DNA of 64,000 nucleotides, from positions 47,375-111,374 of the forward strand of contig CAYLWZ010000002.1 in the NCBI GenBank assembly GCA_964387825.1. Reading direction: 5' to 3'. This document shows positions 1 through 64,000 of this stretch, one piece after another. The notes under the pieces are model-generated. The model did no database searches and had not been told where the DNA came from. It saw nothing but the letters and a program-made list of their open reading frames with translations. Position numbers and translations under genes: made by a program. This DNA is from an uncultured Candidatus Saccharibacteria bacterium (GTDB taxonomy: Bacteria; Patescibacteriota; Minisyncoccia; Minisyncoccales; GWA2-38-27). Positions within the stretch are counted from its first letter, which is position 1, and every line of letters begins with the position of its first letter.

Positions 1-164
1 ATAAAGCATCTTAGAGCATTTTTCGTAATTTTCTATAAAACAACTTAATTTTTCTTTCGCGATGTACTGTTTTTTGTAAGCCATAAATCAGATTTAAGTT
101 GGAAGATTTAAGTTGTAAATTTCTTTAATCTTAAATCTTAAATCTTACAACTTAAATTTTTAAT

Positions 165-1442
165 CTAAAAGGTTTCGTATTCCCTCATCTGGAGTTGAGC
201 TTTAATTTGCCGCATCGTCTCCAAAACCACGCTCACTACAATCAATAAAGAAGTGCCTCCGATTAAAAAACTAAAAACCATCACGCCGGTAATTCCTCCG
301 GCAATAGAAGGCATCACCGCAATCGTTCCCAAAAACAAAGCGCCGATTAACAACACTCTGTTTAAAATATATTGGATAAAATTGGCGGTTGACTCTCCGG
401 GCCTGATTCCCGGAACAAAACCGCCCATCTTTTGCAGATTTTCAGAAATAGACTTGGGATTAAAAGTTACTGCCGTATAAAAATAAGTAAAAAGGGCAAC
501 TAGTATAAAATAAAGAGAGCCATGAACCCAGACATTTTTGAGAAAATCAGCCGTATTTTTAGCGATTGCGCCTATTATTCCGGCCGAACCGGCAAGAAAA
601 TTAGCAATCATTCCAGGAAAAAGAAGGATTGACAATGCAAAAATTATCGGCATAACTCCGGCCGGGTTAACGTTCATGGGCAAATAAGTAGATACCCCGC
701 CGTACATTTTCATTCCTCGAACCCTCTTAGCGTAAGAAATTGGCACATTACGCCTAGCTTCATTAATTAAAACAACTCCGGCGATAATAGCCAGAGACAT
801 AGCAAAAAAGAGCAAATAAGAAGGAATGCGAGTCGGGTCCCAGGTAATAGCCATCTGGCGTATATCGCTTGGAAAACGGGCAATGATTCCGGCAAAAATT
901 AAAAGCGAAACACCGTTGCCAATCCCCTTTTCTGTTATCAACTCTCCCAGCCACATTAAAAGCACGGTGCCAGCGGCGATAGTTGAAAGCGATGTCAAAA
1001 GGGCAATCGGCGAAAGATGAGAAATAACATTTTGACGCTGGAATAAAGCAAGCATTGCATATCCCTGAAGAATAGCCAAAGGAACGGTCAATATCCTTCC
1101 GTATTGATTAAATTTCTGCCGACCGGCTTCCCCTTCTTCTTTATATATTTTTTCCAACTGAGGAAAAATCATAGTCAGAAGTTGTAAAATAATAACAGCC
1201 GTAATATAAGGACCTAAACCAAGCATAACAATAGAAAATCTATCTAATGCCCCTCCGGTAAATACGTTTAAAAGACCAAACATCTGAAATTGCTCAAAAA
1301 ACCTTCTTAAATTATCGGCGTTTACTCCCGGCATCGGAATATTCGCCATCAAACGAAAAATAGCAAAAACGATCAATACAAAAATAATTTTCTTGCGTAA
1401 ATCGCGAATTTTAAAAATTTGAACTATTTTTTGATACCACAT
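165..1442 (-). CDS. secY: preprotein translocase subunit SecY
   Basis: 425-aa multi-TM ORF with SecY-like sequence (…RLMANIPMPGVN…, GIQP-type plug/TM pattern); terminal gene of spc-type operon. Confidence 0.9.
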   Translation of the reverse strand: MWYQKIVQIFKIRDLRKKIIFVLIVFAIFRLMANIPMPGVNADNLRRFFEQFQMFGLLNVFTGGALDRFSIVMLGLGPYITAVIILQLLTMIFPQLEKIYKEEGEAGRQKFNQYGRILTVPLAILQGYAMLALFQRQNVISHLSPIALLTSLSTIAAGTVLLMWLGELITEKGIGNGVSLLIFAGIIARFPSDIRQMAITWDPTRIPSYLLFFAMSLAIIAGVVLINEARRNVPISYAKRVRGMKMYGGVSTYLPMNVNPAGVMPIIFALSILLFPGMIANFLAGSAGIIGAIAKNTADFLKNVWVHGSLYFILVALFTYFYTAVTFNPKSISENLQKMGGFVPGIRPGESTANFIQYILNRVLLIGALFLGTIAVMPSIAGGITGVMVFSFLIGGTSLLIVVSVVLETMRQIKAQLQMREYETF

Positions 1443-1450
1443 ACCAATAA

Positions 1451-1646
1451 AGAATTACGAATTAAGAATTAAGAATTAAGAATACAATAATAAATAAATT
1501 CAATAACTAATGAGAAAATGTAAAACATAAAACGCAAAATAAAAATTAGGGACAAAAAATACTTTAAATTTTAAATTGTCGTTTTACGCTCTTCGCTTTA
1601 AATCTCCAGAATATTCATAATTCTTAATTCTTAATTCTTAATTCTT
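1451..1646. repeat. secY-rplO spacer: inverted arms of (gaattaa)n / (ttaattc)n around an A-rich centre
   Basis: read directly from the sequence. Confidence 0.7.
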
Positions 1647-2107
1647 TTTACTTCGCCTCCTGCTTTCTCAATCTTCTCTTTCGCCGTTCCTGACAATTCA
1701 CAGCCTTCAATAATTAACTTCTTTTTTATTGTCATTTTCCCTAAAATTTTCACTCTCGGCGTCCTTCCTTTTATTTTAGAAATTAATCCCCTTTCAAGCA
1801 AACTTTTAGGATTCACTTTCTCTCCTGATTTGAACTCCTCTTCTAATTTTTCCAATTTTATTATAACTTTTGATTTTTGATTTTTGCTTTCGTTTACGAG
1901 GAACTTATTCTTTTTTGACCTTTGTCTGTAGCCCCTTAATTTAGGATGCTTTTTTATCAATTCTCGAATAACCGGAGCAAATCTATGGCCAGCGCGCGAT
2001 TTTTGTCCCTTTAGTCCCTTTCCCGAATAAGTGCCTCTTTTACCGCCTCGTCCAACACGTTTTTTCTTTCCTAGTTTATGGACTGATTTTAATTGATGTA
2101 ATTGCAT
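1631..2107 (-). CDS. rplO: 50S ribosomal protein L15
   Basis: KKKRVGRGGKRGTYSGKG…GQKSRAG motif typical of uL15; operon position S5-L15-SecY. Confidence 0.85.
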   Translation of the reverse strand: MQLHQLKSVHKLGKKKRVGRGGKRGTYSGKGLKGQKSRAGHRFAPVIRELIKKHPKLRGYRQRSKKNKFLVNESKNQKSKVIIKLEKLEEEFKSGEKVNPKSLLERGLISKIKGRTPRVKILGKMTIKKKLIIEGCELSGTAKEKIEKAGGEVKRIKN

Positions 2108-2603
2108 GTTTAGATTTAAGATTTAAGTTAGATTTTAGCCTTTTTAAGGCTAAAATCGTTGCTTTAGCGTTGTTGATTTTATTACTGGTTTTTCCGATAA
2201 CTTTTGAAGAAATATTTTTAATCCCGGCTAAATCGCAAATAACCCGAACCGTTCCCCCTGATACCAATCCTCTTCCTTCTTTTTGAGGTCTTAGTAAAAT
2301 TTTAGCCGCTCCAAATTTTGCTTCAATTTGATAAGGAATCGTTCCCTGAACAATCATAACTTTAATTAGGTTTTTCTTAGCAACCTTTGTCGCTTTCTCA
2401 ATTGCTTGAGCAACATCTGCTCCTTTAGCTACTCCAAATCCAACTCTTCCTTTTTTATCTCCTATTACAACTCCCGCCCGAAAGCGAAAACGGCGTCCTC
2501 CAGCTGTCATTCGCATAACCCGAGACAAATCTAAAAGCTTTGAGTCAAATTCTTCTTTCTCCTTAAAATCTGTTCTTCTTGTTTGATTTCTTTTAATAAA
2601 CAT
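2076..2603 (-). CDS. rpsE: 30S ribosomal protein S5
   Basis: RVMRMTAGGRRFRF…GFGVAKGADVAQAIEKA…RPQKEGRG… matches uS5; start may be a few codons downstream (32-bp overlap with rplO). Confidence 0.85.
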   Translation of the reverse strand: MFIKRNQTRRTDFKEKEEFDSKLLDLSRVMRMTAGGRRFRFRAGVVIGDKKGRVGFGVAKGADVAQAIEKATKVAKKNLIKVMIVQGTIPYQIEAKFGAAKILLRPQKEGRGLVSGGTVRVICDLAGIKNISSKVIGKTSNKINNAKATILALKRLKSNLNLKSKHAITSIKISP

Positions 2604-2678
2604 AGAATCTTATAACCTGAAACTTGAAACTTATAACTTAGAACTTGGAACTTGGGTTACGGGTTACGGGTTACAAGA

Positions 2679-3128
2679 CTAGAACTCTAGTCCTCCTTCC
2701 CTCGCCCCATTTGCCAAGGATTTTATTCTTCCATGATATTTATACCCCCCTCTGTCAAAAACAACCTTTTTAATTTTATTTTTTAATGCTTTCTCGGCAA
2801 GTAATTTACCGACCCTATAGGCAATGGCAACTTTCCTTGAAACTTGTTTTTTCTCATCTTCTGCTTTTTTATCTTTCGGTTTTGAATTTTGAGTTTTGAT
2901 GGTTCGGCTTTGTTCACCATCAACCCCGAATTTGTCGAACGAGTTGAGCTTTCTAAGTTTAATATCGCTCAAACTTAAAATTATATTTCCTTTCTCGTCA
3001 TCAACAAATTGCGCATATATATGGTTTAATGATTTAAAAACAGAAAGGCGCGGAATCTTGGCTGTACCTTTTATTTTTGCTCTAATGCGCCGATGGCGCC
3101 TATATCTTTTTAATTGTTTTTCCAACAT
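2679..3128 (-). CDS. rplR: 50S ribosomal protein L18
   Basis: N-terminal RRHRRIRAKIKGTAKIPRLSVFKS…HIYAQ and C-terminal VFDRGGYKYHGRIKSLANGAREGGLEF are uL18 signatures; Lys/Glu-rich internal insertion. Confidence 0.8.
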   Translation of the reverse strand: MLEKQLKRYRRHRRIRAKIKGTAKIPRLSVFKSLNHIYAQFVDDEKGNIILSLSDIKLRKLNSFDKFGVDGEQSRTIKTQNSKPKDKKAEDEKKQVSRKVAIAYRVGKLLAEKALKNKIKKVVFDRGGYKYHGRIKSLANGAREGGLEF

Positions 3129-3235
3129 ATTATTAGATATTAGATATTGGATATTGGTCTATTTTTTACTCTATTTTCTATACAACTACTTTCTAATAAT
3201 TATACTTCCATTTTCTACTTTCTACTTTCCAATAA

Positions 3236-3784
3236 TTAAGCCCCTTCTGCCCCCATTACCTTTTTTCCTGTTTTTCTCCTGACATATTCTCCTATGTATC
3301 TTATTCCTTTTCCTTTATAAGGTTCGGGAGGACGTATCTTTCTTATTTTAGCGGCAACCTGACCAACTAACTCCTTATTAATACCTGAAACAGATATAAT
3401 GTTCTTTTCTACTGAAAATTTCACCCCCTCCATTTTTTTTATTAAAACCGGATGGGAAAATCCTACTTTTAAAATTAAGTTTTCTCCTTCTAAGGCAACT
3501 TTATAACCAATTCCCCGCAACTCTAATTTTTTTTCATACCCTTCTATCACTCCTCTTGTCATATTAAAAATAAGAGTCCGCTCCAAGCCCCAAAAAGCGT
3601 TGGTTTTCTTTGTTTCTTTTTGAGGAGAAATAAAAATCTTGCCGTTTTCTTGTTCGGCTTTAATTTCTTGTCGAATCTCTCTCTGGAGTTCTCCCTTCGG
3701 GCCTTTAACGATTACTTTTTGCCCTTCTATTTTTACTTCCACTCCCTCAGGTATTATAATTGGTTTTTTACCTATACGCGACAT
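3236..3784 (-). CDS. rplF: 50S ribosomal protein L6
   Basis: MSRIGKKPIIIPEGVEVKIEG…LKVGFSHPV… uL6 signature. Confidence 0.85.
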   Translation of the reverse strand: MSRIGKKPIIIPEGVEVKIEGQKVIVKGPKGELQREIRQEIKAEQENGKIFISPQKETKKTNAFWGLERTLIFNMTRGVIEGYEKKLELRGIGYKVALEGENLILKVGFSHPVLIKKMEGVKFSVEKNIISVSGINKELVGQVAAKIRKIRPPEPYKGKGIRYIGEYVRRKTGKKVMGAEGA

Positions 3785-3888
3785 AGCTCTTATAACTTAC
3801 GACTTACAACTTATAACTTATAACTTACAACTTATAACTTATAACTTACGACTTGGGTTACAGGTTACACGTTTTAAGTTTCAAGAAA

Positions 3889-4305
3889 TTACCATATTTC
3901 AAACAAAACTTCTCCTCCTAAACCCTGCTTCTCTGCTTTTTTGTCTGTCATTATACCTTTTGATGTTGAAATTATCGCTATTCCGCAACCTTTCTTCAGT
4001 TTTTTTATCTTTTTAGCGCTACTATAAATTCTCTGCCCGGGTTTTGAGATCCTTCTTAATTTAAGCTCAACGTCTTTTTTAATTATTCCAGGCTCCATTT
4101 CTTGCTCTCGCTCGTAATTTAGATTAAGCTCAATTATCTTCTTCTCTTTTCTCCTTTTCTTTTCTGTCTTTCCAATAAAATTCTCTTTTTCTAAAATTTT
4201 AGAAATTTCAAATTTTAATTTGGAAAAAGGAATAACCACTGTCTTCTTGGAAACAGCTCGAGCATTTCTTATTCTATTTAACATATCTGTAATTGGATCA
4301 ACCAT
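3889..4305 (-). CDS. rpsH: 30S ribosomal protein S8
   Basis: MVDPITDMLNRIRNA… and C-terminal …GGEVLFEIW are uS8 signatures; K/E-rich internal insertion. Confidence 0.85.
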   Translation of the reverse strand: MVDPITDMLNRIRNARAVSKKTVVIPFSKLKFEISKILEKENFIGKTEKKRRKEKKIIELNLNYEREQEMEPGIIKKDVELKLRRISKPGQRIYSSAKKIKKLKKGCGIAIISTSKGIMTDKKAEKQGLGGEVLFEIW

Positions 4306-4309
4306 AATA

Positions 4310-4400
4310 TTAGAATTAAGAATTATGAATTATGAATTATGAATTAATATCAACGAATTAAACCCAAGTTCTTAATTCTTAATTCTTAATTCTTAATTCT
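4310..4400. repeat. rpsH-rpsN spacer: (gaattaa/gaattat)n versus (ttaattc)n inverted arms
   Basis: read directly from the sequence. Confidence 0.7.
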
Positions 4401-4403
4401 ATT

Positions 4404-4589
4404 TTACCAGCTACTTTTTTTGACTCCAGGTATTTCTCCTTTATTTACCAACTCGCGAAAGCATATTCTGCATAAACCAAACTTTCTTATATATCCTCTT
4501 CTTCTGCCGCATCTAAAACAGCGCCGGACAATTCTCGTGCTAAATTTAGGTTTTCTCTTAGATTTTACAATTTGTGATTTTTTAGCCAC
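4404..4589 (-). CDS. rpsN: 30S ribosomal protein S14 type Z (zinc-binding)
   Basis: 61 aa, [19 protein letters not shown]…[20 protein letters not shown] four-Cys zinc motif; spc operon position. Confidence 0.85.
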
Positions 4590-4593
4590 AATT

Positions 4594-4727
4594 CCTTATA
4601 ACTTATAACTTATAACTTATAACTTGGAACTTGGAACTTGGATTAGGGTTTTAAGTTATAAGTTATAAGTTATAAGTTTTAGGTTATAAGTTTTAGGTTA
4701 TAAGTTTTAGGTTTCAAGTTTTAGGTT
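4594..4727. repeat. rpsN-rplE spacer: (ttataac)n, (ttggaac)n versus (aagttat / aagtttt)n inverted arms
   Basis: read directly from the sequence. Confidence 0.7.
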
Positions 4728-5282
4728 TCAAGATTTTATTGGTAGTCCTGATAATTTCAACAATTCAATCCCCTCTTGGCAGGTTTTGGCCGTAGTTACA
4801 ATCGTTATCTCAAATCCAAAAATTATTCTTGCATTTTCCGGCATAATCTCAGGGAAAGAGATGTGCTCTCTGACGGATAAAGTAAGATTTCCTTTTTTAT
4901 CAAATGATTTTGGGTCAATCCCCTGAAAATCACGAGACCTAGGAAGAGCAATATTAACCACCCTGTCTAAAAAATCATACATCTTCATTCCCCGTAAAGT
5001 AACAACCGCGCCAACAGGCATCCCTTTTCTTAATTTGAAAGATGATATTGACTTTTTTGCTTTAGTTAAAATCGGTTTCTGTCCGCAGATTAAAGCTAAA
5101 TCGTTTAGGATAGCGCTGGTTATCTTTTTTTGCTCATCAGAGGTCTTACCAGAAATTATTCTACCAAAACCAGTATTTATTACAACCTTCTCAAACTTAG
5201 GAACGGTCATAATGTTTTTATAACCGAATTTTTCTATCATTGCCGGCACAATCTTTTTTATATATTTTTCTTTTAGACGCAT
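4728..5282 (-). CDS. rplE: 50S ribosomal protein L5
   Basis: MRLKEKYIKKIVPAMIEKFGYKNIM…PKFEKVVINTG… uL5 signature. Confidence 0.85.
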   Translation of the reverse strand: MRLKEKYIKKIVPAMIEKFGYKNIMTVPKFEKVVINTGFGRIISGKTSDEQKKITSAILNDLALICGQKPILTKAKKSISSFKLRKGMPVGAVVTLRGMKMYDFLDRVVNIALPRSRDFQGIDPKSFDKKGNLTLSVREHISFPEIMPENARIIFGFEITIVTTAKTCQEGIELLKLSGLPIKS

Positions 5283-5359
5283 ACTTCAGATTTAAGATTA
5301 AAGAATTAAGATTAAAGAAAATTCACTTAAATCTGAAATCTTACAACTTAAATCTTATT

Positions 5360-5665
5360 TTATATCTCTTGTCCGCATTTTTTGCAAATACGATATTTTT
5401 TCTTTCCTTCCTTTTTATAACCTATGCGGGTTGGCTTCTCGCACTTCGGACAAATAAGTTTCACGTCAGAAACATCAAAAGACCCGGGTACTTCTACAAT
5501 CTGACCCTTTTCGCCAGATTTCTTCGGTTTAACATGTTTCTTCCTCAAATTAATTCCTTCAACCATAATCCTGTTTCTCTTAGGAAAAACTGTTATAACT
5601 TTGGCTTTTCTGCCTTTGTCTTTCCCGGAAATCACAAGAACCTGGTCGTCTTTTCTAATTTTCAT
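5360..5665 (-). CDS. rplX: 50S ribosomal protein L24 with C-terminal zinc-ribbon extension
   Basis: MKIRKDDQVLVISGKDKGRKAKVI KOW motif of uL24 plus C-terminal CPKC…CKKC. Confidence 0.8.
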   Translation of the reverse strand: MKIRKDDQVLVISGKDKGRKAKVITVFPKRNRIMVEGINLRKKHVKPKKSGEKGQIVEVPGSFDVSDVKLICPKCEKPTRIGYKKEGKKKYRICKKCGQEI

Positions 5666-5747
5666 TATATCGATGCTAATATACGAATTATACCAATAAA
5701 ACTAATAAATTATTCGTAAATTCGTAATGAATTCGCATATTAGTTGA

Positions 5748-6116
5748 TTACACTATGTCTTTGGCCAAATTAATTATTTTACTAAACCCTTTTTCCCTCA
5801 ACTCTCGCGCTATTGGTCCGAAAATTCTTCCCCCCTTCGGGTTTTTTCCTGACTCTAAAATTACTACCGCATTTTCGTCAAAACGAATATATGAACCGTC
5901 TTTCCTCCTGAAGGCCTTTTTTTGCCTAACTATCACTGCTTTAACCACATCATGTTTTTTTACCGGCCTCCGGGGTTCAGCAATTTTAACCGCTCCCACA
6001 ATAATATCGCCTAGAGCGGCGTATCTCCGGCGAGTGCCGCCTAAAACCCGGATACACTTGACTGTCCTTGCTCCGCTATTATCAGCGACTTTTAATAATG
6101 TTTCTGTTTGAATCAT
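5748..6116 (-). CDS. rplN: 50S ribosomal protein L14
   Basis: [17 protein letters not shown]…GDIIVGAVK… uL14 signature. Confidence 0.9.
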
Positions 6117-6121
6117 ATTAA

Positions 6122-6210
6122 AATAGAATTAAGAATTACGAATCAAGAATTAAGAATAAAATAAAAACTCAAAACTCATAATTCTTAATTCTTAATTCTT
6201 AATTCTTAAT
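6122..6210. repeat. rplN-rpsQ spacer: (gaattaa)n versus (ttaattc)n inverted arms
   Basis: read directly from the sequence. Confidence 0.7.
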
Positions 6211-6465
6211 TCAAAGTTTCTTTATCACTTTCCACTTCTTATCTTTACTCATCGGCCGGCTTTCTTCAATAACAACCCTGTCCCCAATTTTATACTCTCC
6301 TTCCTCGTCGTGGGCCTTATATTTCTTATGAACCTGATATCTTTTTTTATATTTAGGGTCTTCTTTTATTCGTTCCACCTCAACCACTACTGTTTTTTCC
6401 ATTTTATTAGATACTACAGTTCCTTTTAATTTTTTCTTTGGCATATGCCGCACAACATAGAACAT
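6211..6465 (-). CDS. rpsQ: 30S ribosomal protein S17
   Basis: [24 protein letters not shown]…[24 protein letters not shown] uS17 pattern. Confidence 0.85.
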
Positions 6466-6499
6466 AGAACATAGAAGATATTGTTCGATGTTTTATGTT

Positions 6500-6691
6500 T
6501 TATGTTTTATGATTTATGATTGTTAGTATTCTTGCTATATCTTTTTTAACCATACGAATCTCACGCACATTTTTTATTTTGCCCGAAGCTAAGTCAAAAC
6601 GAAACCGCCTCAACTTTTCTCTATTTCTCTCCAAGGTTTCTTTTAATTCTGTTCTCGGTTTTTGTCTTAATTCTGACGCTTTCATAGACAC
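6500..6691 (-). CDS. rpmC: 50S ribosomal protein L29
   Basis: 63 aa, MKASELRQK…EL…LERNREKLRRFRFD uL29 pattern; between S17 and L16. Confidence 0.8.
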   Translation of the reverse strand: MSMKASELRQKPRTELKETLERNREKLRRFRFDLASGKIKNVREIRMVKKDIARILTIINHKT

Positions 6692-6760
6692 AGATTAATA
6701 CGGATTTCAGCGGATTAATACTGATAAATTATCTGCATAAATCGGTTAAATCCGTATAAA

Positions 6761-7171
6761 TCAACGTTTTATAAATTTTGTTTTTATTGGTAATTTATCT
6801 GTCGCCATCTTAAATGCCTCTTTAGCTTTCTTTTCCGATATCCCTTCCAGCTCAAAAATAATTCGGCCCGGAGTAATTGGAAAAACATAATGGTCCACCG
6901 CCCCTTTTCCACCGCCCATTGGAACTTCCGTTCCTTTTTTAGTTACCGGTTTGTCTGGAAAAATTCTAATCCAAAGCTTACCTCCTTTTCTCAAATATCT
7001 AATTATAGTCCGCCTAGACGCCTCAATTTGACGCGATGTTATCCATTTTGTTCCAAAGGACTTAAGACCATAACTTCCAAAACAAAGTTCGCTTCCTCGA
7101 ACTCCAATGGTCTTTGAAGCTCTTTTTCTCCATTTCCGATGTTTAACTTTCTTTGGTATTAACATTGCCAT
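6761..7171 (-). CDS. rplP: 50S ribosomal protein L16
   Basis: MLIPKKVKHRKWRKR…GTKWITSRQIEA…RRT uL16 signature. Confidence 0.9.
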   Translation of the reverse strand: MAMLIPKKVKHRKWRKRASKTIGVRGSELCFGSYGLKSFGTKWITSRQIEASRRTIIRYLRKGGKLWIRIFPDKPVTKKGTEVPMGGGKGAVDHYVFPITPGRIIFELEGISEKKAKEAFKMATDKLPIKTKFIKR

Positions 7172-7310
7172 TTTTAAAAATTCCTAAATCCTAATTTCTA
7201 ATGTCAAACAAAATGTCAAATTATTAAATGTCCAATATCAAATTTTTCTTTTTTAGTCATTTGGCATTTAGCATTTAAATTTTTGTTAGAAATTAGACAT
7301 TAGGAATTAG

Positions 7311-8039
7311 TCATTCAAACTTCTCTCCCTTGTACATCCAAACTTTTATTCCAATTACTCCGTAACTGCAATGGGCTTCAGCTTTGGCATAATCTATATC
7401 AGCCCTGATAGTTTGAAGAGGAAGCCGGCCTTTCCTAAGCCATTCTCTTCTGGCGATTTCAACACCATTTAGCCGTCCGGCTACTTCTATTTTTACCCCT
7501 TTAATCTCTTTATTTGCCAAAACCTTGCTCATCGCTTGTTTTAACACTCTTCGGTGGTTAACTCTCTTCTCTATTTGTTGAGCAACCCACTGAGCGCAAA
7601 GACTAGCAGAAATCCAGGGCTTTCTAACTTCTCTTATTTCAATTTTTATTCCTTTCTTCTCAGAAATCATCTGGGCCAAAGACTGTTCTTTCTCTTTTTT
7701 ATTAGTTAAATCATTAGCGACAACAAGTTTTTCCTTTCCTCCCGTTATTTTAAATTTAAAAACTTTTTTTAACAATTCTCTCCTTAACTGTTCAACTCCT
7801 TCTCCTCCCCTCCCGATAATAATGCCTGGCCGATTGCTAAAAACAATAATATTTAACTTATTGGGAAATCTCTCAATTTCAACTTTTTCCACCCCGCTTT
7901 TTTTAAGCTTTCTATTTAAAAATTCTCTAATTCTAAAATCTTCCTCTAATTTTTCAGCAGCTTTTTTATAAAATCCTCTCGAACTCCAATCAGATATTTC
8001 TCTTGTCCTATATATTTTTGGATGAACTTTGTGAGACAT
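7311..8039 (-). CDS. rpsC: 30S ribosomal protein S3
   Basis: MSHKVHPKIYR…KH domain-like region…IGIKVW uS3 pattern. Confidence 0.85.
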   Translation of the reverse strand: MSHKVHPKIYRTREISDWSSRGFYKKAAEKLEEDFRIREFLNRKLKKSGVEKVEIERFPNKLNIIVFSNRPGIIIGRGGEGVEQLRRELLKKVFKFKITGGKEKLVVANDLTNKKEKEQSLAQMISEKKGIKIEIREVRKPWISASLCAQWVAQQIEKRVNHRRVLKQAMSKVLANKEIKGVKIEVAGRLNGVEIARREWLRKGRLPLQTIRADIDYAKAEAHCSYGVIGIKVWMYKGEKFE

Positions 8040-8155
8040 AACTTCTTGAAACTTGAAACTTGAAACTTGAAACTTGAGTTATAAGTTGTAAGTTATAAGT
8101 TTCTTTAATCTTTCAACTTTAATCTCTCAACTTTAATCTCTCAACTTTAATCTTT

Positions 8156-8755
8156 CTAGAACGCTTTTCGTCTAAATATCCTTTTTAATCCTCCTATATT
8201 TTTCGGTTTTGGTCCTTTTGGTTCTATCTCAGGGCGCGATTTCGGCTGTCTAATTTTTGTCCCGCCTTCAGCAAGGCCTTCTACAAGAAATTCCTTATTG
8301 CTTTTAATAACTTTTTTCTCTTTCTTGTCTTTTAATTTCTTGACAGGAGAAATTTCTTTTCTTGCCTTTTTTATGCGGGATACCCTCTCTTTTCCTCCAA
8401 TTGCCTTAGCTTCTTTTCCCGGTTTAGTTTCTTCCAAAACCAAAGTTATATGAGAAGTTCTCTTTTTAATTTGATTAACCATCCCTCTTGACCTAGGTCT
8501 CCATCTTTTATATTTCGGACCTTCATCTACGGTAATTCTGGAGATATATAAGTTGTCTGGATTAAGGTGAAAATTATTACGAGCATCGGCAACAGCTGTT
8601 TTTAAAAGTTTGGCTATTGGTCCAGCTGCTTTTTTAACAGTGAAATTCAAAATCCGTTCGGCATGCTCAACTTTATTCTTACGGATAAGGTCAGCCACAA
8701 GCCGGACTTTTCGAGGGGATATCCGTAAATATCTTAACTTAGAAACTACCGCCAT
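8156..8755 (-). CDS. rplV: 50S ribosomal protein L22 with ~90-aa Lys/Glu-rich C-terminal extension
   Basis: N-terminal 110 aa match uL22 (LRYLRISPRKVRLVADLIRKNKVEHAE…); remainder low-complexity basic tail. Confidence 0.8.
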   Translation of the reverse strand: MAVVSKLRYLRISPRKVRLVADLIRKNKVEHAERILNFTVKKAAGPIAKLLKTAVADARNNFHLNPDNLYISRITVDEGPKYKRWRPRSRGMVNQIKKRTSHITLVLEETKPGKEAKAIGGKERVSRIKKARKEISPVKKLKDKKEKKVIKSNKEFLVEGLAEGGTKIRQPKSRPEIEPKGPKPKNIGGLKRIFRRKAF

Positions 8756-8796
8756 GTTTTTGAGAATTGAAAATTAAGAATAAAAATTCGTAATTC

Positions 8797-9099
8797 TTAA
8801 TCCTGTTTTATTTCTTTTGATTTTACTTCTTGCTCCCGCTGCATTTTTCCCCCGTGTTTTCCAAATTTTGTAGTAGGGGCAAACTCTCCTAATTTATGGC
8901 CAACCATATCCTCTTTTATATTTACGGAAATATGTTCTTTACCATTATGGACGTTAAAGATAAAACCAACCATTTCCGGAACAATAGTGCAGGCGCGAGA
9001 CCAGGTCTTAATTATTTTTCTATCCTCCGGTTTCAAATCCCTGATCTTTTTTAATAATTTTTCATCTATATATGGACCTTTTTTGATGCTTCTAGACAT
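8797..9099 (-). CDS. rpsS: 30S ribosomal protein S19
   Basis: [19 protein letters not shown]…[14 protein letters not shown]…HNGK uS19 signature. Confidence 0.9.
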
Positions 9100-9299
9100 A
9101 AATTAAATTAATTTTGAATTTCTAATTTTTAATTTTGATTGAATTTTTAATTATTTAATGACTTAATTTTGAAGTAAGATTCTTTTTTTTTGTTTTTTTG
9201 TTTGTTTGTTTATTATTCAAAATTCTATTATTCATAATTGATTCAAAATTCAAAATAGAACAAGTTCCTCGCAAGCGAGAGCAAAATTCAAAATTTTTA

Positions 9300-10106
9300 T
9301 TATTTCTTTTTCTTAGATTTCCTCCTCTTGATAATATATTTATCGCTTCTCTTTTTTCTCCTTGTTTTCACTCCTAACGCAGGTTTCCCCCAGGGAGTTT
9401 TCGGATATTTTAAGCCAATTGACGACCTTCCTTCTCCTCCTCCATGAGGATGGTCAACAGGATTCATAGCCACGCCTCTAACGGACGGCCTGTGTCCCAT
9501 TAAACGATTCCTACCCGCTTTTCCAATAATTCTGTAACGCCATTCAGAATGTGAAACAGCCCCGACGGTCGCATAACAATCCCCAAAAACCATTCTTATT
9601 TCGCTGGACGGCATTTCTAAATTAACATATTTTCCTTCCTGTGCCAAAATTTTGGCGCTACTTCCCGCAGACCTGACTATTATCCCTCCTTCCCCTGATA
9701 TAAGCTCAATATTATAAACCATAGTTCCTACCGGAATATTTTTAATTTTCATTCTGTTTCCGGTTTTAATCTCAGCTTTCTCTGCCGAAATTATCTCGTC
9801 TCCTATTTTTAAGTCCTGACCGGCTAATCTATAACGTCTATCTCCGTCGCTATATTCTAAAAGAGCGATAAAGGCGGTGCGATAAGGATCGTATTCCAGA
9901 GCAATAACTTTAGCCGGGATGTCAATTTTTTTCTGATCAAAATCAACAATCCTGTATAATTTCTTACTCCCTCCTCCCCGATGACGGACAGTTATCCGGC
10001 CAGAATTATTCCTTCCCGCCCTTCTTTTAAAAGACAAAAGCAATCGTTTCTCGGGTTTTTTCTTAGTCAATATTTTTGTCGCTGATATTTTTTTTTTCTT
10101 CTTCAT
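9300..10106 (-). CDS. rplB: 50S ribosomal protein L2
   Basis: uL2 signature (…[16 protein letters not shown]…[29 protein letters not shown]); the track ORF extends to 10247, but the conserved protein starts at [11 protein letters not shown] (ATG at 10106). Confidence 0.85.
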
Positions 10107-10224
10107 AAAAACAATGATTTTTCCGCATCTATTTAGAACCGTACGGGCGGGCGACCCACGGGTCTCCCCTACGATTTTTTCAAATAAATATTGCCTATTT
10201 TCAGCGCGATTCGTATTTTGAAAA

Positions 10225-10275
10225 TTGGCTATATCAATCCCGCACATAAATTATGGGCGGGATTGATATAGCCAA
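10225..10275. promoter_or_regulatory. perfect 19-bp inverted repeat (ttggctatatcaatcccgc / gcgggattgatatagccaa) with 13-nt loop, between rplW and rplB
   Basis: read directly from the sequence; loop contains ccgcacataaattatg, which recurs at 58926-58941. Confidence 0.6.
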
Positions 10276-10283
10276 AATTGTTA

Positions 10284-10844
10284 TCATCTCGACAATAACT
10301 CTATCTTCTGCCCCTTTTTTACTTTTACTATCGCTTTTTTATACCCTTTCCTCCAGCCGATTTGCTTCCCTAATCTTCTTTTCTTTCTATGGACATTAAT
10401 AATTTTAACATCAACCGCATCAACTTCGTATATGTCTTTAATTGCTTTCTTAACTTCAATTTTATTGGCTCCGGGCCTGATTTTGAATACATACTTGTTT
10501 TTCTCGTTCAGGTCGGTTGCTTTTTCGCTAATATGAGGAGAACCTAAAACTCGGTAAGCCCTGTCAGAGATTTGTCTTTTTTGCGCTTTTCTTTTGCCTT
10601 CAGAATCTCTAACGGGGTAAACTATTTTTGAAACCTCTTTCTTCTTTTTGGTTCCCGCAACCCCGGTCTTTTTAATCTTCTCTGTCTCTTTTTCTATCTT
10701 TGGTTTAATTCCTTCAATCGGAGCAAAATATGGCTCTTTCGCAACTTCTCTTTCCTTTTTTTTCTCTATTATTTTCTTTCCCGGTTTTTTCTCTACTTTC
10801 TTTTCAACTTGTTTCCTTTTTTTAAAAATATTTAATAGACCCAT
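10284..10844 (-). CDS. rplW: 50S ribosomal protein L23 with ~90-aa Lys-rich N-terminal extension
   Basis: C-terminal ~95 aa match uL23 (…AYRVLGSPHISEKAT…IRPGANKIEVKKAI…); no internal Met, so the extension appears to be translated. Confidence 0.75.
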   Translation of the reverse strand: MGLLNIFKKRKQVEKKVEKKPGKKIIEKKKEREVAKEPYFAPIEGIKPKIEKETEKIKKTGVAGTKKKKEVSKIVYPVRDSEGKRKAQKRQISDRAYRVLGSPHISEKATDLNEKNKYVFKIRPGANKIEVKKAIKDIYEVDAVDVKIINVHRKKRRLGKQIGWRKGYKKAIVKVKKGQKIELLSR

Positions 10845-10849
10845 ATTCC

Positions 10850-10939
10850 TATAACCTGTAACTTGTAACTTGTAACTTGTAACTTGTAACTTGAGATTTA
10901 AGTTTTGAGTTTTGAGTTATGAGTTCTAAGTTGTAAGTT
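10850..10939. repeat. rplW-rplD spacer: (acttgta)4 versus (aagtt…)n inverted arms
   Basis: read directly from the sequence. Confidence 0.65.
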
Positions 10940-11569
10940 CTAAGATTTAAATGTTTCTTTAATCACCCCTATCGCCTCTTTCGGTATGATTAAATATTTA
11001 TAAGAAAGCGCGTCTAAAACGTTTAGGTCTTTCGCCTGGATTGTGGCAATTCTCGGAATGTTTCTAAGGGCTAAAATTGCATTTTTGTCTATTTCCGGCA
11101 AAGCAATTAACCCAGAACCTTTTTCTAAAAACAATTTATTCAATATTTTTTTTGCTAATTTCGTCTTTGCCTTTTCAAAACTCAAACTATCTATGACCAA
11201 AAGCAGATTATCTTTTGCCTTGGCTGATAAAACCATAAACAAGGCCTTTCTTTTCATTTTCTTGGCAATCTTTTTTTTAAAAACTCTTTCTGCTGTCGGA
11301 CCAAAAGTTACTCCCCCTCCTCTCCAAATAGGAGAACGGTTTGAACCTACCCTCGCTCTTCCGGTGCCTTTTTGCCTCCAGGGCTTTCTTCCTCCTCCTC
11401 TAACTTCGCTTCTGTCTTTCGTTTTAGCGATATTTCTCCTCTGATTCGCCCTTTGCGCCAAAACTACCTGATGAACTAAATCAAGATTCATTTTCACTTC
11501 AAATATCTCTTTCGGCAAATCTATCTTTCCGACCTCTTCTCTATTTTGATTATAAAGTATTGTTTTCAT
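10940..11569 (-). CDS. rplD: 50S ribosomal protein L4
   Basis: uL4 pattern (…VHQVVLAQRANQRRNIAKTKDRSEVRGGGRKPWRQKGTGRAR…); likely start is MKTILYNQ (11569); upstream codons come from a catgaaa tandem repeat. Confidence 0.8.
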   Translation of the reverse strand: MKTILYNQNREEVGKIDLPKEIFEVKMNLDLVHQVVLAQRANQRRNIAKTKDRSEVRGGGRKPWRQKGTGRARVGSNRSPIWRGGGVTFGPTAERVFKKKIAKKMKRKALFMVLSAKAKDNLLLVIDSLSFEKAKTKLAKKILNKLFLEKGSGLIALPEIDKNAILALRNIPRIATIQAKDLNVLDALSYKYLIIPKEAIGVIKETFKS

Positions 11570-11640
11570 GAAACATGAAACATGAAACATGAAACATTTT
11601 TTTAATTTAGGTTTCAAGTTTTACGTTCCAAGTTTTAAAA

Positions 11641-12255
11641 TCATCCTCTAATCTCTAATAGCGTTCCCCTTCTTCCGGGAATAGCCCCTTTTACTGCTAA
11701 TAAATTATTTTCCAGGTCAATTTTTACTATTTTTAAATTTTTCACCGTTACTCTTTCCGTTCCCATTCTGCCGGGCATCCTTCTGCCCTTAATCACTTTC
11801 TGGGGAAACATTGAGCCGATTGAGCCGATTGTTCTTTCCGTATGTTTCGTTCCATGGGTGGCTGTCTGGCCGTGAAATCCCCATCTTTTTACTCCTCCGG
11901 CAAATCCTTTTCCCTTAGAAATACCAGAAATTTTTACTTTCTCCCCTTTATCAAAAATTGAAACATCAATTTTATCTCCCATCTTCATTTTTTGTTCGCT
12001 GTTCGCTGTTCGCTGTTCGTTGACTCTAAACTCTCTTAAATGTTTGTAGGGCTTGTCCCTAAGCGGTTTTTTAATTTTATTTTTCTTATTTATCTCTTCA
12101 AAACCAACCTGAATCGCCTTATAACCGTCTTTTTCCTTCGTCTTAATTTGAACAACATAACAAGGGCCGGCTTCAACCAAAGTCACTGGAATAACATTCC
12201 CTTCTCCGTCAAATATCTGGCTCATTTCTATTTTTTTTCCAAGAATGAATTTCAC
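11641..12255 (-). CDS. rplC: 50S ribosomal protein L3
   Basis: MKFILGKKIEMSQIFDGEGNVIPVTLVEAGPC…GKGFAGGVKRWGFHGQ…THG uL3 signature. Confidence 0.9.
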   Translation of the reverse strand: MKFILGKKIEMSQIFDGEGNVIPVTLVEAGPCYVVQIKTKEKDGYKAIQVGFEEINKKNKIKKPLRDKPYKHLREFRVNEQRTANSEQKMKMGDKIDVSIFDKGEKVKISGISKGKGFAGGVKRWGFHGQTATHGTKHTERTIGSIGSMFPQKVIKGRRMPGRMGTERVTVKNLKIVKIDLENNLLAVKGAIPGRRGTLLEIRG

Positions 12256-12440
12256 CCCATTAGAAGTCTGTCCTTATATAGTCAGTAACTAATTTCAAAC
12301 AGACTTTTATTTTCCAACTATACTCCGTTATTGCTGAGCAGAAAAAATTTTAAAAATTTTTTTCTGCCAAAGACTTCTAACGGGGTTCATACAATACAAT
12401 CCGAATATTCCAAATTCTTATCTGAATACTCCAAACAATG

Positions 12441-12465
12441 AAAAACTGGGCATTGCCCAGTTTTT
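12441..12465. terminator. terminator/attenuator-like hairpin (aaaaactgggc att gcccagttttt) inside the rpsJ-rplC spacer
   Basis: perfect GC-containing stem flanked by A5/T5 on both sides; symmetric, so reads as a U-tailed hairpin on either strand. Confidence 0.5.
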
Positions 12466-12600
12466 CGAGGCAATTTAAATTATTGTATAATTTTTTAAAT
12501 TTTAATAAAATACATAGTTGATCTTATTCGTAGATCCGGATGTTATTCGTCCTAGACCCGTTCGTCCCGAACGGGACGGACTAGGGTTATTCGTCAATTT

Positions 12601-12942
12601 CTATATCTTTACTTCAATATCAACGCCCGCGGGCAAAGTTAAATTTATTAAGGCGTCAATTACATTCTGATTAGGATTTAAAATATCAATCAATCTTTTA
12701 TGAATTCTCATTTCAAACTGCTCCCGGCTGTCTTTATGGACAAAAGATGCTCGATTAACTGTATATTTGTGAATTTCGGTCGGTAAAGGAACTGGTCCCA
12801 CAATTTTAACGCCGTATCTTAAGGCCGTCTCAACAATCTGCCGAGCGCTATTATCAATCACTTTATTGTCATAAGCCTTCAGCTTTATCCTGAGCCTTTG
12901 CTTAAATTCAGTTTCTTCCTTAATTACTTTCTTGGTAGGCAT
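12601..12942 (-). CDS. rpsJ: 30S ribosomal protein S10
   Basis: …[25 protein letters not shown]…GPVPLPT… uS10 signature. Confidence 0.9.
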
Positions 12943-13041
12943 TATTATATTGCTAAGCTGTCCCGCTAAAAGCGGGGCTCGTTTATTATTGCATCGTTGT
13001 TTAATTCAATAATTTAACAATGCAATAATTCAGCAATTACT

Positions 13042-14232
13042 TTATATCTTGACTACTACTCCGGCGCCAACTGTTTTTCCGCCTTCCCTTATTGCAAATC
13101 TCTGTTTCTCTTCAAGAGCGACTGGAGACATTAACTTAACGTTTAAATTGACCGTATCGCCTGGCATAACCATTTCCGTCCCTTCTGGCAAAACTACATC
13201 TCCAGTTACATCAGTAGTCCTAATGTAAAATTGCGGTTTATATCCTTTAAAGAAAGGGGTATGGCGGCCGCCTTCTTCTTTGGTCAAAATATAAATCTCG
13301 CCCTCAAATTCGGTATGAGGCGTAACTGTTCCCGGTTTGGCCAAAACCTGGCCCCTTTCAACTTCTTCTTTTTTTAATCCTCTGAGAAGAATTCCAACAT
13401 TGTCTCCTGCTTTCCCTTCATCAAGTATTTTATTGAACATTTCTATACTCACTGCTACTGTTTTTTTTGTATCTTTTAAACCAATCAACTCTACCTCTTC
13501 ATTAGATTTAATTATTCCTCTTTCAATTCTTCCGGTAGCAACTGTCCCTCGTCCTTCAATAGAAAAAACATCTTCAATTGCCATTAAAAACGGCTTAGCT
13601 GTATCTCTAACAGGTTCTGGTATATACTCGTCTAACGCCTTAACCAGGTCTAAAATCGGCTTAGCTGCTTCGTCATCGCTTGATTTACATCCCAGCGCTT
13701 TTAGGGCAGAACCGCGAATTACCGGAATTTCATCCCCGGGATATTCATACTTTTTTAAAAGTTCTCGAATCTCTGATTCAACCAAATCAATAATTTCCGG
13801 GTCGTCAACCATATCGGTTTTATTAAGAAAAACAACAATTGAGGGAATACCAACCTGGCGGGCAAGCAAAACATGCTCTCTTGTCTGGGGCATAGGGCCG
13901 TCAGGAGCAGAAACCACCAAAATGGCGCCGTCCATCTGAGCGGCTCCGGTAATCATATTTTTAATATAATCGGCATGCCCGGGACAATCTATATGGGCGT
14001 AATGCTTTTTTTCCGATTCATACTCTAAATGAGAAACAGATATCGTAAGACCCCTGTCTCTTTCTTCTGGAGCAGCGTCAATCTGGTCAACGCTTTTTTC
14101 TTTACTGTTAAAACCCTTCAAACTTAAAACATGAAGGATAGCGGCTGTTAAGGTAGTTTTACCATGGTCAACATGGCCAATAGTACCAACATTTATATGA
14201 GGTTTTGTCCTTTCAAATTTTTCTTTAGCCAT
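13042..14232 (-). CDS. tuf: elongation factor Tu
   Basis: [32 protein letters not shown]…DCPGHADY… canonical EF-Tu. Confidence 0.95.
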
Positions 14233-14375
14233 AATTATTAAAAGAATTACGAATAATGAATTACGAATTAAGAATATTATATAATTCCTAATTCTTAATT
14301 CTAAATTCTAAATTCTAATTTATTTATTATTATCTTATTACTTTTTAAAAAAATGTCAATGTTTAGAGCGCGAAA

Positions 14376-16499
14376 TTATCGTCTTTTCCCTTCTATGATT
14401 TCCTGGGCTATATTACGAGGGACTTCTTCATAATAATCAAATTCCATTGTAAATGTTCCTCTTCCTTCTGTCAACGACCTTAATCCAGTGGCATAACCGA
14501 ACATTTCCGCCAAGGGAACGATAGCATTGATAATCTTTAAGTTTAATCTATCTTTCGTCTCCTCAATTCTGCCCCGTCTCGCCGATAAATCACCAATAGT
14601 ATCCCCAAAAAACTCTGAAGGCACAATAACTTCTAACTTCATAATCGGCTCCAATAAAACTGGTTTTGCTCTTTTTGCCGCCGCTTGAAAAGCGATAGAG
14701 CCGGCAATTTTAAAAGCGTTCTCGGAAGAATCAACCTCGTGAAAAGAGCCGTCATATAAAATCGCTTCTAAATCCATCATCGGGTAACCGGCTACAATTC
14801 CTTTATCTATCGCCTCTTTTATTCCTTTCCCCACTGCCGGAATAAATTCTTTGGGAATAACTCCTCCCTTAATTTTATCTATAAAATCAAATCCTTCCCC
14901 TCTGTCTTTTGGCTTAATCCTCAGCCAAACATGACCATACTGCCCGCGGCCTCCTGATTGTCTGATATACTTTCCTTCCGCTTCCGCTTCTTGTTTAATT
15001 GTTTCTTTGTAAGCGACCTGGGGTCTGCCAACCTTGGCGTTAACATTAAACTCACGCTTCATCCTATCCACAATAATCTCAAGATGCAACTCTCCCATAC
15101 CTGAAATAATCGTTTCGCTGGTTTCCAGATCTTCTTTTACTTTAAAGGTCGGGTCTTCTTCTGATAATTTCTTAAGAGCTAAACCCATTTTTTCTTGGTC
15201 GGCTTTTGACTCGGGTTCAATACGAATAGAAATAACCGGTTCTGGAAATATTATATTCTCCAAAACAATGTCCTGACCTTCTTCACAAAGGGTATCTCCG
15301 GTTTTAGTATTCTTTAAACCGACCGTGGCCGTAATATCTCCAGTAAAAACCTCTTTTACTTCTTCTCTTTCGGATGAATGCATTCTCAAAATTCGGCCGA
15401 CTCTTTCTTTTTTATTTGTTGTTGAATTCAAAACATAAGAACCTACTGCCAAAGAGCCTGAGTATACGCGGAAATAAGTTAAAGTCCCCACATATGGATC
15501 GGTCGCCACTTTGAAAGCAAGAGCGGAAAATTTCTCTGAATCGTCGGCTTTTCTTTCAATTTCCTCGCCTGTTTTAGGATACACCCCTTTTACTGGAGGC
15601 AAATCTTGAGGGCTAGGAAGATAATCACAAACGGCGTCAAGCAAAGGTTGAATTCCTTTATTTTTTAAGGCAGAACCGCAAAATACCGGAATTAATTTAT
15701 AACTCAACACAGATTTACGCAAAATACTTTTTAATTCTTCGTTGGAAATTTCCCTATTAGCCAAATATAGGCCTAAAATTTTCTCATCTTCCGCAACAAT
15801 TTTCTCAATCATTTTCTCCCGCCATTCTTTGGCTTCGGCTAATAAATTTTCAGGAATTTCCTCCTCTTTTACTACTTGGCCAAAATCGCCTTCAAATTTC
15901 AGCGCCTTCATCGTAAAAAGGTCAATTACTCCCTGATGGTTATCTTCTTCTCCTATCGGTATTTGAAGAGCAACGGCATTAGGAGAAAGTTTTTCTAAGA
16001 TAGAATCAAAACTCTTTTTAAAAGAAGCGCCTGTTCTGTCCAGTTTGTTTATAAAACAAATTCTGGGCACCTGATATTTGTCCGCCTGACGCCAGACGGT
16101 CTCTGATTGCGGCTCCACTCCGGCTACTCCGTCAAAAATAACCACTGCTCCGTCTAAAACCCTCAGAGACCTTTGAACTTCTGCAGTGAAATCAATATGT
16201 CCCGGGGTGTCAATAATATTTATTCTGTACTCGTTTTCTTTTCCCTGTTTTTCCGCGCCGCTATCTGCGTTTTTCCGCGTCTTCCAAAAACAGGTAGTAG
16301 CGGCTGAAGTAATAGTAATCCCTCTTTCCCTTTCCTGCTCCATCCAATCCATAATTGCCTGGCCATTATGGACTTCACCGATTTTATGGGAAATTCCGGT
16401 GTAAAACAAAACTCGCTCGGTTACAGTTGTTTTACCGGCGTCAATATGGGCAATAATTCCGATATCGCGAATTTTCTCAATTGGATAAATACGAGGCAT
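14376..16499 (-). CDS. fusA: elongation factor G
   Basis: [35 protein letters not shown]…DTPGHIDF… canonical EF-G, 707 aa. Confidence 0.95.
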
Positions 16500-16722
16500 A
16501 AATTTTCAATTAAAAATCCTAAGCGAGGCAATAATTCTTGAAAGTAAACCCAGTTAGAGATTCCGAGGACAAAGAAAAAATAAAGAAACAAGATATCTCT
16601 AACCGGGTAAACTTCGGAGGCAGTTTAGCATGGTTCCCGCTTTTAGCGGGATAAACTGCCGAGAAATTAGGCCCCAAAATCTCGCTGGGATCTTGAGGAT
16701 CGGTAATCCCTAACCGAGCGGC

Positions 16723-17193
16723 TCACCAGGCGAAATGGGCAAAAGCGCGATTTGCTTCGGCCATTCGGTGGGTATCGCTTTTCTTTTTAATCGCCCAACC
16801 TGTATTATTAACGGCGTTCATCAATTCTTCCGCTAATTTTTCTTTCATCGGTTTTCCTTTTTTTTGTTTGGCTCCTTGAATTATCCAGCGCATAGCTAAA
16901 GTTAATTTCCTGCTTCCTTTTACTTCTACCGGAACCTGATAAGTCGCTCCGCCGATTCTTTTTGATTTTACTTCAAGCAAAGGTGAAGTGTTTCTTAAAG
17001 CCGTTTCAAAAACCTCTAACGGCTCTTTCTTCGTCTTTTCTTTAATAATATCAAAAGCGCCATAAACAATCTTTCTGGCTATTGTTTTCTTGCCCCGTCT
17101 CATAATTTGGTTAATAAATTTAGCGACAGTAATGTCGTTATAGACAGAATCGGGGTTAACGGGATATTTTTTTATTTTTTTTCTCCGAGCCAT
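16723..17193 (-). CDS. rpsG: 30S ribosomal protein S7
   Basis: [20 protein letters not shown]…KRAFAHFAW uS7 signature. Confidence 0.9.
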
Positions 17194-17255
17194 TTTTTCT
17201 TGAAACTTAAAACTTGGAACTTAAAACATAATCATTTAAAAAGTTTCAGGTTTTA

Positions 17256-17669
17256 TTACTTCTTTTCTTTCTTTGTTCCGTATTTGCTTCTTCCCTGTTT
17301 TCTATTCTCTACTCCCCCGGCGTCCAAAACGCCTCTTACCACATGGTACCTCACTCCAGGTAAATCTTTAACTCTTCCTCCGCGAATAATCACAACCGAA
17401 TGCTCCTGCAAATTATGCCCTTCTCCGGGAATATAAGCGGTAACCTCCATCCCGTTAGTTAAACGAACCCGAGCCACTTTTCGAAGAGCAGAGTTTGGTT
17501 TCTTGGGAGTAGCGGTAAAAACTTTAAGGCAAACGCCTTTCTTAAAAGACGAAGGATACTTTCTCGGCCTGTTTTTAAGCGAGTTAAAGCCAAAACTTAA
17601 AGCAGGCATATTAGAACGCTTCTTTTTTTTCTTTCTATTCTTTTTTACAAGTTGATGAATTGTAGGCAT
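17256..17669 (-). CDS. rpsL: 30S ribosomal protein S12
   Basis: [10 protein letters not shown]…[59 protein letters not shown] uS12 signature. Confidence 0.9.
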
Positions 17670-17776
17670 AACAAAAGATTTAGGATTTAAGATTTAAGTT
17701 AAAAATTAAAAATAATAATAAAAAGATAGCGATAACCGCTATTTCATAATTTAGCAAAAAGTTTTCAAATTGTCAA

Positions 17777-18406
17777 TTAAACAGGTAAAGAAAAACCGGT
17801 GATTAATGAAAAAATCACATTAATAATAAATATTATCCAAGGAAACAAGAAAAAAATAATAAAAAGTAAAATAATAAAACCAAATTGCTGTAAAAATATT
17901 TTTGTCTTGAGCATAGAAGGAGGCAAAAAAGTAAAAAGAATATGAGAACCGTCTAAAGGAGGGATGGGAAGCAAATTGAAGATTGCTAAAAGAAGATTGA
18001 TATAAACAATATAAGAGAACATCAAAACAAGACCGGAAAAAGAGAACGATAAAGGAAGAAATCTCAGTAACAAACCAAAAAAGACCGCTATGGTTAAATT
18101 CGCCCCGGGACCGGCTAAAGATACTTTTAATTCTCCGTATTTCTGATCTCGGAAATTATAAGGATTAATAGGCACTGGTTTGGCCCAGCCGAAAATAATT
18201 CCTCCACCGGTTAATCTCGCCATAGCAATTAAAAAAATCGGGAGAATAACCGAGCCGACAGGGTCTAAATGTTTAAGGGGGTTCAAAGTAAGACGGCCGG
18301 CGTATTTAGCTGTCGGGTCCCCCAAATAATACGCCATCGCTCCATGAGAAACTTCATGAATAACAACAGAAAAAATCAAAATAATAATCAAAAAAATATA
18401 TTCCAT
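17777..18406 (-). CDS. M50 family (site-2 protease-like) membrane metallopeptidase
   Basis: HEVSHG (HExxH) and NLLPIPPLDG motifs in a multi-TM protein; likely start is MEYIFLII (18406), not the track start 18475. Confidence 0.7.
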   Translation of the reverse strand: MEYIFLIIILIFSVVIHEVSHGAMAYYLGDPTAKYAGRLTLNPLKHLDPVGSVILPIFLIAMARLTGGGIIFGWAKPVPINPYNFRDQKYGELKVSLAGPGANLTIAVFFGLLLRFLPLSFSFSGLVLMFSYIVYINLLLAIFNLLPIPPLDGSHILFTFLPPSMLKTKIFLQQFGFIILLFIIFFLFPWIIFIINVIFSLITGFSLPV

Positions 18407-18617
18407 ATTATTAGTGTAACAAAAAATTTTACAAAAGTAAAAATTTCTGATAAGATAACTTAAACGAATTTTCAATTATCAATTTTCAAATTTTCAATCA
18501 AATCCCAATTTTCAAATTTTCAAACTTTTTAAAAATCGTACTTTTCTATTGTTATTTAATAATTGAATCATTGAAAATTTATTGAAAATTGGTTATTGAA
18601 AATTGAAAATTAATTTT

Positions 18618-18842
18618 ATGTCTAAACAATGCGCGATCTGCGGAAAAGGGTCAATAATGGTCCAACATCTAAAAAAACTTCGGGGAAAATATAATCCAAC
18701 AGGGAAAAAAAGAAAATACCCTAATCTACAATGGGTAGTTATCCCAAAAAATGTAAGACATCCAAAAAAAGCAATCCCCTTGCGGGGAAAGCGAGTTTTG
18801 GCTTGCACCAAGTGCATCAAGGCATTCGGAAAAAGTAAATAA
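18618..18842 (+). CDS. rpmB: 50S ribosomal protein L28
   Basis: MSKQCAICGKG…NVRHPKK…RVLACTKCIK bL28 pattern with Cys ribbon; start could instead be 18603. Confidence 0.8.
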   Translation: MSKQCAICGKGSIMVQHLKKLRGKYNPTGKKRKYPNLQWVVIPKNVRHPKKAIPLRGKRVLACTKCIKAFGKSK

Positions 18843-18847
18843 AAAAA

Positions 18848-18918
18848 CGGGGTGTAGTATAATGGTAGTATTTGCCCTCGGGGAGGGTAAGACCCGAGTT
18901 CAATTCTCGGCACCCCGA
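18848..18918 (+). tRNA. tRNA-Pro (anticodon GGG at 18880-18882)
   Basis: manual cloverleaf: acceptor CGGGGTG/CACCCCG (C1:G72, A73 typical of bacterial tRNA-Pro), D-stem with two G-U pairs, anticodon stem TGCCC/GGGTA, loop UCGGGGA, T-arm CCGAG-TTCAATT-CTCGG; CCA not encoded. Confidence 0.7.
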
Positions 18919-18924
18919 CTATCC

Positions 18925-18957
18925 AAAAACCACCGCGCTGGGCACGGTGGTTTTTGT
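18925..18957 (+). terminator. rho-independent terminator after rpmB-tRNA
   Basis: aaaaaccaccg-cgctgggca-cggtggttttt hairpin followed by T-run. Confidence 0.7.
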
Positions 18958-19223
18958 TGGTAAATTAAAGCCCTGCAATTTTTAGAAAGAATTCTTGGAT
19001 AATCATTCAAGTCGGTATCCGCACATATTCGCCAAAGCGAATATAAATAATAGGATTCCTTAAAAAATAATTATAGTCCAGAATCTAGCTAAAAATTAAC
19101 AGGGCTATCTTTAATATAGCGTTGACTGACGCTAATGTCAATAAGCAAAATATCGAAATTGTCCAATTTATCTTTTCGCCCCATTTTTAGTAAAAATTGT
19201 GGGATTCGCTAATTTATCAGACC

Positions 19224-20306
19224 TTAAAGCCCTAAGGCCGTTACTATTTGCTTAATCAAAGAAACCACTACCGGAGGAGGCATTAAACTGTAAGAAGAAA
19301 CTCCTTCGTCGTCTAAAACCTGCCAGGGTTTTTTGATAATCTTTACTTTATTGGTTTCTTTATCTAATTGATAATTATACTCCGGGGTAATTTCATAATC
19401 CTCAACAAATTCTTTTGCTTTTTCTATTGGCACAGAGTTCCTTAAAAGAACTTTTGGAATACCATAAAGAGAAAAAGCCTGCTCTATCAATTCTTCGTCT
19501 GTTTTTAATCTGTTTTTTATCGGCTCTATCCCAAACTCATCTCCTTCTTTTTGGACCATCCTCGCTCCTCGGCCTGTCTGCGCAGACGGGCAATCAGGGT
19601 TGTCGCATAATAAATAAAATTTATCTTCTTTTTTATCATATCCGGTTTTTTTTGTCGGAAAAAGCTTCAAACTCCTTGATGTCTGACAAAGAGGGCAAAC
19701 CACTCTGTATTTTATCCTCTCGTCAATAACTGACTCAGGGACGTCAATTAAAACAAAAATATCAGGATCGTTCCGATAATTAATCAAATCCCGAAAGAAA
19801 AGGGAATAAGAAATTTGGTCTAAATCCCGAGGGAAACCATCAATAAAAAGGGCTTTTCTGCCCTTTTTCGCTATCTCTCTTTTCGCCAAAACCAAAATTA
19901 ATTCAGAAGGCAAAAGAATTTTTGTGCTTCTTTTTTCCAAAAAGCTGATTATTTTATCCAGGGATAAAAATCCCCGATAATTTTTCCTTAAAAAGTCAAT
20001 CAGCTCTTTTCTCTTATTCTTATCTACTATTGTCTTGTCAAATTCGCGAACCATATCCCCTATTGAAAAATGTTCTATCCTGTCCTTATCAACCACTTCT
20101 TTAAATATTTTAGCGTAAGTTCCTTTGCCAGAATTTTTTTTGCCTAAAAAATAAGCGATAAAAGTATTTTTCTGCAAATACTCTCTTAATTTTTTTATCT
20201 CTTTTCCCGTTTTTAACTCAAAATATGCCTGTCTGTCTTTAGGGTCTGTTAAATCAAAATCCCTTGAGCTACCATCTAATTTTGTTTTAAAAAGAGGAAA
20301 AGCCAT
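19224..20306 (-). CDS. adenylate kinase-like nucleoside-monophosphate kinase with N- and C-terminal extensions
   Basis: P-loop FLGKKNSGKGTYAKIF (cf. GxPGxGKGT), NMP-binding HFSIGDMVRE (cf. ISTGDMLRA), LID IDGFPRD…CPLC…CDNPDC zinc motif; 360 aa versus ~215 for canonical Adk. Confidence 0.6.
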   Translation of the reverse strand: MAFPLFKTKLDGSSRDFDLTDPKDRQAYFELKTGKEIKKLREYLQKNTFIAYFLGKKNSGKGTYAKIFKEVVDKDRIEHFSIGDMVREFDKTIVDKNKRKELIDFLRKNYRGFLSLDKIISFLEKRSTKILLPSELILVLAKREIAKKGRKALFIDGFPRDLDQISYSLFFRDLINYRNDPDIFVLIDVPESVIDERIKYRVVCPLCQTSRSLKLFPTKKTGYDKKEDKFYLLCDNPDCPSAQTGRGARMVQKEGDEFGIEPIKNRLKTDEELIEQAFSLYGIPKVLLRNSVPIEKAKEFVEDYEITPEYNYQLDKETNKVKIIKKPWQVLDDEGVSSYSLMPPPVVVSLIKQIVTALGL

Positions 20307-20336
20307 AAAATACGAATGATATGCAAATGCTCTAAA

Positions 20337-21209
20337 TTACCTTTTTGACAAAATATCAAGATTTTCTCCATCGGAGAAAATCTTGATATTTCCATTTTCG
20401 TCTGTTCTTAAAACCTGTATAGCAAATTTTTCAAGATTTGCCAAGGTTGTATCGTGGGGATGGCCGTAATTATTGTCTTTGCCGGCTGAAATAACGGCGA
20501 CTTTTGGCAAAACTTTCTCTAAAAACCTTAAAGAACTGGATGTCTTGCTGCCGTGATGGCAAACCTTTAAAACGTCTGACTCTAAGTTAACATTTTTCTC
20601 GATTAATTCCCTTTCTACCTTTTTCCCAATATCGCCGGTAAACAAGAAAGAAACGTCCTTAAAGAATAAATGAGCCACGATAGAAGTATTGTTAGTATTC
20701 TTAGTTTGCTGACCCTCTAAATTTTCAGATGGATGCAAAATCTCCATGAAAATCAAAGGGTCTTTCTGAAGTACTACCTTTTGTCCAGACTGGGCTATTT
20801 TTATCACTGCTTCTTCTTCCTTAATCAATTTATCCCATTCTTTCCATTCAGAATTTTGCCTGACAATTCCTGTCCACAAAATGTTTTTAACTTCGTATCT
20901 TTTTAAAACTTCAAATAATCCGAAATAATGGTCGTGCTCCGGGTGGGTGAGGATTATCAAATCAATAGTTCTGTCATAAAAGGGCATCTCTGCCGCCAAT
21001 TTTTCCAAGATTGCGGAGGATGGACCTCCATCAATCAAAATTTGCTGTTTTTGAGGCGTTTCAATAAAAATACTGTCTCCCTGCCCTATGTCAAAAAAAA
21101 CCACCTCAAGCGGTTGAGAATTATTTATGTCATAAATAACAAACCAAGCAAGAATATTCGCGGAAACAAGTCCGAATAATATAAAAAAAACTAATTTCTT
21201 GTTTCTCAT
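20337..21209 (-). CDS. ComEC/Rec2-related metallo-beta-lactamase-fold protein (MBL domain only)
   Basis: N-terminal TM segment, HPEHDHYFG (HxHxDH) and …VCHHGSK… motifs typical of the ComEC C-terminal domain. Confidence 0.65.
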   Translation of the reverse strand: MRNKKLVFFILFGLVSANILAWFVIYDINNSQPLEVVFFDIGQGDSIFIETPQKQQILIDGGPSSAILEKLAAEMPFYDRTIDLIILTHPEHDHYFGLFEVLKRYEVKNILWTGIVRQNSEWKEWDKLIKEEEAVIKIAQSGQKVVLQKDPLIFMEILHPSENLEGQQTKNTNNTSIVAHLFFKDVSFLFTGDIGKKVERELIEKNVNLESDVLKVCHHGSKTSSSLRFLEKVLPKVAVISAGKDNNYGHPHDTTLANLEKFAIQVLRTDENGNIKIFSDGENLDILSKR

Positions 21210-21257
21210 TTTCTATTTTTCATACAAGCATTATGATAAAAATATTGCTATCCAAAA

Positions 21258-21361
21258 ATGAACTACCTCGCCCCAAAAGGGCGAGGTGTCCCTCCGGGCG
21301 AGTTCTTTCGGTAGATGTATCCTCGCCGCGGAGCGGCGAGGTATTTATGTTCCGAAATAAA
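21258..21361. repeat. 104-bp double-hairpin 'CCTCGCC' repeat element, copy 1 (intergenic)
   Basis: ~90% identical to 63210-63314; hairpins cctcgcccc-aaaa-gggcgagg and cctcgccgc-gga-gcggcgagg. Confidence 0.8.
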
Positions 21362-21395
21362 TTCTTTTATTAACCGTTCGGTTTATTAAAAATAA

Positions 21396-21430
21396 CCCCC
21401 ACTTTTTTAAACTTTTTAAAAAAGTGGGGG
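21396..21430. terminator. 16-bp perfect inverted repeat cccccacttttttaaa / tttaaaaaagtggggg (3-nt loop)
   Basis: immediately 3' of the 61-aa ORF; symmetric A/T-rich stem, so could terminate in either direction. Confidence 0.6.
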
Positions 21431-21450
21431 TGGTTAAAACCGAAAGAGAA

Positions 21451-21636
21451 TTATTTTAATTGTTCTGCCTGGTCTTTTGAAAGCACTCTCCAGCATTCAT
21501 GCTCGCCAACCTGCGATTTGGCAACCGCAAAATACCTATCTCTTCCTTTTGCTTGTTTTTTAACAACTCTGTAATCGTCTGTAATAAATTTCTTCTTTGA
21601 TTTTACATCATAAAAGCTTAATTTTTCTTTTGTCAT
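21451..21636 (-). CDS. hypothetical small protein (61 aa)
   Basis: ORF bracketed by the CCTCGCC element and terminator (3') and a MITE (5'); no family recognised. Confidence 0.4.
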   Translation of the reverse strand: MTKEKLSFYDVKSKKKFITDDYRVVKKQAKGRDRYFAVAKSQVGEHECWRVLSKDQAEQLK

Positions 21637-21667
21637 AATAATATGAATAATAATACAAACTAGTTTT

Positions 21668-21875
21668 AGAGCGCGGGATTCAAACCAGAATCAATTTAGC
21701 TCCGTCCGTAGGGAAACGAAATAATGGGTCAATTTCTTCGTCACTCCTCCTCAAGGTATTAATTCTTAATACCTCTTCGTCGTTCTATACCCGTCCGGGA
21801 CGGACTAGGATCGTTCCTCGAACTTAACCCATTCTTTCGTTTCTAAACTTGGTTCTGGTTTGAATCCCACGCTCT
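21668..21875. mobile_element. MITE-like element copy 1 (208 bp) with terminal inverted repeats agagcgcgggattcaaaccagaa … ttctggtttgaatcccacgctct
   Basis: terminal inverted repeats plus internal nested inverted repeats; internal 100 bp is the exact reverse complement of part of 27983-28283. Confidence 0.8.
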
Positions 21876-21994
21876 TTACCGACCTTTTAAAGAATCTAAA
21901 AAGTTTTCCACACCCTGATTATATTATTTATACCTTAATTCAAATGAAAATGGTAGTCAAGGGATAAAAAGCCGCCTATTTGTTTAAGACTTAG

Positions 21995-22993
21995 CTATTT
22001 GATTTGAATCTTGAAATTCACGTCCTTTTTATGGCGGGCTTTCGCAGAGTAATATTTCGTTAGAGATTTTGCTTTTTCTAAAACTTTTTTTGGAATTCTT
22101 GCCTTTCCGCAACTGCGAACCAAAACAATAGGTCCGGGATAATTTTCCATCTCTATTAAAATATCGCCTTTCTTGGCTAACTTTTCAATTTCTATATCTT
22201 CTTTCTCGTTTCTCCCTGCAATAATCTTTACCCTGATCTTGTCGAAGGGCCAAAAATGCCGACCGAGTTTTAAAAGCGTAATATCGTTTTCGCCGCACCG
22301 GGGATGTTTTTCAAACAACTCTTTTAGTTTCTTCCCAAATTCCAAGTCCGTGAGCAAACAGCCGCCGGCAGGGGCAGGATACCAATTAATGCGCCATTTT
22401 TTTGCCAGCTCTATCTGCTTTTTCCTTGAACGGCCAGACATGCTTAAAAGTTTCTTTCTGTCTATTAGTCCTTCTTTCTCTGGAATAGTCAAAGGCAACA
22501 ATCTTGCCGAAAGAGGCCTTAAAAGATAGCCGGAAAGCAGAGACTCTCTTTCTGTTATTTCTAAAGATTTTTTGTTTTGAGTCATCGGCCTTTCTCCTAA
22601 TACTTCCCCTGTCGCCACAAAATCAAAATGGCGATTTATAAAATATTGTCTGGCTTTTTTAAGCATCAAAATGCGGCAATCAAGGCAGGGGTTCATCGCC
22701 GAGCCATATCCGTATTTTGGGGATTTCACTATTTTCAGATGCTCCCTTGAAATATCAACAACCTTTAAGTTTATCCCTAGGCCGTCTGCTGTCGCAGACA
22801 GCGGGTTAGGCCTCAAACTTTTAGCAGAAGATTCGGCTTGTCTTGCGTCAAAAAAATAACTAAAAAAAGCAATGCCGAAAACATTGATTTCCTGCTCCAT
22901 TAAAATCTTAGCCGCTAAAATTGAATCTAATCCTCCAGAGAATAATACCAATGCTTTCGGTTTCTTTGTTATTTTCTCTGATGTCAAAGCCAT
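21995..22993 (-). CDS. PP-loop ATPase, divergent MnmA/TrmU-like tRNA thiolase paralog
   Basis: SGGLDS PP-loop, NPCLDC and DFVATGEV motifs paralleling the NPCVVCN / DFVATGHYAR of the adjacent mnmA. Confidence 0.6.
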   Translation of the reverse strand: MALTSEKITKKPKALVLFSGGLDSILAAKILMEQEINVFGIAFFSYFFDARQAESSAKSLRPNPLSATADGLGINLKVVDISREHLKIVKSPKYGYGSAMNPCLDCRILMLKKARQYFINRHFDFVATGEVLGERPMTQNKKSLEITERESLLSGYLLRPLSARLLPLTIPEKEGLIDRKKLLSMSGRSRKKQIELAKKWRINWYPAPAGGCLLTDLEFGKKLKELFEKHPRCGENDITLLKLGRHFWPFDKIRVKIIAGRNEKEDIEIEKLAKKGDILIEMENYPGPIVLVRSCGKARIPKKVLEKAKSLTKYYSAKARHKKDVNFKIQIK

Positions 22994-24174
22994 ATTATTC
23001 CTCCGCCCAAAACCTCCTCGCCCTTACTTGCCTTGCCAGCAGGCAGGTAAAAGACAACCGACTGACCAGCAGTAATTGCTCTCTGAGGTTTTGCGAACAC
23101 TACTTTAATCCTACCTTCTTTTTGCTTATTAATCACGACCAAAGCCGGCTTATGCCTATATCTTATTTTTGCCATTGCTTTTAAGGGAAATTTTGGCGTT
23201 TTTCCTGAAATCCAATTAACATTTTCAGCAATCAGCTCTTTTTTATACAGAGATTTCTCATTTTTTGTAATAATCAAAAAATTTCTTTTTAGGTCCTTCC
23301 TCAAAACATAAAATGGTCCGCCTGGAAGTTTTATTCCTTTTCTTTGGCCAATAGTATAAAAAGCCAATCCTTTATGTTTCCCCAAAACCCGGTATCCCTT
23401 AGGCATTCTGATGTTCTTGAGAACATCAGAACGTTTATCAGTGCCTGTTATTGTTGTCGGTAAAACTTTTTGCCCTTTATTGCTAAAAATTTTTTCTACT
23501 ATTAAACCAGGATTCGGCCTTAAATATTTTTCTAAAAAATCATTGACAGTAGTTTCAATAAAACAAATCTCCTGTGATTCCAGAACATTAAGAACCGGCA
23601 ATTTAAATTCTTTTGCTAATTCCTTAACTTCGCTTTTTTTGTATCCGCCCACGGGGAATAAAACATTATTCAGGATTCTTTGATTTAACTGCCATAAAAA
23701 ATAGGATTGGTCTTTTTCTTTGTCTCTCCCTCTTAGTAATTTACCCTCTCTTGTTCTTGCGTAATGGCCAGTGGCGACAAAATCCGCTTTTAACTTTTTA
23801 AGTTCTTTTAATAAAAAATTAAACTTAACTTCTTTATTGCAAACAACACAAGGGTTTGGAGTTTTTCCTTTTTTATGCTCCCTGACAAATGGTTTTATCA
23901 CTTTTTCTCTAAACACCTTTCTAAGATTTAAAACTCGAAAAGAAACGCCGAGTTTCTTGGCGACTATCTTAGCCCTTCTCTCGTTTTTTATAGAAGACTT
24001 CAAGTCGTCTAATTTCATAAAAACTCCGATAACATTATAGCCGGCCTCTTTTAAAAAGGCGGCTGCTACCGAACTGTCCATTCCGCCGGACATTGCTGTT
24101 ATTACTTTAATTTTATCTGGCTTTCTCTTAATTCCTGTTTTTTTAGATTCTATTTTTTTAATTTTTTTATTCAT
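22984..24174 (-). CDS. mnmA: tRNA-specific 2-thiouridylase MnmA
   Basis: MSGGMDSSVAA…GKTPNPCVVCNKEVKF…ADFVATGHYAR canonical MnmA motifs. Confidence 0.85.
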   Translation of the reverse strand: MNKKIKKIESKKTGIKRKPDKIKVITAMSGGMDSSVAAAFLKEAGYNVIGVFMKLDDLKSSIKNERRAKIVAKKLGVSFRVLNLRKVFREKVIKPFVREHKKGKTPNPCVVCNKEVKFNFLLKELKKLKADFVATGHYARTREGKLLRGRDKEKDQSYFLWQLNQRILNNVLFPVGGYKKSEVKELAKEFKLPVLNVLESQEICFIETTVNDFLEKYLRPNPGLIVEKIFSNKGQKVLPTTITGTDKRSDVLKNIRMPKGYRVLGKHKGLAFYTIGQRKGIKLPGGPFYVLRKDLKRNFLIITKNEKSLYKKELIAENVNWISGKTPKFPLKAMAKIRYRHKPALVVINKQKEGRIKVVFAKPQRAITAGQSVVFYLPAGKASKGEEVLGGGIIWL

Positions 24175-24228
24175 AAATCAGCTTGACAGAAATCTCACGA
24201 TCGTGAGATTTTTGTCAGGACCATAATT

Positions 24229-24852
24229 TCATTTTGGAAGATATTTTCTGTACTCCTTAATGATAAACCGCCATTTACGGCGAGACCAATAAGGGCCGGC
24301 GTAATCAATGCCAATTCTTCCGGTTGTTAAAACTTGAGAATCTTTTGTCTCTTCGCCCCGATTCTCCAACCAAATTTTCTTACTTTTAGTCAAATCTTCC
24401 CCGTAAAAAGATTTATCTAATTTTAAATAACGGCAGACCTTTCCCGGTCCGTTGGCAAGGGACAGTCCCTTGACTGTCCCTTGACTGTCCCTCAACTCCG
24501 GCTTGATTGCGCGGATAAGGACGCACTCCGGCTCTCCGGCGCCGGCAGTGGTAATATTCAATTGCCAGTACATTCCGTAAACCAAATAAATATAAATATG
24601 GCCGCCAATTAAATATTCAACCTTGTTCCGAGGAGTTATCCTTCCTTTGTAAGAATGAGCTGCCTTGTCTTGAGGCCCGACGTATGCCTCGGTCTCTATG
24701 ATTTTGCCTGCTATTTTCTCGGTAACAATTTTTTTTACCCCGTTAGAAATCAAAGATTTTCTAACGGGGCGAACAATATATTTTCCTAAAAGTTCTTTGG
24801 CTATTTTTAAAGTCGGCTGAGTATAAAAATTTCTAGATAATTTTTTTCTCAT
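24229..24852 (-). CDS. mpg: DNA-3-methyladenine glycosylase (Mpg/AAG family)
   Basis: …IIETEAYVGPQDKAAHSYKGRITPRN…YIYLVYGMYWQLNIT… Mpg family pattern. Confidence 0.75.
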   Translation of the reverse strand: MRKKLSRNFYTQPTLKIAKELLGKYIVRPVRKSLISNGVKKIVTEKIAGKIIETEAYVGPQDKAAHSYKGRITPRNKVEYLIGGHIYIYLVYGMYWQLNITTAGAGEPECVLIRAIKPELRDSQGTVKGLSLANGPGKVCRYLKLDKSFYGEDLTKSKKIWLENRGEETKDSQVLTTGRIGIDYAGPYWSRRKWRFIIKEYRKYLPK

Positions 24853-24947
24853 TTACAGTTTTGTTTTTTACTAAATTAGTAAAAAAGCGCTCGCGCTGAT
24901 TACAACAATACTTAAACGCCTTTCGCCTAACATCGCAACTATTACTT

Positions 24948-25922
24948 TCACAATTTCAAAAAACCGCCAACAATTAAATTAATTGCTTCTTTTTCCGATA
25001 AACCCCTCATTCTTAAATACACCAGTTCCTCTTCTGAAATTCTTCCTATTGAGGCCTCATGAGTAAGCTGAGCATCTTTATTCCGACAAACTAATTCTGG
25101 GATTAAGGAAATATTAGCTGATTTATTTATCAATAGGCCCTGACAATCTAAATGGCCCTTTGACGGAGCTTCCGCCACAATTTTAGAAATTGCCTCAATT
25201 TTACTTTTCTTTCTTCCGACTAATCTTATTCTAAGCACTCCTTGAGAATCCCGGCCCTTAAGAAAAATAATATCTTCCACTTTAATCTTTGAATTCAAGG
25301 AATTAATAATAAAATTTAAATTTGAAGAAGAATTTTTTCCGCTAAATATAACAGTCTTCATCTGAAGATTCTTTGGGGAAAATAAGTTCTTATAAGAATA
25401 AATTAGTTTAGAGTCCTTCCCAAGAATAAACTCATAATCTGTGCCAACAAAGTCTTTTTGTCCCCACTTATGAAGATTTCTATATTCCAGGGTCGCATTG
25501 TCTTTAAGGATAATCTTGCCTTGAGCCAGGTGGGTTCCGCATAAATTGTTTTTAGTTGCGTTGCAAGCCGCGTTAACTTTTGCTTTTACTCCTTTCTCAA
25601 CGATTATCAGGTTCTGTAAATTTTGAGAAGTTTTTGGAGAAGCAATGGTGATACAAGTTGCCAAAGGAAAATCTGTTTGCCTTTTTAACCAAATAAAGTA
25701 GCCTTCCTTTGGCTTTTTCTTGAACCAAACTCTTGACCACTTATACTTCTCCCAAGCTTTCGGACTGGAAAGAATAATAACTTCTTTCAGCTTAAAAATA
25801 TCTTTTACTTTATGGTCTACTTGCCAATAATTTACCCCATTAGAGATGTTCTCTTTCTTTGATTTATCCACGTTCTCAAAATCTCTAACGGGGCTTACAT
25901 TTTTTACATTTCTCATAACCAT
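24948..25922 (-). CDS. SufB/SufD-family Fe-S cluster assembly protein
   Basis: C-terminal …EASIGRISEEELVYLRMRGLSEKEAINLIV… SufBD signature; followed by sufC. Confidence 0.7.
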   Translation of the reverse strand: MVMRNVKNVSPVRDFENVDKSKKENISNGVNYWQVDHKVKDIFKLKEVIILSSPKAWEKYKWSRVWFKKKPKEGYFIWLKRQTDFPLATCITIASPKTSQNLQNLIIVEKGVKAKVNAACNATKNNLCGTHLAQGKIILKDNATLEYRNLHKWGQKDFVGTDYEFILGKDSKLIYSYKNLFSPKNLQMKTVIFSGKNSSSNLNFIINSLNSKIKVEDIIFLKGRDSQGVLRIRLVGRKKSKIEAISKIVAEAPSKGHLDCQGLLINKSANISLIPELVCRNKDAQLTHEASIGRISEEELVYLRMRGLSEKEAINLIVGGFLKL

Positions 25923-26583
25923 ATTTCTTTATGGCTCTTAAAACTTTTTTAAAATCTTTCTCGCGGCAAATAAGTTTTCCGTCAAGTATTACATTGGTAA
26001 AATCTGGTTTCAAAAAATTTAAAATCTGTCCCCAGTGAGTAATTAATAAGATTGAAACGTTTTTATTGACCAATTCTTTTTTTATTATCCCCGAAACTTT
26101 CTTTAATATTTTAATATCTAACCCGGAATCTATTTCGTCAAAAACTACAAACCTTGGCCTTAAGGCTATTATCTGAAGAAGTTCTGAGATTTTTTTCTCG
26201 CCGCCTGAAAGATTCAAATTCACTTCTCTTTCTAATATATGAGGAGTTATTTTCTCTTGAGATTCTGTTTTAGCAATTTTATTTATAAGTTTAGAAAGCG
26301 TCAAACCCTTGATAGCCGGCGGTGATTGCCAAGCCATTGCTATTCCAATTTCTGCTCTTTTTTCTGGAGAAAGTTCGGTGATTTCTTTTCCCTGAAAGAA
26401 AATTTTTCCTTCGCCTACTTTATATTTCGGATTTCCTGAAATTGTCTGCGCAAAACAGCTTTTTCCGCTTCCGTTCGGACCCAAAAGCACTTGCACCTCT
26501 CCCTCTCTTATTCGAAAATCCATCCCTTTTAGAATTTCTTTTGTACCGACTTTAACTTTTAAATTTTTAGTCTCTAAAAGCAT
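25885..26583 (-). CDS. sufC: Fe-S cluster assembly ATPase SufC
   Basis: LLGPNGSGKS Walker A, LSGGEKK ABC signature, SufC-like length (232 aa). Confidence 0.8.
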   Translation of the reverse strand: MLLETKNLKVKVGTKEILKGMDFRIREGEVQVLLGPNGSGKSCFAQTISGNPKYKVGEGKIFFQGKEITELSPEKRAEIGIAMAWQSPPAIKGLTLSKLINKIAKTESQEKITPHILEREVNLNLSGGEKKISELLQIIALRPRFVVFDEIDSGLDIKILKKVSGIIKKELVNKNVSILLITHWGQILNFLKPDFTNVILDGKLICREKDFKKVLRAIKKYGYEKCKKCKPR

Positions 26584-26648
26584 AGTAATTTTTGTGGATG
26601 TTGATGCCTGGCGCTAATAGGCCATCAAAGCGCTAAAACTTCTTAGAA

Positions 26649-27038
26649 TTATTTAATTAAACTTTTTAAAGTAATTGAATTTAAGATGGTATTTAAAGAA
26701 TTCTGGACCTTTTTCCAGACATTTCTTGTCAAGCAATTTCTGGTTCTCTTACATTCCCGGCAAAAAAGAAAAACGCTTGTTTTGTCTAAAGTCCTCACCA
26801 CATCTCCGATAGTAATTTTTTGAGGATTATGAGCTATAAAATACCCTCCCTGAACGCCTTTTTTTGCTTTAACTAAACCTGCTTTTTTCATTTCCAAAAT
26901 TATTTTTTCTAAAAAATTAAAAGGGATATCTTCTTTTTCAGAGATTGTTTTCAAAGAAACAACTTTTTTTTGAGGAAAAAATTTTGCCAAATAAACCATT
27001 GCCCGAAGTCCGTATTGCGCTTTTTTAGAAAATCTCAT
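26649..27038 (-). CDS. Rrf2-family transcriptional regulator (IscR/SufR-like)
   Basis: MRFSKKAQYGLRAMVYLA… Rrf2 winged helix-turn-helix (HTH); Cys cluster CRECKRTRNC; upstream of sufCB. Confidence 0.75.
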   Translation of the reverse strand: MRFSKKAQYGLRAMVYLAKFFPQKKVVSLKTISEKEDIPFNFLEKIILEMKKAGLVKAKKGVQGGYFIAHNPQKITIGDVVRTLDKTSVFLFCRECKRTRNCLTRNVWKKVQNSLNTILNSITLKSLIK

Positions 27039-27063
27039 ATTCTAATAAAATATAAAACCCGAC

Positions 27064-27088
27064 AATTTTAGTCGGGTTTACTTTAACA
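27064..27088 (-). terminator. rho-independent terminator downstream of HNH gene
   Basis: aaacccgac-aatttta-gtcgggttt hairpin followed by a T-rich run on the minus strand. Confidence 0.55.
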
Positions 27089-27181
27089 AAAATAAAAACT
27101 TATATCAATGCACAAACTGTGACTATAAAAATAGCGAAAGATTGTCCTCCGCTAAATTAAGGGTTTTTTGATATTTATTAT

Positions 27182-27658
27182 TCATTTCTTTCTTCTTTTT
27201 TTTAATTGGTGGATACAAACACCGCCTTGTATCCTTTTGCTCATATTACAGTTAAAACACATAACTTGCAATCTTAAATTTTTTGGATAATTATTAACCT
27301 TTAGCCATTTTAAAAATGAAGTTCCGATTCCATGTTTCTTCCGCTGTTTATTTCCATTGTTATCGATATGGTCTAAACATAAAAAATCTATTTCTGTTTC
27401 CCCGCAACAAACACATTTTGGTTTCTTGCTCCCATATGATTGCAATGCTTTAATTTTTAGTCCTTTCCTATACCTTTTACTCTCTTCAATTACCTTTTCT
27501 TTATTCTTTTTCTTCCATAATCTACTTCTTTCTTTAAATTTCTCTGAACTCTCTAAATAATATTGGTGAGCTTTTTTATTAGCACATTCTTTACATATAC
27601 GGAACTTAACAAGAGTACCATCTCTATTTTTAGTTGTTCCGCATAAATAACATTTCAT
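27182..27658 (-). CDS. HNH endonuclease with N-terminal zinc ribbon
   Basis: CYLCG…CKEC ribbon; CVCCGE…LCLDHIDNNGNK…N…CFNCN HNH motif. Confidence 0.7.
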   Translation of the reverse strand: MKCYLCGTTKNRDGTLVKFRICKECANKKAHQYYLESSEKFKERSRLWKKKNKEKVIEESKRYRKGLKIKALQSYGSKKPKCVCCGETEIDFLCLDHIDNNGNKQRKKHGIGTSFLKWLKVNNYPKNLRLQVMCFNCNMSKRIQGGVCIHQLKKRRKK

Positions 27659-27982
27659 ACATGTTTCAATTTTGCTTTTTTATAAACATTAGAAAAAAAT
27701 TAAAATAAAAAACCGATTATTTAACCGGTTTTAGTATATCATGGAACAAAACGGCTTGTCAATGTATTACTTATTTAAAGCACAACAGCAAAAACAACAA
27801 GATAAAAAAAGCGAGACCCATCCTCGTTGCGAGGCTAGGTCTCGCAGAAACCTCCTTACCACCATCTACTATTTCTTTATACTGCAAGCTTCGTTTAAAT
27901 CTTTAAGAATATTTGCAATATCGATGCCGTAGAGTTTGCAAATATCTCCGATTTTTAAGCTCTCCATTTCCATTTTGGCTAA

Positions 27983-28283
27983 AGAGCGTGGGATTCGAAC
28001 CAGAACCAAATTTAGAAACGAAAGAATGGGTTAAGTTCGAGGAACGACCCTAGTCCGTCCCGGACGGGTATAGGACGACGAAGAGGTATTAAGAATTAAT
28101 ACCTTGAGGAGGAGTGACGAAGAAATTAGCCCATTCTTTCGCTTCCCTTTAGGCGGGTGAATTTTATCCACCTTCTTCGTTGCTCGTCGCTAATGTATCC
28201 TGCGGATACATTACGCTCCTCGCGCCTTGAATCTGAATAAAATTCGCTCCGCTAAATTGATTCTGGTTCGAATCCCACGCTCT
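27983..28283. mobile_element. MITE-like element copy 2 (301 bp), inverted relative to copy 1, with extra 115-bp internal segment
   Basis: terminal inverted repeats agagcgtgggattcgaaccagaa … ttctggttcgaatcccacgctct; internal gtattaagaattaatacc and cctagtccgtcccggacggg hairpins shared with copy 1. Confidence 0.85.
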
Positions 28284-28387
28284 AAAGGGCAACCAAGACA
28301 AGGCAATTTATATTTTTCCAATATTTTGTCTGCCCTGGGATATTCCAAAATTTTAGCCAAAGTTGTGTTTTTTGTAATCTGAACCAT
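28211..28387 (-). pseudogene. DUF1858-like small redox protein (CxGCP motif) truncated by MITE insertion
   Basis: first 35 codons MVQITKNTTLAKILEYPRADKILEKYKLPCLGCPL match the DUF1858 N-terminus; codon 36 onward is encoded by the MITE terminal repeat. Confidence 0.55.
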
Positions 28388-28388
28388 A

Positions 28389-29147
28389 TTAGGAAGCCAG
28401 CCAGCCGCCGTCAACAACCATTGTGTGCCCGGTAATATATTCGCTTTCGTCTGAAGCCAAAAAAGCGGCCGCATTGGCGATATCCTCGGGTTTGCCTATT
28501 CTTCCATAGGGCACCTTTGCCAAAAGACCTGCTTTTACGTTCTCATCTGCCAGTAATGGCTCTGTCATCGCTGTTTTTATCACGCCGGGAGCAATGGCAT
28601 TAACATTAATTCTGTGCTTCCCGAGGTCTAAAGCAAGCTCTTTGGTTAAGTTAATAATCCCTCCTTTGGTCGCGCAATAAACACTGGACATATCAAAGCC
28701 GACGAATCCGGCAATGCTTGCGATACTAATAATCTTTCCGTATTTCTGGGATTTCATCTCCGGTATGACATACTTTGAACAAAGAATAACGCCTTTTAAG
28801 TTCACATTGAGTATCTTCTCTATTTCTGAGGTCTCCATCTGGTCTAATTCTTTTTGAATAAAAATCCCGGCGTTGTTCACCAAAATATCTATCCTGCCGA
28901 ATTTATCTTTTGTTGTCTTCACCATTCCTTTGATATCTTCTTCATTAGTCACGTCTAATTTTAAAGCTAATCCTTCACTTCCTTTTTCTTCAACCTTTTC
29001 TACCACCGCCTCGCAATCTTCTTTGTTAATGTCGGTAACAACAACTTTGGCGCCGCTTTCGGCTAACTTTAAAGCAATCGCTTCTCCAATTCCCCCCCCT
29101 GCTCCGGTTACTACGGCAATTTTACCAGTTAAATCGTATTTATTCAT
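28389..29147 (-). CDS. SDR-family oxidoreductase (FabG-like)
   Basis: TGAGGGIGEAIA Rossmann motif, NNAG, S…YxxxK catalytic pattern (YCATKGG). Confidence 0.8.
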   Translation of the reverse strand: MNKYDLTGKIAVVTGAGGGIGEAIALKLAESGAKVVVTDINKEDCEAVVEKVEEKGSEGLALKLDVTNEEDIKGMVKTTKDKFGRIDILVNNAGIFIQKELDQMETSEIEKILNVNLKGVILCSKYVIPEMKSQKYGKIISIASIAGFVGFDMSSVYCATKGGIINLTKELALDLGKHRINVNAIAPGVIKTAMTEPLLADENVKAGLLAKVPYGRIGKPEDIANAAAFLASDESEYITGHTMVVDGGWLAS

Positions 29148-29214
29148 AATTTAATTTGTTTAATTTATTTTTTGCCGATCCTATTTTAAATATTCGAAAT
29201 TCAAAATTTGGCTA

Positions 29215-29350
29215 TTCATATCTCAAAGCATCAACCGGATTCATCTTAGCGGCGCCTCTGGCAGGCAGACCCGCCTGTATCGTTATGCGAAGCATTGCGG
29301 GCAGGTATCCGGAAATACAGCCTATCAAGAACGAGAAAACCAGACCAAAT
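29215..29350 (-). pseudogene. degenerate duplicate of the 3' end of the MacB-type permease gene (cf. 30406-30470), interrupted by one GC-rich 36-bp element
   Basis: translation …CISGYLPA[MLRITIQAGLPA]RGAAKMNPVDALRYE* versus permease C-terminus …VGCVSGYLPARSAAKFNPAEALRYE*. Confidence 0.75.
29271..29305. repeat. GC-rich 36-bp 'PARNA' element, single copy
   Basis: ccgcctgtatcgttatgcgaagcattgcgggcagg; same family as 36187-36258, 36517-36588 and 47586-47624. Confidence 0.8.
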
Positions 29351-29986
29351 TTACAGGCTTAAACTAAATTTTACTAATTCTTTTTTTATAATTTTTTCGT
29401 CAATCTTAAACCTCTTTTTATAAATAATTTTTTCTGAATAATCAATATCTTTAAAATAAACAAGCTGGCTACGGAACATTTTTTCATTGAATTCATCTCC
29501 AAAAATCTCTCTTGCTTTTTTCGCTATTTTCCCCAAAGAATAATAATTCTTCATGATAAAATATAAATCAACATAGTCCTTCCATTTGGGTCTTCTACCC
29601 AGAACGTAAGCCTTCATCGCCGATAATGTCAGTAAATTCGGCAATTTTATAAAATTATCAAATTTTTCGGAAAAATTAATTTTGAACGGAAAATTAAAAA
29701 AAGTAAATCCTACGCTATTTATTAATAAAGTAAATTGTCCTTCTTCGTCGCGAATTACGCGCTCAATTTTTTTTAATCCTGTTATTTTTTCGCGAATATA
29801 ATAATTATTGAATTCTTTGTTTGTAAATAAATCAAAATCAATTGACTCCCGGTGACCGATATAAAGCGCAATCGCGGTCCCACCAACCAAACCAAAATTT
29901 TTCTTAAATAATTCAATTAAAGGCAATAATTCAATCTGTTCTTTAGTTAAAATTTCTTTATGCATACTGTTTGAAATATAGATCAA
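29351..29986 (-). CDS. nucleotidyltransferase, AbiEii/AbiGii-type toxin family
   Basis: GGTAIALYIGHRESIDFDLF motif characteristic of the AbiEii nucleotidyltransferase fold. Confidence 0.65.
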   Translation of the reverse strand: MIYISNSMHKEILTKEQIELLPLIELFKKNFGLVGGTAIALYIGHRESIDFDLFTNKEFNNYYIREKITGLKKIERVIRDEEGQFTLLINSVGFTFFNFPFKINFSEKFDNFIKLPNLLTLSAMKAYVLGRRPKWKDYVDLYFIMKNYYSLGKIAKKAREIFGDEFNEKMFRSQLVYFKDIDYSEKIIYKKRFKIDEKIIKKELVKFSLSL

Positions 29987-30224
29987 AATAATTTTTTATC
30001 TTATTATCATAATTAATTCTTTTACGATTTGTCTGTTTTTCAAAAATCCGCGCCATTTTTTTTATCCCCATAATCGCGATGAGTTTTTGCACATCATCCC
30101 AATCGCCATAATTCAAAGTGTGCTCCATAATTGATTCATCGGAGAGTTGTTTTACGTCTTTTACATACCATATTAAATACGGCCTCTTTTTTATAAAATT
30201 TTTAATTTTTTGCCTGTTTTTCAT
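29958..30224 (-). CDS. small partner protein of AbiEii-like gene (putative antitoxin)
   Basis: 88-aa ORF overlapping the toxin start by 29 bp (translational coupling); lacks a recognisable full AbiEi HTH. Confidence 0.4.
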   Translation of the reverse strand: MKNRQKIKNFIKKRPYLIWYVKDVKQLSDESIMEHTLNYGDWDDVQKLIAIMGIKKMARIFEKQTNRKRINYDNKIKNYFDLYFKQYA

Positions 30225-30319
30225 TTATTACGCATTAGGTTTATTGTATTTTAATTATAGCATATTTTGTATATTTTGTTCCAAAAATAAAATCCGGCCC
30301 TTCGGCGGATTCTAAAATT

Positions 30320-30374
30320 TAAGTGAAAAGTCGGAAACGTCCCTACTTTTCACTTTTCTACTTTTCTACTTTTC
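30320..30374. repeat. hairpin (aagtgaaaagt / acttttcactt) plus 3x tandem acttttc[tc] at island-permease junction
   Basis: read directly from the sequence. Confidence 0.6.
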
Positions 30375-30405
30375 CTTTTAAAAACAAAAGATGCTTGAGA
30401 ATAAC

Positions 30406-31680
30406 TCATTCATATCTCAAGGCCTCGGCCGGATTAAATTTGGCGGCGCTTCTGGCAGGCAGATATCCGGAGACACAACCGACTAAAAATGAGAAAGTCA
30501 GGCCAAAAAGAATAAGCTGGGGAGTAATTGACGCTTCTAAGAAAAAAATGGGATGTATTTGAAAATAAATTTCCACTGCCTTAGCCAATCCCAGTCCTAA
30601 AATTGTTCCTCCTATTCCTCCAAACAAGCCAAAGATGCCTGATTCAACCAAAAAAATCGCGACAATGCTTCTATTTCTCGCGCCAACCGCTTTCATAATT
30701 CCAATTTCCCGAATTCTCTCCCGTACTGAAGTATACATCGTATTCATTATCCCTATCCCCCCAACCACAATGGCTATTGAGGCGAAACCAATCACTATTA
30801 ATTGCACTAAGCCCATTATGCTTCCCACTATGTCGCCCATTTTTTCGCTGCTAAGTACGGCGTAAGACGGAAGGTCTCCTTCCCCTCTTCTCCTTTTTCT
30901 GCTTTCTTCAAGTTTTTCTTTTATATTTTCTGTTACCTCATCCGCTGAATATCCGGATTCAATCTTAGCCATAACAACTTTAGCCCCTGTCCGCTCTCCT
31001 GTAATCTGGCGGAAAATATCTAAATCCAGATAAACCTGGGAATCGTCTTGCTTGCTTCCCAGAGATTTTAATATTCCTGTAACTTCAAAATTCCTGCCTC
31101 TGAGATTAATCTGAGCGCCTATTCTCATTCCTCGAAAAATTTCTTCAGGGACCAAACTTCCAATACAAATTTCCCTCTTCCCGGAAACAGGCCAGCGTCC
31201 CTGTTTCAAGTCCCACCCCATATCAGATTTCAAGACCTTTAATGTTTCTTCCCAAGGAACTCCTGTAACTAAAACTGTTTTCTTTTCGCCTGCATATCTG
31301 ATTGCTTCTCCTCTGTATGTCATGGGAACGACAACGCTTACTCCTTCTGTTTTTTTTATTGCCTCAATATCGTCTTCAGACAACTCCATTCCACCGGCCA
31401 TAGCTGTTGTTATGTCGGTAATATCTCCAGGCATAACAATAATTATATCTTTTCCCATCATTCTCAGCTGCTGCAAAACCGCTTTCTCTATGCCCTGGCT
31501 CAAAGAAAGCAATGACATAATCAAAAAAATACCGATAACAACGCCTATCATAGTCAACCAGCTCCTAATTTGCCTTGTCCTCAAATTTCTTATGGCGATT
31601 TTAATATATTCCTTAAACATTAGATTTAAGTTGTAAGTTGAAAGATTAAAAATATCAACCGATTTCCTTAAATTTAGCAA
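30406..31680 (-). CDS. ABC transporter permease, MacB/FtsX-like
   Basis: N-terminal TM, large periplasmic domain, C-terminal FtsX-type 3-TM bundle; adjacent ABC ATPase and adaptor. Confidence 0.8.
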   Translation of the reverse strand: MLNLRKSVDIFNLSTYNLNLMFKEYIKIAIRNLRTRQIRSWLTMIGVVIGIFLIMSLLSLSQGIEKAVLQQLRMMGKDIIIVMPGDITDITTAMAGGMELSEDDIEAIKKTEGVSVVVPMTYRGEAIRYAGEKKTVLVTGVPWEETLKVLKSDMGWDLKQGRWPVSGKREICIGSLVPEEIFRGMRIGAQINLRGRNFEVTGILKSLGSKQDDSQVYLDLDIFRQITGERTGAKVVMAKIESGYSADEVTENIKEKLEESRKRRRGEGDLPSYAVLSSEKMGDIVGSIMGLVQLIVIGFASIAIVVGGIGIMNTMYTSVRERIREIGIMKAVGARNRSIVAIFLVESGIFGLFGGIGGTILGLGLAKAVEIYFQIHPIFFLEASITPQLILFGLTFSFLVGCVSGYLPARSAAKFNPAEALRYE

Positions 31681-31702
31681 CTCTAATCTTTGGTCTTTAA
31701 TC

Positions 31703-32419
31703 TTATTTCTCCCATAGAATCTTTTCTGCCTGAAAATGGTTATGGATTATTTGTCCATCCTTAATATGAACTACTTGCTTGCTATAACCGGCTATATTCG
31801 GGTCATGAGTAACAACAATAATCGTCTTTTTTTCTTTTTTATGAAGATCGGTCAAAATCTCCATAATTAATTTTCCGGTGGTAGAATCCAAATTACCTGT
31901 CGGCTCGTCAGCAACGATAATTTCCGGGTCATTAGCCAAAGCCCGGGCAATTGCTATTCTTTGTTTTTCTCCTCCGGAAAGTTCGCCCGGCCTATGATGA
32001 ATCCTGTTCTCCAGATTTACAGAGGCAAGAAGTTTTTTTGCTCTTTCTCTTCTTTTTGTATCTTTAGCTCCTTGAAAAATCATAGGAAGCATCACATTTT
32101 CTAAGGCGTTAAGGTTAGGCAGCAAATTAAACTGCTGGAAAACAAAACCTATCTTTCTGCCTCTAATTAAAGCCAGCTGATTTTCGGAAAGGCGAGAAAT
32201 GTCCTTGCCTCCTAAGAAAATTTTTCCTTTAGTCGGTACGTCCAAGCAGCCAACAATATACATAAGAGTTGACTTGCCGGAACCAGACGCCCCCATTATA
32301 GCCACAAAAGATCCGGATAGAATTTCTAAGTTTATCCCTTTCAGAACAGTAAGTTCTAATTTCCCTAATTGATAAGTTTTCCAAATATCCTCAAGTTTTA
32401 TTATAGGAAGATTATCCAT
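31703..32419 (-). CDS. ABC transporter ATP-binding protein (MacB/LolD-type)
   Basis: GASGSGKST Walker A, LSGGEKQR signature, [11 protein letters not shown] Walker B. Confidence 0.85.
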
Positions 32420-32496
32420 TTTTTATTAAAGTTTATTAAATCTAAACCAAGCTCCGGCAAAAGAATAGGAAGTAGGATATAACGGAAAGGATATCC

Positions 32497-34005
32497 TTAT
32501 AATACTTTTTCTCCTTCTTCAAGGCCGGAAGTAATCTCAACAAAGTCTTCGCCTTCCAGCCCTGTTTCTATTTCCCGGGGTTTGACTTCGCCATTTTCAT
32601 AAACTCGGACTATTTTTTGCCCGCTCGTCTTTTCTATCAATTCCTTAGGAACGCGCAAAACATTATCTTTTTCAGCGGTTTTTATAATAATGTCGGCCGT
32701 CATACCGGGCTTGATGCCTTCTTTTATTTTCAGAAAATCAATAATCACCTTATAATAAACTACTCCTTCAATTAATTTTTCTGCGGGGTCAATTGAAATG
32801 ACTTTTCCCTCAAAGGCTTGGCCGGGGAAAGGAGTTAAATCAATATTTACCGGATCTCCAATTTTTATTTTAACAATATCTTCCTCGTAAATATTAACTT
32901 CTACTTGAAAAGGAGCAGCCGGAAGAAAAGAAATCACAGAATCGGCCGGTTGAGCCATTTCTCCTTCCCTTTTATTAATATCTGTTATTTGGCCATTTTC
33001 AGGAGCTTTCAAAACTGCTTGGGTAATCTTATTTTCTAAAAGTTTAATTTTGGCCTCGCCTTGCTTTATCTGCGCCCGATATAATCCTTCTCCTTGCAAT
33101 TTATTCTCAAGAGAAGAAATTTCAGCTTGAGCATTATTGATATTCGTTTTATTGGTAATCTTGACCGTTGAAATGTCTTGTTGGGCGTTAACAATATCGG
33201 CAGTAACGTTATTTATATTCGTTCTCTGGGTATCTAAAGACGTCTTATCAGCGCTTGAAACAAGAGCGCGATAAGCTTCACTTTTTGTATCGTCTCGAAT
33301 TACTTCCAAAGAATTGCTTACTGCCTCTAATTGCTCCTTTACTTTAAGAAGAACTGAATCAATATTTTCTTCTTGGGAATTATTTTTAGCGTCGTTAACA
33401 TAGGTTTTAATTCTTTCCAAATCACTTTTGATATTATATTTTTCATTTACCACTTCCGTTGATTTTTCATCAAAAGAAGTAAAATAATCGCGCTGGATTT
33501 TATAAACCACATTATAAGCGTTATATGTTTTTAAGTAAGAATCATCTAAAACAGTAAGAGCGTCGTCATAAGCGTTATCCATGTCTTCGTCCGCTTTAGA
33601 TTTAGCGTCTTCCAAGCTCTGTTCCGCATTTTGGAGAGAAACATCGGCATCCGTATTCTTTGCTTTTGCAACTTCTGAATCGGCTTTTGCTTCATCTAAC
33701 TCAATGTAAAGCTGAGTTGTGTCAAGTTTGGCCAAGAATTGTCCTGTTTCCACATTATCGCCGATATTAACATACATTTCTTTAATTCTTCCTGAATTCT
33801 TAAAACTGAGGTCTCTTTTTTCCGAAACCTTAACCGAACCTGTTTCGGAAACCTCCTGAGTAATCGCGCCCCTGACTACTTTTTGGAAAACAAAATTTGG
33901 CTCTTTGTTCTTAAATAAAAACCAATAAACGCCAAAACTCAAAAGAGCCGTGATTATAATGATGACTGAAATTATTTTTTTGCTCTTCCCGTTAAAAATT
34001 TTCAT
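32497..34005 (-). CDS. efflux periplasmic adaptor (HlyD/MacA-like membrane fusion protein) with long coiled coil
   Basis: N-terminal TM anchor, extended coiled-coil middle, C-terminal beta-barrel motifs. Confidence 0.7.
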   Translation of the reverse strand: MKIFNGKSKKIISVIIIITALLSFGVYWFLFKNKEPNFVFQKVVRGAITQEVSETGSVKVSEKRDLSFKNSGRIKEMYVNIGDNVETGQFLAKLDTTQLYIELDEAKADSEVAKAKNTDADVSLQNAEQSLEDAKSKADEDMDNAYDDALTVLDDSYLKTYNAYNVVYKIQRDYFTSFDEKSTEVVNEKYNIKSDLERIKTYVNDAKNNSQEENIDSVLLKVKEQLEAVSNSLEVIRDDTKSEAYRALVSSADKTSLDTQRTNINNVTADIVNAQQDISTVKITNKTNINNAQAEISSLENKLQGEGLYRAQIKQGEAKIKLLENKITQAVLKAPENGQITDINKREGEMAQPADSVISFLPAAPFQVEVNIYEEDIVKIKIGDPVNIDLTPFPGQAFEGKVISIDPAEKLIEGVVYYKVIIDFLKIKEGIKPGMTADIIIKTAEKDNVLRVPKELIEKTSGQKIVRVYENGEVKPREIETGLEGEDFVEITSGLEEGEKVL

Positions 34006-34157
34006 AAATTTTTACCCATTAGAATACCATAAAAATTTCTAATAGGGCTTATATTTTTATTAATCTGTTATCTTCCATTTTATATTTTTTTTACTAAAAA
34101 AGCAACGAAAAAAATCCCAATTTAAAAATTAGGTCTATTTTTCGCCAAAACCTAAAA

Positions 34158-34436
34158 TTATTTTTTCCTCAACTTGATTGCTTTTCCTTCAATTAAAGCG
34201 CCTGAAACTTTTTTGCGGGCGGAGGTTAAAATTCGCTGAAGAGTACTTTGGGAAATTCCCATTTTTTTAGCCGCTTTTGCTTGCCTCAACTCCTCAAAGT
34301 CGCAAAGCCGCAAGGCCTCCACTTCGTCTATCTTTAAATTTACCTCTTCTAACTCCGAAAGAGGGACTGCTCTTGGTTTGAAATAGGTTACATTAGGCTC
34401 AAAAGAAATTTTTCTTTGTTTGATAGGTTTAGCCAT
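34158..34436 (-). CDS. DUF134-family putative DNA-binding protein
   Basis: …KPRAVPLSELEEVNLKIDEVEALRLCDFEELRQ…MGISQSTLQRILTSARKK DUF134 pattern. Confidence 0.65.
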   Translation of the reverse strand: MAKPIKQRKISFEPNVTYFKPRAVPLSELEEVNLKIDEVEALRLCDFEELRQAKAAKKMGISQSTLQRILTSARKKVSGALIEGKAIKLRKK

Positions 34437-34444
34437 AAAAAGAT

Positions 34445-35443
34445 TTAAGATTCAATAATTAAGAATTTTATCAGTTTTTTAAAAATATTTTTAATCTCAT
34501 TTTTTGCTTTTAAGTTTGTTTCCATAATCGGAGTTAAATTAGATATTGATTTAAAAACATTTTTATCATAAGAGATTCTTCCTAAAAATCTGCCTTTTAC
34601 CTGCCCTGATTTTTTCTGAAGGGCCCATTTTTCTATTTTATCGCTCAATTCAAAATTAATATCATATTTATTTATAACCACGCCCCAGGGAATCTTAAAG
34701 TATTTAACAACTTCTAAAACTCTTTTTAGGTCGGAAAAACCGGAAAAGGTCGGTTCTGTGACCAATAAAGCAAAGTCTGCTCCCTGAAGAGAAGCGATTA
34801 CAGGACAACTCGTTCCCGGCGCCGAATCAATAAGCATTATGTCTCCGTCAAACTCTTCTCCTCGCCGCTTAATCTCAGTAACTATTTTTCCAGAACCTGT
34901 TTCCCCTGGATAAAGCTGTCCGGAAACGAGAAAAAACCCATATTTTGTCTTTTTTGTTCTTATCTCTCCGTTTTTTACTGGTTCCATTTTTATTGCTCCA
35001 GCCGGACAAAAAACTTCGCAAGCCCCGCATCCTTCGCATAAAAAAGGATTTAATTTTAACTTTTTCCCCTCTTGGCGAAGCTCGCCCTTGACGGCCTTTT
35101 CCACACTTAACGCGCCAAATCTGCATTTTTTGGCGCATTCTTCCGCTCTTCCTTCTAATTTGCTGTTGTCAATCACAGGTTTCTCCGAAACGCTTATTTC
35201 AAGAATATATATTTTATTCCTTAACGAATCAAGGTTCTGCGAGCGAAGCGAGCGGGTTCTTATTTTTTTCACTTCTTCCCATCCCCCAATTTCGTTTAAC
35301 CAAACAGCTAAATTAGGAGCGTCAACGTCGCAGTCAATCGCAACGATTCTCTTTTTCTCTTTTGCGAAAATTATCGCCAAGGAAGAAGCCAACATTGATT
35401 TTCCCACTCCCCCTTTTCCGCTGGCAATTACTATTTTTTTCAT
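34445..35443 (-). CDS. MinD/ParA-superfamily P-loop ATPase with inserted 4Fe-4S ferredoxin domain
   Basis: ASGKGGVGKS deviant Walker A; CEGCGACEVFCPAGAI 4Fe-4S motif; DSAPG Walker B region. Confidence 0.75.
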   Translation of the reverse strand: MKKIVIASGKGGVGKSMLASSLAIIFAKEKKRIVAIDCDVDAPNLAVWLNEIGGWEEVKKIRTRSLRSQNLDSLRNKIYILEISVSEKPVIDNSKLEGRAEECAKKCRFGALSVEKAVKGELRQEGKKLKLNPFLCEGCGACEVFCPAGAIKMEPVKNGEIRTKKTKYGFFLVSGQLYPGETGSGKIVTEIKRRGEEFDGDIMLIDSAPGTSCPVIASLQGADFALLVTEPTFSGFSDLKRVLEVVKYFKIPWGVVINKYDINFELSDKIEKWALQKKSGQVKGRFLGRISYDKNVFKSISNLTPIMETNLKAKNEIKNIFKKLIKFLIIES

Positions 35444-35592
35444 TTCTCACTTTGAATTACTAAAAAATTCTCCTTTCTTAACCCGAAAAGACAAATCATT
35501 AATAATTTTCTCACCGTCTAATTCTACATTTAAGTTTTCAACTTTTAAAATTAAATCTTCTGGTATTGCAAAGATAGCTCTAAATTTAATTT

Positions 35593-36147
35593 TTATAATC
35601 CTAATCCATCAGAAATTTTTTGCATCGCACTTAAAGTAATCTCAATAAATTTTTCTAAAGACAGACCTAATAAATTTTCAGATTTTTTTATTATTTCCCT
35701 ATTAGCCCCTCTGGCAAACGCTTTTTCCTTAAAACGCCTTAAAACATTTTCCGTTTTTAAATCGTTTATTTTTTTAGAAGGCAGAACAAGAGTAGCGGCT
35801 ACTATTAAACCGGTTAAAGGGTCAACGCAATATAGCGCCTTTGCCATTTTTGTTTCCGGTTCAATGTTATGAATTTCATTATGAGACAAAACCGCATTAC
35901 ATATCTCTTCGTCAAATCCTAATTTTTTCAACATTTCGGCCCCTACCCTAGAATGCAGTTTGGGATCGCCTTCTACTTTTTCATAATCAATATCGTGCAA
36001 TAAACCGGCAATCCCCCATTTATTTTTGTCTTCATCAAAATATTCGGCAAAATCCCTCATTGCTGCTTCTACGGCTAAACAATGTTTAATGAGATTTTTA
36101 TTTTTAATATTTTCTTTTAATAAATTTAATGCTTCTTCTCTTTTCAT
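35593..36147 (-). CDS. HD-domain phosphohydrolase
   Basis: HCLAVEAAMRDFA … LLHDIDY HD motif. Confidence 0.65.
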   Translation of the reverse strand: MKREEALNLLKENIKNKNLIKHCLAVEAAMRDFAEYFDEDKNKWGIAGLLHDIDYEKVEGDPKLHSRVGAEMLKKLGFDEEICNAVLSHNEIHNIEPETKMAKALYCVDPLTGLIVAATLVLPSKKINDLKTENVLRRFKEKAFARGANREIIKKSENLLGLSLEKFIEITLSAMQKISDGLGL

Positions 36148-36737
36148 TTTATTTTAAATAAAAGCCATTGTTTTCCCCGGCCTTTCCCGCCTGCAACGCT
36201 TTGCGTAGCATTGCGGGCAGGCCCGCCTGCAACGCTTTGCGTAGCATTGCGGGCAGGCATTTTAACTAAGCAATAATTTCCTTTTAATTTTTTACCTTTT
36301 AATCCAAAAATAATCTTATCCTTTGTTTTCTCAACTAATTCGTATTTTCCTTTGTCATAAATCTTGACAATGCCTGCTCCATAATTTCCTTTGGGTATTT
36401 TTCCTTCAAAATTAATATAGCCGATTGGGTGGTCTTCAGTTTGAATCGCCAGATGTTTCACTCCCTTCTTTCCCGGCACTCCTTTCGGCACCGCCCAAGA
36501 TTTTAAAACTCCATCCCCGCCTGCATCGCTATGCGAAGCATTGCGGGCAGGCCCGCCTGCATCGCTATGCGAAGCATTGCGGGCAGGCATTTCTAACCTG
36601 AAATCAAAATGATGCCCCGCTTTCTCAGCAAAATGTTCTTGAACCACAAACCTATTTTCTGAAGTTCTCAAAACCTTACCTTTTGGCTCGGGAGTTTTAT
36701 CAAACTTTCTTTTCTCCCAATATTTTTTTAAGCTCAT
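36144..36737 (-). CDS. LigD-type 3'-phosphoesterase (PE) domain protein carrying two in-frame 2x12-aa repeat insertions
   Basis: KRKFDKTPEP…FVVQEHFAEKAGHHFDFRLE…DGVLKSWAVPKGVP…EDHP…FEG…G matches the LigD PE domain; inserts PARNASHSDAGG x2 and PARNATQSVAGG x2. Confidence 0.65.
   Translation of the reverse strand: MSLKKYWEKRKFDKTPEPKGKVLRTSENRFVVQEHFAEKAGHHFDFRLEMPARNASHSDAGGPARNASHSDAGGDGVLKSWAVPKGVPGKKGVKHLAIQTEDHPIGYINFEGKIPKGNYGAGIVKIYDKGKYELVEKTKDKIIFGLKGKKLKGNYCLVKMPARNATQSVAGGPARNATQSVAGGKGRGKQWLLFKIK
36187..36258. repeat. 2x tandem GC-rich 36-bp element (ccgcctgcaacgctttgcgtagcattgcgggcaggc), in-frame in LigD-PE gene
   Basis: perfect tandem; ~60% GC in a ~33% GC genome; encodes PARNATQSVAGG x2. 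Confidence 0.9.
36517..36588. repeat. 2x tandem GC-rich 36-bp element variant (ccgcctgcatcgctatgcgaagcattgcgggcaggc), in-frame in LigD-PE gene
   Basis: perfect tandem; encodes PARNASHSDAGG x2. Confidence 0.9.
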
Positions 36738-36851
36738 CTCAATTTCTTATCCAATTATTATTTTATCATCTAAATTCTTCAATGATTTAAAAATCTTCTA
36801 ACTATTTTTTTCAAATTGACGATACTTGTCTGGCCTTTGAAATTGCGGTTT

Positions 36852-37382
36852 TTATTCCGGGAGGATGCAAAAAGTATTATTAAAGCGGTTAATATAATTA
36901 AAGAGGCCAACGATTGATATAATTTCAACGATCTCTGGCTCTGAAAAATCTTTTTTCATTTTTCCAAAAAACTCTGGAGTGCAAACATGGGCTTTTAAAG
37001 TTATCTCTTTAACCAATTTCAGTATCTCTTTTTCTTTTTCTGAGAGGTCTTTCGTTTTTTTGACTTTCTTAATTTCCTCGTCCGTAGCCCCCATTTTTTT
37101 TAACATTTTGGAAGTTACATCAACGCAAAAAGGACATCTCAATGTCTCTGAAACTGTATAAGCTATTTTCCATTTTAATAATCTTTCTATTTTCCCCTCG
37201 CCCATAACCGTTTGAAAGAGCTCAAAAAACTCTTTTAATATTTCCGGCCGATGAGCCATTACCTTAACCCATTCAGGCGTTTCTTTCCCTTCTTTCTCAA
37301 ATCCGTCATAAATTTCTTTTGCTATCTCTGAAACTTGATTTTTTTCTAAAGAAGAAATTATGGCCATAATTTTAATTTTCAA
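36852..37382 (-). CDS. carboxymuconolactone decarboxylase (AhpD-like) family protein
   Basis: …TLRCPFCVD… and overall AhpD/CMD-like helical pattern. Confidence 0.55.
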   Translation of the reverse strand: MKIKIMAIISSLEKNQVSEIAKEIYDGFEKEGKETPEWVKVMAHRPEILKEFFELFQTVMGEGKIERLLKWKIAYTVSETLRCPFCVDVTSKMLKKMGATDEEIKKVKKTKDLSEKEKEILKLVKEITLKAHVCTPEFFGKMKKDFSEPEIVEIISIVGLFNYINRFNNTFCILPE

Positions 37383-37468
37383 TCTTTCTTTAATTTTAAT
37401 TGAATAACTTAATTTTTAATCTCCTAATGGATAAAATTTGTCTAAAGATTAAATCGTTTAAAACTCAT

Positions 37469-38353
37469 TCAAAATTGATTCAAAATTGATTCAAAATTAG
37501 AAATTAGTAATTGCATATTTAATAATTGACCTTTTGAATATGCTTCTGCTATTTTTTTTGAATAAGGAATTTCTCCTTCAATTTTTATTCTGAATTTTTT
37601 AGCAATTTTTTGAATCATTTCTTTATTTCCTAAATTTGCCTGGTTTAAAACTATTTTAGCGGGAACTTTAAGTTTTCCGCATAAATCTAAAATTAAATTC
37701 AAATCATAAGCTCCCATTGGAGTTGGTTCGGTAATACAATAAGCAAAATCGCAATCAAGCAAAGCAGAAATTACCGGGCAGTGAGTCCCGGCTGCCGTGT
37801 CAAAAAGGATATAATCTGCTTTCTTTTTCTCGGCAAAGCTCAAAGCAAACTTTTTTGCTTTGGCAACCACCGGACCTGTTTCTTCAATGCCCGAATTGGC
37901 CAAACCGGTAATCAGCCAGAAATTTTCTTTAATTCTACTAGTATAAATTCCCCCGTTTTTTTCTTTTTTTGTTTTAATGGCTCCGAAAGGACAAACAGTC
38001 CAGCAAGCGCCGCAACTTGAACACAGGTTTTTAATAAAAACCGGGTAATCTAAATCCCCGTTTTTATCCCTCGGTTGAAAAATGGCGTTTTGCCGGCAGG
38101 TCTTAACGCAAATTCCGCATTTCTTGCATTTTTTTCTAATTAAAACCGGATATTCGGTAAAAATATTTTTGACAGGTTTTTTAAGTTTTTGATTTAACAA
38201 CAAATAATCATCGGGACATTCAACATCGCAATCGCAAAGAACAACTTTTTTCCCTTCCTTAATTAATTTGAGAGCTGATAAAACCGCGAAAGTGCTTTTT
38301 CCCGTGCCTCCTTTACCGCCTGTAATTCCTATTTTCTTAATTTTCTTCAACAT
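37469..38353 (-). CDS. MinD/ParA-superfamily P-loop ATPase with inserted 2x4Fe-4S ferredoxin domain (paralog of 34445-35443)
   Basis: TGGKGGTGKST; CKKCGICVKTC and CSSCGACWTVCP motifs. Confidence 0.75.
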   Translation of the reverse strand: MLKKIKKIGITGGKGGTGKSTFAVLSALKLIKEGKKVVLCDCDVECPDDYLLLNQKLKKPVKNIFTEYPVLIRKKCKKCGICVKTCRQNAIFQPRDKNGDLDYPVFIKNLCSSCGACWTVCPFGAIKTKKEKNGGIYTSRIKENFWLITGLANSGIEETGPVVAKAKKFALSFAEKKKADYILFDTAAGTHCPVISALLDCDFAYCITEPTPMGAYDLNLILDLCGKLKVPAKIVLNQANLGNKEMIQKIAKKFRIKIEGEIPYSKKIAEAYSKGQLLNMQLLISNFESILNQF

Positions 38354-39602
38354 CTTTTTTCTGTATTTCCTCTAAAACATTATTTATATTTTTTTCTGGA
38401 GCAACAATTTTTATTTCAATGCCGAAATTTTCTAAACTCTTTTTGGCGTTTTCTCCGATTTGCTTGACAAAAATCTCGTCTGCTCTTATTGCTTTGGCAA
38501 ATCTTGAACCATGCGGCAAATTATGCTTGAAATACGGATTCTTAAAAATCTTTTTCAAAAGAATCTCCTCGCCTTTAGTATCAATTACTAAATATTTATC
38601 TGCGCCGAAATCCTGGCTAATTTCATTTTCCTTAAAAGGAATAATTATCCTTTTGCCTTTCTTTTCCGGACCAATCTGCTCAAATCCCTCAAGTTCGCCT
38701 ATTTTTTTACCAAGCTTAGGCAAAATAACACTCCTTGCCATCTGATAGGATTTAATGGAAATAACTATTTGTTTCAATCCAGGAATATTTTTCAGCAATC
38801 TATCTTCTAAAGTATCGGTTATTTTCTGAACATCTCCAACTTTTAATTTGGGCGGAAGTTTAATTTTAATTTCGGCGAAATTAGCCGAGCCAATCTTTCT
38901 GGTTTTTAGCTCAGATATCCCAATTTCATGGCTCCGGCAGATTCTTTTTATTCTCTCTTCAATGTCTTTGTTGGCAACATCTAAAATAGAATCTGTGATT
39001 TCCCTGCCTAATTTAAAAGATTCAAAAAGAATATAACCCCCGATTAAAAAAGCAATTATCCCGTCAATAGGAGCAAAATATCTAATTAAAAAAAGAGAGA
39101 GCAAAACTCCGGCCGAAGACAATACGTCGGCTCTTGAATGCTCAGCATCGGCTATTAAAGACAAGCTTTCATGTTTTTTTCCGTAATAAAATTTTAATCG
39201 AGCCATTAATTCGTTAATGACAATAGTGATAACAACTAAAATTATCGCTCCCAAGCTAAAAAAAGTTTCCTGTGTTTTCCCAAGAAACTTTTCTACAGCT
39301 TCGTATATAATCCAAACACCGGAACCGGCTAAAAAGATTGTTACAAAAAGCCCGGCTAAACTCTCTGCCCGATAATGACCATAAGGATGGTTCTCGTCTA
39401 CCGGCTTTTTAGCGACTTTAATTCCTAAATAAGTCCCGAAAGAAGAAATGATATCTACTCCTGAGTGGACGCCGTCGGCGACTAAAGCCGCGCTTCCAAT
39501 CGTCAATCCAAAAAACAACTTAGAGGCAGATAAACCGAAATTAACAAAAGTGCTTAGAATTGAAACTTTTTCTTGGTTCATATAAATGAGAGTGTTGAAC
39601 AA
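38337..39602 (-). CDS. cation diffusion facilitator (CDF) transporter fused to C-terminal NifX/NifB-like (dinitrogenase FeMo-cofactor family) domain
   Basis: N-terminal CDF TM core (…HPYGHYRAESLAG…); C-terminal …KRIIIPFKENEI…DFGADKYLVIDTKGEEI… NifX-like fold pattern. Confidence 0.6.
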   Translation of the reverse strand: MFNTLIYMNQEKVSILSTFVNFGLSASKLFFGLTIGSAALVADGVHSGVDIISSFGTYLGIKVAKKPVDENHPYGHYRAESLAGLFVTIFLAGSGVWIIYEAVEKFLGKTQETFFSLGAIILVVITIVINELMARLKFYYGKKHESLSLIADAEHSRADVLSSAGVLLSLFLIRYFAPIDGIIAFLIGGYILFESFKLGREITDSILDVANKDIEERIKRICRSHEIGISELKTRKIGSANFAEIKIKLPPKLKVGDVQKITDTLEDRLLKNIPGLKQIVISIKSYQMARSVILPKLGKKIGELEGFEQIGPEKKGKRIIIPFKENEISQDFGADKYLVIDTKGEEILLKKIFKNPYFKHNLPHGSRFAKAIRADEIFVKQIGENAKKSLENFGIEIKIVAPEKNINNVLEEIQKKDVEEN

Positions 39603-39651
39603 TATCCTCTATACTAAGACGCATATTATTCAACGCTCTCATAAATCTAAT

Positions 39652-40074
39652 TTATCTTCTTCTGCCTTGACCTAAACCTCTGCCACGGCCTAAACCTCTG
39701 CCTTGGCCGGAAACTCCAAAACCTGCCCCGACAGATTGGGTTATTTCTGGCAGTTGACTTTGTTTAAAAGCGGATAAGGCGTCTTTTATTTTCATCCCCG
39801 ACATTGCCTTAAAAATCCTTATTCCTGAACTATTTAAAACCTCAAAAGAATTAGGGCCGACATTGCCAGTAATCACTACCTCTGCTTTCTGGTCAACAAC
39901 GGCCTGAGCAGATTGAACTCCTGCTCCCCTCGCCGCGTCTATCCCTTTATTAGGAAAAGCATTTATTTCTTCCAAATTTCCATCATCAACAAAAATAAAA
40001 TAAAGGCACCTGCCAAAACGCGGGTCTATTAAAGAATCTAAATTAGGACCTGAACTGGTAACACAAATACGCAT
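39652..40074 (-). CDS. NifX/NifB-like (dinitrogenase iron-molybdenum cofactor family) protein with Gly/Arg-rich tail
   Basis: MRICVTSSGPNLDSLIDPRFGRCLYFIFVD…VVITGNVGPNSFEVLNSSGIRIF… pattern; C-terminal GRGLGRGRGLGQGRRR. Confidence 0.65.
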   Translation of the reverse strand: MRICVTSSGPNLDSLIDPRFGRCLYFIFVDDGNLEEINAFPNKGIDAARGAGVQSAQAVVDQKAEVVITGNVGPNSFEVLNSSGIRIFKAMSGMKIKDALSAFKQSQLPEITQSVGAGFGVSGQGRGLGRGRGLGQGRRR

Positions 40075-40101
40075 AACTTAAAAAGTCGAGATTTGTCGAG
40101 A

Positions 40102-40326
40102 TTATTTTTCTCTTATCATCTGACTACCGCATTTCGGGCATTTTTCTTCATAACAAGGAACTCCTGTTTTATGGGGAGTTGTTGTTCCGCATTTAGGGCA
40201 AACACATTCGCCTCCTCCTCCCAAACCAAAACCGCCGGGTTGGCGACTTCGGCCGATTCCTCTGCCTAATCCTCGACCCGCGTCCCTGCCTCCGCCGACA
40301 GGTCCTGTTCCGTTTCCAAATGGCAT
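40102..40326 (-). CDS. DUF5320-family protein with C-terminal Cys4 ribbon
   Basis: [13 protein letters not shown]… (cf. DUF5320 MPRGDGTGPMG) plus CPKCG…CPKCG. Confidence 0.55.
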
Positions 40327-40364
40327 AATTTTATTGTTTTATGATTTTCTTTACAACGACCTTT

Positions 40365-40706
40365 TTACTTTTTCTTTTTTGTTTCCAATTCCTGAATTCT
40401 TTTCTCAATGGTTTTCATGCTGTCCTTTAAGTAATTTAATTCCTCATTTAGTATCTCTTTCTCCTCTTTTTCTGTCATCTGCGGCTCTGTTTGAGGATAA
40501 TACCCATAACCGGCGCGTCCCCAATCATACCGACCCATTCCTCTGCCATAACCTCTGTCATATCCAAAACCTCTCCCCCAGCCAAAATTTCTTCTGCCAA
40601 AACCTTGTTTTACGTAACCGGGAGAAGAATAACCGGCGCAACGGCCCAATCCTCTTCCGGTCATCGGGCCTGTTCCCATAGGCCCTGTTCCGTTTCCAAA
40701 TGGCAT
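40365..40706 (-). CDS. DUF5320-family protein with Gly/Arg/Tyr-rich middle and coiled-coil C-terminus
   Basis: [23 protein letters not shown]…; paralog of 40102-40326. Confidence 0.55.
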   Translation of the reverse strand: MPFGNGTGPMGTGPMTGRGLGRCAGYSSPGYVKQGFGRRNFGWGRGFGYDRGYGRGMGRYDWGRAGYGYYPQTEPQMTEKEEKEILNEELNYLKDSMKTIEKRIQELETKKKK

Positions 40707-40959
40707 GATAATTTGTTTATTAATTATTACTTTATTAATTTTAACATTAAATCGACCTTTAGAATAGCTTTAGAGCACAGGATTCGAATCCCGCAGTCTT
40801 TAACCTTGATTGCAAACACTAACTGTTATGAGTATATACCCATAACCATCGCTTGTCAACTCTCGTTTTCAATAAGGGAAGGGGCGGGAATTATAATCAA
40901 AAAAACCGAGGAATAAATCCCAGCTTTAATTTTTTTTAATCAATTGTTTTAGTTTTCGC

Positions 40960-41673
40960 CTATCCTCTCATTTGGCAATCATCAAAAAAAGGCGAGATTT
41001 TCTTGACAATAGTTAAGATATATTCGTCGGGATAGGGTTTCAGTTTTTCAAATTCAGGGGCAAGGGTTTTCCCGGAACCAAATTGCTGTAAATAATATTT
41101 TTCTCCCTTTTCTTTCCCGCCGGAAGAAATCCAAGCGGCAATTTTCAAAATATCTTTTTCGGTTAACAAGGTAGGCACAACTGTCGTCCGAAATTCATAA
41201 CCTACTTTATTCTTTTTTAAAAAAGCGACGCTTTTTTCAATTTTCCCGATATCTATCTTTCTTCCAATCATTTTTTGGTATTTCTCTTTCGGCGCTTTAA
41301 TATCCATCGCTACATAATCAATTAATTTTTTGTCAATTAAATTCTTCAGCGCGTCTGGATTTGAACCGTTAGTGTCTAATTTTACCGCATAGCCAAGGTT
41401 TTTAATCCTTCTGGCAAATTTTTCTAAATCTTTGTTAACAGTCGGTTCGCCGCCACACAAAACACATCCTTCCAGCAAATTTTTTCTTTCACTTAAAAAT
41501 TTAAAAAATTCCTTCTCTGATATTTTTGGCTGAATTTTAATCCTCTCGGGCAGAACAAGCTCTGGAGAATGGCACCAAGGACAACAAAAATTACATCCTG
41601 TTAAAAAAACTGTGCAAGCAAGTTTGTCCGGAAAATCAATCAAAGTCAATTTTTCTAATCCGCCGATAACCAT
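40960..41673 (-). CDS. nrdG: anaerobic ribonucleoside-triphosphate reductase activating protein NrdG (radical SAM)
   Basis: CNFCCPWCHSP radical-SAM cluster motif and NrdG-like length; start likely MVIGG (41673); track ORF extends upstream. Confidence 0.75.
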   Translation of the reverse strand: MVIGGLEKLTLIDFPDKLACTVFLTGCNFCCPWCHSPELVLPERIKIQPKISEKEFFKFLSERKNLLEGCVLCGGEPTVNKDLEKFARRIKNLGYAVKLDTNGSNPDALKNLIDKKLIDYVAMDIKAPKEKYQKMIGRKIDIGKIEKSVAFLKKNKVGYEFRTTVVPTLLTEKDILKIAAWISSGGKEKGEKYYLQQFGSGKTLAPEFEKLKPYPDEYILTIVKKISPFFDDCQMRG

Positions 41674-41680
41674 ACAAAAA

Positions 41681-43831
41681 TCACTTTTTCTCCAGTACTT
41701 TAAATTCTTTCCGTTCTTTGTATTCTTCCTGTTTTCCGACATTCCATTGGGTCACCGGACGAAGATACCCGACAACTCTTGAGTAAACTTCGCAGGGTTG
41801 CTTAATAGTGCATTTTGGGCAGTAAAAATGCTCTCCCGACAAATAGCCATGAACAGGACAAATGGAAAAAGTGGGAGTTAAAGTAATATAAGGAAGACGA
41901 AATTTCTCAAAAATCTTTTTAATCAGGATTTTAGAAGTCTGGATATCAGAAATTTTTTCTCCTAAGAAGAGATGTAAAACACTACCCCCTGTGTACTTGC
42001 ATTGAATTTCATCTTGGAGTTTTAAAGCCTCAAAGGCGTCATTGGTAAATCCGACCGGAAGCTGGGAGGAATTAGTATAATAGGGATTTTCTTTTGTCCC
42101 GGCAGTGACAATGTCTGGATATCTTTCTTTGTCTTGCAGAGCCAAACGGTAACTTGTGCTCTCGGCCGGTGTTTGTTCTAAATTGTAGATATTTCCAGTG
42201 TCTTCTTGGTATTTAACTAATTTCTCTCTCATAAAATCCATTATTTCTAAGGTAAATTTTCGTCCCCGAAGCGAGGCGATGTTTTCTCCTAAAAAATTCA
42301 AAAGGCTTTCATTTATTCCTAACGGTCCGATAGTGGAAAAATGATTAGCGAAATACTTCCCCCGCATTTTCTTTACTCCGGATAAATAAAATTTAGAATA
42401 AGGATAAAGTCCTTTCTCAATGAAATTTTCCAACACTTTTCTTTTTATTTCTAAACTTTCTTCCGCTAAATCCATTAATTTGCCTAATCTCTCAAAAAAT
42501 TCCTTTTTTGTCTTTGATAGATAGCCAATACGAGGAAGGTCAATCGTTACCACACCGATACTTCCAGTTAGAGCCCCGGAGCCGAAAAGTCCTCCGCCGC
42601 CTCTATTCTCAAGTTTTGTCAAATCGATCCGAAGTCTGCAACACATTGACCTTACATCTTCTGGTTTCATTTCAGAATTAATATAATTGGCGAAATAGTT
42701 TATTCCGTATTTTGCCGAGGCTCGAAAAATTCCATCAAAAACTGGGTCATCCCAAGGGAAATCTTTTGTAATATTGATTGTTGGAATGGGAAAGGTAAAC
42801 GGCCTCCCGGATTTATCGCCTTCTAAATAAACTTCGTATAAAGCCTTGTTAAAAATTTTCATTTCTTCCTCAAATTCTCCATAAGATTCTTTTTGGGGCT
42901 TCCCGCCGATTATTATCGGCATTTTAGCGAAAACAGGAGAAGGTTTTAAGTCAAGAGTAATATTAGAAAATGGCGTTTGGAAGCCTACTCGAGTAGGCAC
43001 CGCCATATTAAATAAAAATTCCTGTAATGATTGTTTTACCTGCTGATAATTTAAGTTGTCATAGCGAATAAAAGGCGCTAAAAGAGTGTCAAAGTTCGAA
43101 AAAGCAACCGCCCCGGCCGCTTCCCCTTGAAGAGTATAAAGGAAATTTACCATTTGGCCCAAAGCGGCCCGAAAGTGTTTTGCCGGCTTTGATTCAACTT
43201 TTCCAGACACGCCGCCGAATCCTTTTAATAAAAGATCGTATAAATCCCAGCCACAGCAATAAGTGGCTAAAGCATCCAAATTATGAATATGAAAATCGCC
43301 ATTCTCATTGGCTTCTCTAATCTCTTTAGGGTATATTTTGTTCAACCAATATTTTTTAATAGCATAGGTAGTCGTATAATGATTTAATCCCTGCAAAGAA
43401 AAAGCCATATTGGCGTTTTCTTTAACTTCCCAATCCAGTTTTTCTAAATATTGGTCAACTCTGTCAACTGCTTCTTCGGAGGTCTTCACCGCTTCCCTAA
43501 TCCTCCTTCTTTGCTCCCGATACAAAATAAAGGCCTTAGCAGTTTCTACCAGACCTTCTAAAATTAAAACTTCTTCAACAATGTCCTGAATTTGTTCAAC
43601 GGTAGGAATTTCTTCTTTCTTAAATCTCCTATTTAAAATTTGGACTACTCTGTTAGAAAGTTTTTTTGACTTTTTTCCATCGCCCTGTTCAACCGAAGTT
43701 ACGGCTTTAAAAATCGCTTCGCTAATTTTACCTTCTTCAAAATCTACAACTTGACCATTTCTTTTTTTTACTTTGCTTAACTTTTTCTTAGAAGATGCCT
43801 GAGAATAAGTTTTCGTAATGTTATTTTTCAT
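41681..43831 (-). CDS. nrdD: anaerobic ribonucleoside-triphosphate reductase NrdD (class III)
   Basis: N-terminal ATP-cone, C-terminal Cys4 site (CPVHGYLSGEHFYCPKC) and glycyl-radical loop RVVGYL. Confidence 0.85.
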   Translation of the reverse strand: MKNNITKTYSQASSKKKLSKVKKRNGQVVDFEEGKISEAIFKAVTSVEQGDGKKSKKLSNRVVQILNRRFKKEEIPTVEQIQDIVEEVLILEGLVETAKAFILYREQRRRIREAVKTSEEAVDRVDQYLEKLDWEVKENANMAFSLQGLNHYTTTYAIKKYWLNKIYPKEIREANENGDFHIHNLDALATYCCGWDLYDLLLKGFGGVSGKVESKPAKHFRAALGQMVNFLYTLQGEAAGAVAFSNFDTLLAPFIRYDNLNYQQVKQSLQEFLFNMAVPTRVGFQTPFSNITLDLKPSPVFAKMPIIIGGKPQKESYGEFEEEMKIFNKALYEVYLEGDKSGRPFTFPIPTINITKDFPWDDPVFDGIFRASAKYGINYFANYINSEMKPEDVRSMCCRLRIDLTKLENRGGGGLFGSGALTGSIGVVTIDLPRIGYLSKTKKEFFERLGKLMDLAEESLEIKRKVLENFIEKGLYPYSKFYLSGVKKMRGKYFANHFSTIGPLGINESLLNFLGENIASLRGRKFTLEIMDFMREKLVKYQEDTGNIYNLEQTPAESTSYRLALQDKERYPDIVTAGTKENPYYTNSSQLPVGFTNDAFEALKLQDEIQCKYTGGSVLHLFLGEKISDIQTSKILIKKIFEKFRLPYITLTPTFSICPVHGYLSGEHFYCPKCTIKQPCEVYSRVVGYLRPVTQWNVGKQEEYKERKEFKVLEKK

Positions 43832-43889
43832 TTTCTAATAAAATTAAATTATTTCATTTTAATGCTTCAAGAAAATTAGTCAAATTTGC

Positions 43890-44477
43890 TTAACCTGTGG
43901 ATAACTCTTTCAAAATCTTAAAATCTTCTTTTAGGGTTTTCTTCATATTTATATTATAAGCGGCGACTGCCGGGTGATAAAAAGGAATGATTTTGATTTT
44001 TTGGCTAAATTTTTCGGTTTCAAAAATTTTTCCGTGGATTTTGCTAATTGGCTGAATCTGCTCTTTCAATCCAAATTTTTCCATTAAAAAATTCATTGCG
44101 TATCTTCCTAATGGACAAATTATTTTTGGTTGAATAGCTTCAATTTGTCTTTCCAAATAAGGAGAGCAAGCGGCAATTTCTTCTTCTTTAGGATCGCGAT
44201 TTTCCGACGGACGGCATTTTAAGATATTCGCGATATAAACATCTCTTTTCTCTATTCCGGTCAAATTTAATAATTCGTCCAAAATCTTCCCTGCTGCTCC
44301 GCAAAAAGGACGGCCGGTCATATTTTCCTGCGCTCCCGGCGCTTCCCCGACAAATATAATTTTTGCCTGATGATTTCCTTCCCCGACTACAGGATACTTC
44401 CTCATTTTATACAAAGAACATTTTTGGCAAGCTATAACTTCTTCTTTAATTTTTTTAAGCTCTTTTTCTACGTCCAT
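43890..44477 (-). CDS. uracil-DNA glycosylase, family 4 (Fe-S)
   Basis: CQKCSLYK…VVGEGN…IIFVGEAPG…GRPFCGAAG… family-4 UDG motifs. Confidence 0.8.
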   Translation of the reverse strand: MDVEKELKKIKEEVIACQKCSLYKMRKYPVVGEGNHQAKIIFVGEAPGAQENMTGRPFCGAAGKILDELLNLTGIEKRDVYIANILKCRPSENRDPKEEEIAACSPYLERQIEAIQPKIICPLGRYAMNFLMEKFGLKEQIQPISKIHGKIFETEKFSQKIKIIPFYHPAVAAYNINMKKTLKEDFKILKELSTG

Positions 44478-44631
44478 TTTTAATTTTTTATCTTATTTCC
44501 ATTTATCGCTTATTTTTTTTCTTCTTCCAATTTTCTTATTTTTTTGCAACAGTCCTTATTATTTGAAGTTTAATTATATTCAAATTATAAATCGCGATAA
44601 GAATGACAAAAAAGAAATTTCAAACCTAAAA

Positions 44632-45858
44632 TTAGATCATAAGCGCGGAAAGATAATAAAAACCAAGGAGGAAAAGAATAATTGATTCGCTTAAAGCAAT
44701 CCAAATCATTGCTTTATTTGAAGCCAACCAAAGTTTCATTGTAAAAAGGGCTATCAAAAAAACAATAATTTCGTCTAACATATAAAAGGCAAGGTAAACA
44801 GAAATATACAATAAATAATAAAATGTTGGCATCTGGGACTGAGCCAAAAGGCCGGCAAATATTACTGGTACGGCAGCCGAGCAGGGAAATTCTACAATAG
44901 TGATTATGCCGGCAAATAAAATAATGCCTCCAATTAATAAAAAAATACTGCCTGACTCTTTAAAAATTTTTTGAAATTTTAAGGAAAATCTTGAAAATAA
45001 TTTCTCCCCTGCTCCTGATTCGCAAACAAGGCCTCTCCTCTTGAATTTAATAAATTCTTTTAGAAAATAAATTCCCCCTCCAAGCCCCAAAAGACCTATC
45101 AAAAGATTCATTATCTTCAGATAAGGGACAAAGAAAGAGAAAATTTGGTACCAGAGGATTATTAAAAATCCGTAAATAAGAGAGACAATCAAGATATACA
45201 CTCCGCCGAAAATCAGAATTCTCTTTTTGGAACGCAAAGCCAAAACTAATCCTAAAATTAAAACCAAAGCTCCTAAAGAACAGACATTAAAGCCATCCAG
45301 AATTCCTAAAATAACAGTTAAAAAAGGCAGAGAATATCTGCTGGTGTCTATCTTGCCAATAAAAGGGATATTAATTTTTCCTTCCAGATTTACCGCTGTA
45401 ACACCTCCTTTTTGAGATTCTTGTTCTGACACGCAGGGCTTATTCAAAACGTTCCCTCTGATTTCTTTAACACATTCCTCAATATTCTTGCCAATTTTCT
45501 CGTTAAAACCAATAAAGTACCTATCTTTAATAAAAGTAGCCGGAACCAAACCATAAAACTTTGAAGGCACCTTATAATCCTCGTAAAGGCTTTTTAATAA
45601 ATCAATATTTTTTCTCTCAGAAATTTCAAATTTATTAATTTTAATTCCTGGATACTCTTTTTCCAATCCTCTCAGAAAATTTTCCTCTCTGGAGCAGTGA
45701 GGACAAGTGTTGCCATATAAAAAATTAATTTCCCCTTTTCCTTCCTGAGCAAAAACAAAACTAAAATTAATAAAAATTGGAAATAAAATAAAAATGGCAA
45801 AAATCCATTTCTTCATACACCTAAAGAAGGCTGTTCTGTTGATTCCTACTTGCCTCAA
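44632..45858 (-). CDS. thioredoxin-fold (CPHC) domain fused to CcdA/DsbD-like transmembrane disulfide-transfer domain
   Basis: signal/TM, YGNTCPHCSRE thioredoxin-like motif, then multi-TM region with paired Cys (…FNVCSLG…EFPCSAAVP…); start probably MKKWIF (45816). Confidence 0.6.
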   Translation of the reverse strand: MRQVGINRTAFFRCMKKWIFAIFILFPIFINFSFVFAQEGKGEINFLYGNTCPHCSREENFLRGLEKEYPGIKINKFEISERKNIDLLKSLYEDYKVPSKFYGLVPATFIKDRYFIGFNEKIGKNIEECVKEIRGNVLNKPCVSEQESQKGGVTAVNLEGKINIPFIGKIDTSRYSLPFLTVILGILDGFNVCSLGALVLILGLVLALRSKKRILIFGGVYILIVSLIYGFLIILWYQIFSFFVPYLKIMNLLIGLLGLGGGIYFLKEFIKFKRRGLVCESGAGEKLFSRFSLKFQKIFKESGSIFLLIGGIILFAGIITIVEFPCSAAVPVIFAGLLAQSQMPTFYYLLYISVYLAFYMLDEIIVFLIALFTMKLWLASNKAMIWIALSESIILFLLGFYYLSALMI

Positions 45859-46043
45859 GCAGGTTTCTCCTCAGAAACTTTTTCTATTGCCCCGAAAGGA
45901 CAAACGCTTTCTCCCCCGCATTCCTTTAATTTCTCTTGGTCAATAATCCTCGCCTTTCCGTCATCCCCTATTTCCGTCGCCCCAGGACAGGACTGAACGC
46001 AAACCCCGCAGTTAATACATTTTTCTTTATTTATCTTTAACAT
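45855..46043 (-). CDS. 4Fe-4S ferredoxin (POR delta-like)
   Basis: CINCGVCVQSCP … CGGESVCPFGAI. Confidence 0.7.
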   Translation of the reverse strand: MLKINKEKCINCGVCVQSCPGATEIGDDGKARIIDQEKLKECGGESVCPFGAIEKVSEEKPA

Positions 46044-46060
46044 TTTAAAATTAGACCCAC

Positions 46061-46897
46061 TTAAATTTCTATTTTTTTGAAATCGACCTTGTTTTTTATC
46101 TTTGACCCCGCCCGGCGGGACAAATTTTTAAGCAATTCCTCCTCGTAAACCGGCTTTTGGATTTTATAAAAAATACCGATGGGGATCTGATTGTCGTTTT
46201 TGTCATAATCCCATTCCTCAATTTTTTTCAAGGTTTCTCTTTCTGAATTTTTCGCCTTATAAACCTTGGCGTTATAAAATTGGAAAGTGTTGAAAAAAGA
46301 AACACAAGGCTGAAGAATCTCAATAAAAGAAAATCCTCTGTGTTGAACCCCTTTAATAATCAAATCTTTAAGATGTTCTGTTTCAGCCGAATACCCCCGG
46401 GCAATGAATGTTGCCCCGGAAGCCAACATTAATTTCAAGGGATTGAAAGGCGTTTCAATACTGCCTTGAGGAGAGGACTTTCCTTTAAAGCCTCTTGGCG
46501 AAGTGGCCGTAAACTGGCCGGCAGTCAAAGCGAAATTTCTGTTATCGTGAACCAAAACAGTGATGTCGCTATTTCTTTTAGCAGCATAAATTAAATGAGA
46601 AATTCCTTCATTGTAAGTTCCTCCGTCTCCGACAGAAACTATAACCTTTAGGTCAGGATTACCTAATTTTATCCCTTCAGCCGAAATAACCGGCCGTCCG
46701 TGCAAAGAGGAAAAACTATTTATATCAAGATAGTCAATAATCTTTGAGGCGCAGCCGATTCCGCTAACCGCCACTAAATTTTCCTTAGCCAACCCTCCCG
46801 CCACCAAAGAAGAAATTGCCTTTTTTAAGGCGGCTAAAATACCGAAATTACCGCAACCAGGACACCAGGTATTTTTAGCATAAGTAGATAGATTCAT
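46061..46897 (-). CDS. porB: 2-oxoacid:ferredoxin oxidoreductase beta subunit (TPP-binding)
   Basis: …WCPGCGNFGI…GIGC… TPP-binding signature. Confidence 0.8.
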   Translation of the reverse strand: MNLSTYAKNTWCPGCGNFGILAALKKAISSLVAGGLAKENLVAVSGIGCASKIIDYLDINSFSSLHGRPVISAEGIKLGNPDLKVIVSVGDGGTYNEGISHLIYAAKRNSDITVLVHDNRNFALTAGQFTATSPRGFKGKSSPQGSIETPFNPLKLMLASGATFIARGYSAETEHLKDLIIKGVQHRGFSFIEILQPCVSFFNTFQFYNAKVYKAKNSERETLKKIEEWDYDKNDNQIPIGIFYKIQKPVYEEELLKNLSRRAGSKIKNKVDFKKIEI

Positions 46898-47068
46898 AAT
46901 AAATTTCTAATTGATCTAATTATTCTAATTAACCTAAACAAATCCCAAATCCCAATTTTCCAAAAGAATTGCTCAGGCATTGCTTAACCTGGTTAAGCAA
47001 TAGCCTGATTGAGAGAAATTTTGGGATTTGGAGTTTAGGGCTTGGTCATTATTTAGAAATTAGGTCAA

Positions 47069-48787
47069 TTAGGTCAATTTCTCTTCAATCTCTTCCGGTA
47101 AGAAAGGTCTAGCGTTGTATTTTAATATTTTCTTATCAACTTTAATACCGTAACAATTTAAGACCTTTTCCATTTGTCCCAAGCCGTTTGTTTCTATTAA
47201 GACAAGTTTTTTAACTCCTTTTAACGCGTTTTTCATCTGTTTTTCCGGAAATGGTTCAATAATAATCGGCTGGACCATTCTCATCCCTAACTTCTCCGCC
47301 ACCTCTTTTGCTGGTCCTTTCGTTGAACCCCAAACAATAAGCGCTTTTTTAGCTGTTTTCTTCCCGTAAACCTTAACCGCTTCTAATCTATCAACCTCTT
47401 TTCTCATTTCCTCAAATTTTCTTAGCCGCTTATTTTGCATTTCTTCTACCTTTTTTCCTTCTTCCACTGTAATTCCGAACTCGTCATGTTCATAACTGTT
47501 TGCTTTGACAATTGCATTTTTCTCCCCCGGAAAAGCAAGAGGAGAAATTCCATTTCTTGTTTTTTTGTATCTCAAATATTCACCCCCGCCTGCATTGGCT
47601 ATACCAAAGGCATTGCGGGCAGGCTTTTTGTTCCAAAGCAAAGGTTCTTCACGTTTAATTTTCTCTAAAATATTTTTATTAAAACTAAAGGTACTTTCGG
47701 AAACTTCCTTATCAAGTAATAAAATTGACGGTGTTTGGTACTTCCAAGAAAGATTTAAAATTTCTCCGGCCCAATAACAAGCCTCGTCAGCATCGCCGGG
47801 AGCGATAACAAACCTTACAATATCGCCATGCCCGGCTCCTAAAACAAAAAGTAAATCTCCCTGGCCAGTATAAGTAGGTACTCCGCTAGCAGGAGACATT
47901 CTTTGGCTTTCTACTATTACCAAAGGAGTTTCATTCTGGGCAGCCAAACTAAACCCTTCTACCATTAAAGCAAATCCTCCTCCCGAAGTTCCAACTATTG
48001 TCCTTGCTCCGGCATATGACGCCCCGATAGCCGCGTTCACCACCCCTGTCTCGTTTTCCAGTTGGGCAACGGCTATATTAAAATCTTTTTTGCGCTTGGC
48101 TAAATAATGCAAAATCCCGCTGGCCGGGGTCATCGGATAAGCAATGTAAAGATCTAAACCAGCTTTAACAGCGCCCAAAGCAACCGCTTCGTTCCCGGTT
48201 AAAAGAAGAAACTGCTTTTTCCCGCTTTTGTTCCCGCTAAAACGGACATTTAGCGGGACAATTTTAAATAAATTAGGGCTATCTTCAAAAGCGGCTTTCG
48301 CTACTTTTATATTTATTTCTTGAAATTTTTTAAATTCTTTTTTTAAAACCTCTTCTAATGTTTTCCAGTCAAAACCGATAATTTTTGCAAAAGCGGAAAC
48401 AAGAGCGATGTTCTCCATTATCGGCTTGCCGCCCACCTTTTCAACGATTGTTTTTATCGCCACCCCAATTCCTTTTCTTTTTCTAAAAGAAATCTCATCG
48501 CTATTGTAAATAATTATTCCTTTTTTGTCTAAATCGCTTTCGTGTTTTTTGATGGTGATTGCGTCCAGGGCTAAAAGAAAATCTATTTTTTCCCGATGAG
48601 ATAAAACTTCTTTTTCCGACGCCCTAATTTGAGAAAAATCATGGCCCCCTCTAATCAAGGATTGATAATCATCGTAAATAAAAATTCTATAACCAATCTG
48701 GGAAAATAATTTGGCAATTATAAGACCGGCTTTCTTGGAACCGCGGCCGGCGGCGCCTCCTATTAAAATTGAATAATCCTTAGCCAT
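47069..48787 (-). CDS. porGA: 2-oxoacid:ferredoxin oxidoreductase fused gamma-alpha subunit
   Basis: N-terminal gamma-like MAKDYSILIGGAAGRGSKKAG… then alpha-subunit domains; carries one PARNA element (47586-47624). Confidence 0.75.
   Translation of the reverse strand: MAKDYSILIGGAAGRGSKKAGLIIAKLFSQIGYRIFIYDDYQSLIRGGHDFSQIRASEKEVLSHREKIDFLLALDAITIKKHESDLDKKGIIIYNSDEISFRKRKGIGVAIKTIVEKVGGKPIMENIALVSAFAKIIGFDWKTLEEVLKKEFKKFQEINIKVAKAAFEDSPNLFKIVPLNVRFSGNKSGKKQFLLLTGNEAVALGAVKAGLDLYIAYPMTPASGILHYLAKRKKDFNIAVAQLENETGVVNAAIGASYAGARTIVGTSGGGFALMVEGFSLAAQNETPLVIVESQRMSPASGVPTYTGQGDLLFVLGAGHGDIVRFVIAPGDADEACYWAGEILNLSWKYQTPSILLLDKEVSESTFSFNKNILEKIKREEPLLWNKKPARNAFGIANAGGGEYLRYKKTRNGISPLAFPGEKNAIVKANSYEHDEFGITVEEGKKVEEMQNKRLRKFEEMRKEVDRLEAVKVYGKKTAKKALIVWGSTKGPAKEVAEKLGMRMVQPIIIEPFPEKQMKNALKGVKKLVLIETNGLGQMEKVLNCYGIKVDKKILKYNARPFLPEEIEEKLT
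47586..47624. repeat. GC-rich PARNA element, in-frame in POR alpha (encodes PARNAFGIANAGGG)
   Basis: ccgcctgcattggctataccaaaggcattgcgggcaggc shares both end motifs with the 36-bp family. Confidence 0.7.
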
Positions 48788-48870
48788 TTATATATAATCG
48801 TTAATTAATGCAAAAAAGTTATATATGTTATCATAACAAAAATTTTTTCTTTAGGACAGGTTATCAACCG

Positions 48871-49563
48871 TTAAATTTCAATTATTCTTCCTGCTCCGCC
48901 TTCAATGTATTTTTGAGGATAGAGTTTTTTAAGTTCTATTTTATGCTGAGTACAATGAGTGGGACAGATTAATTCTAAATCTCTGAATAACTCAAATTCA
49001 GAAAATCCATGCAATCCCCCAACGATCCCATAAATTTTGCCGAATTGTTTTGCCGCGTCTAAAATATGCTTCATCTCTGGATGGGAACATCCAACAATTA
49101 AAACTATTCCTTTATCGGTCTCAACCCCCATACTCTGTTCAATGCCTTCCAATTCTCCGGTAGAAAATACATTTTCATGAATTTTTGTCGGTCCTTTTAT
49201 AATAACAACTTCTCTGTTTCTAAATCCATGAAATGAAGGAGGAATGTAAATTTTAACCCTTTTATTCACGTTTAGAAATTCAGAAAGCCCGCCGGTATGG
49301 TCAAAATGAGAATGGGAAATGAAAATTTCATCAATTGAAACCGGGTCAATTTTCAGTTTTTCCATATTACTAAGCAAAATTTTTCCGTTTCCCCCGGTAT
49401 CAAACAGAATCTTCGGAGTATTTTTTATTTCAACCAAGGCAGAAAAACCCCAATCGGACTTAAGGTCTTTTCTATAGGCGGTGTTGTCGTAAACAATAGT
49501 AATTTTTACTCCTCTCGCCCTGTTAGAAATTACATTTCCGTTAGGGCTTGGTGATTGCTCCAT
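48871..49563 (-). CDS. metallo-beta-lactamase-fold hydrolase
   Basis: HSHFDHTGG (HxHxDH) and downstream His motifs. Confidence 0.7.
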   Translation of the reverse strand: MEQSPSPNGNVISNRARGVKITIVYDNTAYRKDLKSDWGFSALVEIKNTPKILFDTGGNGKILLSNMEKLKIDPVSIDEIFISHSHFDHTGGLSEFLNVNKRVKIYIPPSFHGFRNREVVIIKGPTKIHENVFSTGELEGIEQSMGVETDKGIVLIVGCSHPEMKHILDAAKQFGKIYGIVGGLHGFSEFELFRDLELICPTHCTQHKIELKKLYPQKYIEGGAGRIIEI

Positions 49564-49569
49564 AATTCT

Positions 49570-49869
49570 TTAGCTCTTCCAATTTTCCTGCTCTTTAGCC
49601 AAAAAATCTTCCAATTCTTTTTTATCCATTATCGTTGTCTCTATTTTTATATCCATCTTTAATTTAGTCAATGGCTCTTTTATTAACTCTATTAACTGGT
49701 CTTTGATGGGAATATTTAGAAAAGGAAAAGCCAGAACAATAATTGCCTTATTGCCTTCAACTTTTATATCCTTAATCATCCCAAGATTCAGAAGGGTCTC
49801 ATCAATAGCAGGATGTTTTATTCCTTTTAATAATTCTTTAACGTCCTCTGATGAAGTATTGTTGATCAT
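49570..49869 (-). CDS. DUF59/MIP18-family Fe-S assembly protein
   Basis: …IKHPAIDETLLNLGMIKDIKVEGN… DUF59 pattern. Confidence 0.55.
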   Translation of the reverse strand: MINNTSSEDVKELLKGIKHPAIDETLLNLGMIKDIKVEGNKAIIVLAFPFLNIPIKDQLIELIKEPLTKLKMDIKIETTIMDKKELEDFLAKEQENWKS

Positions 49870-50189
49870 TTGGCTAAAGGAATTTTTTTAGTTAGTTTAA
49901 TTGCTCCCGTGGGACAAACAGATTGGCACAATCCGCAAAAACAGCATTTATTAATATCAATTCGGGGTTGCTTTTTTATAGTTCCGTCTTTTTGTCTAAC
50001 TTCAACCATTGTAATCGCTTTATTGGGACAAGCCTCGGCGCATAAGCCGCATCCCAAACATTTATCCGGAGAAAAGCCAGGAATCCCTCTATAACCGTCG
50101 GGAATAGAAAGAGATTCTTTAGGAAACCTAACCGTAAGCGGCTTTTTAAACAGGTTCAATACCAATTTTGGAATAATCCTTAATTTCAT
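49866..50189 (-). CDS. 2x[4Fe-4S] ferredoxin (NuoI/MbhN-like)
   Basis: CLGCGLCAEACP … CCFCGLCQSVCP. Confidence 0.7.
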   Translation of the reverse strand: MKLRIIPKLVLNLFKKPLTVRFPKESLSIPDGYRGIPGFSPDKCLGCGLCAEACPNKAITMVEVRQKDGTIKKQPRIDINKCCFCGLCQSVCPTGAIKLTKKIPLAK

Positions 50190-50253
50190 ATTGCAAAAAT
50201 ACAGATATCTTTAGAGTTAGCTACTTTTATTTTTTTCACAAGTATTTTCTAAT

Positions 50254-51075
50254 TTATTTTTTCTCTAATCTTTCAATAATTTTTTTTACATCGTTAAAAG
50301 CTCTACTTTTATCTGGGAAATTCCTTTCTAATCCTGATTCTATTATTTTGGAATCGCATTGAACTGTGCCAATAATTTTACTTTTCAATTTCCCCAATTT
50401 ATTTATCATCTGGGATTCTATTTCTTTTGACTTAATTTTGTTTAAGGCCAACCAAAAATTTTTCATTTTCATATCACTACAAAAATCATTTACTCTTTTA
50501 GCAATTGAAATAGACTCAAGGGTAGGGTCGAGAATAAGCAAAACGATATCCACGTTTTCTGATATTCTCCTTCCAAAATGTTCAACTCCGGCCTTGGCGT
50601 CAATAAGATTTACGTAATCTCCTTTTACTATAAAATCCCTAACTACTTTTTCTACTGGTCCATCGCAACCTTGACCATATTTTTTAATCTTCCCTGCCTG
50701 AAATAAAATTATTCGTTTCCTTTTAACAAAATATTTATCTGGAATCTCTTTAAAAATATCTATCTTTTTTTCAGGCACGGGGATAGAATCGTTCAATCTA
50801 GTAAGCGGAGAGGGATCGTCTACGGGACAGGTAACCACCTTAGTTCCACCAAAAAAATCTATCAAGGCTTTTGGAAAGTCCTTTTCTTTTTTTAATCCGA
50901 GCATCAATCCGGAGAGTCCCCGAGGATTAGAGGCATCACCGTCTAAGGCAAGAACCTTGTATCCTTTTTCCTTTAATACATTTGAGATTAAAGTAACCAG
51001 AGTACTTTTTCCGCTTCCTCCTTTTCCAGAAATTAATATTCTCATTCCTTTTAGTTTTTTGTTTGTTTTTGGCAT
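50254..51075 (-). CDS. MinD/CooC-family P-loop ATPase (metallocentre maturation-like)
   Basis: ISGKGGSGKST deviant Walker A; CooC/Mrp-like length. Confidence 0.65.
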   Translation of the reverse strand: MPKTNKKLKGMRILISGKGGSGKSTLVTLISNVLKEKGYKVLALDGDASNPRGLSGLMLGLKKEKDFPKALIDFFGGTKVVTCPVDDPSPLTRLNDSIPVPEKKIDIFKEIPDKYFVKRKRIILFQAGKIKKYGQGCDGPVEKVVRDFIVKGDYVNLIDAKAGVEHFGRRISENVDIVLLILDPTLESISIAKRVNDFCSDMKMKNFWLALNKIKSKEIESQMINKLGKLKSKIIGTVQCDSKIIESGLERNFPDKSRAFNDVKKIIERLEKK

Positions 51076-51094
51076 TTTAACGTTTTGACAATTT

Positions 51095-51655
51095 TTATTT
51101 TAATATTATTCCTTTTCTTTCTTCCTTATTGTATTCCTCTACTATCTCGTTTACATTTTCCTTGATTATTCCAATTGCATCTTTGATTAAAGGTTCCCTT
51201 ATAATTACGGGAACAAATTTAGTTTTCATCCGAACAATATTTGGACCAATCATTTTTCCTATAATTACATTAACATTTTTCAGGACAGATGAAACTGCTT
51301 TTGCTTTTTCAGGATCTCCATGGATCCTAGATTCGTCTTCTTTATACTTAGTGTTTTCTCTTTTCTCTTGAAAAACTAAGTTTCCATTTGAGTATTCCCA
51401 TATTGAATAATATTTAGACATTCCGACATGGTCGTCTGGCTTTATTCTTTTACCATCGTCGGTTCCGATAGCAAATATTAATTTTTGCCCGATATCTTTT
51501 ATCGCGTCCTGGGGACAACCTTTTATAGCATTTCTTAAGCAGTCAGCTTTTTTGTCTTTTATTCTCGCCATCCCGTTTACTAGTTCTATCCCCTCCGGAC
51601 ATATTCTTGCGCAGATCCCGCATCCTATACATTTATTTTTACTTATATTTATCAT
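51095..51655 (-). CDS. 4Fe-4S ferredoxin domain fused to NifX/NifB-like domain
   Basis: CIGCGICARICPEG…C…CPQDAI then FAIGTDDGKRI…VIIGKMIGPN… NifX-like pattern. Confidence 0.6.
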   Translation of the reverse strand: MINISKNKCIGCGICARICPEGIELVNGMARIKDKKADCLRNAIKGCPQDAIKDIGQKLIFAIGTDDGKRIKPDDHVGMSKYYSIWEYSNGNLVFQEKRENTKYKEDESRIHGDPEKAKAVSSVLKNVNVIIGKMIGPNIVRMKTKFVPVIIREPLIKDAIGIIKENVNEIVEEYNKEERKGIILK

Positions 51656-51679
51656 TTTTTTTATTTAGTTGAATAATGG

Positions 51680-52798
51680 TTATCTATCCATATCCGCAGG
51701 ACAACCGTTTAAGCTCCAATAAATTACGGGTATATCCGCTACTTCCGCTCCCTTCAACAAAAATTCCAAGACCGGAATTAAATGCAGAAAAGAAGGGCCT
51801 TTAATTTTAACCCGTTCAGGATTGATCCCTCCATTGCCCCTTACATATATAGCTCCCTCTCCCCGGGCTATTTCATTTCTAACATATGCTTCTTTTTCCG
51901 GCAGGGCAAAAGGCGTTCCGACTCTCATTTTTTCATTAAGATAGAAGCCCAAAGGAATTTTATCTAATAGTTGCTTGATAATTTTAACACTTTCTTTTAT
52001 TTCTAACAATCCAATTTTAAATCTTGAATAAGAATCGCCTTCTTTTAAGACAGGCGCGTCAAAATCTACTTCTTTGTATATTTCATAAGGTTCGTTCTTT
52101 CTTATGTCCTGTAAAAATCCGCTGGCCCTTAAAACAGGACCGCTGGCCCCCAGCCTGACAGCCTCTTCCGATTTTAGAACCCCTATTCCTTTGGTTCTTG
52201 AAGCAAAAACAGGATCTTCTTTTTTAAAATAAGAAGTTGCCTCTATTATTTTGCCTAAAACTTTTAAAATTTTGTTTTCAATGCCTTCAGGCAGGTCCTT
52301 TCTCAAACCGCCGGGACAAATATAACCGGCTGGATATACTCTCCCCCCGGTAACAGCGGAAAAAATATCTAAAATATAATCTCTATAGCCAAAAGCTGTT
52401 TTAAAACCGGTGTCAAATCCGGTAGCAGAAGAAAGAGCTCCGAACCAAATAAGATGGGACTGAATCCGAGACAATTCGGCTAAAATTACTCTAACATATT
52501 TTGCTCTTTCCGGAACTTCAATATCGGCTAATTTTTCCACTGCTTCCGCAAAAAGCAAATTCCAAGCCAATGGCTCAAAAACGCAAATCCTGTCTGATAA
52601 AACCGCGTTCTGCCAAACATTTCTGTATTCCATTAATTTTTCAAATCCCCTGTGCAAGTATCCCGGGTCCGCTTTCGCTTCAACGACTTTTTCCCCGTCT
52701 AATTTTATCCTCACTGAAAAATTACCCGATCCAGGATGAGCCGGCCCGAATAAAAATTCCTGATATTGTCCTTTATTTTCTTCTTTCATTTTTGTCAA
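51680..52798 (-). CDS. [NiFe]-hydrogenase large subunit / NuoD-like subunit lacking NiFe-ligating cysteines (Ehr/Mbh-type)
   Basis: GPAHPGSGNFSV…, …EKLADIEVPERAKYVRVILAELSRIQSHL… NuoD/group-4 pattern; N-terminal site reads DRICVFEP (one Cys); C-terminus reads NGCPADMDR (one Cys, not the DPCxxC pair). Confidence 0.75.
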   Translation of the reverse strand: MTKMKEENKGQYQEFLFGPAHPGSGNFSVRIKLDGEKVVEAKADPGYLHRGFEKLMEYRNVWQNAVLSDRICVFEPLAWNLLFAEAVEKLADIEVPERAKYVRVILAELSRIQSHLIWFGALSSATGFDTGFKTAFGYRDYILDIFSAVTGGRVYPAGYICPGGLRKDLPEGIENKILKVLGKIIEATSYFKKEDPVFASRTKGIGVLKSEEAVRLGASGPVLRASGFLQDIRKNEPYEIYKEVDFDAPVLKEGDSYSRFKIGLLEIKESVKIIKQLLDKIPLGFYLNEKMRVGTPFALPEKEAYVRNEIARGEGAIYVRGNGGINPERVKIKGPSFLHLIPVLEFLLKGAEVADIPVIYWSLNGCPADMDR

Positions 52799-52833
52799 TT
52801 TAATCCCGCTGAAAGCAGGAGAAAATTGAAAAT

Positions 52834-53322
52834 TTAGATAAAGTATCCTTCTTCATTTTCTTTTTCTCTGTTATAAAATTTTTCTCTTACATGCGCTCGC
52901 CAGTCAAAATCCTTTAAAAACGGAGCCGGTCCCGGCCAATCTTCTAAAAATAATTCTGATAAATCCGAATTTCCTAAAAAATTCACCCCAAAAAGTTCGT
53001 GTATTTCTCTCTCATGAATTTGAGAAGAATCATATGTCTTTGAAACCGAGCCGATTTCCGGATTAATTCTGGCAATTTCTATTTTGATATTTAAACCCAT
53101 TTTCTTTTCTTCGCTCCAAATATGATAGATAAGTTCAATGACATTTTTTTCCAAAATATCAACCGCCGTTAAAAAGGAAAAGAAATTAAAACCCTCGCCT
53201 TTTAAAAAATCGCAGACATTTGGCAAATTATTCCGGCTGACCCTAAGCCAAATTTGGTTTTTCTCTTTTTTCAAAACTTCTGTCTCAAATTTTGATTTTA
53301 GAATTGAAATTAAATCACTCAT
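52834..53322 (-). CDS. NuoC-like (30-kDa) subunit
   Basis: position and size in Mbh-like gene order; NuoC-type fold pattern. Confidence 0.6.
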   Translation of the reverse strand: MSDLISILKSKFETEVLKKEKNQIWLRVSRNNLPNVCDFLKGEGFNFFSFLTAVDILEKNVIELIYHIWSEEKKMGLNIKIEIARINPEIGSVSKTYDSSQIHEREIHELFGVNFLGNSDLSELFLEDWPGPAPFLKDFDWRAHVREKFYNREKENEEGYFI

Positions 53323-53761
53323 ATCTCTTTATTAACTTACTAATTCCGTCAAAAATTGCTTCCGGCCTCGGAGGACAACCGGGAATATATAAATCTACAG
53401 GTAAATAATCTCCCAATCTTTTTATAGTGTTATATGAATCCCAATACATCCCTCCGCTTACCGGGCAGGACCCCAAGGCAATGACAATTTTTGGAGAAGG
53501 CATCTGTTCGTAAATCATTTTCGCTCTTTTAATTGACTTCATTGTCTGATAACCGGCAATAATCAGGCAATCGGCCTGCCTGGGGCTGGAAACCGGAATC
53601 AAGCCAAACCTTTCCATATCCCACCTGCTTCCCACTACCGGCAAAATCTCCATAAAGCCGCAGGAATTAAACCAATTAAAAACCCAGATAGATTTTGCTA
53701 CTTTTTTTAATTTTCTTTTTGATTCAGGCATAATTAAAAATTTAAAACCGTGTCTATCCAC
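53315..53761 (-). CDS. NuoB-like / hydrogenase small subunit
   Basis: …GSCPVSGG… and …PGCPPRPE… motifs; first site reads NSCGFME (single Cys instead of CC). Confidence 0.75.
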   Translation of the reverse strand: MDRHGFKFLIMPESKRKLKKVAKSIWVFNWFNSCGFMEILPVVGSRWDMERFGLIPVSSPRQADCLIIAGYQTMKSIKRAKMIYEQMPSPKIVIALGSCPVSGGMYWDSYNTIKRLGDYLPVDLYIPGCPPRPEAIFDGISKLIKRYE

Positions 53762-54702
53762 ACTGTTAAAAATCCGATGATAGACAATAAAGTAAGTCCC
53801 CCCCAGTAAGCTCTGGTTAAACGGCTGATTTTGAACCTTGAAGTAACTGTTCTAATTAAAGTTAAGCCGATAAATATTATTAAAAACAGCTTTAGAAGAT
53901 AAATAGAAAGCATTGCGGCAAAATTTGCTTGGATATTCCAAGGAAAGAAAAGAACAATAAACAAAGAAGCGATTGCAACCGCTTTTACCGCTTCGGCCAC
54001 ATAAAACATTGCCAAATTTCTCCCGGAATATTCCGCTAATGCTCCGCCGGCAATTTCCGAACCAGCCGCCTCAACATCAAAAGGAGTTTGGGATAATTCG
54101 CCGGCGATGATAATAAAAATAACTATTGTTTCTATTGAAAGCCCGATAATCCCGATTGGTCCAACCAAATTCCAGATATTATGGCTATAGATTGTATTCA
54201 AAGAGAAAATATTTGGAAACCCATTTTTGTAAATCAGCCAGACAGGAGCAAGACTGACGACGGCCAAAGGAAATTCGTAGCCCAGCATATTGATAATCAT
54301 TCTTTGACCGCCAAGGTTGGCATAGGGAGAATTAGAAGAAAATGCTCCTAAAACTAAACTCAAACCCGGAAATATAAACAGATAAATTACTAAAATGAGG
54401 TCTCCGGAATTTCCTAAAACAGATTTCCCGGCAATAGGAATATAAAACAAAATCAAAATAGAAACTGTCAAAGAAATCAAAGGCGACAGTTCAAAAATCC
54501 ATTTCAAGGAATGTTTCGGGATTATACTCTCTTTAACTATCAGTTTCTTTAAATCATAAAACGGCTGCAAAATAGGAGGTCCAACCCTTTTCTGCATTTT
54601 AGCGCTTAAAATTCTGTCAATTCCTTTAAAGAGCAAACCTAAAATCACGCTTCCAAAAATTATCGCAAGAGTCATTAAAAATTTTAAAATCAGGTTGGGC
54701 AT
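53734..54702 (-). CDS. NuoH/MbhM/CooK-like membrane subunit
   Basis: …MQKRVGPPILQPFYDLKK… (GxxxxxQxRxGP) signature; 8 TM. Confidence 0.75.
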   Translation of the reverse strand: MPNLILKFLMTLAIIFGSVILGLLFKGIDRILSAKMQKRVGPPILQPFYDLKKLIVKESIIPKHSLKWIFELSPLISLTVSILILFYIPIAGKSVLGNSGDLILVIYLFIFPGLSLVLGAFSSNSPYANLGGQRMIINMLGYEFPLAVVSLAPVWLIYKNGFPNIFSLNTIYSHNIWNLVGPIGIIGLSIETIVIFIIIAGELSQTPFDVEAAGSEIAGGALAEYSGRNLAMFYVAEAVKAVAIASLFIVLFFPWNIQANFAAMLSIYLLKLFLIIFIGLTLIRTVTSRFKISRLTRAYWGGLTLLSIIGFLTVWIDTVLNF

Positions 54703-54995
54703 ATCACTAAAAGAAAGATAATTAAACCGAAAATAAACAGAAAAATATAGTCGTTAGCGTTTTCTTTTTTGGTCTTTTGCAAGAAATTATACAGTTTCTC
54801 AAAATCTTTAAAAAATCCCCAATAGATATTTTCCAGTTTAACGTCTTTAGGAGGCTCTTCTCCGGAAAAATAAGAAACTGTTTGGGACGTTCCTTTATGG
54901 TATCTCTTTTCTCCAAGCAAATAAAAAAGGTAAACTACAAAAAGGATAAAAAAGAAAAAAATTAGAGCGATTTTTGGCTGCCAAATTATATGCAT
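54690..54995 (-). CDS. small membrane subunit (MbhI-like)
   Basis: 101 aa, 2 TM, translationally coupled inside the operon. Confidence 0.4.
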   Translation of the reverse strand: MHIIWQPKIALIFFFFILFVVYLFYLLGEKRYHKGTSQTVSYFSGEEPPKDVKLENIYWGFFKDFEKLYNFLQKTKKENANDYIFLFIFGLIIFLLVICPT

Positions 54996-55002
54996 TGTAA
55001 GT

Positions 55003-56511
55003 TTAATGGATTACGTTATTGATATAAACTTGTTGATTGATTAGCGCTTTTGCCGCCGGATTGACAAAAGAATCTACAAATTGTTTTGGGAAAAGGCCTA
55101 TCAAAATCATCAAGACCGCAAATATTGAAACGATAGCAACCGCCAATTTAGGAACCGGCTGGCAGTTTTCGGACTGTTTTCCAAGAAATATTGAGGCGAA
55201 AACTTTAACCAAAACCGCCAAAATCAAAATGCTTCCCAGGATTCCGACAACTGCCAAAGCAGGATTTAAACGGAAAACTGATTCGTAAATCATTATTTTT
55301 GAAGCAAAACCATTCAACGGCGGCATCCCGGACACGGCTAAAATTCCTAAAAGAAAAAACCCTGATAATAATGGCTCCTTATGGGCAAGTCCCCGAATTT
55401 TAAAAACATCTCTGGTTTTGCTAAGATAAACAATAACGCCGGCGATTAAAAACAGCAGGCCTATGTCCAAAACATCATTTATCATATGGAATAATCCTCC
55501 TTGGATTGCTTTAAATCCAAAATCAGTATTTGAGCTCGCCATACCGGAAGAAATCCCTAAAACTACATAACCTAATTCGGAAATAGCTAAATAGGCCAAA
55601 ATTCTTTTAAGATTATTTTCTTTTAGTGCCAGGAAAACTCCGACAAAAATTGAAAGGACTGAAAACAAAATTAGAATCCACCCTAAACTAATATTTGCGC
55701 CGAAAACATCAAAGGCGATTCTGAACAGAACATAGACAGCAGACAAGGAAGAAATTATAGACAAAATAATCACCGATATAGGAGATGCCTTATATGCTTC
55801 CGGCTTCCAAAAATAAAAAGGAAAAACTCCTACTTTTAACAACAAGCTGGAAGCGATGAAAGATAAGGCAACTTTGTCTATAAAAGAGAACTGAAGATTG
55901 TTGGCGATAATAGCCATATTCAAAAATCCGTATTCGCTATAAAGAAGCCCTACCCCAAACAGCAAGAACAGAGAACCGACGGCGAAAACAGCTAAATAAT
56001 GAAAGGCTGCTTTAAAACACTCTCTATCTCTGAAAAAAGCAATCAAACCGGCAGTAGCAATGGAACTTATTTCATAAAACACAAAAAGGGTGAAAAAATC
56101 TCCGGTAAATAAAAAGCCTAAAATTCCCGCCATAAGCAAGAAATAAAGAGCGTAAAATTTGTCCAAAGAGAAAGAGGGACTTAAAATTTTCCGGGAGTAA
56201 AGAAGAACTAAAGAGGCGATAAAAATGAAAACCAGAGCTAAAAATCCCGACAAAGCGTCTGCTGTCAAAATAATTCTTACGGGAAATCCCTGAGGCGAAG
56301 TCATTGAAGGAAATTCAGCTCCTACGCTATAAACAAATGTTCCTCCTCTGAAAATTGAACTATAAAGAAGAAAAGAAAAAACATTGACTGACGCCAAAAC
56401 CAAAAAAACCCAAAAATCTCTTATCTTTTTACTTAACTTGCTCAACAGAGGCAATAAAAATGCGCCTAACAAGGGAATAGCTATTATCAAAATAATAAAA
56501 TGAGAAGACAT
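55003..56511 (-). CDS. MrpD/NuoM-like antiporter subunit (MbhH-like)
   Basis: 502 aa, ~14 TM, NuoL/M/N family pattern. Confidence 0.75.
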   Translation of the reverse strand: MSSHFIILIIAIPLLGAFLLPLLSKLSKKIRDFWVFLVLASVNVFSFLLYSSIFRGGTFVYSVGAEFPSMTSPQGFPVRIILTADALSGFLALVFIFIASLVLLYSRKILSPSFSLDKFYALYFLLMAGILGFLFTGDFFTLFVFYEISSIATAGLIAFFRDRECFKAAFHYLAVFAVGSLFLLFGVGLLYSEYGFLNMAIIANNLQFSFIDKVALSFIASSLLLKVGVFPFYFWKPEAYKASPISVIILSIISSLSAVYVLFRIAFDVFGANISLGWILILFSVLSIFVGVFLALKENNLKRILAYLAISELGYVVLGISSGMASSNTDFGFKAIQGGLFHMINDVLDIGLLFLIAGVIVYLSKTRDVFKIRGLAHKEPLLSGFFLLGILAVSGMPPLNGFASKIMIYESVFRLNPALAVVGILGSILILAVLVKVFASIFLGKQSENCQPVPKLAVAIVSIFAVLMILIGLFPKQFVDSFVNPAAKALINQQVYINNVIH

Positions 56512-56512
56512 A

Positions 56513-56827
56513 TTATTTAGAATTTTCGGATGATTTATAAATCAAAATTGCCAGAGAAAGCAAAAAGGCGGTTATGGCTAAATTAATAACAATACTGGTA
56601 AGTATCAACGCTTGCGGAGTTGGAGAAACCATATTTAAATTTGGGGCATTGGTAAAAATCGGAGCTATCCCTCCTTGCCTGTATCCCAAACCTATTAAAA
56701 ACAAATTTACTCCGTTGCCGATAATGTTAACAGCCATGGCTATTTTAATTAAATTCTTTCTGAATATCGCCCCGAAGATTCCTATTATTACTAAAAAAAT
56801 TGTAGTTAGAAAAACAAAACTAATCAT
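56513..56827 (-). CDS. MrpC/NuoK-like subunit
   Basis: 104 aa, 3 TM, NuoK-like. Confidence 0.6.
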   Translation of the reverse strand: MISFVFLTTIFLVIIGIFGAIFRKNLIKIAMAVNIIGNGVNLFLIGLGYRQGGIAPIFTNAPNLNMVSPTPQALILTSIVINLAITAFLLSLAILIYKSSENSK

Positions 56828-57257
56828 TTTTTTTCGTCATTAATAAAATAACAAGAGACAAGGCCGAAGCTACTTCTATTCCTACAGCTAAATTCATTAA
56901 AAGAATAACTCCGCCGCTGTTGAGATAACCCGAGTTTATTCCAAAATGGATTGTTTTACCTAAAATTCCGGTTGTATTTGCCAAGAAATTATAAAAAAAT
57001 GTGTTTTTGAAAATGGCCAAAAAAGCTAAAATAATAAAAAATATAAGACCCAAAGATTCAAATAAAGAAAATAGGCCCTTTGACAACCTAATATCATCTT
57101 CAAAAACAACCAACATTAATACGGTTGCTCCGGCGATTATCACCCCTCCCTGAAATCCGCCACCAGGAGTCAAGTGGCCATGAGAAATGACATATAAACC
57201 AAATATAATTATTGGATTTAAAATTATTAAACTAACGATTTTAACTATTTTGGTCAT
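56820..57257 (-). CDS. MrpB-like subunit (MbhF-like)
   Basis: ISHGHLTPGGGFQGGVI MnhB-domain motif. Confidence 0.65.
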   Translation of the reverse strand: MTKIVKIVSLIILNPIIIFGLYVISHGHLTPGGGFQGGVIIAGATVLMLVVFEDDIRLSKGLFSLFESLGLIFFIILAFLAIFKNTFFYNFLANTTGILGKTIHFGINSGYLNSGGVILLMNLAVGIEVASALSLVILLMTKKND

Positions 57258-57555
57258 AAGTTTTCTTCTTGGTATCTTTGGTTAGAAATTTCGCTTCTGA
57301 GGGAGAAAAGATTAAAAAGATTCCCATAACGGCGGCGAAAAGAACCGTTGCTTCTCCCAATGTGTCCAGCCCGCGATAATCAAAAACTATACTGGAAACA
57401 ATATTATTGCTTCCAGTCTGTGTTTGAGCATTCTTGATAAAATAGTCGTCCATTTTTACTGTTTCAGGTTTTCCAAAAGGATGGATAAATAAGAAAACCA
57501 AAACAAGAAAAACAGATAAAATTAGAATGGTTGTTTTTTTAATCATTGTTCCCAA
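57241..57555 (-). CDS. MrpB-fragment-like subunit (MbhE-like)
   Basis: FDYRGLDTLGE motif of MnhB C-terminal domain. Confidence 0.55.
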   Translation of the reverse strand: MGTMIKKTTILILSVFLVLVFLFIHPFGKPETVKMDDYFIKNAQTQTGSNNIVSSIVFDYRGLDTLGEATVLFAAVMGIFLIFSPSEAKFLTKDTKKKTYDQNS

Positions 57556-57797
57556 CGCCCGGTTTTTTTAATGGCAATTATATAAATAGCCGAAGACAAA
57601 CCCGCTCCGACGGCCGCTTCGGCAATAGCTACATCAGGAGCTTGGAGAATATAAAATTCCCCTGCCAGCATTAAACTCATTGCCGCAAAATAAATAACTG
57701 AAACAAATAAATCTTTGCTTTTTATTAATAAAAAAGCCGAGAGAATCATACCGGTTAAAATTAAGCCCTGAATAATTTGGATTAGAGAAAAATTCAT
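57543..57797 (-). CDS. MrpB-fragment-like subunit (MbhD-like)
   Basis: APDVAIAEAAVGAGLS motif. Confidence 0.55.
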   Translation of the reverse strand: MNFSLIQIIQGLILTGMILSAFLLIKSKDLFVSVIYFAAMSLMLAGEFYILQAPDVAIAEAAVGAGLSSAIYIIAIKKTGRWEQ

Positions 57798-58132
57798 ACT
57801 GTTTTAGTCCTATTGTTTAATTTATCTATTATTGCTTCTTTTGGCTTTACTCCATTTCTATAAGCCGCTCTTGAAATCGCATGGCCTATGCAAGGTTGGA
57901 TTATTAAAAGAATTAAGGCAATTATAATCATACGTGCAGGCAAAGAGAAATTAAAATTTTCAACAATTAAAAAATATATCAAAGAAGTTAAAGTAAAAAA
58001 GAGAAAGCCAAAAGTGGTGGACAAGCCCGCGGAATGCAACCGGGTATAAACATCGGGAAACCTGAAAAGGCCTAAAACGCTCAAACTAAAAAAAATTAAA
58101 CTAACTGAAATAAATAAATAAACCAAAAACAT
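57794..58132 (-). CDS. MrpG/MnhG-like subunit
   Basis: LGLFRFPDVYTRLHSAGLSTTFG MnhG signature. Confidence 0.7.
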   Translation of the reverse strand: MFLVYLFISVSLIFFSLSVLGLFRFPDVYTRLHSAGLSTTFGFLFFTLTSLIYFLIVENFNFSLPARMIIIALILLIIQPCIGHAISRAAYRNGVKPKEAIIDKLNNRTKTV

Positions 58133-58134
58133 AA

Positions 58135-58410
58135 TTATTCAACATATTTAGTAAAATAAAGGATGCCTATAAGAGAAAGCAAGGCGTAAACAATGGCTAT
58201 ATCCGCTAAAATAACCTCTTTCCAAATAATAGAAAGCGTTATCAAGAGGGCGATAACTAGCGTATTTGCAACATCCAAAACAACCAATTTGTCAAAAATA
58301 GTCTTTACCAAAAAGACCCTTGCTAAAGCAATAAAAATAAGTATTGAAAAAATTAGAGCGGTTATTTGCCACATAGCTAATTCAATTATTCGGTAATTAT
58401 TTTGATCCAC
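58135..58410 (-). CDS. MrpF/MnhF-like subunit
   Basis: 91 aa, 3 TM, position between E and G. Confidence 0.55.
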   Translation of the reverse strand: MDQNNYRIIELAMWQITALIFSILIFIALARVFLVKTIFDKLVVLDVANTLVIALLITLSIIWKEVILADIAIVYALLSLIGILYFTKYVE

Positions 58411-58895
58411 TTGGCGAAATTTCCCGCTACCTGCTTGATATCCGGTTCCTTATTCTCGGTCCAAAGCCAATGAACATAAAGGTTATTTTCCTGGTCTACA
58501 TCTACTGAGAGTGTTCCTGGAGTTAAGGTGATAGAATTTGCCAACAAGGTTGTCCCGAAATCAGTTTTTAATTTCGGTGATATTTTTACAATTCCCGGCC
58601 TGATTCTTTTGGTAAGAATCCTATAAGCGACTGTCAAATTCGCCTTAATTAAACTGAAAAAAAAGGGACCAAAAATATAAATCAAAAATAAACCCCACCT
58701 TAAGGGACTTAAAAATTTTCGGCTGATTTTAATTTCAAGCAACCGGAAAATTCTCTGAATTATCAATCCGGTCACAACAGATAAGACGCTCCCTAAAATA
58801 ATTTCTTCTTTGCTCCAATAGAGAACATCTCCTGAGCCAATAGTTAAAACAAGGTAGATGACTAAGGAAAAAATAAAAGAAACGATAAAGTTCAT
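58386..58895 (-). CDS. MrpE/MnhE-like subunit
   Basis: …ANSITLTPGTLSVDVD… MnhE signature. Confidence 0.65.
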   Translation of the reverse strand: MNFIVSFIFSLVIYLVLTIGSGDVLYWSKEEIILGSVLSVVTGLIIQRIFRLLEIKISRKFLSPLRWGLFLIYIFGPFFFSLIKANLTVAYRILTKRIRPGIVKISPKLKTDFGTTLLANSITLTPGTLSVDVDQENNLYVHWLWTENKEPDIKQVAGNFAKWIKIITE

Positions 58896-58961
58896 TAAAT
58901 TTATTTCGGAATATAAATTATCTTACCCCCGCACATAAATTATGTACGGGAACAGGATAGT

Positions 58962-59681
58962 TTATTTTGCGAAAAGTCCGCAATAACAACGGCCGTCTTT
59001 TTGAATTTCCTGCTTATGCCAAACGCAGGGACAAATCTTCGGCCTATCATCCTCTATATCTCCGGTTACTCTTCTGCAGGGACAATATCGAGCCCCATAT
59101 TTTTTCTCGTTTGCCAAAAGTCCTTTTATTAATCCTTCAACCGCCGCTTTATCGGGATTTAATCTAAATCCGTTCTTTTTAGCGTAAACCTCATACTGTT
59201 TAATTATCTCTTCAATTTCTCCTCTTTTTTCTTTTTCCTCACTTTCTCCTTCTCTTTTATTTCCTTCTTCTTCCTTACTCCCTTCTTCTCTACCTCCTTC
59301 TTCCTTATTTCCTTCTTCCGTTCCATCGCTTTCTTTTCTTACCCCCTTAAGACCTTCCTTCTCTAACACTCCGTCCAACCACTCTTTTACAATTGGTTCT
59401 GGTCTCGCTCCGATAAATCCGCTAACCGGCTTTCCGTCTTTAAACAAAACTACCGTAGGAATCTGATTAATCCCAAATTTTTGAGCAGTCTGGGGAGTCT
59501 CGTCTACGTTAACTTTAGCCAAACTAATTTTATCTTCATAATCTTGGGCTAATTTTTCCAAAATCGGCGACAATACAAGACAGGGACTGCACCATGTAGC
59601 CCAAAAATCAACTAAAATCAGCTTATTGGCTTTTTTAATTTCTTCCTCAAAATTTTCATCGGTTAAAATTATTTCTGACAT
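58962..59681 (-). CDS. thioredoxin fused via acidic low-complexity linker to ferredoxin:thioredoxin reductase catalytic-subunit-like domain
   Basis: FWATWCSPC thioredoxin active site; linker EGNKEEGGREEGSKEEEGNKREGESEEKEKRGE; C-terminal YCPCRRV…ICPCVWH…GRCYCGLF FTR-catalytic-domain Cys pattern. Confidence 0.65.
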   Translation of the reverse strand: MSEIILTDENFEEEIKKANKLILVDFWATWCSPCLVLSPILEKLAQDYEDKISLAKVNVDETPQTAQKFGINQIPTVVLFKDGKPVSGFIGARPEPIVKEWLDGVLEKEGLKGVRKESDGTEEGNKEEGGREEGSKEEEGNKREGESEEKEKRGEIEEIIKQYEVYAKKNGFRLNPDKAAVEGLIKGLLANEKKYGARYCPCRRVTGDIEDDRPKICPCVWHKQEIQKDGRCYCGLFAK

Positions 59682-59906
59682 AAGTAAATACCTCGAATTG
59701 CGAAATGCAGTTTTTGCCTAAAAAGCATTTCATAATTCAAGGTAAATAGCAAAATTATTTTATTTTATAAAGTATATACCCCAAAGAATATTTTGTCAAA
59801 ACCGCGCATATCTCTCAAATATATTACTTGCTTCGTTATCAATAAAAACAATGAGAACTATTCTCATTGTTTTGGTGTTTTAGTCAACCAGCGAGAGAGA
59901 ATATAT

Positions 59907-60152
59907 TTATAGCATCGACTGGAATTTTTGGGCCATACTTGATTTAATCTTCTCTACCCCCTCGTTAAAACATTCGGCTAAAACTCTTTCCTGTTCTTCT
60001 TTTCCTAACGCCGGATTTAAGCTAATACTTATAATTTTAAAATTTCCATTCAAAACAACCCGGGTTCCATTTTTTTCTATCTCAACATTTTCTTCTTCCA
60101 AGGACTTTTGAACCTCTCTTAATTTTCCAATTTGTTTTAATTTCTCAAACAT
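59907..60152 (-). CDS. YbaB/EbfC-family nucleoid-associated protein
   Basis: MFEKLKQIGKLREVQKSLEE…GTRVVLNGNFKIISISLNPAL… matches YbaB pattern. Confidence 0.65.
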   Translation of the reverse strand: MFEKLKQIGKLREVQKSLEEENVEIEKNGTRVVLNGNFKIISISLNPALGKEEQERVLAECFNEGVEKIKSSMAQKFQSML

Positions 60153-60224
60153 TTTAAAATAATCTAATTTTATAAACTACAGAAAACTGTTCTCTGCCAT
60201 TTTTCTATTTCCATCTAATTAGAT

Positions 60225-60431
60225 TAATATATTTTTACTTCAAGTCGAGAGTTAAGGGCTTTAGAAACTTTTCGCAAAAAAACAAAACTGGGATTATAGC
60301 TTCCTGATTCAAGCCGAGAAATAGCCGATTGTTTTGTCCCTATTTTTCTAGCCAAATCCGCTTGGCTTAAGAAAATTTGAATTTCCGTAAAATTGTAAAA
60401 TAAATTATAATATTCATCTATTTTTTTATAT
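60225..60431 (-). pseudogene. XRE-family HTH remnant without in-frame ATG
   Basis: translation …FLSQADLARKIGTKQSAISRLESGSYNPSFVFLRKVSKALNSRLEV; open frame begins directly after a stop and contains no Met. Confidence 0.35.
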
Positions 60432-60499
60432 CAAATTTTCGGCGAAATTACCGGCTTTTGCTAACTGCAATTATTAAAAAATTCCCGGAAGTATTTTTG

Positions 60500-61213
60500 C
60501 TAAAGTAATCTGAATTTATTTATTATTAAGCCGAAATCGTATCCCAGGGATTCGGCCGCTTTGCGGCAAAAAACCATTCTGGCGGTGAAAATTTCAAAGT
60601 ATTCCATTATAGGAACAAAATTAGTGTCAATTCTCAGGGTCAGAGTAATCCTTTTTTTCTTTTTGTCTGCCTCCAATCTGCTCATTTTAGTGGCGTAATT
60701 AACCCTATCATGAATATCTGTTTTTATTTCTTCAATATCTTTGACAAGCACTCTTGAGCGATGGACGTCTGATTTGTCCGCTAAAACAACTATAGCGGAA
60801 ACCGCGCTAGCAAAACTCATATCCTCTATTTTCTTATCATGATTAGATATCGCCTGCATAATTGTAACTAATTTTTGAGGGTCAAAATCATTTTGGAAAA
60901 CCTGATGGAAAAGCAAAGCGCCAAAATAATTATGGAAGCTCCTGCTTAAAAAATTTCCCATATCATGGCAAAAACCGGCGATAGCGGCCATTTCTTCTTC
61001 CTCTTTCTTCAAACCAATCTCTCTGGCAATTTTCCTTGCCCGGTCAGCCACTAAATTACTATGCCTAAACCCATGATCGGTGAAAGAAAGAGCGGCTAAA
61101 ACTTTTTCCGTCTGGCTAATGAATTCCAAAATTTGAAGATTTTTTTTGATTTCTGCTAAAGTAAGCATATTATTATATCTTATCATATTTATCCACAAGA
61201 GAAAATTTGACAA
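60500..61213 (-). CDS. HD-domain phosphohydrolase
   Basis: HGFRHSNLVADRA … GFCHDMGN HD motif. Confidence 0.6.
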   Translation of the reverse strand: MSNFLLWINMIRYNNMLTLAEIKKNLQILEFISQTEKVLAALSFTDHGFRHSNLVADRARKIAREIGLKKEEEEMAAIAGFCHDMGNFLSRSFHNYFGALLFHQVFQNDFDPQKLVTIMQAISNHDKKIEDMSFASAVSAIVVLADKSDVHRSRVLVKDIEEIKTDIHDRVNYATKMSRLEADKKKKRITLTLRIDTNFVPIMEYFEIFTARMVFCRKAAESLGYDFGLIINKFRLL

Positions 61214-61276
61214 GATTCTGTGTTCTGTTATACTTTAAGTATTCACTACGAGAAAGACCCTTATAGAGTTCCGTCT

Positions 61277-61789
61277 CTATCGGGGGCTTTTTCTTTTCGA
61301 GTCAACTAAATGAGAACGTTGGTCGTTAATATAGGCTATTCTCGCTCCTGTTCGTTTAAGAAGAATAGAGCACTTCTTCTCATTACTAGGAGATAATATT
61401 GTTATTAATTTCTTCTCTTCTTGCAGAAACTTGACCAATCCCGCGTAGTCGCCATCACTTGAGACGACAACAGAATTATCAAATTTATTTTCATATGCAT
61501 CACGAGTTGCTTGTAATACTAAATCGGCGTCACAATTTCCTTTAGGCTTGCCGTTTCCATCATAAATTACTTCTTTGAATATCAACGTAAAACCGGATTC
61601 TTGCAGATATTTATAAAGCTCCTTGTATTTTGGTATTAAACCTAAAAATAAGTAGGCTGATTTTACTTTATATTTTTCAGAAAGCCATATCCTAAATCTT
61701 TGATAATCCATATTCCAGCCCAAGCTTTTTATACCTTTGTGTAAATTCGCTCCATCGATATACGCAAAATTGTTTGATTTATTATTCAT
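61277..61789 (-). CDS. NYN-domain (LabA-like) ribonuclease
   Basis: FAYIDGANL…CDADLVLQ…VVVSSDGDYAGLV NYN/PIN-like acidic residues. Confidence 0.65.
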   Translation of the reverse strand: MNNKSNNFAYIDGANLHKGIKSLGWNMDYQRFRIWLSEKYKVKSAYLFLGLIPKYKELYKYLQESGFTLIFKEVIYDGNGKPKGNCDADLVLQATRDAYENKFDNSVVVSSDGDYAGLVKFLQEEKKLITILSPSNEKKCSILLKRTGARIAYINDQRSHLVDSKRKSPR

Positions 61790-61846
61790 GGATACGAATG
61801 ACAGAGAACTGTTATCCTTAGAGGTGTGACCTCCGAAAATTGGATA

Positions 61847-62683
61847 TTACTTATTAAATAAAATTTCTGCTTCTCTTTTTAAAACTTGGAATTTGTTTTT
61901 TGATATTTTTGTTCTTTTACTAAATTTTTCAACATCAATTGTCAGTAGGTCCTTGGCCAGCATTATTTTTCTTGAAGCAAAAATTTCAGCTAAATACCTA
62001 TTTAAAGACGGAAGAATAGTAATCGGGTATAACTTTTGGCTTTCAATCAAATATTCTAATCCTTTTCCTTTGGGACAATTCCAACCTAAAAGTTTAACGC
62101 CAGAACAATTAGAATATTTAGTTGCCTTACTCGTAAATTTTCTGTTAGTAATAAGCAAGCTTCTAAGTTTAAACTTTTTTCCGGACAAGCTTCCTTTTTT
62201 AATGTCTAAAAAACGGGCGTAATTTGCCAAGGCAACATCTGAATGAACTTTTCCTTTAAACAGGTTTCGGTATTTGCATTCCCCGATATATAAAACATCG
62301 TTTCTTTTTGCTAAAAAATCTATTTCATAGTCACGGGAACAATAGCCGGGAACATGTTGATTTAATTTTACCTCAAAATTGTTTCTTGAAAAAATTTCTC
62401 CAATATATTTTTCAAAGTGAAAACCGGTAGGTCCTAATTTTTTAATTCCTTGCTTAAGGTTAAATTTTAAAGCAACTGTCGGCGTTTCTTGATTAAGCAA
62501 GTCCTTTACCTCTTTAAAAATCTCCGATGTCTTAATGCCGGGATAAGCTTTTCTTTCAATTTTTCGGCTGATTTTTTCAGCAAGTTGCTTAGAGGCCTTA
62601 ACCTTTCTGGCCGATTGATATACTTTTTTTGCCGAAAAGGGCTCTTTTTCTCCGTTAAATTTTACGACAAATAAAGAAGACAT
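61847..62683 (-). CDS. ATP-cone domain fused to Mrr-like restriction-endonuclease (PD-D/ExK) domain
   Basis: N-terminal VVKFNGEKEPFSAKKVYQSARKV (ATP-cone-like); central …GFHFEKYIGEIF…DYEIDFLAKRNDVLYIGECKYR Mrr catalytic-core pattern. Confidence 0.55.
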   Translation of the reverse strand: MSSLFVVKFNGEKEPFSAKKVYQSARKVKASKQLAEKISRKIERKAYPGIKTSEIFKEVKDLLNQETPTVALKFNLKQGIKKLGPTGFHFEKYIGEIFSRNNFEVKLNQHVPGYCSRDYEIDFLAKRNDVLYIGECKYRNLFKGKVHSDVALANYARFLDIKKGSLSGKKFKLRSLLITNRKFTSKATKYSNCSGVKLLGWNCPKGKGLEYLIESQKLYPITILPSLNRYLAEIFASRKIMLAKDLLTIDVEKFSKRTKISKNKFQVLKREAEILFNK

Positions 62684-62749
62684 ATAACTTACAACTTATA
62701 ACTTACAACTTATAAATAGATGTTTACCGTCCGATGTTAAACAAGATTT

Positions 62750-62965
62750 TTACTTTTCAGTCAAAATAGAATCTTTTTTCTTTTTACTAAAATAGAACAT
62801 ATAAACAATAGGCAGAATAGCCAAAGTATTAAACACAAGCAGGGAAATAAACCACCATTTTTGACTGTTTTTAGCTGATTTCCACAAAGCGACTCCTTTC
62901 CAGGGGAGAACCCAACAAATTATAAGCAAAAGAAGCCAAGGATTGTTAATTAGATACTGTTCCAT
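62750..62965 (-). CDS. small membrane protein (71 aa, 2 TM)
   Basis: ORF with two hydrophobic helices and KKKK tail. Confidence 0.35.
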   Translation of the reverse strand: MEQYLINNPWLLLLIICWVLPWKGVALWKSAKNSQKWWFISLLVFNTLAILPIVYMFYFSKKKKDSILTEK

Positions 62966-63022
62966 AGTTTTATTAATTATTTTTACTTTTTTATTATAGC
63001 AAAAAATGGCCCAAAAAGCGAT

Positions 63023-63841
63023 TTATCTCTGGCCAATAATCGCTATCATCGTCTGAAGCTCCTTATCTCTCCTAAAAGAAAAATATTTATTGGAAAGACA
63101 AAAAGTGCATTCCGGGCTAACTTCAATATTTTTTTCTTTTATTCCCAAATTAATTAACTGAATTTTAGCAATTTTCTTCAAATCCAAGAAATTCTTTCCT
63201 TTTTTCCTTAATGAACTACCTCGCCCCAAAGGGGCGAGGTATTCCTGCGGGCGAGTTCTTTCGGCAGATGTATCCTCTCCGCAGAGCGGCGAGGTATTTA
63301 TATTCCGAAATAAAACATCCGGTAAATAATCTTTAAATATCTTTAATAGGCCATCTTTGACTTCAAAATGGCATTGAGAGATTCCCGGCCCGACTCCGAC
63401 TAAAATATCTTCAGGCAAACTTCTAAAATTCTCGGTTATTTTTTTAATAACCGCCAGGAGGATATTTTTAGACAAGCCGCGCCAACCGGCATGGATTAAG
63501 CCGACAATTTCTTTTTCCGGGTCATAAATAAAAATCGGCAGGCAGTCGGCAACAGTGATAGTTAAAAACAAACTTTTGTGAGCGGTTATCAGCCCATCGG
63601 TCTTTTTCATTACGCTTCCTGCGTCACTTTTAGAAACTATTCTTACGTTATTGCCGTGAATTAATTCCGCGCTTAACGCCAAACTACCCTTAATGCCAAA
63701 TTTCTCTAAAAACCTGTTTCTATTTTCTTTTATCTTTTTATCACGCAATAAATTCCCGGTTAATTTCATTGTCCCGTCATTTTTCGTTGAAACGGCGGCG
63801 ACTATCTTCGGATATTTTTTGAAAAGGGCAAACATATTCAA
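63023..63841 (-). CDS. pgeF: PgeF/YfiH (DUF152) family protein carrying an in-frame 35-codon repeat-element insertion
   Basis: …HAGWRG…GPGISQCHFEV… and C-terminal …CTFCLSNKYFSFRRD… PgeF signatures flank the insert …NINTSPLCGEDTSAERTRPQEYLAPLGRGSSL…. Confidence 0.7.
   Translation of the reverse strand: MNMFALFKKYPKIVAAVSTKNDGTMKLTGNLLRDKKIKENRNRFLEKFGIKGSLALSAELIHGNNVRIVSKSDAGSVMKKTDGLITAHKSLFLTITVADCLPIFIYDPEKEIVGLIHAGWRGLSKNILLAVIKKITENFRSLPEDILVGVGPGISQCHFEVKDGLLKIFKDYLPDVLFRNINTSPLCGEDTSAERTRPQEYLAPLGRGSSLRKKGKNFLDLKKIAKIQLINLGIKEKNIEVSPECTFCLSNKYFSFRRDKELQTMIAIIGQR
63210..63314. repeat. 104/105-bp 'CCTCGCC' double-hairpin element, copy 2 (inside pgeF, in frame)
   Basis: ~90% identity to 21258-21361, same orientation on the plus strand. 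Confidence 0.85.
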
Positions 63842-63845
63842 TCCT

Positions 63846-64000
63846 TAAGCACTGCTTTTAATTTCAATTACCTCTCCGTCTTTTACTAAATAATCTTTTC
63901 CCTCGGTCCGAATTAAACCTTTCTCTCTTGCTTTGGCAAAACCGCCGATAGAAACTAATTCTTGCCAGTCAACAACCTCGGCTTTAATAAAATATTTTTC
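63846..64000 (-). CDS. ychF: ribosome-binding ATPase YchF/Ola1, C-terminal (TGS domain) fragment; gene continues beyond the window
   Basis: translation …GLIRTEGKDYLVKDGEVIEIKSSA* resembles the YchF C-terminus. Confidence 0.5.

Follow-up and report, generated by a model that had tools for sequence, protein, structure and literature searches.

Gene junctions of the translation operons

The window (the whole 64,000-nucleotide stretch of DNA analysed here) comes from an uncultivated Parcubacteria (CPR) bacterium and carries ribosomal-protein genes together with fusA, tuf and secY, an M50 peptidase gene, a pair of 2-oxoacid:ferredoxin oxidoreductase subunit genes and a 14-gene hydrogenase operon whose genes overlap. 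Expanded gene junctions are found in the translation operons and the oxidoreductase pair, and the hydrogenase operon is spared. Once start codons had been verified on orthologues, junction lengths between tuf and secY came to 41–345 nt (median 98 nt), with 18 of 21 junctions at 60 nt or more, which bears out an earlier note's claim of long spacers at nearly every junction; the exception is S5/L15, a 32-nt overlap that is likewise present in relatives L004 and L088. The spacers and related features are as follows (upstream gene named first; z, predicted folding relative to dinucleotide shuffles):

1443–1630, (-), L15–secY spacer, 188 nt: 5' arm AAGAATT x4.9 and 3' arm AATTCTT x5.4 (TRF), the 5' arm at 1613–1646 beginning within the last L15 codons and the 3' arm at 1446–1483; second hairpin nested inside; arms 36 nt, 94% complementary; MFE -37.9, z about -4
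2604–2678, (-), L18–S5 spacer, 75 nt: 5' GTAACCC x3, 3' AAGTTNN x5–6, the 3' arm stopping 4 nt short of the ATG; 60 periodic bases; z -2.5
3129–3235, (-), L6–L18 spacer, 107 nt: GTAGAAA x2.6 and TCTAATA x3.6; z -2.0, a weak fold because the two units are not complementary
3785–3888, (-), S8–L6 spacer, 104 nt: 3' array AAGTTRT of 9.4 units at 3789–3854, 5' arm degenerate and short; z -3.8
4306–4403, (-), S14–S8 spacer, 98 nt, the model case: AAGAATT x4.6 (100% match) against AATTCWT x5.1, foot 2 nt away from the stop codon and 5 nt away from the start codon; z -7.8
4590–4727, (-), L5–S14 spacer, 138 nt: 5' array AACTTAT/AACCTAA of 12.9 units, 3' arrays AAGTTCC x3.1 and AAGTTAT x4.4, at least 8 pairing registers between the arms; z -7.7
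5283–5359, (-), L24–L5 spacer, 77 nt: hairpin with imperfect 7-mer arms of AGATTTA and TAAATCT types; z -3.1
5666–5747, (-), L14–L24 spacer, 82 nt: palindromic element free of tandem repeats; relative L002 has three copies, at L29–S17, L14–L24 and L24–L5, to which the 3' half here is ~93% identical
6117–6210, (-), S17–L14 spacer, 94 nt: AAGAATT x4.9 (100% match) against AATTCTT x4.7; z -9.9, the best fold of the whole set
6445–6518, (-), L29–S17 junction: 5' array AAAACAT x4.4, beginning within the L29 coding sequence, and 3' array CTATGTT x3.9; S17 itself probably begins with the ATG at 6444
6686–6760, (-), L16–L29 spacer, 75 nt: non-repeat hairpin ATACGGATTT...AAATCCGTAT; z -5.5
7172–7310, (-), S3–L16 spacer, 139 nt: nested hairpin, CTAATTY/RAATTAG forming the outer and AAATGCY/GACATTT the inner pair of arms; z -5.8
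8040–8155, (-), L22–S3 spacer, 116 nt: 14-mer GAGATTAAAGTT.. x3.6, AACTTAT x3.6 and CAAGTTT x4.7; z -1.0
8756–8796, (-), S19–L22 spacer, 41 nt: small hairpin GAATTAC/ATTCTTAATT
9100–9299, (-), L2–S19 spacer, 200 nt: AT-rich 7-, 8- and 25-nt repeats and an A-run; weak fold, z -1.3
10107–10283, (-), L23–L2 spacer, 177 nt: no tandem repeats; near-perfect palindrome at 10225–10275 with 25-nt arms, and GC-rich hairpins; z -5.8
10845–10939, (-), L4–L23 spacer, 95 nt: degenerate 5' AACTYAN against AAGTTAC x6.0 (97% match)
11570–11640, (-), L3–L4 spacer, 71 nt: 3' array TGTTTCA x4.4, extending into the L4 start codon; z -4.5
11993–12019, (-), heptamer array CGAACAG x3.9 within the L3 coding sequence (variable loop), encoding NEQRTANSEQ
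12256–12600, (-), S10–L3 spacer, 345 nt: strongly structured and heptamer-free, with a terminator-like hairpin at 12440–12466; z -6.3
14233–14375, (-), fusA–tuf spacer, 143 nt: promoter-like TTGACA-16-TAAGAT at 14359–14332, then a TAGAATT/AATTCGT heptamer hairpin at 14241–14325, probably in the tuf 5' UTR
17194–17255, (-), S12–S7 spacer, 62 nt: AAGTTYY array 5' of S7; hairpin non-significant, z -0.8
18462–18616, (-), hairpin whose arms AATTTTCA / TGAAAATT are built of 7/8-nt repeats, 5' of the M50 peptidase–S12 gene group; z -2.8
46898–47068, (-), spacer between the 2-oxoacid:ferredoxin oxidoreductase subunits, 171 nt: nested hairpin, its outer arms made of 9-mers and its middle arms of 7-mers, around a perfect inner stem; z -7.5

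The median junction is 1–10 nt in more than 100 related Parcubacteria operons, as against 98 nt here, and relatives with 60–73% S3 identity have junctions that are tight or built of other units. Tight relatives had been named in advance as a sign of assembly-specific expansion; the relatives are tight, but independent assemblies agree on the spacers. Eight contigs from five samples (JGI 3300031643, 3300031351 and 3300031651; Logan SRR8556701, SRR8556706 and SRR9700624) match the window in two stretches, the operon part from L22 to L6 and the S12 region, which include 12 spacers. An artefact, whether of assembly or by chimera formation, from short reads rich in repeats, for which the tight packing of related genomes and the frequent ending of this population's contigs close to repeats might speak, is extremely improbable, since these eight contigs, from two assembly pipelines, reproduce the spacers at 99.9–100% identity with zero gaps over ~8.6 kb in total; the long spacers are a true lineage-specific expansion. 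No copy-number variation was seen among the eight contigs from the five samples, so slippage is not fast.

Heptamer arrays and predicted folding

By TRF, 14 of the 19 long junctions hold arrays of period 7. In a periodicity scan of the 23 spacers of 1443–17776, 14 show period 7, one shows period 8 and one a weak period 6, with periods 5 and 9 absent from all 23; in the remaining 45 kb of the window period 7 is limited to a single spacer out of 27 (Fisher p = 1.8e-5). The earlier note had described 5–8-bp tandem repeats facing their reverse complements, with a unit that differs between spacers. The inverted arms are real and all five units that it quoted are present, but the unit is almost always 7 bp, with multiples of 14 and 21 (8- and 9-bp units are limited to L2–S19 and to the sites at 18.5 kb and 46.9 kb), and it does not vary freely: two families, AAGAATT/AATTCTT in 5 junctions and AACTTAT/AAGTTAY in 6, together take 11 junctions. 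The usual array has 4–5 units, in inverted pairs, and the mode of array length is 28–35 nt. Inverted partners of arrays far outnumber direct ones (14:0, 30:2 and 26:6), and an inverted partner is present for 25–38% of junction arrays as against 1 of 87 coding-sequence arrays.

Whatever the unit, junction arrays have period 7, 14 or 21 in 30 of 37 cases in the window and in 59 of 66 in non-CPR outgroups, and 7 is the commonest array period at other CPR loci. The units themselves are diverse (105 canonical units among 311 arrays), are shared between lineages about as often as AT-rich composition would lead one to expect, and turn over among species of a single genus. The architecture is also found in Acidobacteria and Firmicutes operons, and in Vicinamibacterales species the S8–L6 hairpin is kept with its unit changed.

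An inverted-repeat search found arms of 29–45 nt with 80–97% complementarity. Many can pair in more than one register, each shifted by 7 nt, and up to 8 registers were reported for the same arms. The stable folding expected of these spacers is predicted for 15 of 23 (z < -3 against dinucleotide shuffles, lowest -9.9), but L22–S3, L2–S19 and S12–S7, in which arrays are present, fold no better than shuffles. In all 18 long window junctions one folding domain makes up 63–99% of the spacer, and the median distance of the hairpin foot is 2 nt to the stop codon and 7 nt to the start codon. Hairpins without tandem repeats occur at L14–L24, L16–L29, L23–L2, tuf–S10 and S10–L3. The two inverted repeats singled out previously, at 10225–10275 and 5666–5747, are confirmed, as is recurrence of the architecture outside the operon (the last two features listed above).

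Sense and antisense strands fold without asymmetry (14/24, p = 0.81), and antisense folds clearly better at four junctions (L5–S14, L4–L23, L18–S5 and L29–S17). The same comparison found no excess of G-U pairs on the sense strand, which is the outcome expected of a purely DNA-level palindrome, and a search for Rfam matches to the spacers found none. At 102 other Parcubacteria loci, 379 junctions of 40–300 nt have a median z of -2.85, with z < -3 in 47%, as against a median of -0.86 and 9% at 28 outgroup loci, most of which use Shine-Dalgarno sites; the fraction of genes with Shine-Dalgarno-like motifs is 0–0.3 in the clade (below 0.2 at most loci) and 0.3–0.86 in the outgroups. Exterior nucleotides drop only moderately between shuffles (17.5) and real spacers (10.5).

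Origin and retention of the inserted DNA

The evidence points to a DNA-level origin of the spacers: in-place amplification, arrays within the L3 coding sequence and equal folding of the two strands. Together with the dominance of period 7, these same observations support the lineage-specific slippage that the earlier note had offered as one reading. The L22–S3 spacer equals the 35-nt junction of relative L001 (core 24/25 identical) with tandem copies added on both sides, and is thus that junction amplified in place. In the window and in L025, L034 and L031 the corresponding L3 variable loop holds heptamer arrays, with a different unit in each of the four, and at S14–S8 unit variants have spread within one arm with no mirrored variants in the other. 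L031 and L034 each have junctions, different in the two genomes, that were recently filled by an unrelated 190-nt element, and their relative L027 (92.7% S3 identity) has tight junctions. The 50 window ORFs scanned include no transposase.

We propose an explanation, to which we give an even chance as a whole, in which the spacers are lineage-specific expansions of junctions once only a few bases long, arising at the DNA level, passing a self-folding filter, tolerating shifts of pairing register and preserving coupling between genes. In its first step, which is largely shown, the insert DNA arose at the DNA level, mostly by tandem duplication of ~7-bp units, with a few dispersed palindromic elements also inserted; such duplication is known from many bacteria as "heptameric long simple-sequence repeat" behaviour and is usually ascribed to replication slippage. 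The three later steps rest on statistics. From a clade that is nearly without Shine-Dalgarno sites and whose long junctions are generally fold-backs, we infer that insertions are tolerated only when they fold on themselves: a gap that is long, AU-rich and unstructured would be harmful in the polycistronic mRNA of such an organism, leaving the translation of neighbouring cistrons uncoupled and the RNA open to nucleases, and the expansions that persist would therefore be those with complementary halves, whose insert loops out entire as a single hairpin that has the stop codon on one side of its foot and the start codon on the other. Tandem-repeat arms, moreover, could pair in many registers, so that gain or loss of a unit in one arm would not destroy the hairpin, and the arms would be free to grow to ~4–5 units (~32 nt). 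Finally, and speculatively, the hairpin might hide the start region until the ribosome ending the upstream gene melts its foot, and coupling might in this way survive a 100-nt gap.

Hairpin unmasking couples translation in RNA phage MS2 and in some ribosomal-protein operons of E. coli, and in cauliflower mosaic virus ribosomes shunt across a hairpin foot. [quoted passage not shown] Termination-reinitiation coupling is almost gone at about 20 nt (PMC10666635). Against our explanation stand the three array-bearing spacers that fold no better than shuffles (above), the missing G-U excess on the sense strand, the four junctions with clearly better antisense folding, the modest drop in exterior nucleotides and the constant copy number among the eight contigs, and it gives no reason why the hydrogenase operon is spared or why 7 bp is preferred. 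Two hairpins, those of tuf and of the M50 peptidase gene, probably lie in 5' UTRs, where no upstream ribosome would open them.

Alternative roles and related repeats

A somewhat unlikely alternative denies the hairpins any function in RNA: they would be by-products of DNA formation, and the spacers neutral or selfish DNA that a small genome tolerates; heptamer slippage would give the array, and intrastrand template switching or small palindromic mobile elements its inverted copy. Equal folding of the strands, intrusion of arrays on coding sequence, the three dispersed copies of the L14–L24 palindrome in L002, the 190-nt element of L031/L034 beside the tight junctions of L027, and unit turnover within one genus all favour it, but it does not account for the position of the hairpin foot, for the avoidance of the overlapping hydrogenase operon, or for strong folding in 47% of junctions in Shine-Dalgarno-poor Parcubacteria against 9% in outgroups when heptamer arrays occur in both.

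We think it unlikely that the hairpins are selected RNA elements, whether as sites where RNase III or another nuclease divides the polycistronic transcript into units, which the earlier note had suggested, as stem-loops shielding the flanking mRNA from exonucleases, or as both. Stems of 30–40 bp, as found here, are long enough to be RNase III substrates, the hairpins lie in the most highly expressed operons and probably in the tuf 5' UTR, and REP and STRR hairpins have been proposed as transcript stabilisers (PMC2670836). However, the hairpins are not conserved at the orthologous junctions of relatives, which are mostly 1–10 nt, they lack the sense-strand G-U signature and an Rfam match, and more than 100 relatives without the spacers manage without cleavage at each of them.

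Recognition of the arrays by a regulator of downstream translation whose subunits each cover 7 nt, the hairpin being secondary, is improbable; candidates would be ribosomal protein S1, cold-shock proteins and HutP-like rings. The 3' arrays do stop 1–12 nt before start codons in a Shine-Dalgarno-poor genome, two unit families recur across 11 junctions, and MacGregor made such a proposal for TAACTGA repeats upstream of starts (PMC4679880); yet units vary widely within and between genomes, their sharing across lineages is near the compositional expectation, the 5' arm holds the complementary unit, and arrays also lie within coding sequence. Transcription attenuation or termination setting gene dosage along the operon, which the earlier note had also considered, is unsupported and very improbable: hairpins can pause RNA polymerase and one good terminator candidate follows S10 (12440–12466), but it is not a repeat hairpin, the heptamer stems are AT-rich with no U-tract, terminator-like sites number 22 against 16.3 expected with none of them heptamer-armed, and 18 serial terminators, implausible in essential operons, would shut off distal genes such as secY.

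The spacers are an extreme example of repeats previously known from cyanobacteria and from other bacteria. Cyanobacterial STRR (short tandemly repeated repetitive) heptamers are reportedly the subject of Vioque (1997). The STRR hairpins of hupS–hupL in Nostoc, Anabaena and Lyngbya, for which transcript stabilisation or translational coupling has been proposed, are alike in their 7-bp tandem units, possible hairpin and position in the spacer of co-transcribed genes (PMC2670836), but STRRs have few defined units in ~100 copies over large cyanobacterial genomes, whereas in this small-genome Parcubacterium varied AT-rich units saturate one operon cluster, with heptamer arrays in 14 of 19 long junctions. 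Heptameric long simple-sequence repeats (Mrazek et al. 2007, as relayed in PMC4679880), such as GGGNATC in Xanthomonas and Nostoc (PMC4692102) and TAACTGA in Beggiatoaceae (PMC4679880), share the preference for period 7, the ~4 units, the place between co-oriented genes, often just 5' of starts, and the occurrence in ribosomal-protein operons with rare Shine-Dalgarno sites. They are described as direct repeats of a single unit (for TAACTGA, 169 direct sets and one inverted set; PMC4679880), unlike the inverted pairs here, and their 4-unit preference has been ascribed to G-quadruplexes, which is inapplicable to the AT-rich units here although the length mode is the same.

REP, BIME and REPIN sequences and bacterial MITEs (e.g. 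Correia elements) are likewise intergenic, co-transcribed, hairpin-forming and sometimes within operons, and the L14–L24 element resembles them in having dispersed copies in a relative; the heptamer hairpins, by contrast, have no conserved head motif, full-length consensus or target-site duplication, and at least one arose by local amplification. The Foldback (FB) transposons of Drosophila also have inverted arms of short tandem repeats, but they are eukaryotic, kilobase-sized and demonstrably mobile, and their resemblance to these spacers is one of form only.

Long junctions between ribosomal-protein genes

All window genes except one lie on the minus strand, and those of the ribosomal-protein cluster are transcribed in the following order:

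Ribosomal-protein cluster of the window
165-17669, first part, minus strand: S12, S7, fusA, tuf, S10, L3, L4, L23, L2, S19, L22, S3, L16, L29
165-17669, remainder after L29, minus strand: S17, L14, L24, L5, S14, S8, L6, L18, S5, L15, secY

Start codons were corrected from orthologues before the junctions were measured (each junction is named by its two genes in transcription order, for example L22>S3). The tuf-to-secY junctions are 41-345 nt long (median 98) and 18 of the 21 are at least 60 nt, so that the long ribosomal-operon spacers described in an earlier note on this DNA survive the correction. The cluster, 165-17669, contains no L30 gene, and S5 directly neighbours L15 with an overlap of 32 nt; array read-through was ruled out as its cause, since the same overlap is kept in L004 and L088 (three-digit L numbers denote compared loci of other genomes). 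Two of the encoded proteins are longer than typical bacterial ones: L23 (10284-10844, 186 aa) has a Lys/Glu-rich N-terminal extension of ~90 aa, and L22 (8156-8755, 199 aa) a basic C-terminal extension of ~85 aa.

The G+C content of the window is 33-38%, and its best S3 matches are Parcubacteria-group MAGs labelled Nealsonbacteria or Paceibacterota, or mislabelled Saccharibacteria. Genome and metagenome scans reached no relative above 73% S3 identity; looked up as exact proteins, L14 and S12 led to no population but this one, and S14 had no record. The same 22 genes were located in 164 loci from genome and metagenome collections, and the comparison of junctions that the earlier note had proposed found most relatives tight: more than 100 Parcubacteria operons have a median junction of 1-10 nt. 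Medians of 84-166 nt occur only in the window and in L025, L031, L034, L103 and L012, a scattered set whose S3 proteins are 52-62% identical to that of the window.

An assembly artefact is excluded as the source of the spacers, since contigs obtained from five samples with two assembly pipelines, eight in all, agree at 99.9-100% identity and without gaps over ~8.6 kb that includes 12 spacers. No indels, and hence no sign of phase-variable copy number, were seen in these 12 spacers when the eight consensus sequences were compared. Short-read assemblies break at spacers of this kind and gene callers are misled by them; several window ORFs had been wrongly extended into arrays.

Expansion in the window affects the translation operons and an oxidoreductase gene pair; the 14-gene Mrp/[NiFe]-hydrogenase operon at 51095-58895, with junctions of -28 to +35 nt, is unlike the ribosomal operons of the same genome and has none. 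This operon encodes complex I 49-kDa, 30-kDa, 20-kDa and NuoH-like subunits together with MnhB/E/G, resembling an Mrp antiporter joined to a group-4 [NiFe]-hydrogenase, an unusual energy-conserving module for a Parcubacterium.

Heptamer arrays and their folding

With redundancy removed, Tandem Repeats Finder (TRF) reported 47 period-7 arrays for the window, all but a few of them below 18.7 kb, and dinucleotide shuffles yielded none of this kind. When the 23 spacers in 1443-17776 were scanned independently for periodicity, 14 showed period 7, one showed period 8 and one a weak period 6, with period 5 or 9 absent; across the remaining 45 kb only 1 of 27 spacers has period 7 (Fisher p=1.8e-5 against the ribosomal region). 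Spacer enrichment is limited to period 7 and its multiples, and the window holds 30 junction arrays of period 7, 14 or 21 in 2.3 kb of spacer versus five period-7 arrays in 11.7 kb of coding sequence. The unit is not 5-8 bp, as had been claimed, but 7 bp, with 14- and 21-bp super-units. These arrays share both traits of heptameric LSSRs, being head-to-tail 7-bp copies longer than chance and preferring non-coding DNA between co-oriented genes. Several units do exist, as the earlier note held, but they do not simply differ from spacer to spacer, because two families cover 11 junctions:

Heptamer families shared between window junctions
AAGAATT/AATTCTT family (5 junctions): L15>secY, S14>S8, S17>L14, fusA>tuf, S19>L22
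AACTTAT/AAGTTAY family (6 junctions): L5>S14, S8>L6, L18>S5, L4>L23, L22>S3, S12>S7

Beyond the translation and oxidoreductase operons there is a single heptamer array, TTGTAAGTTATAAGTTGTAAGTTAT at 62684-62749, which directly precedes the ATG of an ATP-cone/Mrr-like nuclease gene and belongs to the AAGTTAY unit family of six ribosomal junctions.

Arrays also intrude into coding sequence, at the 3' ends of L15 and L29 and inside L3, and one extends up to the L4 start codon. Four lineages have a heptamer array in the variable loop of L3, with a different unit in each and 3.9-4.7 units per array, and all four also have expanded junctions:

Heptamer arrays in the L3 variable loop
Window, 11993-12019
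L025, 5848-5878
L034, 5923-5955
L031, 6818-6848

Array length has its mode at 28-35 nt and drops sharply above 36 nt in the window, in the other CPR loci and in the outgroups (non-CPR loci from Acidobacteria, Nitrospirota and Firmicutes). The 311 arrays comprise 105 canonical units, of which AAGAATT, AAACTTG and AATATCC each recur in 4-6 loci; we considered such cross-lineage sharing as a sign of mobility and do not rely on it, because AT-rich units and about 120 loci give about as much by chance.

The RNA-folding check suggested in the earlier note was carried out against dinucleotide shuffles (z is the folding-energy score of a spacer, lower values meaning a better fold), and 15 of the 23 ribosomal-region spacers (1443-17776) have z<-3, the lowest being -9.9, as do 8 of 27 outside that region. 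The paired inverted arms are 29-45 nt long and 80-97% complementary, and the same arms can pair in several registers 7 nt apart. Two groups of spacers depart from the tandem-repeat-armed hairpin: three array-bearing spacers (L22>S3, L2>S19 and S12>S7) fold no better than shuffles, and five strong hairpins (L14>L24, L16>L29, L23>L2, tuf>S10 and S10>L3) have no tandem repeats. Both sites named outside the operon were recovered, 18462-18616 (z -2.8) and 46898-47068 (z -7.5), the latter separating two subunits of a 2-oxoacid:ferredoxin oxidoreductase. The 18462-18616 hairpin adjoins a 748-nt gap in which tRNA-Pro(GGG), 18848-18919, the only confidently identified plus-strand gene, is found. Two hairpins lie in probable 5' UTRs, a heptamer hairpin downstream of a promoter-like site (14359-14332) before tuf and the one at 18462-18616 before an M50 peptidase gene.

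All 18 long window junctions fold into one top-level domain over 63-99% of the spacer, with the first paired base a median of 2 nt past the stop codon and the last a median of 7 nt before the start codon, and junctions of L025, L103, L012, L031 and L034 show similar single-domain folding from stop to start. Where a period-7 array has a partner within 200 nt, that partner is far more often inverted than direct (14:0 for the window, 30:2 for CPR loci, 26:6 for outgroups), and an inverted partner accompanies 25-38% of junction arrays versus 1 of 87 arrays inside genes. When all loci were taken, unselected, 379 junctions of 40-300 nt in 102 other Parcubacteria loci had a median z of -2.85 (47% with z<-3), versus -0.86 (9%) for 180 junctions in 28 outgroup loci; this CPR tendency is present with or without heptamers. 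Judged from these sequence comparisons, the fold-back shape of long junctions does not appear to be accidental.

The 345-nt S10>L3 spacer (12256-12600; MFE -99 kcal/mol, z -6.3) contains GC-rich hairpins, and this junction is 120-330 nt long in relatives too. A further hairpin in it, GAAAAACTGGGCAATGCCCAGTTTTTC with a T-rich tail behind it (12466-12440), resembles a textbook terminator, and tuf and S10 may be co-transcribed with L3 separate. A motif of this spacer, cctagtccgtcccg, recurs within ~785 nt of strongly structured sequence (21210-21994; z -7.8 and -6.1) that also contains the long-range stem gggattcaaaccagaa...ttctggtttgaatccc and surrounds a 61-aa ORF (21451-21636); the ORF has no Pfam match and the region no Rfam match.

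Origin of the spacer sequence

A DNA-level origin of the spacer sequence is largely shown. The 116-nt L22>S3 spacer aligns to the 35-nt junction of L001 through a core identical at 24 of 25 positions and differs from it by three extra 14-mer copies on one side and extra heptamers on the other; it is a local tandem amplification. Periods 7, 14 and 21 make up 30 of 37 ribosomal junction arrays in the window and 59 of 66 in the non-CPR outgroups, and period 7 is commonest in the other CPR loci, while multiples of 3 dominate among coding-sequence arrays. Unit variants can spread in one arm without a mirror in the opposite one (at S14>S8, AATTCAT x3 faces AAGAATT), which is further evidence for an origin at the DNA level, as are the 28-35-nt length mode and the arrays in the L3 loop. 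The test for RNA-level selection, which also speaks for that origin, gave no difference between strands: the sense strand folds better in 14 of 24 spacers (Wilcoxon p=0.81), and in four AACTT-family junctions the antisense strand is clearly better folded. One possibility is that a recombination threshold on repeat length stops arrays at 4-5 units.

Other expanded loci differ in kind. L025, L103 and L012 have similar hairpins with units that are different from, or partly shared with, those of the window. In two Parcubacteria MAG contigs, L031 (JAUSHZ010000007.1, 6286-17005) and L034 (JAQULB010000001.1, 5060-16733), one ~190-nt three-hairpin element occupies at least 10 ribosomal-protein junctions per genome, different ones in the two genomes and always in the orientation of the genes. 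Its first bases are atgacgctccaagagcg or gtaatccgttagcg and its last are ttctaac or tactaac, with the ATG following at once; the window does not contain the element, and Rfam has no match for it. In the relative L027, whose S3 is 92.7% identical to that of L031, the junctions measure 1-16 nt and their ends already read attactaaa|ATG; the element looks recently active and junction-targeting. This element and the scatter of expanded loci indicate that junction expansion is recurrent, lineage-specific and of several flavours.

Outside the CPR, a period-7 array occurs in 26% of long outgroup junctions. Heptamer-armed hairpins with GC-rich units, such as GCGGCTA/TAGCCGC and ACAGTGA/TCACTGT, are present at S8>L6 in Vicinamibacterales (L059, L062, L065, L067, L076), at S14>S8 in an Oscillospiraceae locus (L068, 6671-6852) and at L23>L2 in a Peptococcaceae locus (L075, 3245-3350). 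At the Vicinamibacterales S8>L6 junction a hairpin of 100-128 nt is kept while its unit changes (GCGGCTA, GGGAACA and GGGACC types), and in some species just one arm, or an unrelated spacer, remains.

The spacers could be a pure by-product of the mechanism that generates them, template switching or palindromic mobile elements, and we consider this possible though doubtful. The invasion of L031 and L034 by the ~190-nt element speaks for it, as does the L14>L24 element, which has three dispersed copies in L002; the CPR versus outgroup contrast in fold-back and the position of the hairpin feet are left unaccounted for.

Possible roles and relation to known repeats

Shine-Dalgarno-like motifs are scarce in this organism, with GGAG, GAGG or AGGA at -18 to -4 of only 8 of 82 window ORFs, and for the same genes their fraction is 0-0.3 in CPR operons (below 0.2 in most loci) versus 0.3-0.86 in outgroups. 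A gap of ~20 nt is enough to abolish most reinitiation in E. coli and Haloferax (PMC10666635). We infer that an SD-poor organism, whose relatives depend on stop and start codons that overlap or abut, would lose coupling across a long single-stranded AU-rich gap, which would also open the transcript to nucleases, so that only self-folding expansions would be retained. The hairpin stays intact when a unit is gained or lost, because its arms can pair in many registers, and stepwise growth would be possible. We also put forward, as a long shot, that SD-lacking Patescibacteria couple essential-operon genes across 100-200-nt gaps by a hairpin that apposes stop and start, register-free arms letting the hairpins grow by heptamer slippage. 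The placement of the hairpin feet is compatible with translational coupling; active gating of the downstream start by the hairpin is speculative, and the hairpins in the probable tuf and M50 peptidase 5' UTRs mean that coupling cannot be their only context. Such coupling, if real, would be a bacterial counterpart of ribosome shunting or hairpin-gated reinitiation, and would define a cross-phylum class of self-expanding intercistronic hairpins found also in Acidobacteria, Firmicutes and Nitrospirota operons.

It is also plausible that the hairpins are selected RNase-processing or stabiliser sites, which stem length and operon identity would fit, but they are not conserved in relatives and the sense strand carries no signature. 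MacGregor proposed TAACTGA repeats as heptad protein-binding arrays (PMC4679880), and that reading is weakened here by the diversity of units. That the hairpins are transcription attenuators, as the earlier note suggested, is very improbable: they lack U-tracts, none qualifies as an intrinsic terminator, and the only good match in the operon to a GC-rich stem with U-tract is 12440-12466, in a promoter and terminator scan whose counts were near shuffle expectation and whose notable sites were this post-S10 one and the tuf promoter-like site.

The closest precedent for the window spacers is the cyanobacterial STRR, a 7-bp repeat that forms a hairpin between hupS and hupL and elsewhere and has been proposed to stabilise transcripts or couple translation (PMC2670836). 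The window likewise has 7-bp-repeat hairpins in spacers, of genes whose co-transcription is deduced from gene order. They are not STRRs in the strict sense (a defined unit, heterocystous cyanobacteria, genome-wide repeats): they belong to a Parcubacterium, and their units, as seen in these 64 kb, are AT-rich and unlike those of STRRs. Earlier work has described a heptamer bias, an intergenic position between co-oriented genes, a length of about four units, and heptamer repeats in SD-poor ribosomal-protein operons (PMC4679880, PMC4692102), and the period-7 dominance in window and outgroups agrees with the heptamer preference of Mrazek et al. 2007 as summarised in PMC4679880. The four-unit preference in Xanthomonas and Nostoc was attributed to G-quadruplexes (PMC4692102); the 28-35-nt mode (4-5 units) shows that it holds for AT-rich units also, so that explanation cannot be general.

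Our literature search found no description of heptamer hairpins in Patescibacteria, of near-saturation of the S10-spc-str cluster by them, of systematic array pairing into hairpins spanning stop to start, of a link between long junctions and fold-backs across an SD-poor clade, or of such hairpins in operons of Acidobacteria, Firmicutes and Nitrospirota. The present comparison extends heptamer-repeat hairpins, until now a cyanobacterial curiosity without an explanation, to the CPR, to the most conserved operon of bacteria and to at least three further phyla. The comparison also yields a testable clade rule, that ribosomal-protein junctions of SD-poor Parcubacteria are either a few bases or long fold-backs, which bears on initiation at internal cistrons without Shine-Dalgarno sites and on the preference for a 7-bp tandem unit in bacterial non-coding DNA.

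Compared with other repeat classes, the heptamer hairpins have no conserved GTAG/CGTC-type head and no consensus beyond the unit, and Pfam scans of 50 window ORFs found no RAYT-type Y1 transposase (REP/BIME/REPIN being taken as 20-40-bp imperfect palindromes with a conserved head, many near-identical copies and an associated RAYT). A MITE would have terminal inverted repeats, a target-site duplication and dispersed copies of a single sequence. Alignment shows the homology of the L14>L24 element with its three dispersed copies in L002; for the heptamer hairpins no target-site duplication could be detected, and the L22>S3 spacer was formed in place. Rfam searches of the window and L031/L034 with gathering and E-value thresholds gave nothing relevant, tRNA-Pro being the only window match; sub-threshold miRNA-precursor hits were discarded as spurious, reflecting only a long AT-rich hairpin. 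ORF 36144-36737 has, on either side of its LigD 3'-phosphoesterase domain, a perfect tandem pair of a 36-nt GC-rich palindrome (CCCGCCTGCA...TGCGGGCAGG; 36186-36258 and 36516-36588, both pairs in frame and 72 nt long). This palindrome also occurs nested in the L14>L24 spacer of L002, and L6>L18 of L034 has a related one; those at 36186-36588 may be REP-like mobile palindromes in an AT-rich genome.

Follow-up and report, generated by a model that had tools for sequence, protein, structure and literature searches.

Bacterial MITEs include the Correia elements of Neisseria, RUP of Streptococcus pneumoniae, Nezha of cyanobacteria and ERIC/IRU of enterobacteria. A cognate autonomous element is not strictly defining for a MITE, and many MITE families have no known partner. 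Among other small repeats, the Rickettsia palindromic elements (RPE) can insert in protein-coding genes, where they are in frame and translated, while the REP/BIME-RAYT and IS200/IS605-derived elements are hairpin-forming repeats between genes that have neither long terminal inverted repeats nor a target duplication. The genomes of Patescibacteria-like lineages are generally portrayed as small and as containing little mobile DNA.

The 64-kb stretch of DNA analyzed here (the window) contains two copies of an element that resembles the bacterial MITEs in falling within 100–400 bp, in being non-coding, and in having terminal inverted repeats, a short target duplication and many copies. It also shares with them a mostly intergenic location near gene ends, folding into a long hairpin, and size variants produced by internal insertions or deletions. 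Unlike Correia or IS630-type elements, which duplicate TA, the family duplicates AA in a TAA context; and unlike known bacterial MITEs, it shows no similarity to entries of Rfam or, by BLAST, of plasmid and phage collections, and has a Patescibacteria-like host. By the traits generally ascribed to the IS5 superfamily and to its eukaryotic relatives, PIF/Harbinger with Tourist-type MITEs, the family is like these in its 2–3 bp A/T-only duplication, its TAA/TTA context and its (A)GAG termini, and differs in that its duplication is best read as 2 bp (AA) rather than as TAA. Like RPE, it is a palindromic repeat of a small genome that can land inside a protein-coding gene; unlike the translated RPE, it adds 303 nt to that gene, a multiple of three but with three in-frame stops, and thus breaks it. 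Like the REP/BIME-RAYT and IS200/IS605-derived elements, it forms hairpins between genes, but it has both the long terminal inverted repeats and the target duplication. The category (MITE) is already known and the element is of an ordinary kind; the family itself is apparently new.

Two inverted copies in the window

Two copies in opposite orientation, 208 and 301 bp long, had been noted in the preliminary description, and their sequence is as described there (Table 1). The 23-nt terminal repeat AGAGCGYGGGATTCRAACCAGAA has exactly four exact matches in the window, at 21668, 21875(-), 27983 and 28283(-), whereas none is expected in shuffled sequence. The four matches form two inward-facing pairs, 21668/21875 and 27983/28283. 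Over 169 nt, copies 1 and 2 have 95% identity; they face in opposite directions, and their homology is confined to the element, with unrelated flanks on either side. The nested internal inverted repeats proposed together with the terminal ones were likewise found: the arms pair over ~33 nt, and within them lie a second inverted repeat of ~24 nt and a central hairpin, GGTATTAAGAATTAATACC. Compared with shuffles, the two copies fold with z-scores of -9 and -11.

Copy 2 is the full-length form and lies in a DUF1858 gene, with its family orientation on the minus strand. Copy 1 is intergenic, between the start of a 61-aa ORF (21636) and the stop of a 332-aa gene (21995), and is regarded as the short form because most family members carry the 93-nt module that it lacks. 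ORFs wholly inside the element reach at most 46 aa, and none is conserved. A six-frame pseudo-protein of the element gave no match among 5.8 billion proteins, including spurious ORF calls on other copies.

Table 1. Coordinates of the MITE copies, their internal modules, remnants and the interrupted gene in the window
Feature	Position	Strand	Remarks
Solo small hairpin	12551..12585		flanked by 10-bp direct repeat GTTATTCGTC (12542-12551 and 12586-12595)
MITE copy 1, short form, 208 bp	21668..21875	+	without the 93-nt first hairpin domain; intergenic
DUF1858 3' fragment, AKMEMESLKIGDICKLYGIDIANILKDLNEACSIKK plus original stop	27869..27982	-	intact, in phase; second duplication copy at 27981-27982
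MITE copy 2, full-length form, 301 bp	27983..28283	-	27-33-bp terminal inverted repeats, two internal hairpin domains, no usable ORF, nhmmer E=7e-87
Nested small GC-rich hairpin CCTAGTCCGTCCCGGACGGGTATAGG in copy 2	28049..28074		same module in copy 1 at 21784-21809
First hairpin domain, 93 nt	28149..28241	-	in copy 2 and most family members; missing from copy 1 and L142
DUF1858 5' fragment, codons 1-35 (MVQIT...CLGCPL)	28284..28387	-	includes AA/TT duplication at 28284-28285
Collapsed 28-bp remnant	40772..40799		AGAGCACAGGA-TTCGAA-TCCCGCAGTCT; outer 11 nt of each terminus joined at palindromic TTCGAA

Interruption of a DUF1858 gene

Copy 2 had been proposed to truncate the DUF1858 gene after codon 35 and to replace its C-terminus. 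The insertion, which interrupts codon 35 of what was a 71-aa gene, was confirmed; the replacement was not, as the 3' half is intact downstream. From its start at 28387 on the minus strand, the gene reads MVQIT...CLGCPL and then 23 element-encoded codons to the first of three in-frame stops inside the element. The same frame resumes 303 nt downstream, beyond the element, with the codons of the 3' fragment. Excision of 303 nt, namely the 301-bp element plus 2 nt, yields a 71-aa protein that matches PF08984 over profile positions 1–58 of 59. In an orthologue alignment, this reconstructed protein was found to run without a gap across the junction with 11 orthologues of 66–77 aa, being 49–73% identical to them. 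The proposed truncation is thus only partly correct, the gene being split. When the reconstructed protein and the element ORFs were looked up by exact sequence, the 34-aa C-terminal fragment was the sole recorded match. The domain is split and stop codons are introduced, and the gene should be inactivated. The preservation of its 3' half argues for a fairly recent insertion.

An empty orthologous site, CCTTTCGCC, is present in a syntenic relative where the window has CCTTTAG[element]CC; with longer context, the relative reads ...TGTCCTTTCGCCAAAATGGAG... and the window ...TGCCCTTTAG[element]CCAAAATGGAA.... The gene order at the empty site is short-chain dehydrogenase (SDR), DUF1858, a 157-aa gene and Rrf2. 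This site was seen in two contigs (L153 and L154), and its carrier is a different species from the window host. The occupied allele is 100% identical in L007 and L008, which are independent assemblies from two other samples, and the insertion is thus no assembly artefact. No Rfam model matched 27900-28400 at E<=10, which lends no support to a self-splicing (group I or II) intron.

Separately, contigs from three independent assemblies (L005, L006 and L009) were observed all to terminate at window positions ~27876-27879, that is, at the DUF1858 stop codon, ~105 nt before the MITE. These shared contig ends may mark strain variation at the DUF1858 locus.

Flanking duplication

Target-site duplications were looked for at each copy, and identical AA/AA or TT/TT flanks were found at 10 of the 12 full copies, the flanks of the other two (L137 and L138) being imperfect. 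A T precedes the first AA in eight of the 10 with identical flanks, giving a TAA context. Whether the flanks read TAA...AA or TT...TTA is independent of the internal orientation of the element, which fits symmetric termini with a 2-bp duplication. AA is present on both sides even of a variant with the ends GCCCGG...CCGGGC (L131:11745-12015). The simplest reading is that of symmetric ends and a 2-bp AA duplication at a TAA-like target. In addition, the DUF1858 frame needs a net gain of 303 nt (301 + 2), which excludes insertion without duplication.

Two other readings of the flanks were considered. A 3-bp TAA duplication is disfavoured by the indifference of flank type to internal orientation, and also by the variant L131:11745-12015 and the L134 copy, in both of which the AA of the second side lacks the T. 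Derivation from IS630/Tc1-mariner elements was rejected, as the flanks are AA...AA (TT...TT) and cannot be read as TA on both sides, wherever the ends are placed.

The duplication also bears on the idea that the element is a single-stranded DNA hairpin moved by an HUH (Y1) transposase, comparable with the IS200/IS605-derived palindrome-associated elements or with REP/RAYT. The element is indeed a long hairpin-rich palindrome, and the genome has several other small GC-rich hairpin repeat families. However, HUH systems have no target duplication and no long terminal inverted repeats, but subterminal hairpins beside a fixed tetra- or pentanucleotide, whereas here the DUF1858 frame cannot be restored without the 2-bp duplication and the termini are inverted repeats of 27–33 bp. 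Mobility of the HUH type is accordingly considered very unlikely.

A dispersed family in related contigs

The host genome was covered over 64 kb, and a survey for further copies of the terminal repeat found them outside the window, at unrelated loci. With the exact pattern, one further locus was found in genome contigs (L003, from a different MAG) and none in a first metagenome scan. The L003 copy, 24 nt downstream of a tRNA-Leu gene, occupies a terminator hairpin loop, as AAAAAACCGCCTAA[element]AAGGCGGTTTTT. A slightly relaxed motif gave 17 metagenome loci, 14 of which bear the family and three of which are chance matches in GC-rich contigs. The 14 loci add at least nine further distinct insertions and the variant with diverged termini. 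After removal of same-locus duplicates, the family comprises at least 12 distinct insertions of 208–313 bp, lengths below the ~600 bp usual as an upper bound for MITEs, and an additional copy of 543 bp contains a nested element. Every full copy begins and ends with the terminal repeat of 27–33 bp, whose family consensus is AGAGYGYGGGATTCGAACCAGARTCAA. The contigs that carry the family have 34–40% GC (window, 35.8%), and the only DNA that they have in common with the window is the element and one other short repeat.

The earlier designation as a MITE family is strongly upheld by these copies, which occupy unrelated loci in other contigs and another MAG, by their sharp ends and by the recurrent 2-bp flanking duplication. 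The family very probably consists of non-autonomous DNA transposons (MITEs) with one or two hairpin domains and no conserved ORF. A local inverted duplication, or an assembly artefact of this contig, had been the alternative suggested by the only two full copies in the window, which are 6.1 kb apart and inverted. The copies at unrelated loci in many contigs and another MAG refute both, the independent assembly of the occupied site in two other samples refutes the artefact, and the copy flanks have no homology beyond the element. Together with the empty orthologous site, the unrelated-locus copies remove the local-duplication scenario, and either explanation is now vanishingly improbable.

The lineage in which the family occurs has low GC and is related to a MAG that bears the label 'Patescibacteria group bacterium'. 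The closest DUF1858 homologue with a source name has this label, and its contig and the window have gene order in common (M50 peptidase, S12, S7 and EF-G, as well as an ADK-like gene); identity between the two is 80% for S12 and 67% for the ADK-like protein. A Patescibacteria/CPR bacterium is accordingly the most likely host. A 14-nt core pattern gave only chance or tRNA-like matches in viral contigs, and re-scoring found no family members among them. The literature searched on MITEs in Patescibacteria/CPR mentions no MITE family for a Patescibacteria-like lineage. Having no counterpart in the collections and literature searched, the family is apparently undescribed.

The family has been active enough to knock out a conserved small redox-associated gene. 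The 64 kb contain, besides this MITE, at least three other small palindromic repeat families, including the in-frame insertions in a LigD phosphoesterase gene described below. Hairpin-type repeats may notably shape such reduced genomes, and may cause contig breaks and chimeras in MAGs.

In a further contig (L147:1-420; JGI 3300031351, Ga0307427_1001730), the right half of copy 1 (identical) is followed by the left half of another member (80% identical), and the flanking gene also differs. Its flanks are mismatched (TT...AA). Either two MITE copies have recombined here or the assembly is chimeric at the repeat.

Terminal repeats and the question of a tRNA origin

The terminal repeat embeds a string like the tRNA T loop, from which a tRNA-derived origin had been proposed. 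Under this proposal, the 3' part of a tRNA gene, with its T loop and acceptor strand, would have given rise to the termini, in the manner of SINEs or of tRNA-targeting integrative elements. The string GGTTCGAATCC, extended in some copies to GGTTCGAATCCCAC, is typical of a T loop plus 3' T-stem; the GGATTCGAAC box is conserved in the main family and in the variant L131:11745-12015, while the outermost bases vary; and the L003 copy sits 24 nt after a tRNA-Leu gene. However, the putative 5' T-stem strand (TCT) is unable to pair with CAC, and only GGTTCGAATCC(CAC) is T-arm-like. ARAGORN found no tRNA in the element, the Rfam tRNA model gave none even at E<=10, and the best local match to the real tRNAs at hand was 12 of 14 nt. 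The palindrome TTCGAA also makes any terminal repeat with GGATTCGAACC read GGTTCGAATCC on the other strand, and the termini of a nested relative in L137 have no T-arm motif. Beyond the 11–14-nt T-arm-like string, a tRNA-derived origin is thus unsupported, and is quite improbable. A simpler reading of the conserved GGATTCGAAC box is that of a putative recognition core of the terminal repeat.

Palindromic core

Consensus folding of 12 members gave 69 pairs, 37 of them with double compensatory changes, and hairpin tips were found to be swapped for unrelated sequences that still pair. The stems are more conserved than neutral decay predicts. The compensatory changes, and the same core with unrelated termini in L137, are not expected of a neutrally decaying MITE. 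These observations, together with the conservation of the purine-rich internal-loop strands GAGGAG and GACGAAG, would be explained if the conserved core were a functional structured RNA or single-stranded DNA structure merely carried by the inverted-repeat ends.

The evidence of strand symmetry argues against this. By per-element minimum free energy, one strand is favoured in six cases and the other in seven; consensus folding of the two strands gives -74.8 versus -73.9 kcal/mol, with 53 versus 44 G-U cells. An apparent excess of G-U pairs arose when the structure was derived from a single strand. The two orientations with respect to adjacent genes are about equally frequent (~5 to 5), and a structured RNA is not indicated by any Rfam match. 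Since both strands fold equally well, the conservation points to palindromy at the DNA level rather than to a strand-specific RNA, and the latter was rejected on the symmetry of folding energies and G-U pairs. The apparent covariation could also have arisen from co-evolution of both ends with one transposase and from hairpin-templated repair. A functional structured core is therefore unlikely, albeit somewhat less so than the tRNA origin. There is a similarly small chance that selection acts on the ~200-nt hairpin core rather than on the termini, the core being a structural module captured by different transposition systems. If so, the core fold (as single-stranded DNA or RNA) would be needed for mobility or would benefit the host, for instance as a site of termination or processing.

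Remnants and nested hairpins

Three smaller traces had been listed beside the two full copies. The solo terminal-repeat trace at 40769-40795 is real, and is better described as a collapsed 28-bp element with the TT...TTA flanks of the family (Table 1). Comparable remnants are present at L131:7923-7952 and L134:5778-5803. Because TTCGAA is palindromic, its occurrences at the left and right ends are direct repeats, and deletion between the two palindromes would leave remnants of 28–30 bp. After insertion, elements may also decay or be remodelled through loss of the first hairpin domain (copy 1 and L142, both without the domain) and, as a third route, when other small GC-rich hairpins insert into them. 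Being laid out as 11-6-11, the 28-bp remnant was considered as a dif/Xer-like site; this candidate was rejected, the terminal repeats themselves being without that symmetry. Near one of the comparable remnants, L131:7308-9024 encodes a LAGLIDADG endonuclease and a tyrosine recombinase (Phage_integrase plus SAM-like domain) that adjoin the 30-nt remnant at 7923-7952. No functional link of these two genes to the remnant is evident.

The second trace, the fragment gtgggattcg placed at about 19168-19185, actually lies at ~19178-19187 and is a 10-nt coincidence with mismatching flanking bases; the nhmmer profile of the family did not detect it.

The third, reported as the core hairpin alone at 12546-12590 between direct repeats, does share sequence with the element and does have the direct repeats; but it is a separate small element, which is also nested in the MITE. 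The hairpin at 12551-12585 and the element share CCTAGTCCGTCCCG, with three matches in the window against 0.06 expected. Among family members, the CCTAGTCCGTCCCGGACGGG hairpin occurs only in the two copies of the window, where it is flanked by short direct repeats; it is missing from the L003 copy and all other members, indicating a secondary insertion in this lineage. Other nested GC-rich hairpins are present in the copies L134, L142 and L141. The 543-bp copy (L137:13909-14451 and L145:3865-4407) contains a nested element of 269 nt that has the same hairpin core and unrelated termini, GTCCTGGCCCTCCCCATATTATAT... (more fully, GTCCTG(G/T)CCCTCCCCATATTATAT(C/T)CATCTGA). No other copy of these nested-element termini was found in any sequence examined.

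Proposed mobility

A plausible route, pieced together from the element's ends and flanks, is that a transposase encoded elsewhere would bind the terminal repeats, with the GGGATTCGAAC box as the likely recognition core. A 2-nt staggered cut of the target, integration of the element and gap repair would then produce the AA duplication. The enzyme would be a DDE transposase acting in trans, which would fit the terminal repeats, the 2-bp duplication, the exact ends and the lack of an ORF. The autonomous partner predicted by this DDE scheme would be a DDE transposase ORF between ends AGAGYGYGGGATTCGAACC.

In the IS5 superfamily (ISL2, IS1031 and IS427 groups), duplications of 2–4 bp are made at TAA-like sites. 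The TAA context in eight of 12 copies, with 2 bp duplicated, would accord with the IS5/PIF-Harbinger kind, and we take it to point most to an IS5-superfamily (ISL2/IS1031/IS427-like) enzyme. Literature look-ups on the traits of IS5 subgroups gave nothing decisive. A search of ~250 kb of relevant loci for IS-like inverted-repeat pairs 0.6–3.5 kb apart found none with the family termini. Pfam searches of the ORFs adjacent to the copies revealed no cognate transposase, only housekeeping genes, one tyrosine recombinase and one LAGLIDADG endonuclease.

Other repeats and features of the window

A LigD_N 3'-phosphoesterase gene at 36144-36737 (minus strand) has two in-frame insertions of 72 nt, at 36186-36258 and 36516-36588. 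In both, a GC-rich palindromic unit of 36 nt occurs twice in tandem, and the translations read (PARNASHSDAGG)x2 and (PARNATQSVAGG)x2. Without both insertions, the protein matches PF13298 over its full length (positions 1–107) with 125.8 bits; with them, it matches over 17–107 with 110.6 bits. These 36-nt palindromes behave like RPE, unlike the MITE. A diverged copy of the repeat is present at 29229-29310, and a related hairpin is nested in the MITE copies L134 and L142.

A 105-nt repeat with the GC-rich hairpins CCTCGCCCCAAAAGGGCGAGG and CCTCGCCGCGGAGCGGCGAGG occurs at 21257-21361 and 63210-63314, the two copies being 92% identical. MITE copy 1 is ~300 nt away from one of them. This is probably another small mobile or structured repeat family.

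In the ribosomal-protein/EF-G cluster (window 1-18700), nearly every spacer contains arrays of 7-nt tandem repeats (CTTATAA, AATTCTT, CTTGAAA and others). Examples are found at 3789-3891, 4309-4400, 4595-4738, 6125-6212, 8045-8155, 10852-10948 and 14241-14320, and also at 62683-62715. Every array is matched by its reverse complement, so that each spacer can form a heptad-built hairpin of 30–45 bp. The related Patescibacteria contig L155 has no such arrays.

The coding-strand bias is extreme over the 64 kb: ~60 of the 69 ORFs of at least 120 aa are on the minus strand, and the few on the plus strand overlap longer minus-strand ORFs.

Follow-up and report, generated by a model that had tools for sequence, protein, structure and literature searches.

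The AbiE (AbiEi/AbiEii) systems are type IV toxin-antitoxin or abortive-infection systems, and in the mycobacterial MenAT systems the MenT proteins are nucleotidyltransferase toxins; AbiEii/MenT toxins nucleotidylate tRNA acceptor ends. The AbiEi antitoxin, a protein of ~200 to 300 amino acids (aa), combines a wHTH N-terminal domain with a C-terminal domain and is encoded immediately upstream. Some integrative elements enter the 3' ends of tRNA or protein genes, with attP supplying a replacement 3' end, and homology-facilitated illegitimate recombination has been described in the natural transformation of Acinetobacter baylyi and Streptococcus pneumoniae.

The locus studied here, which lies within a 64,000-nucleotide stretch of Patescibacteria DNA (the window), overlaps partially with each of these systems. 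We conclude that it is an instructive, fairly ordinary scar of horizontal gene transfer. All of its features are on the minus strand. The macB-like ABC permease gene in use (30406..31680; Pfam MacB_PCD and FtsX; gene calls L087/L088) has an open reading frame that begins with TTG at 31680, and the likelier start is the ATG at 31620, which yields a protein of 404 aa, as in the L087/L088 gene calls. The ancestral downstream neighbor of macB is an SDR-family oxidoreductase gene (28389..29147), assigned from Pfam and from synteny with L007, L171, L172, and L173. Between the two genes are 1.26 kb of additional DNA, which comprise, in order, a 181-nt leader from the macB stop to the next gene (30225..30405), a gene for an 88-aa partner protein and presumed antitoxin (29958..30224), a gene for a 204-aa AbiEii-family (PF08843) nucleotidyltransferase (NTase) and presumed toxin (29351..29965), and an orphaned macB tail (29212..29349). 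The same arrangement occurs in L087 to L090, four conspecific contigs, each from another sample, that are 99.8 to 99.9% identical. The sequence is metagenome derived and the repeat involves a conserved gene end, as might be expected of an assembly chimera that mis-joined the macB ends of two strains. Such an artifact is excluded because the structure was recovered four times independently, in contigs from four samples and from both JGI and Logan assemblies, with an identical arrangement from macB through the SDR gene; we give a chimera almost no credence.

The nearest syntenic relatives have the SDR gene immediately behind the HlyD-ATPase-macB operon. In L007, L171, L172, and L173, the macB stop and the SDR start are separated by only 44 to 77 nt, with a single macB tail and without the cassette. 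Because macB is followed directly by the SDR gene in these four relatives, we regard the ~1.26 kb present here as an insertion, and the empty sites bear out the original prediction that the gene pair was inserted between two copies of the gene's 3' end. The resident spacer from the stop of the orphaned tail to the SDR start (29148..29211) is 64 nt long, within the range of the empty sites. The macB tail, spacer, and SDR gene of the window (29267->28399) align with positions 3868-4749 of L171 in one blastn HSP (78%), and 29349->29306 aligns with L171 positions 3822-3865; L172 and L007 align likewise. Taken alone, the similarity of the spacer to the relatives is weak (p ~0.02), and short AT-rich matches are common. 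From its position and colinearity alone, the distal tail appears to be native to this locus. No closer relatives, with macB identities between 85% and 100%, were found in the three collections searched.

One could instead suppose that the distal tail is the remnant of a tandem permease paralog that lost most of its sequence upon arrival of the toxin-antitoxin genes. Tandem MacB/FtsX pairs are found in more distant relatives, mostly at archaeal loci (L046 and L052 to L078), but the additional permease of these pairs is found upstream, not downstream, of the matched one. This reading fails because close relatives (macB at least 55% identical) carry a single permease in every case except L046, and the distal tail is colinear with the sole macB tail and the spacer of the four syntenic relatives. 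We therefore consider a deleted paralog highly improbable.

The tail of the gene in use (30406..30507) spans codons 392 to 424 and a TGA stop, and it is this segment, ~102 nt from codon 392 through the stop codon, that makes up the functional gene's share of the repeat; the repeat had been predicted correctly, but at ~65 nt its length was underestimated. The orphaned tail has 34 codons and its own TAG stop (29212-29214), as identified by translation, colinearity, and profile score, and it starts immediately 3' of the NTase stop codon. The two tails align in a block of 56 nt (29214-29269 versus 30408-30463; 84% identical) and a block of 53 nt (29297-29349 versus 30455-30507; 75% identical), and are 76% identical overall, with the distal copy split by a 36-nt insert. 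The repeat is non-random (E = 1.9e-7 for the first block by blastn-short within the flanks). The functional macB tail ends …AAKFNPAEALRYE, and the distal tail translates in frame as FGLVFSFLIGCISGYLPA[MLRITIQAGLPA]RGAAKMNPVDALRYE; with the 36-nt element removed, the DNA of the orphaned tail reads …GGTCTGGTTTTCTCGTTCTTGATAGGCTGTATTTCCGGATATCTGCCTGCCAGAGGC…. The encoded peptides end …KFNPAEALRYE in the tail in use and …KMNPVDALRYE in the orphaned tail. A block of 21 nt (TCCGGATATCTGCCTGCCAGA) is identical in both tails with diverged arms on either side, which is also how an att core would be expected to look.

The differences between the tails are those expected of two alleles. They affect 20 of 99 nt but just 7 of 33 aa. 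Counted by codon position (6/4/15), the differences fall mostly at third positions. Every residue of the orphaned tail also occurs in homologs, no internal stop codon is present, and in a profile comparison with 117 homolog tails the orphaned tail scores higher than the functional one (118.8 versus 106.5). At sites that differ between the two tails, matches to relatives are about equal (127 versus 124). All tails compared are 63 to 83% identical to one another over ~105 nt, and neither tail is clearly nearer to the closest relatives. The orphaned tail thus appears to be an intact, canonical macB tail apart from the 36-nt insertion, and the two tails appear to be two functional-type alleles rather than an original and its decayed duplicate. 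Since the differences are allele-like, the orphaned tail is colinear with the relatives, and it fits the profile better, we infer that it is the original end of the resident gene, recently cut off. The gene in use accordingly would carry a replacement tail, as had been predicted; the further claim that the distal copy had decayed is contradicted by the profile scores, by the excess of third-position differences, and by models of decay (P ~0.03 for neutral decay of the distal copy; P <= 2e-4, by simulation, for random decay from the functional tail to the observed profile score).

The same observations bear on the proposal that an insertion duplicated ~100 nt of its target, leaving two initially identical tails that diverged in place while the distal one decayed. 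A related cassette in L081, described below, is flanked by a perfect 62-nt repeat that looks fresh, and in both cases the cassette sits at the very 3' terminus of a gene for a transporter. Target duplication is nevertheless hard to reconcile with tails whose 20 differences over 99 nt entail only seven amino acid changes and no stop, and with a distal copy that fits the profile better than the selected one; the synonymous divergence that would be needed in the selected copy implies massive decay of the neutral copy. In-place duplication followed by decay was tried as an explanation and is ruled out by the codon-position pattern, the simulation, and the profile score, and target duplication is very unlikely to account for the repeat.

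The macB gene itself appears to be a recombination mosaic, as read from sliding identity and informative sites. The neighboring HlyD, ATPase, and SDR proteins are nearest to those of L171/L172/L007 (59 to 60%, 81 to 82%, and 77 to 80% aa identity, respectively), whereas the macB body is nearest to L091/L001 (85% aa), with which HlyD and ATPase share just 49% and 73% identity. Approximately the first 40 and last 40 codons of macB resemble the L007/L171/L172 "backbone," and the region from ~31500 to 30532 resembles L091. By informative sites, the backbone type gives way to the L091 type near 31500 and resumes near 30531, which is ~24 nt short of the repeat boundary; in the functional tail, 18 of 23 informative sites look backbone-like. 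Because the L091-like tract ends before the repeat is reached and the tail in use looks like the backbone, replacement of the macB body and arrival of the cassette may be separate events. Between the end of the ABC ATPase gene and the ATG of macB lies an unusual gap of 82 nt (31621..31702), whereas in the relatives the two genes overlap or are at most ~20 nt apart. This gap may be the scar of a left-hand junction. A remnant of a foreign ATPase gene was sought in it by comparison with the 3' end of the L091 ATPase gene, and the similarity was not significant (p = 0.3).

We put at about even the chance that the toxin-antitoxin pair was imported on foreign DNA together with a macB tail and leader, through a one-sided homology anchor in macB. 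The donor DNA would have come from another Nealsonbacteria-like lineage whose macB gene already had the pair close behind it. The incoming DNA would have been anchored on one side by homology in macB, and its other end, immediately behind the NTase stop, would have been joined to resident codon 392 without homology, either by homology-facilitated illegitimate recombination or by a Campbell-type single crossover in which a circularized copy recombined through the conserved tail. macB would then be completed by the incoming tail, the resident tail would be displaced and orphaned, and the 36-nt hairpin element would have entered the orphaned tail later. No integrase encoded by the element would take part. 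The features at the joint, known from the recipient sequence alone, are the abrupt junction between the NTase stop and resident codon 392, the macB mosaic, and the retained resident tail; no donor locus was found in which a macB with the functional tail is followed by this leader and the cassette. As in homology-facilitated illegitimate recombination, the putatively foreign DNA is beside a conserved gene that could serve as a one-sided anchor, the other end is abrupt and apparently non-homologous, and the presumed anchor gene is a mosaic. In contrast to that process, the junction falls at a point upstream of the 3' terminus of the anchor gene, so that the last part of the resident gene would have been kept as a seeming duplicate and not lost.

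The original prediction favored a different route, site-specific integration. In the form considered here, a small mobile cassette would carry its own macB tail as an attachment site, be integrated into the 3' end of macB by a recombinase supplied in trans, regenerate the gene, and displace the original tail. Like integrative elements that enter gene 3' ends, the insert, itself recognizable relative to the empty sites, is bracketed by direct repeats of the gene end, with the gene intact and the displaced end distal. The 21-nt identical block stands between diverged arms, as in attL/attR, and the right boundary of the cassette is tight: it coincides with the NTase stop in this window and lies no more than 9 nt from it in L081. 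However, a search of the window for an integrase, recombinase, or transposase found none among the 49 proteins scanned, and the insert is only 1.16 kb long and contains only the toxin-antitoxin genes. The most conserved peptide motif (SGYLPAR) is encoded by the 21-nt block, which is only borderline unusual. The 1,054-nt L082 contig begins and ends with one and the same 30 nt, which would be compatible with a circle, but such a terminal overlap corresponds to the assembler's k-1 and is expected from any flanking repeat.

The distribution of the cassette elsewhere also argues against a dedicated attachment site. The pair occurs as a discrete two-gene unit in many unrelated contexts, with nucleotide homology limited to 30224..29358, so that homology between cassettes ends at the partner ATG and at the NTase stop. 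In ~10 other genomic contexts (L084 to L086 and L175 to L206), no macB tail was found beside the cassette and no flanking repeats around it; L081 is the sole case with repeats. Because the other contexts lack the macB tail and homology ends at the gene borders, a fixed attP carrying the macB tail is not a property of the family, and cassettes at unrelated sites share only the two genes. In L081, an 80%-identical cassette is bracketed on both sides by a perfect direct repeat of 62 nt, taken from a different gene, the 3' end of one for a P-type ATPase. There, the displaced copy keeps its own stop (...MKYREI*) and the functional copy ends ...MKYHNN*. The attachment sequence varies across the family, and the host C terminus in L081 is altered (…YREI* to …YHNN*) rather than regenerated. 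With neither a recombinase among the window proteins nor a constant attachment sequence in the family, we consider site-specific integration unlikely. The perfect repeat in L081 could instead point to an insertion mechanism that duplicates its target.

The macB tail here and the P-type ATPase tail in L081 would be two independent cases of a transporter-end signature. They raise the question of whether the DUF6922-AbiEii pair is a self-contained, integrase-less mobile cassette of Patescibacteria that lodges in, or travels with, the extreme 3' ends of conserved membrane-transporter genes and leaves direct repeats of the gene end, 60 to 105 nt long, a reading that we hold to be unlikely. If it is true, the addiction function could drive the fixation of a linked foreign allele of the neighboring gene.

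Import on foreign DNA, the route that we place at about even, makes the locus a concrete case, and one that can be dated, of accessory-gene acquisition by the tiny genomes of Patescibacteria. The toxin-antitoxin module would have arrived linked to a foreign allele of a conserved neighbor, and the displaced gene end is the scar that marks the event. Orphaned tails of this kind could be mined systematically for recombination-mediated gene flow in uncultivated lineages.

The NTase scores 44.9 bits against the Pfam AbiEii model PF08843 (E = 1.7e-11), above the curated cutoff of 22.5, and it also matches the PADLOC AbiEii models (E = 4.2e-5). The protein spans positions 11 to 191 of the 238 in the Pfam model; at 204 aa it is shorter than the model. 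A search returned 6,642 homologs of the NTase. Both family motifs are kept, the Pol-beta-type G-[GS]…D-x-D and the C-terminal K/R…D-x-x-D (here GG[ST]…SxDxD and K…RxxWKDYxD, as in AbiE and MenAT), and G28-G29-T30...S41-D43-D45 and K118...R125-W128-K129-D130-Y131-D133 are invariant among 21 homologs with 65 to 83% identity. A sequence search against the PDB returned nothing significant, and no relatives were found in viral contigs. Also as in AbiE and MenAT, the two genes form an operon with a small upstream partner and a stop/start overlap. The overlap is 8 nt (29958-29965) with the ATG start used in public gene calls, those of L087 included (204 aa); the 29 bp proposed originally is obtained only with an upstream TTG start.

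It is the partner that differs from the AbiE systems. The 88-aa protein is not AbiEi: no AbiEi match was found in Pfam, NCBIfam, or PADLOC, and it has neither an AbiEi/COG5340 match nor any other in Pfam except a weak one to DUF6922 (PF21956; E = 0.013; 15.4 bits, under the cutoff of 27). The L081 homolog of the partner, which is 74% identical, matches DUF6922 with an E value of 8e-4, as do 27 of 61 members of the partner family at various strengths (best E = 2.6e-9); the family comprises 331 representative clusters. Modeling of the partner against AbiEi and other folds, suggested with the original prediction, gave an all-helical six-helix bundle (AF2 pLDDT, 96.3) with no match among PDB folds, and thus no solved structural relative. 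We predict that the partner is a divergent DUF6922-family protein that forms a six-helix bundle. DUF6922 is not mentioned in the literature searched. The commonest AbiEii-type toxins of Patescibacteria are paired with this uncharacterized helical protein and not with AbiEi. Based on family membership, the NTase may act as a growth-arresting toxin, as AbiEii/MenT proteins do, the small helical partner would neutralize it, and the pair would constitute an addiction or abortive-infection module that stabilizes the acquired segment.

The leader contains, in order along the minus strand, an 8-nt tandem repeat, a hairpin, a terminator-like hairpin with a T-run, and a promoter-like motif. The hairpin (30321-30355; arms 30321-30334 and 30342-30355) and the 8-nt repeat are real features, as first noted, although the repeat is present in 4.1 copies (30343-30374; TRF) rather than three. 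Their interpretation as a recombination site is not supported, as they lie 50 to 85 nt past the macB stop, outside the repeated segment, are unique to this species, and stand beside the terminator-like hairpin and T-run with no tie to recombination. The terminator-like hairpin (30291-30311) and the T-run (30281-30290) were read directly from the sequence, as was an extended -10 promoter-like motif of the TGnTATAAT type, TGCTATAAT (30254-30262); a consensus scanner called neither a terminator nor the promoter-like motif in the leader. The leader RNA is predicted to fold at -41.4 kcal/mol (z = -3.7), and Rfam returned nothing at E <= 1 over 27600-30450. When the leader and spacer were compared with 1.7 Mb of related loci, only AT-rich noise was found, except for the promoter region, which is similar to that of the L081 leader.

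The 36-nt element in the orphaned tail (29270..29305) is a GC-rich hairpin and a genuine repeat, as predicted, whereas the name then given to its family, "PARNA," is the translation of the element in another frame. It is inserted in frame within the 21-nt block that is identical in the two tails, at GGATA^TCTGCC, and this copy has two G>A changes that weaken the hairpin. The window holds further copies: four of 36 nt, at 36186-36257 and 36516-36587, and a 39-nt variant at 47585-47623. Copies are found within intact genes (LigD_N, POR, and Pur_DNA_glyco) and in intergenic DNA, and those in coding sequences have lengths that are multiples of 3 nt. No description of the element was found in the literature searched. 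The Rickettsia palindromic elements, short selfish palindromes that make in-frame insertions in protein-coding genes, are similar in that the 36-nt element is GC-rich, forms a hairpin, and occurs inside intact genes at in-frame lengths as well as in intergenic DNA. It differs from them in size (35 to 39 nt versus roughly 100 to 150), in often occurring as tandem pairs, and in its presence in Patescibacteria. The analysis brought out two families of short repeats inside coding genes, the in-frame 36-nt hairpin and a structured element of ~310 nt that splits a gene.

On the minus strand, the genes run in the order HlyD-like adaptor (32497-34005), ABC ATPase (31703-32419), MacB/FtsX permease (macB; 30406-31680, with a likely ATG start at 31620), an 88-aa partner gene (29958-30224), a nucleotidyltransferase (NTase) gene (29351-29965), and SDR (28389-29147). 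The closest homologues of the SDR protein (77 to 80% amino acid identity) are in the related loci L171, L172/L173, and L007, where the order HlyD-ATPase-macB-SDR-DUF1858 (with Rrf2 also in L171) agrees with that of the window. In these loci SDR directly follows macB, with 44 to 77 nt from stop to start, versus 1,258 nt at this position in the window. This comparison with genomes lacking the insert bears out the original prediction that the partner-NTase cassette region represents an insertion. Also confirmed is the predicted repetition of the permease 3' end beyond the NTase gene, as two aligned blocks between NTase and SDR: 29214-29269 versus 30408-30463 (56 nt, 84%) and 29297-29349 versus 30455-30507 (53 nt, 75%), with an E value of 1.9e-7 searched within the flanks. 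The whole structure is 99.8 to 99.9% identical in four conspecific contigs obtained from other samples. The similarity begins straight after the NTase stop codon and runs to the stop codons of both tails. The distal (orphan) copy, with exactly 36 nt (29270-29305) between its blocks, reads in frame as FGLVFSFLIGCISGYLPA-MLRITIQAGLPA-RGAAKMNPVDALRYE and ends at its own TAG; the functional tail reads FGLTFSFLVGCVSGYLPARSAAKFNPAEALRYE before its stop. From the orphan stop to the SDR start there are 64 nt, equal to the ancestral spacing.

The distal copy had been thought to have decayed, and here the evidence runs the other way. With the 36-nt insert, junction codon, and stop codon removed, 20 of 99 nt differ between the tails but just 7 of 33 residues do, each by a conservative change; over the full 105 nt, differences at codon positions 1, 2, and 3 number 6, 4, and 15. 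When both were scored on a profile built from 117 homologue tails, the orphan reached 118.8 and the functional tail 106.5. Each orphan residue unlike the functional tail (junction codon excepted) is present in homologues, and the functional tail carries the rare states F25 (0/117), V13 (3/117), and A28 (4/117). When a neutral distal copy was simulated, so few replacements combined with no stop codon had a probability of 0.034, and random substitution from the functional tail reached the orphan's profile score with P ≤ 2e-4. Duplication of the target in place, followed by drift and decay at this locus, is thus statistically disfavoured. The tails are instead two alleles, each of which diverged within a gene that still worked, and the orphan has been nonfunctional only briefly. 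We also rejected the idea that the distal tail is the remnant of a permease paralogue, since close relatives carry a single permease (L046 being the sole exception).

Alignment to the relatives suggests which tail is resident. By blastn, window positions 29267 to 28399 form one HSP with L171 3868-4749 (macB tail, spacer, and SDR; 78%), and 29349 to 29306 align with the preceding L171 3822-3865. The 36-nt element is the sole interruption of this orphan alignment, and L172 and L007 behave alike. The orphan is therefore best described, from sequence comparison, as the probable resident macB end.

The interrupting element, earlier named PARNA, is indeed a real repeated hairpin, belonging to a GC-rich family of 35 to 39 nt with further copies in the window. 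Tandem 36-nt pairs lie inside the LigD_N phosphoesterase gene (36186-36257 and 36516-36587, reading PARNASHSDAGG twice and PARNATQSVAGG twice), and a 39-nt variant lies inside the POR gene (47585-47623, reading PARNAFGIANAGG). In related loci, a 36-nt copy occurs in frame, but in a different frame, in the Pur_DNA_glyco gene of L094 (5520-5555), 35-nt copies are intergenic in L035 (2502-2536 and 10818-10852), and others occur in L034 (9532-9567) and L118 (8975-9010). Copies inside these three intact genes are 36 or 39 nt long, in frame, and often in tandem pairs, and variants preserve the stem by paired changes. The orphan copy has two G>A changes, which weaken its hairpin from -19 to -12.2 kcal/mol, and is inserted at GGATA^TCTGCC, where the adjoining sequence resembles the element's own 5' end. 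The family matches no Rfam family, and we found no published description.

The permease gene itself is a recombination mosaic. HlyD is closest to L171/L172 (59 to 60% amino acid identity, versus 49% for the related loci L091/L001), as is the ATPase to L171/L172/L007 (81 to 82% versus 73%) and SDR to the same three (77 to 80%; absent in L091/L001). MacB is closest to L091/L001 (85%), versus 64 to 73% for L171, L172, and L007. The identity of the macB body minus that of the ATPase is 0 to +0.06 in pairs without the window or L172; for the window it is -0.07 versus L007 and L171 and +0.09 versus L091. Informative sites are backbone-type (L007/L171/L172-like) over L091-type by 105 to 39 in the ATPase gene and 12 to 5 over the initial 100 nt of macB, mostly L091-type from about 31500 to 30532, and backbone-type again, 18 to 5, from 30531 to the macB stop, the switch falling about 24 nt short of the repeat boundary. 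Between the penultimate 35-codon bin and the tail, identity to L091 falls from 0.86 to 0.69 (third positions, 0.80 to 0.37). The L091-like tract shows that these lineages exchange macB alleles, with crossovers in the conserved ends; it could have arrived either with the cassette or in a separate event. An unusual 82-nt gap (31621-31702) separates the ATPase stop from the macB ATG, at a point where the genes of relatives overlap or nearly abut; it contains an imperfect inverted repeat (31622-31648/31684-31710) and may be a left-hand recombination scar, although the test was not significant. In L172, too, the macB body disagrees with its flanks, and this discordance in both loci suggests that alleles of this permease are often exchanged.

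The NTase matches Pfam AbiEii above the cut-off as well as PADLOC AbiEii models, has 6,642 database homologues (nearly all about 203 to 210 aa), and keeps the invariant motifs GGT…S-x-D-x-D and K…R-x-x-W-K-D-Y-x-D. Its start is likely the ATG at 29965; the predicted overlap with the partner gene is present, but with that start it is 8 nt long and not 29 bp. The partner matches no family above threshold. Its DUF6922 score (E = 0.013; 8e-4 for its L081 homologue), together with matches for 27 of 61 family members, points to a divergent DUF6922 protein, in a family of 331 clusters at 50% identity. Modelling with AlphaFold from an alignment, a check proposed with the original prediction, gave a confident six-helix fold (pLDDT 96.3) with no Foldseek match in the PDB; the partner is not AbiEi. 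Family membership is what suggests that the pair acts as an NTase toxin and neutralising partner. AbiEii-family toxin-antitoxin cassettes and horizontal-transfer scars are both already known, and this locus is a new example, of modest general interest and with some useful leads.

Outside this locus, about ten contexts hold relatives of the pair (65 to 83% amino acid identity). The pair follows, for example, a pilin-like gene in L081, precedes an aminotransferase gene in L084/L085, and stands between nitroreductase-like and TPR genes in L086; elsewhere it is close to radical-SAM genes (from L175 on), to S20 (from L185 on), or to other genes. On one metagenome contig, L084 (704-2781), two DUF6922-AbiEii-type pairs stand in tandem, one partner being canonical DUF6922 (E = 1.4e-21) and the two NTases only 35% identical. 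The other cassettes share DNA homology with the window only over 30224-29358, from partner ATG to NTase stop, none of these contexts contains a macB tail, and no relatives were found in viral contigs. The cassette is thus a discrete unit that carries no macB tail elsewhere. Among 49 window proteins scanned with Pfam, all housekeeping or unknown, there is no integrase, recombinase, or transposase. Given these two absences, there is no support for a dedicated element aimed at the macB tail by means of a site-specific recombinase. Site-specific integration, as originally proposed, is possible, and both the tight right end and a block of 21 identical nt would fit it; however, there is neither a recombinase nor an attachment site that is constant across cassette contexts.

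A parallel case is L081, whose NTase is 80% identical to that of the window. There the cassette lies between the two copies of a perfect 62-nt direct repeat (4607-4668 and 5631-5692), which originates from the 3' end of a P-type ATPase gene in convergent orientation. The displaced ATPase copy still reads AAAAMAFSSVSVILNALTMKYREI to its stop; the functional one ends in MKYHNN, its last codons supplied by inserted DNA, so that the insertion changed the final residues from YREI to YHNN. Two short contigs with an L081-type cassette stop inside the repeat, as a repeat-bounded unit would be expected to. None of the other contexts (about ten) has such repeats around the cassette.

The original interpretation is partly supported: what stands is an insertion bracketed by two copies of a gene end, and site-specific integration and distal decay lack support. 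The best reading is recombinational import of foreign DNA, which would have comprised a macB 3' end, the leader, and the toxin-antitoxin pair. On one side, the foreign DNA would have paired with resident macB; on the other, a nonhomologous join immediately behind the NTase stop, to codon 392 of the resident gene, would have stranded the resident tail. Homology-facilitated illegitimate recombination is one possible route, and a Campbell-type crossover involving a circular copy is another.

The 181-nt leader following the functional tail matches nothing in relatives. It carries a TGCTATAAT motif 30 nt 5' of the partner ATG (a similar motif is in the L081 leader), and as minus-strand RNA it folds with z = -3.7. 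The hairpin (30321-30355) and the 8-nt repeat (4.1 copies, 30343-30374), once proposed to mark a recombination site, are both real, but nothing ties the repeat, found in the window species alone, to recombination. Most simply, two leader hairpins terminate the macB operon ahead of a cassette promoter.

Downstream of SDR, a structured repeat of about 310 nt (approximately 27975-28300; RNA fold z = -7 to -9) carries a tRNA T-arm-like GGTTCGAATCC in its terminal inverted repeats, which are about 30 nt long. The element interrupts the DUF1858 gene, intact in L171, exactly between …PCLGCPL and AKMEMESLK…. A second window copy lies at 21665-21875, with relatives in L003 (5053-5251), L096/L097 (1229-1427), and L124 (1425-1576). 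It has no Rfam match; a MITE and an intron-like element are both possible identities. At 27182-27658, a Cys-rich ORF of 158 aa contains an HNH-like motif (…CLDHIDNNGN…) and matches no Pfam family at a useful E value; L171 has a 157-aa ORF at the same syntenic position.
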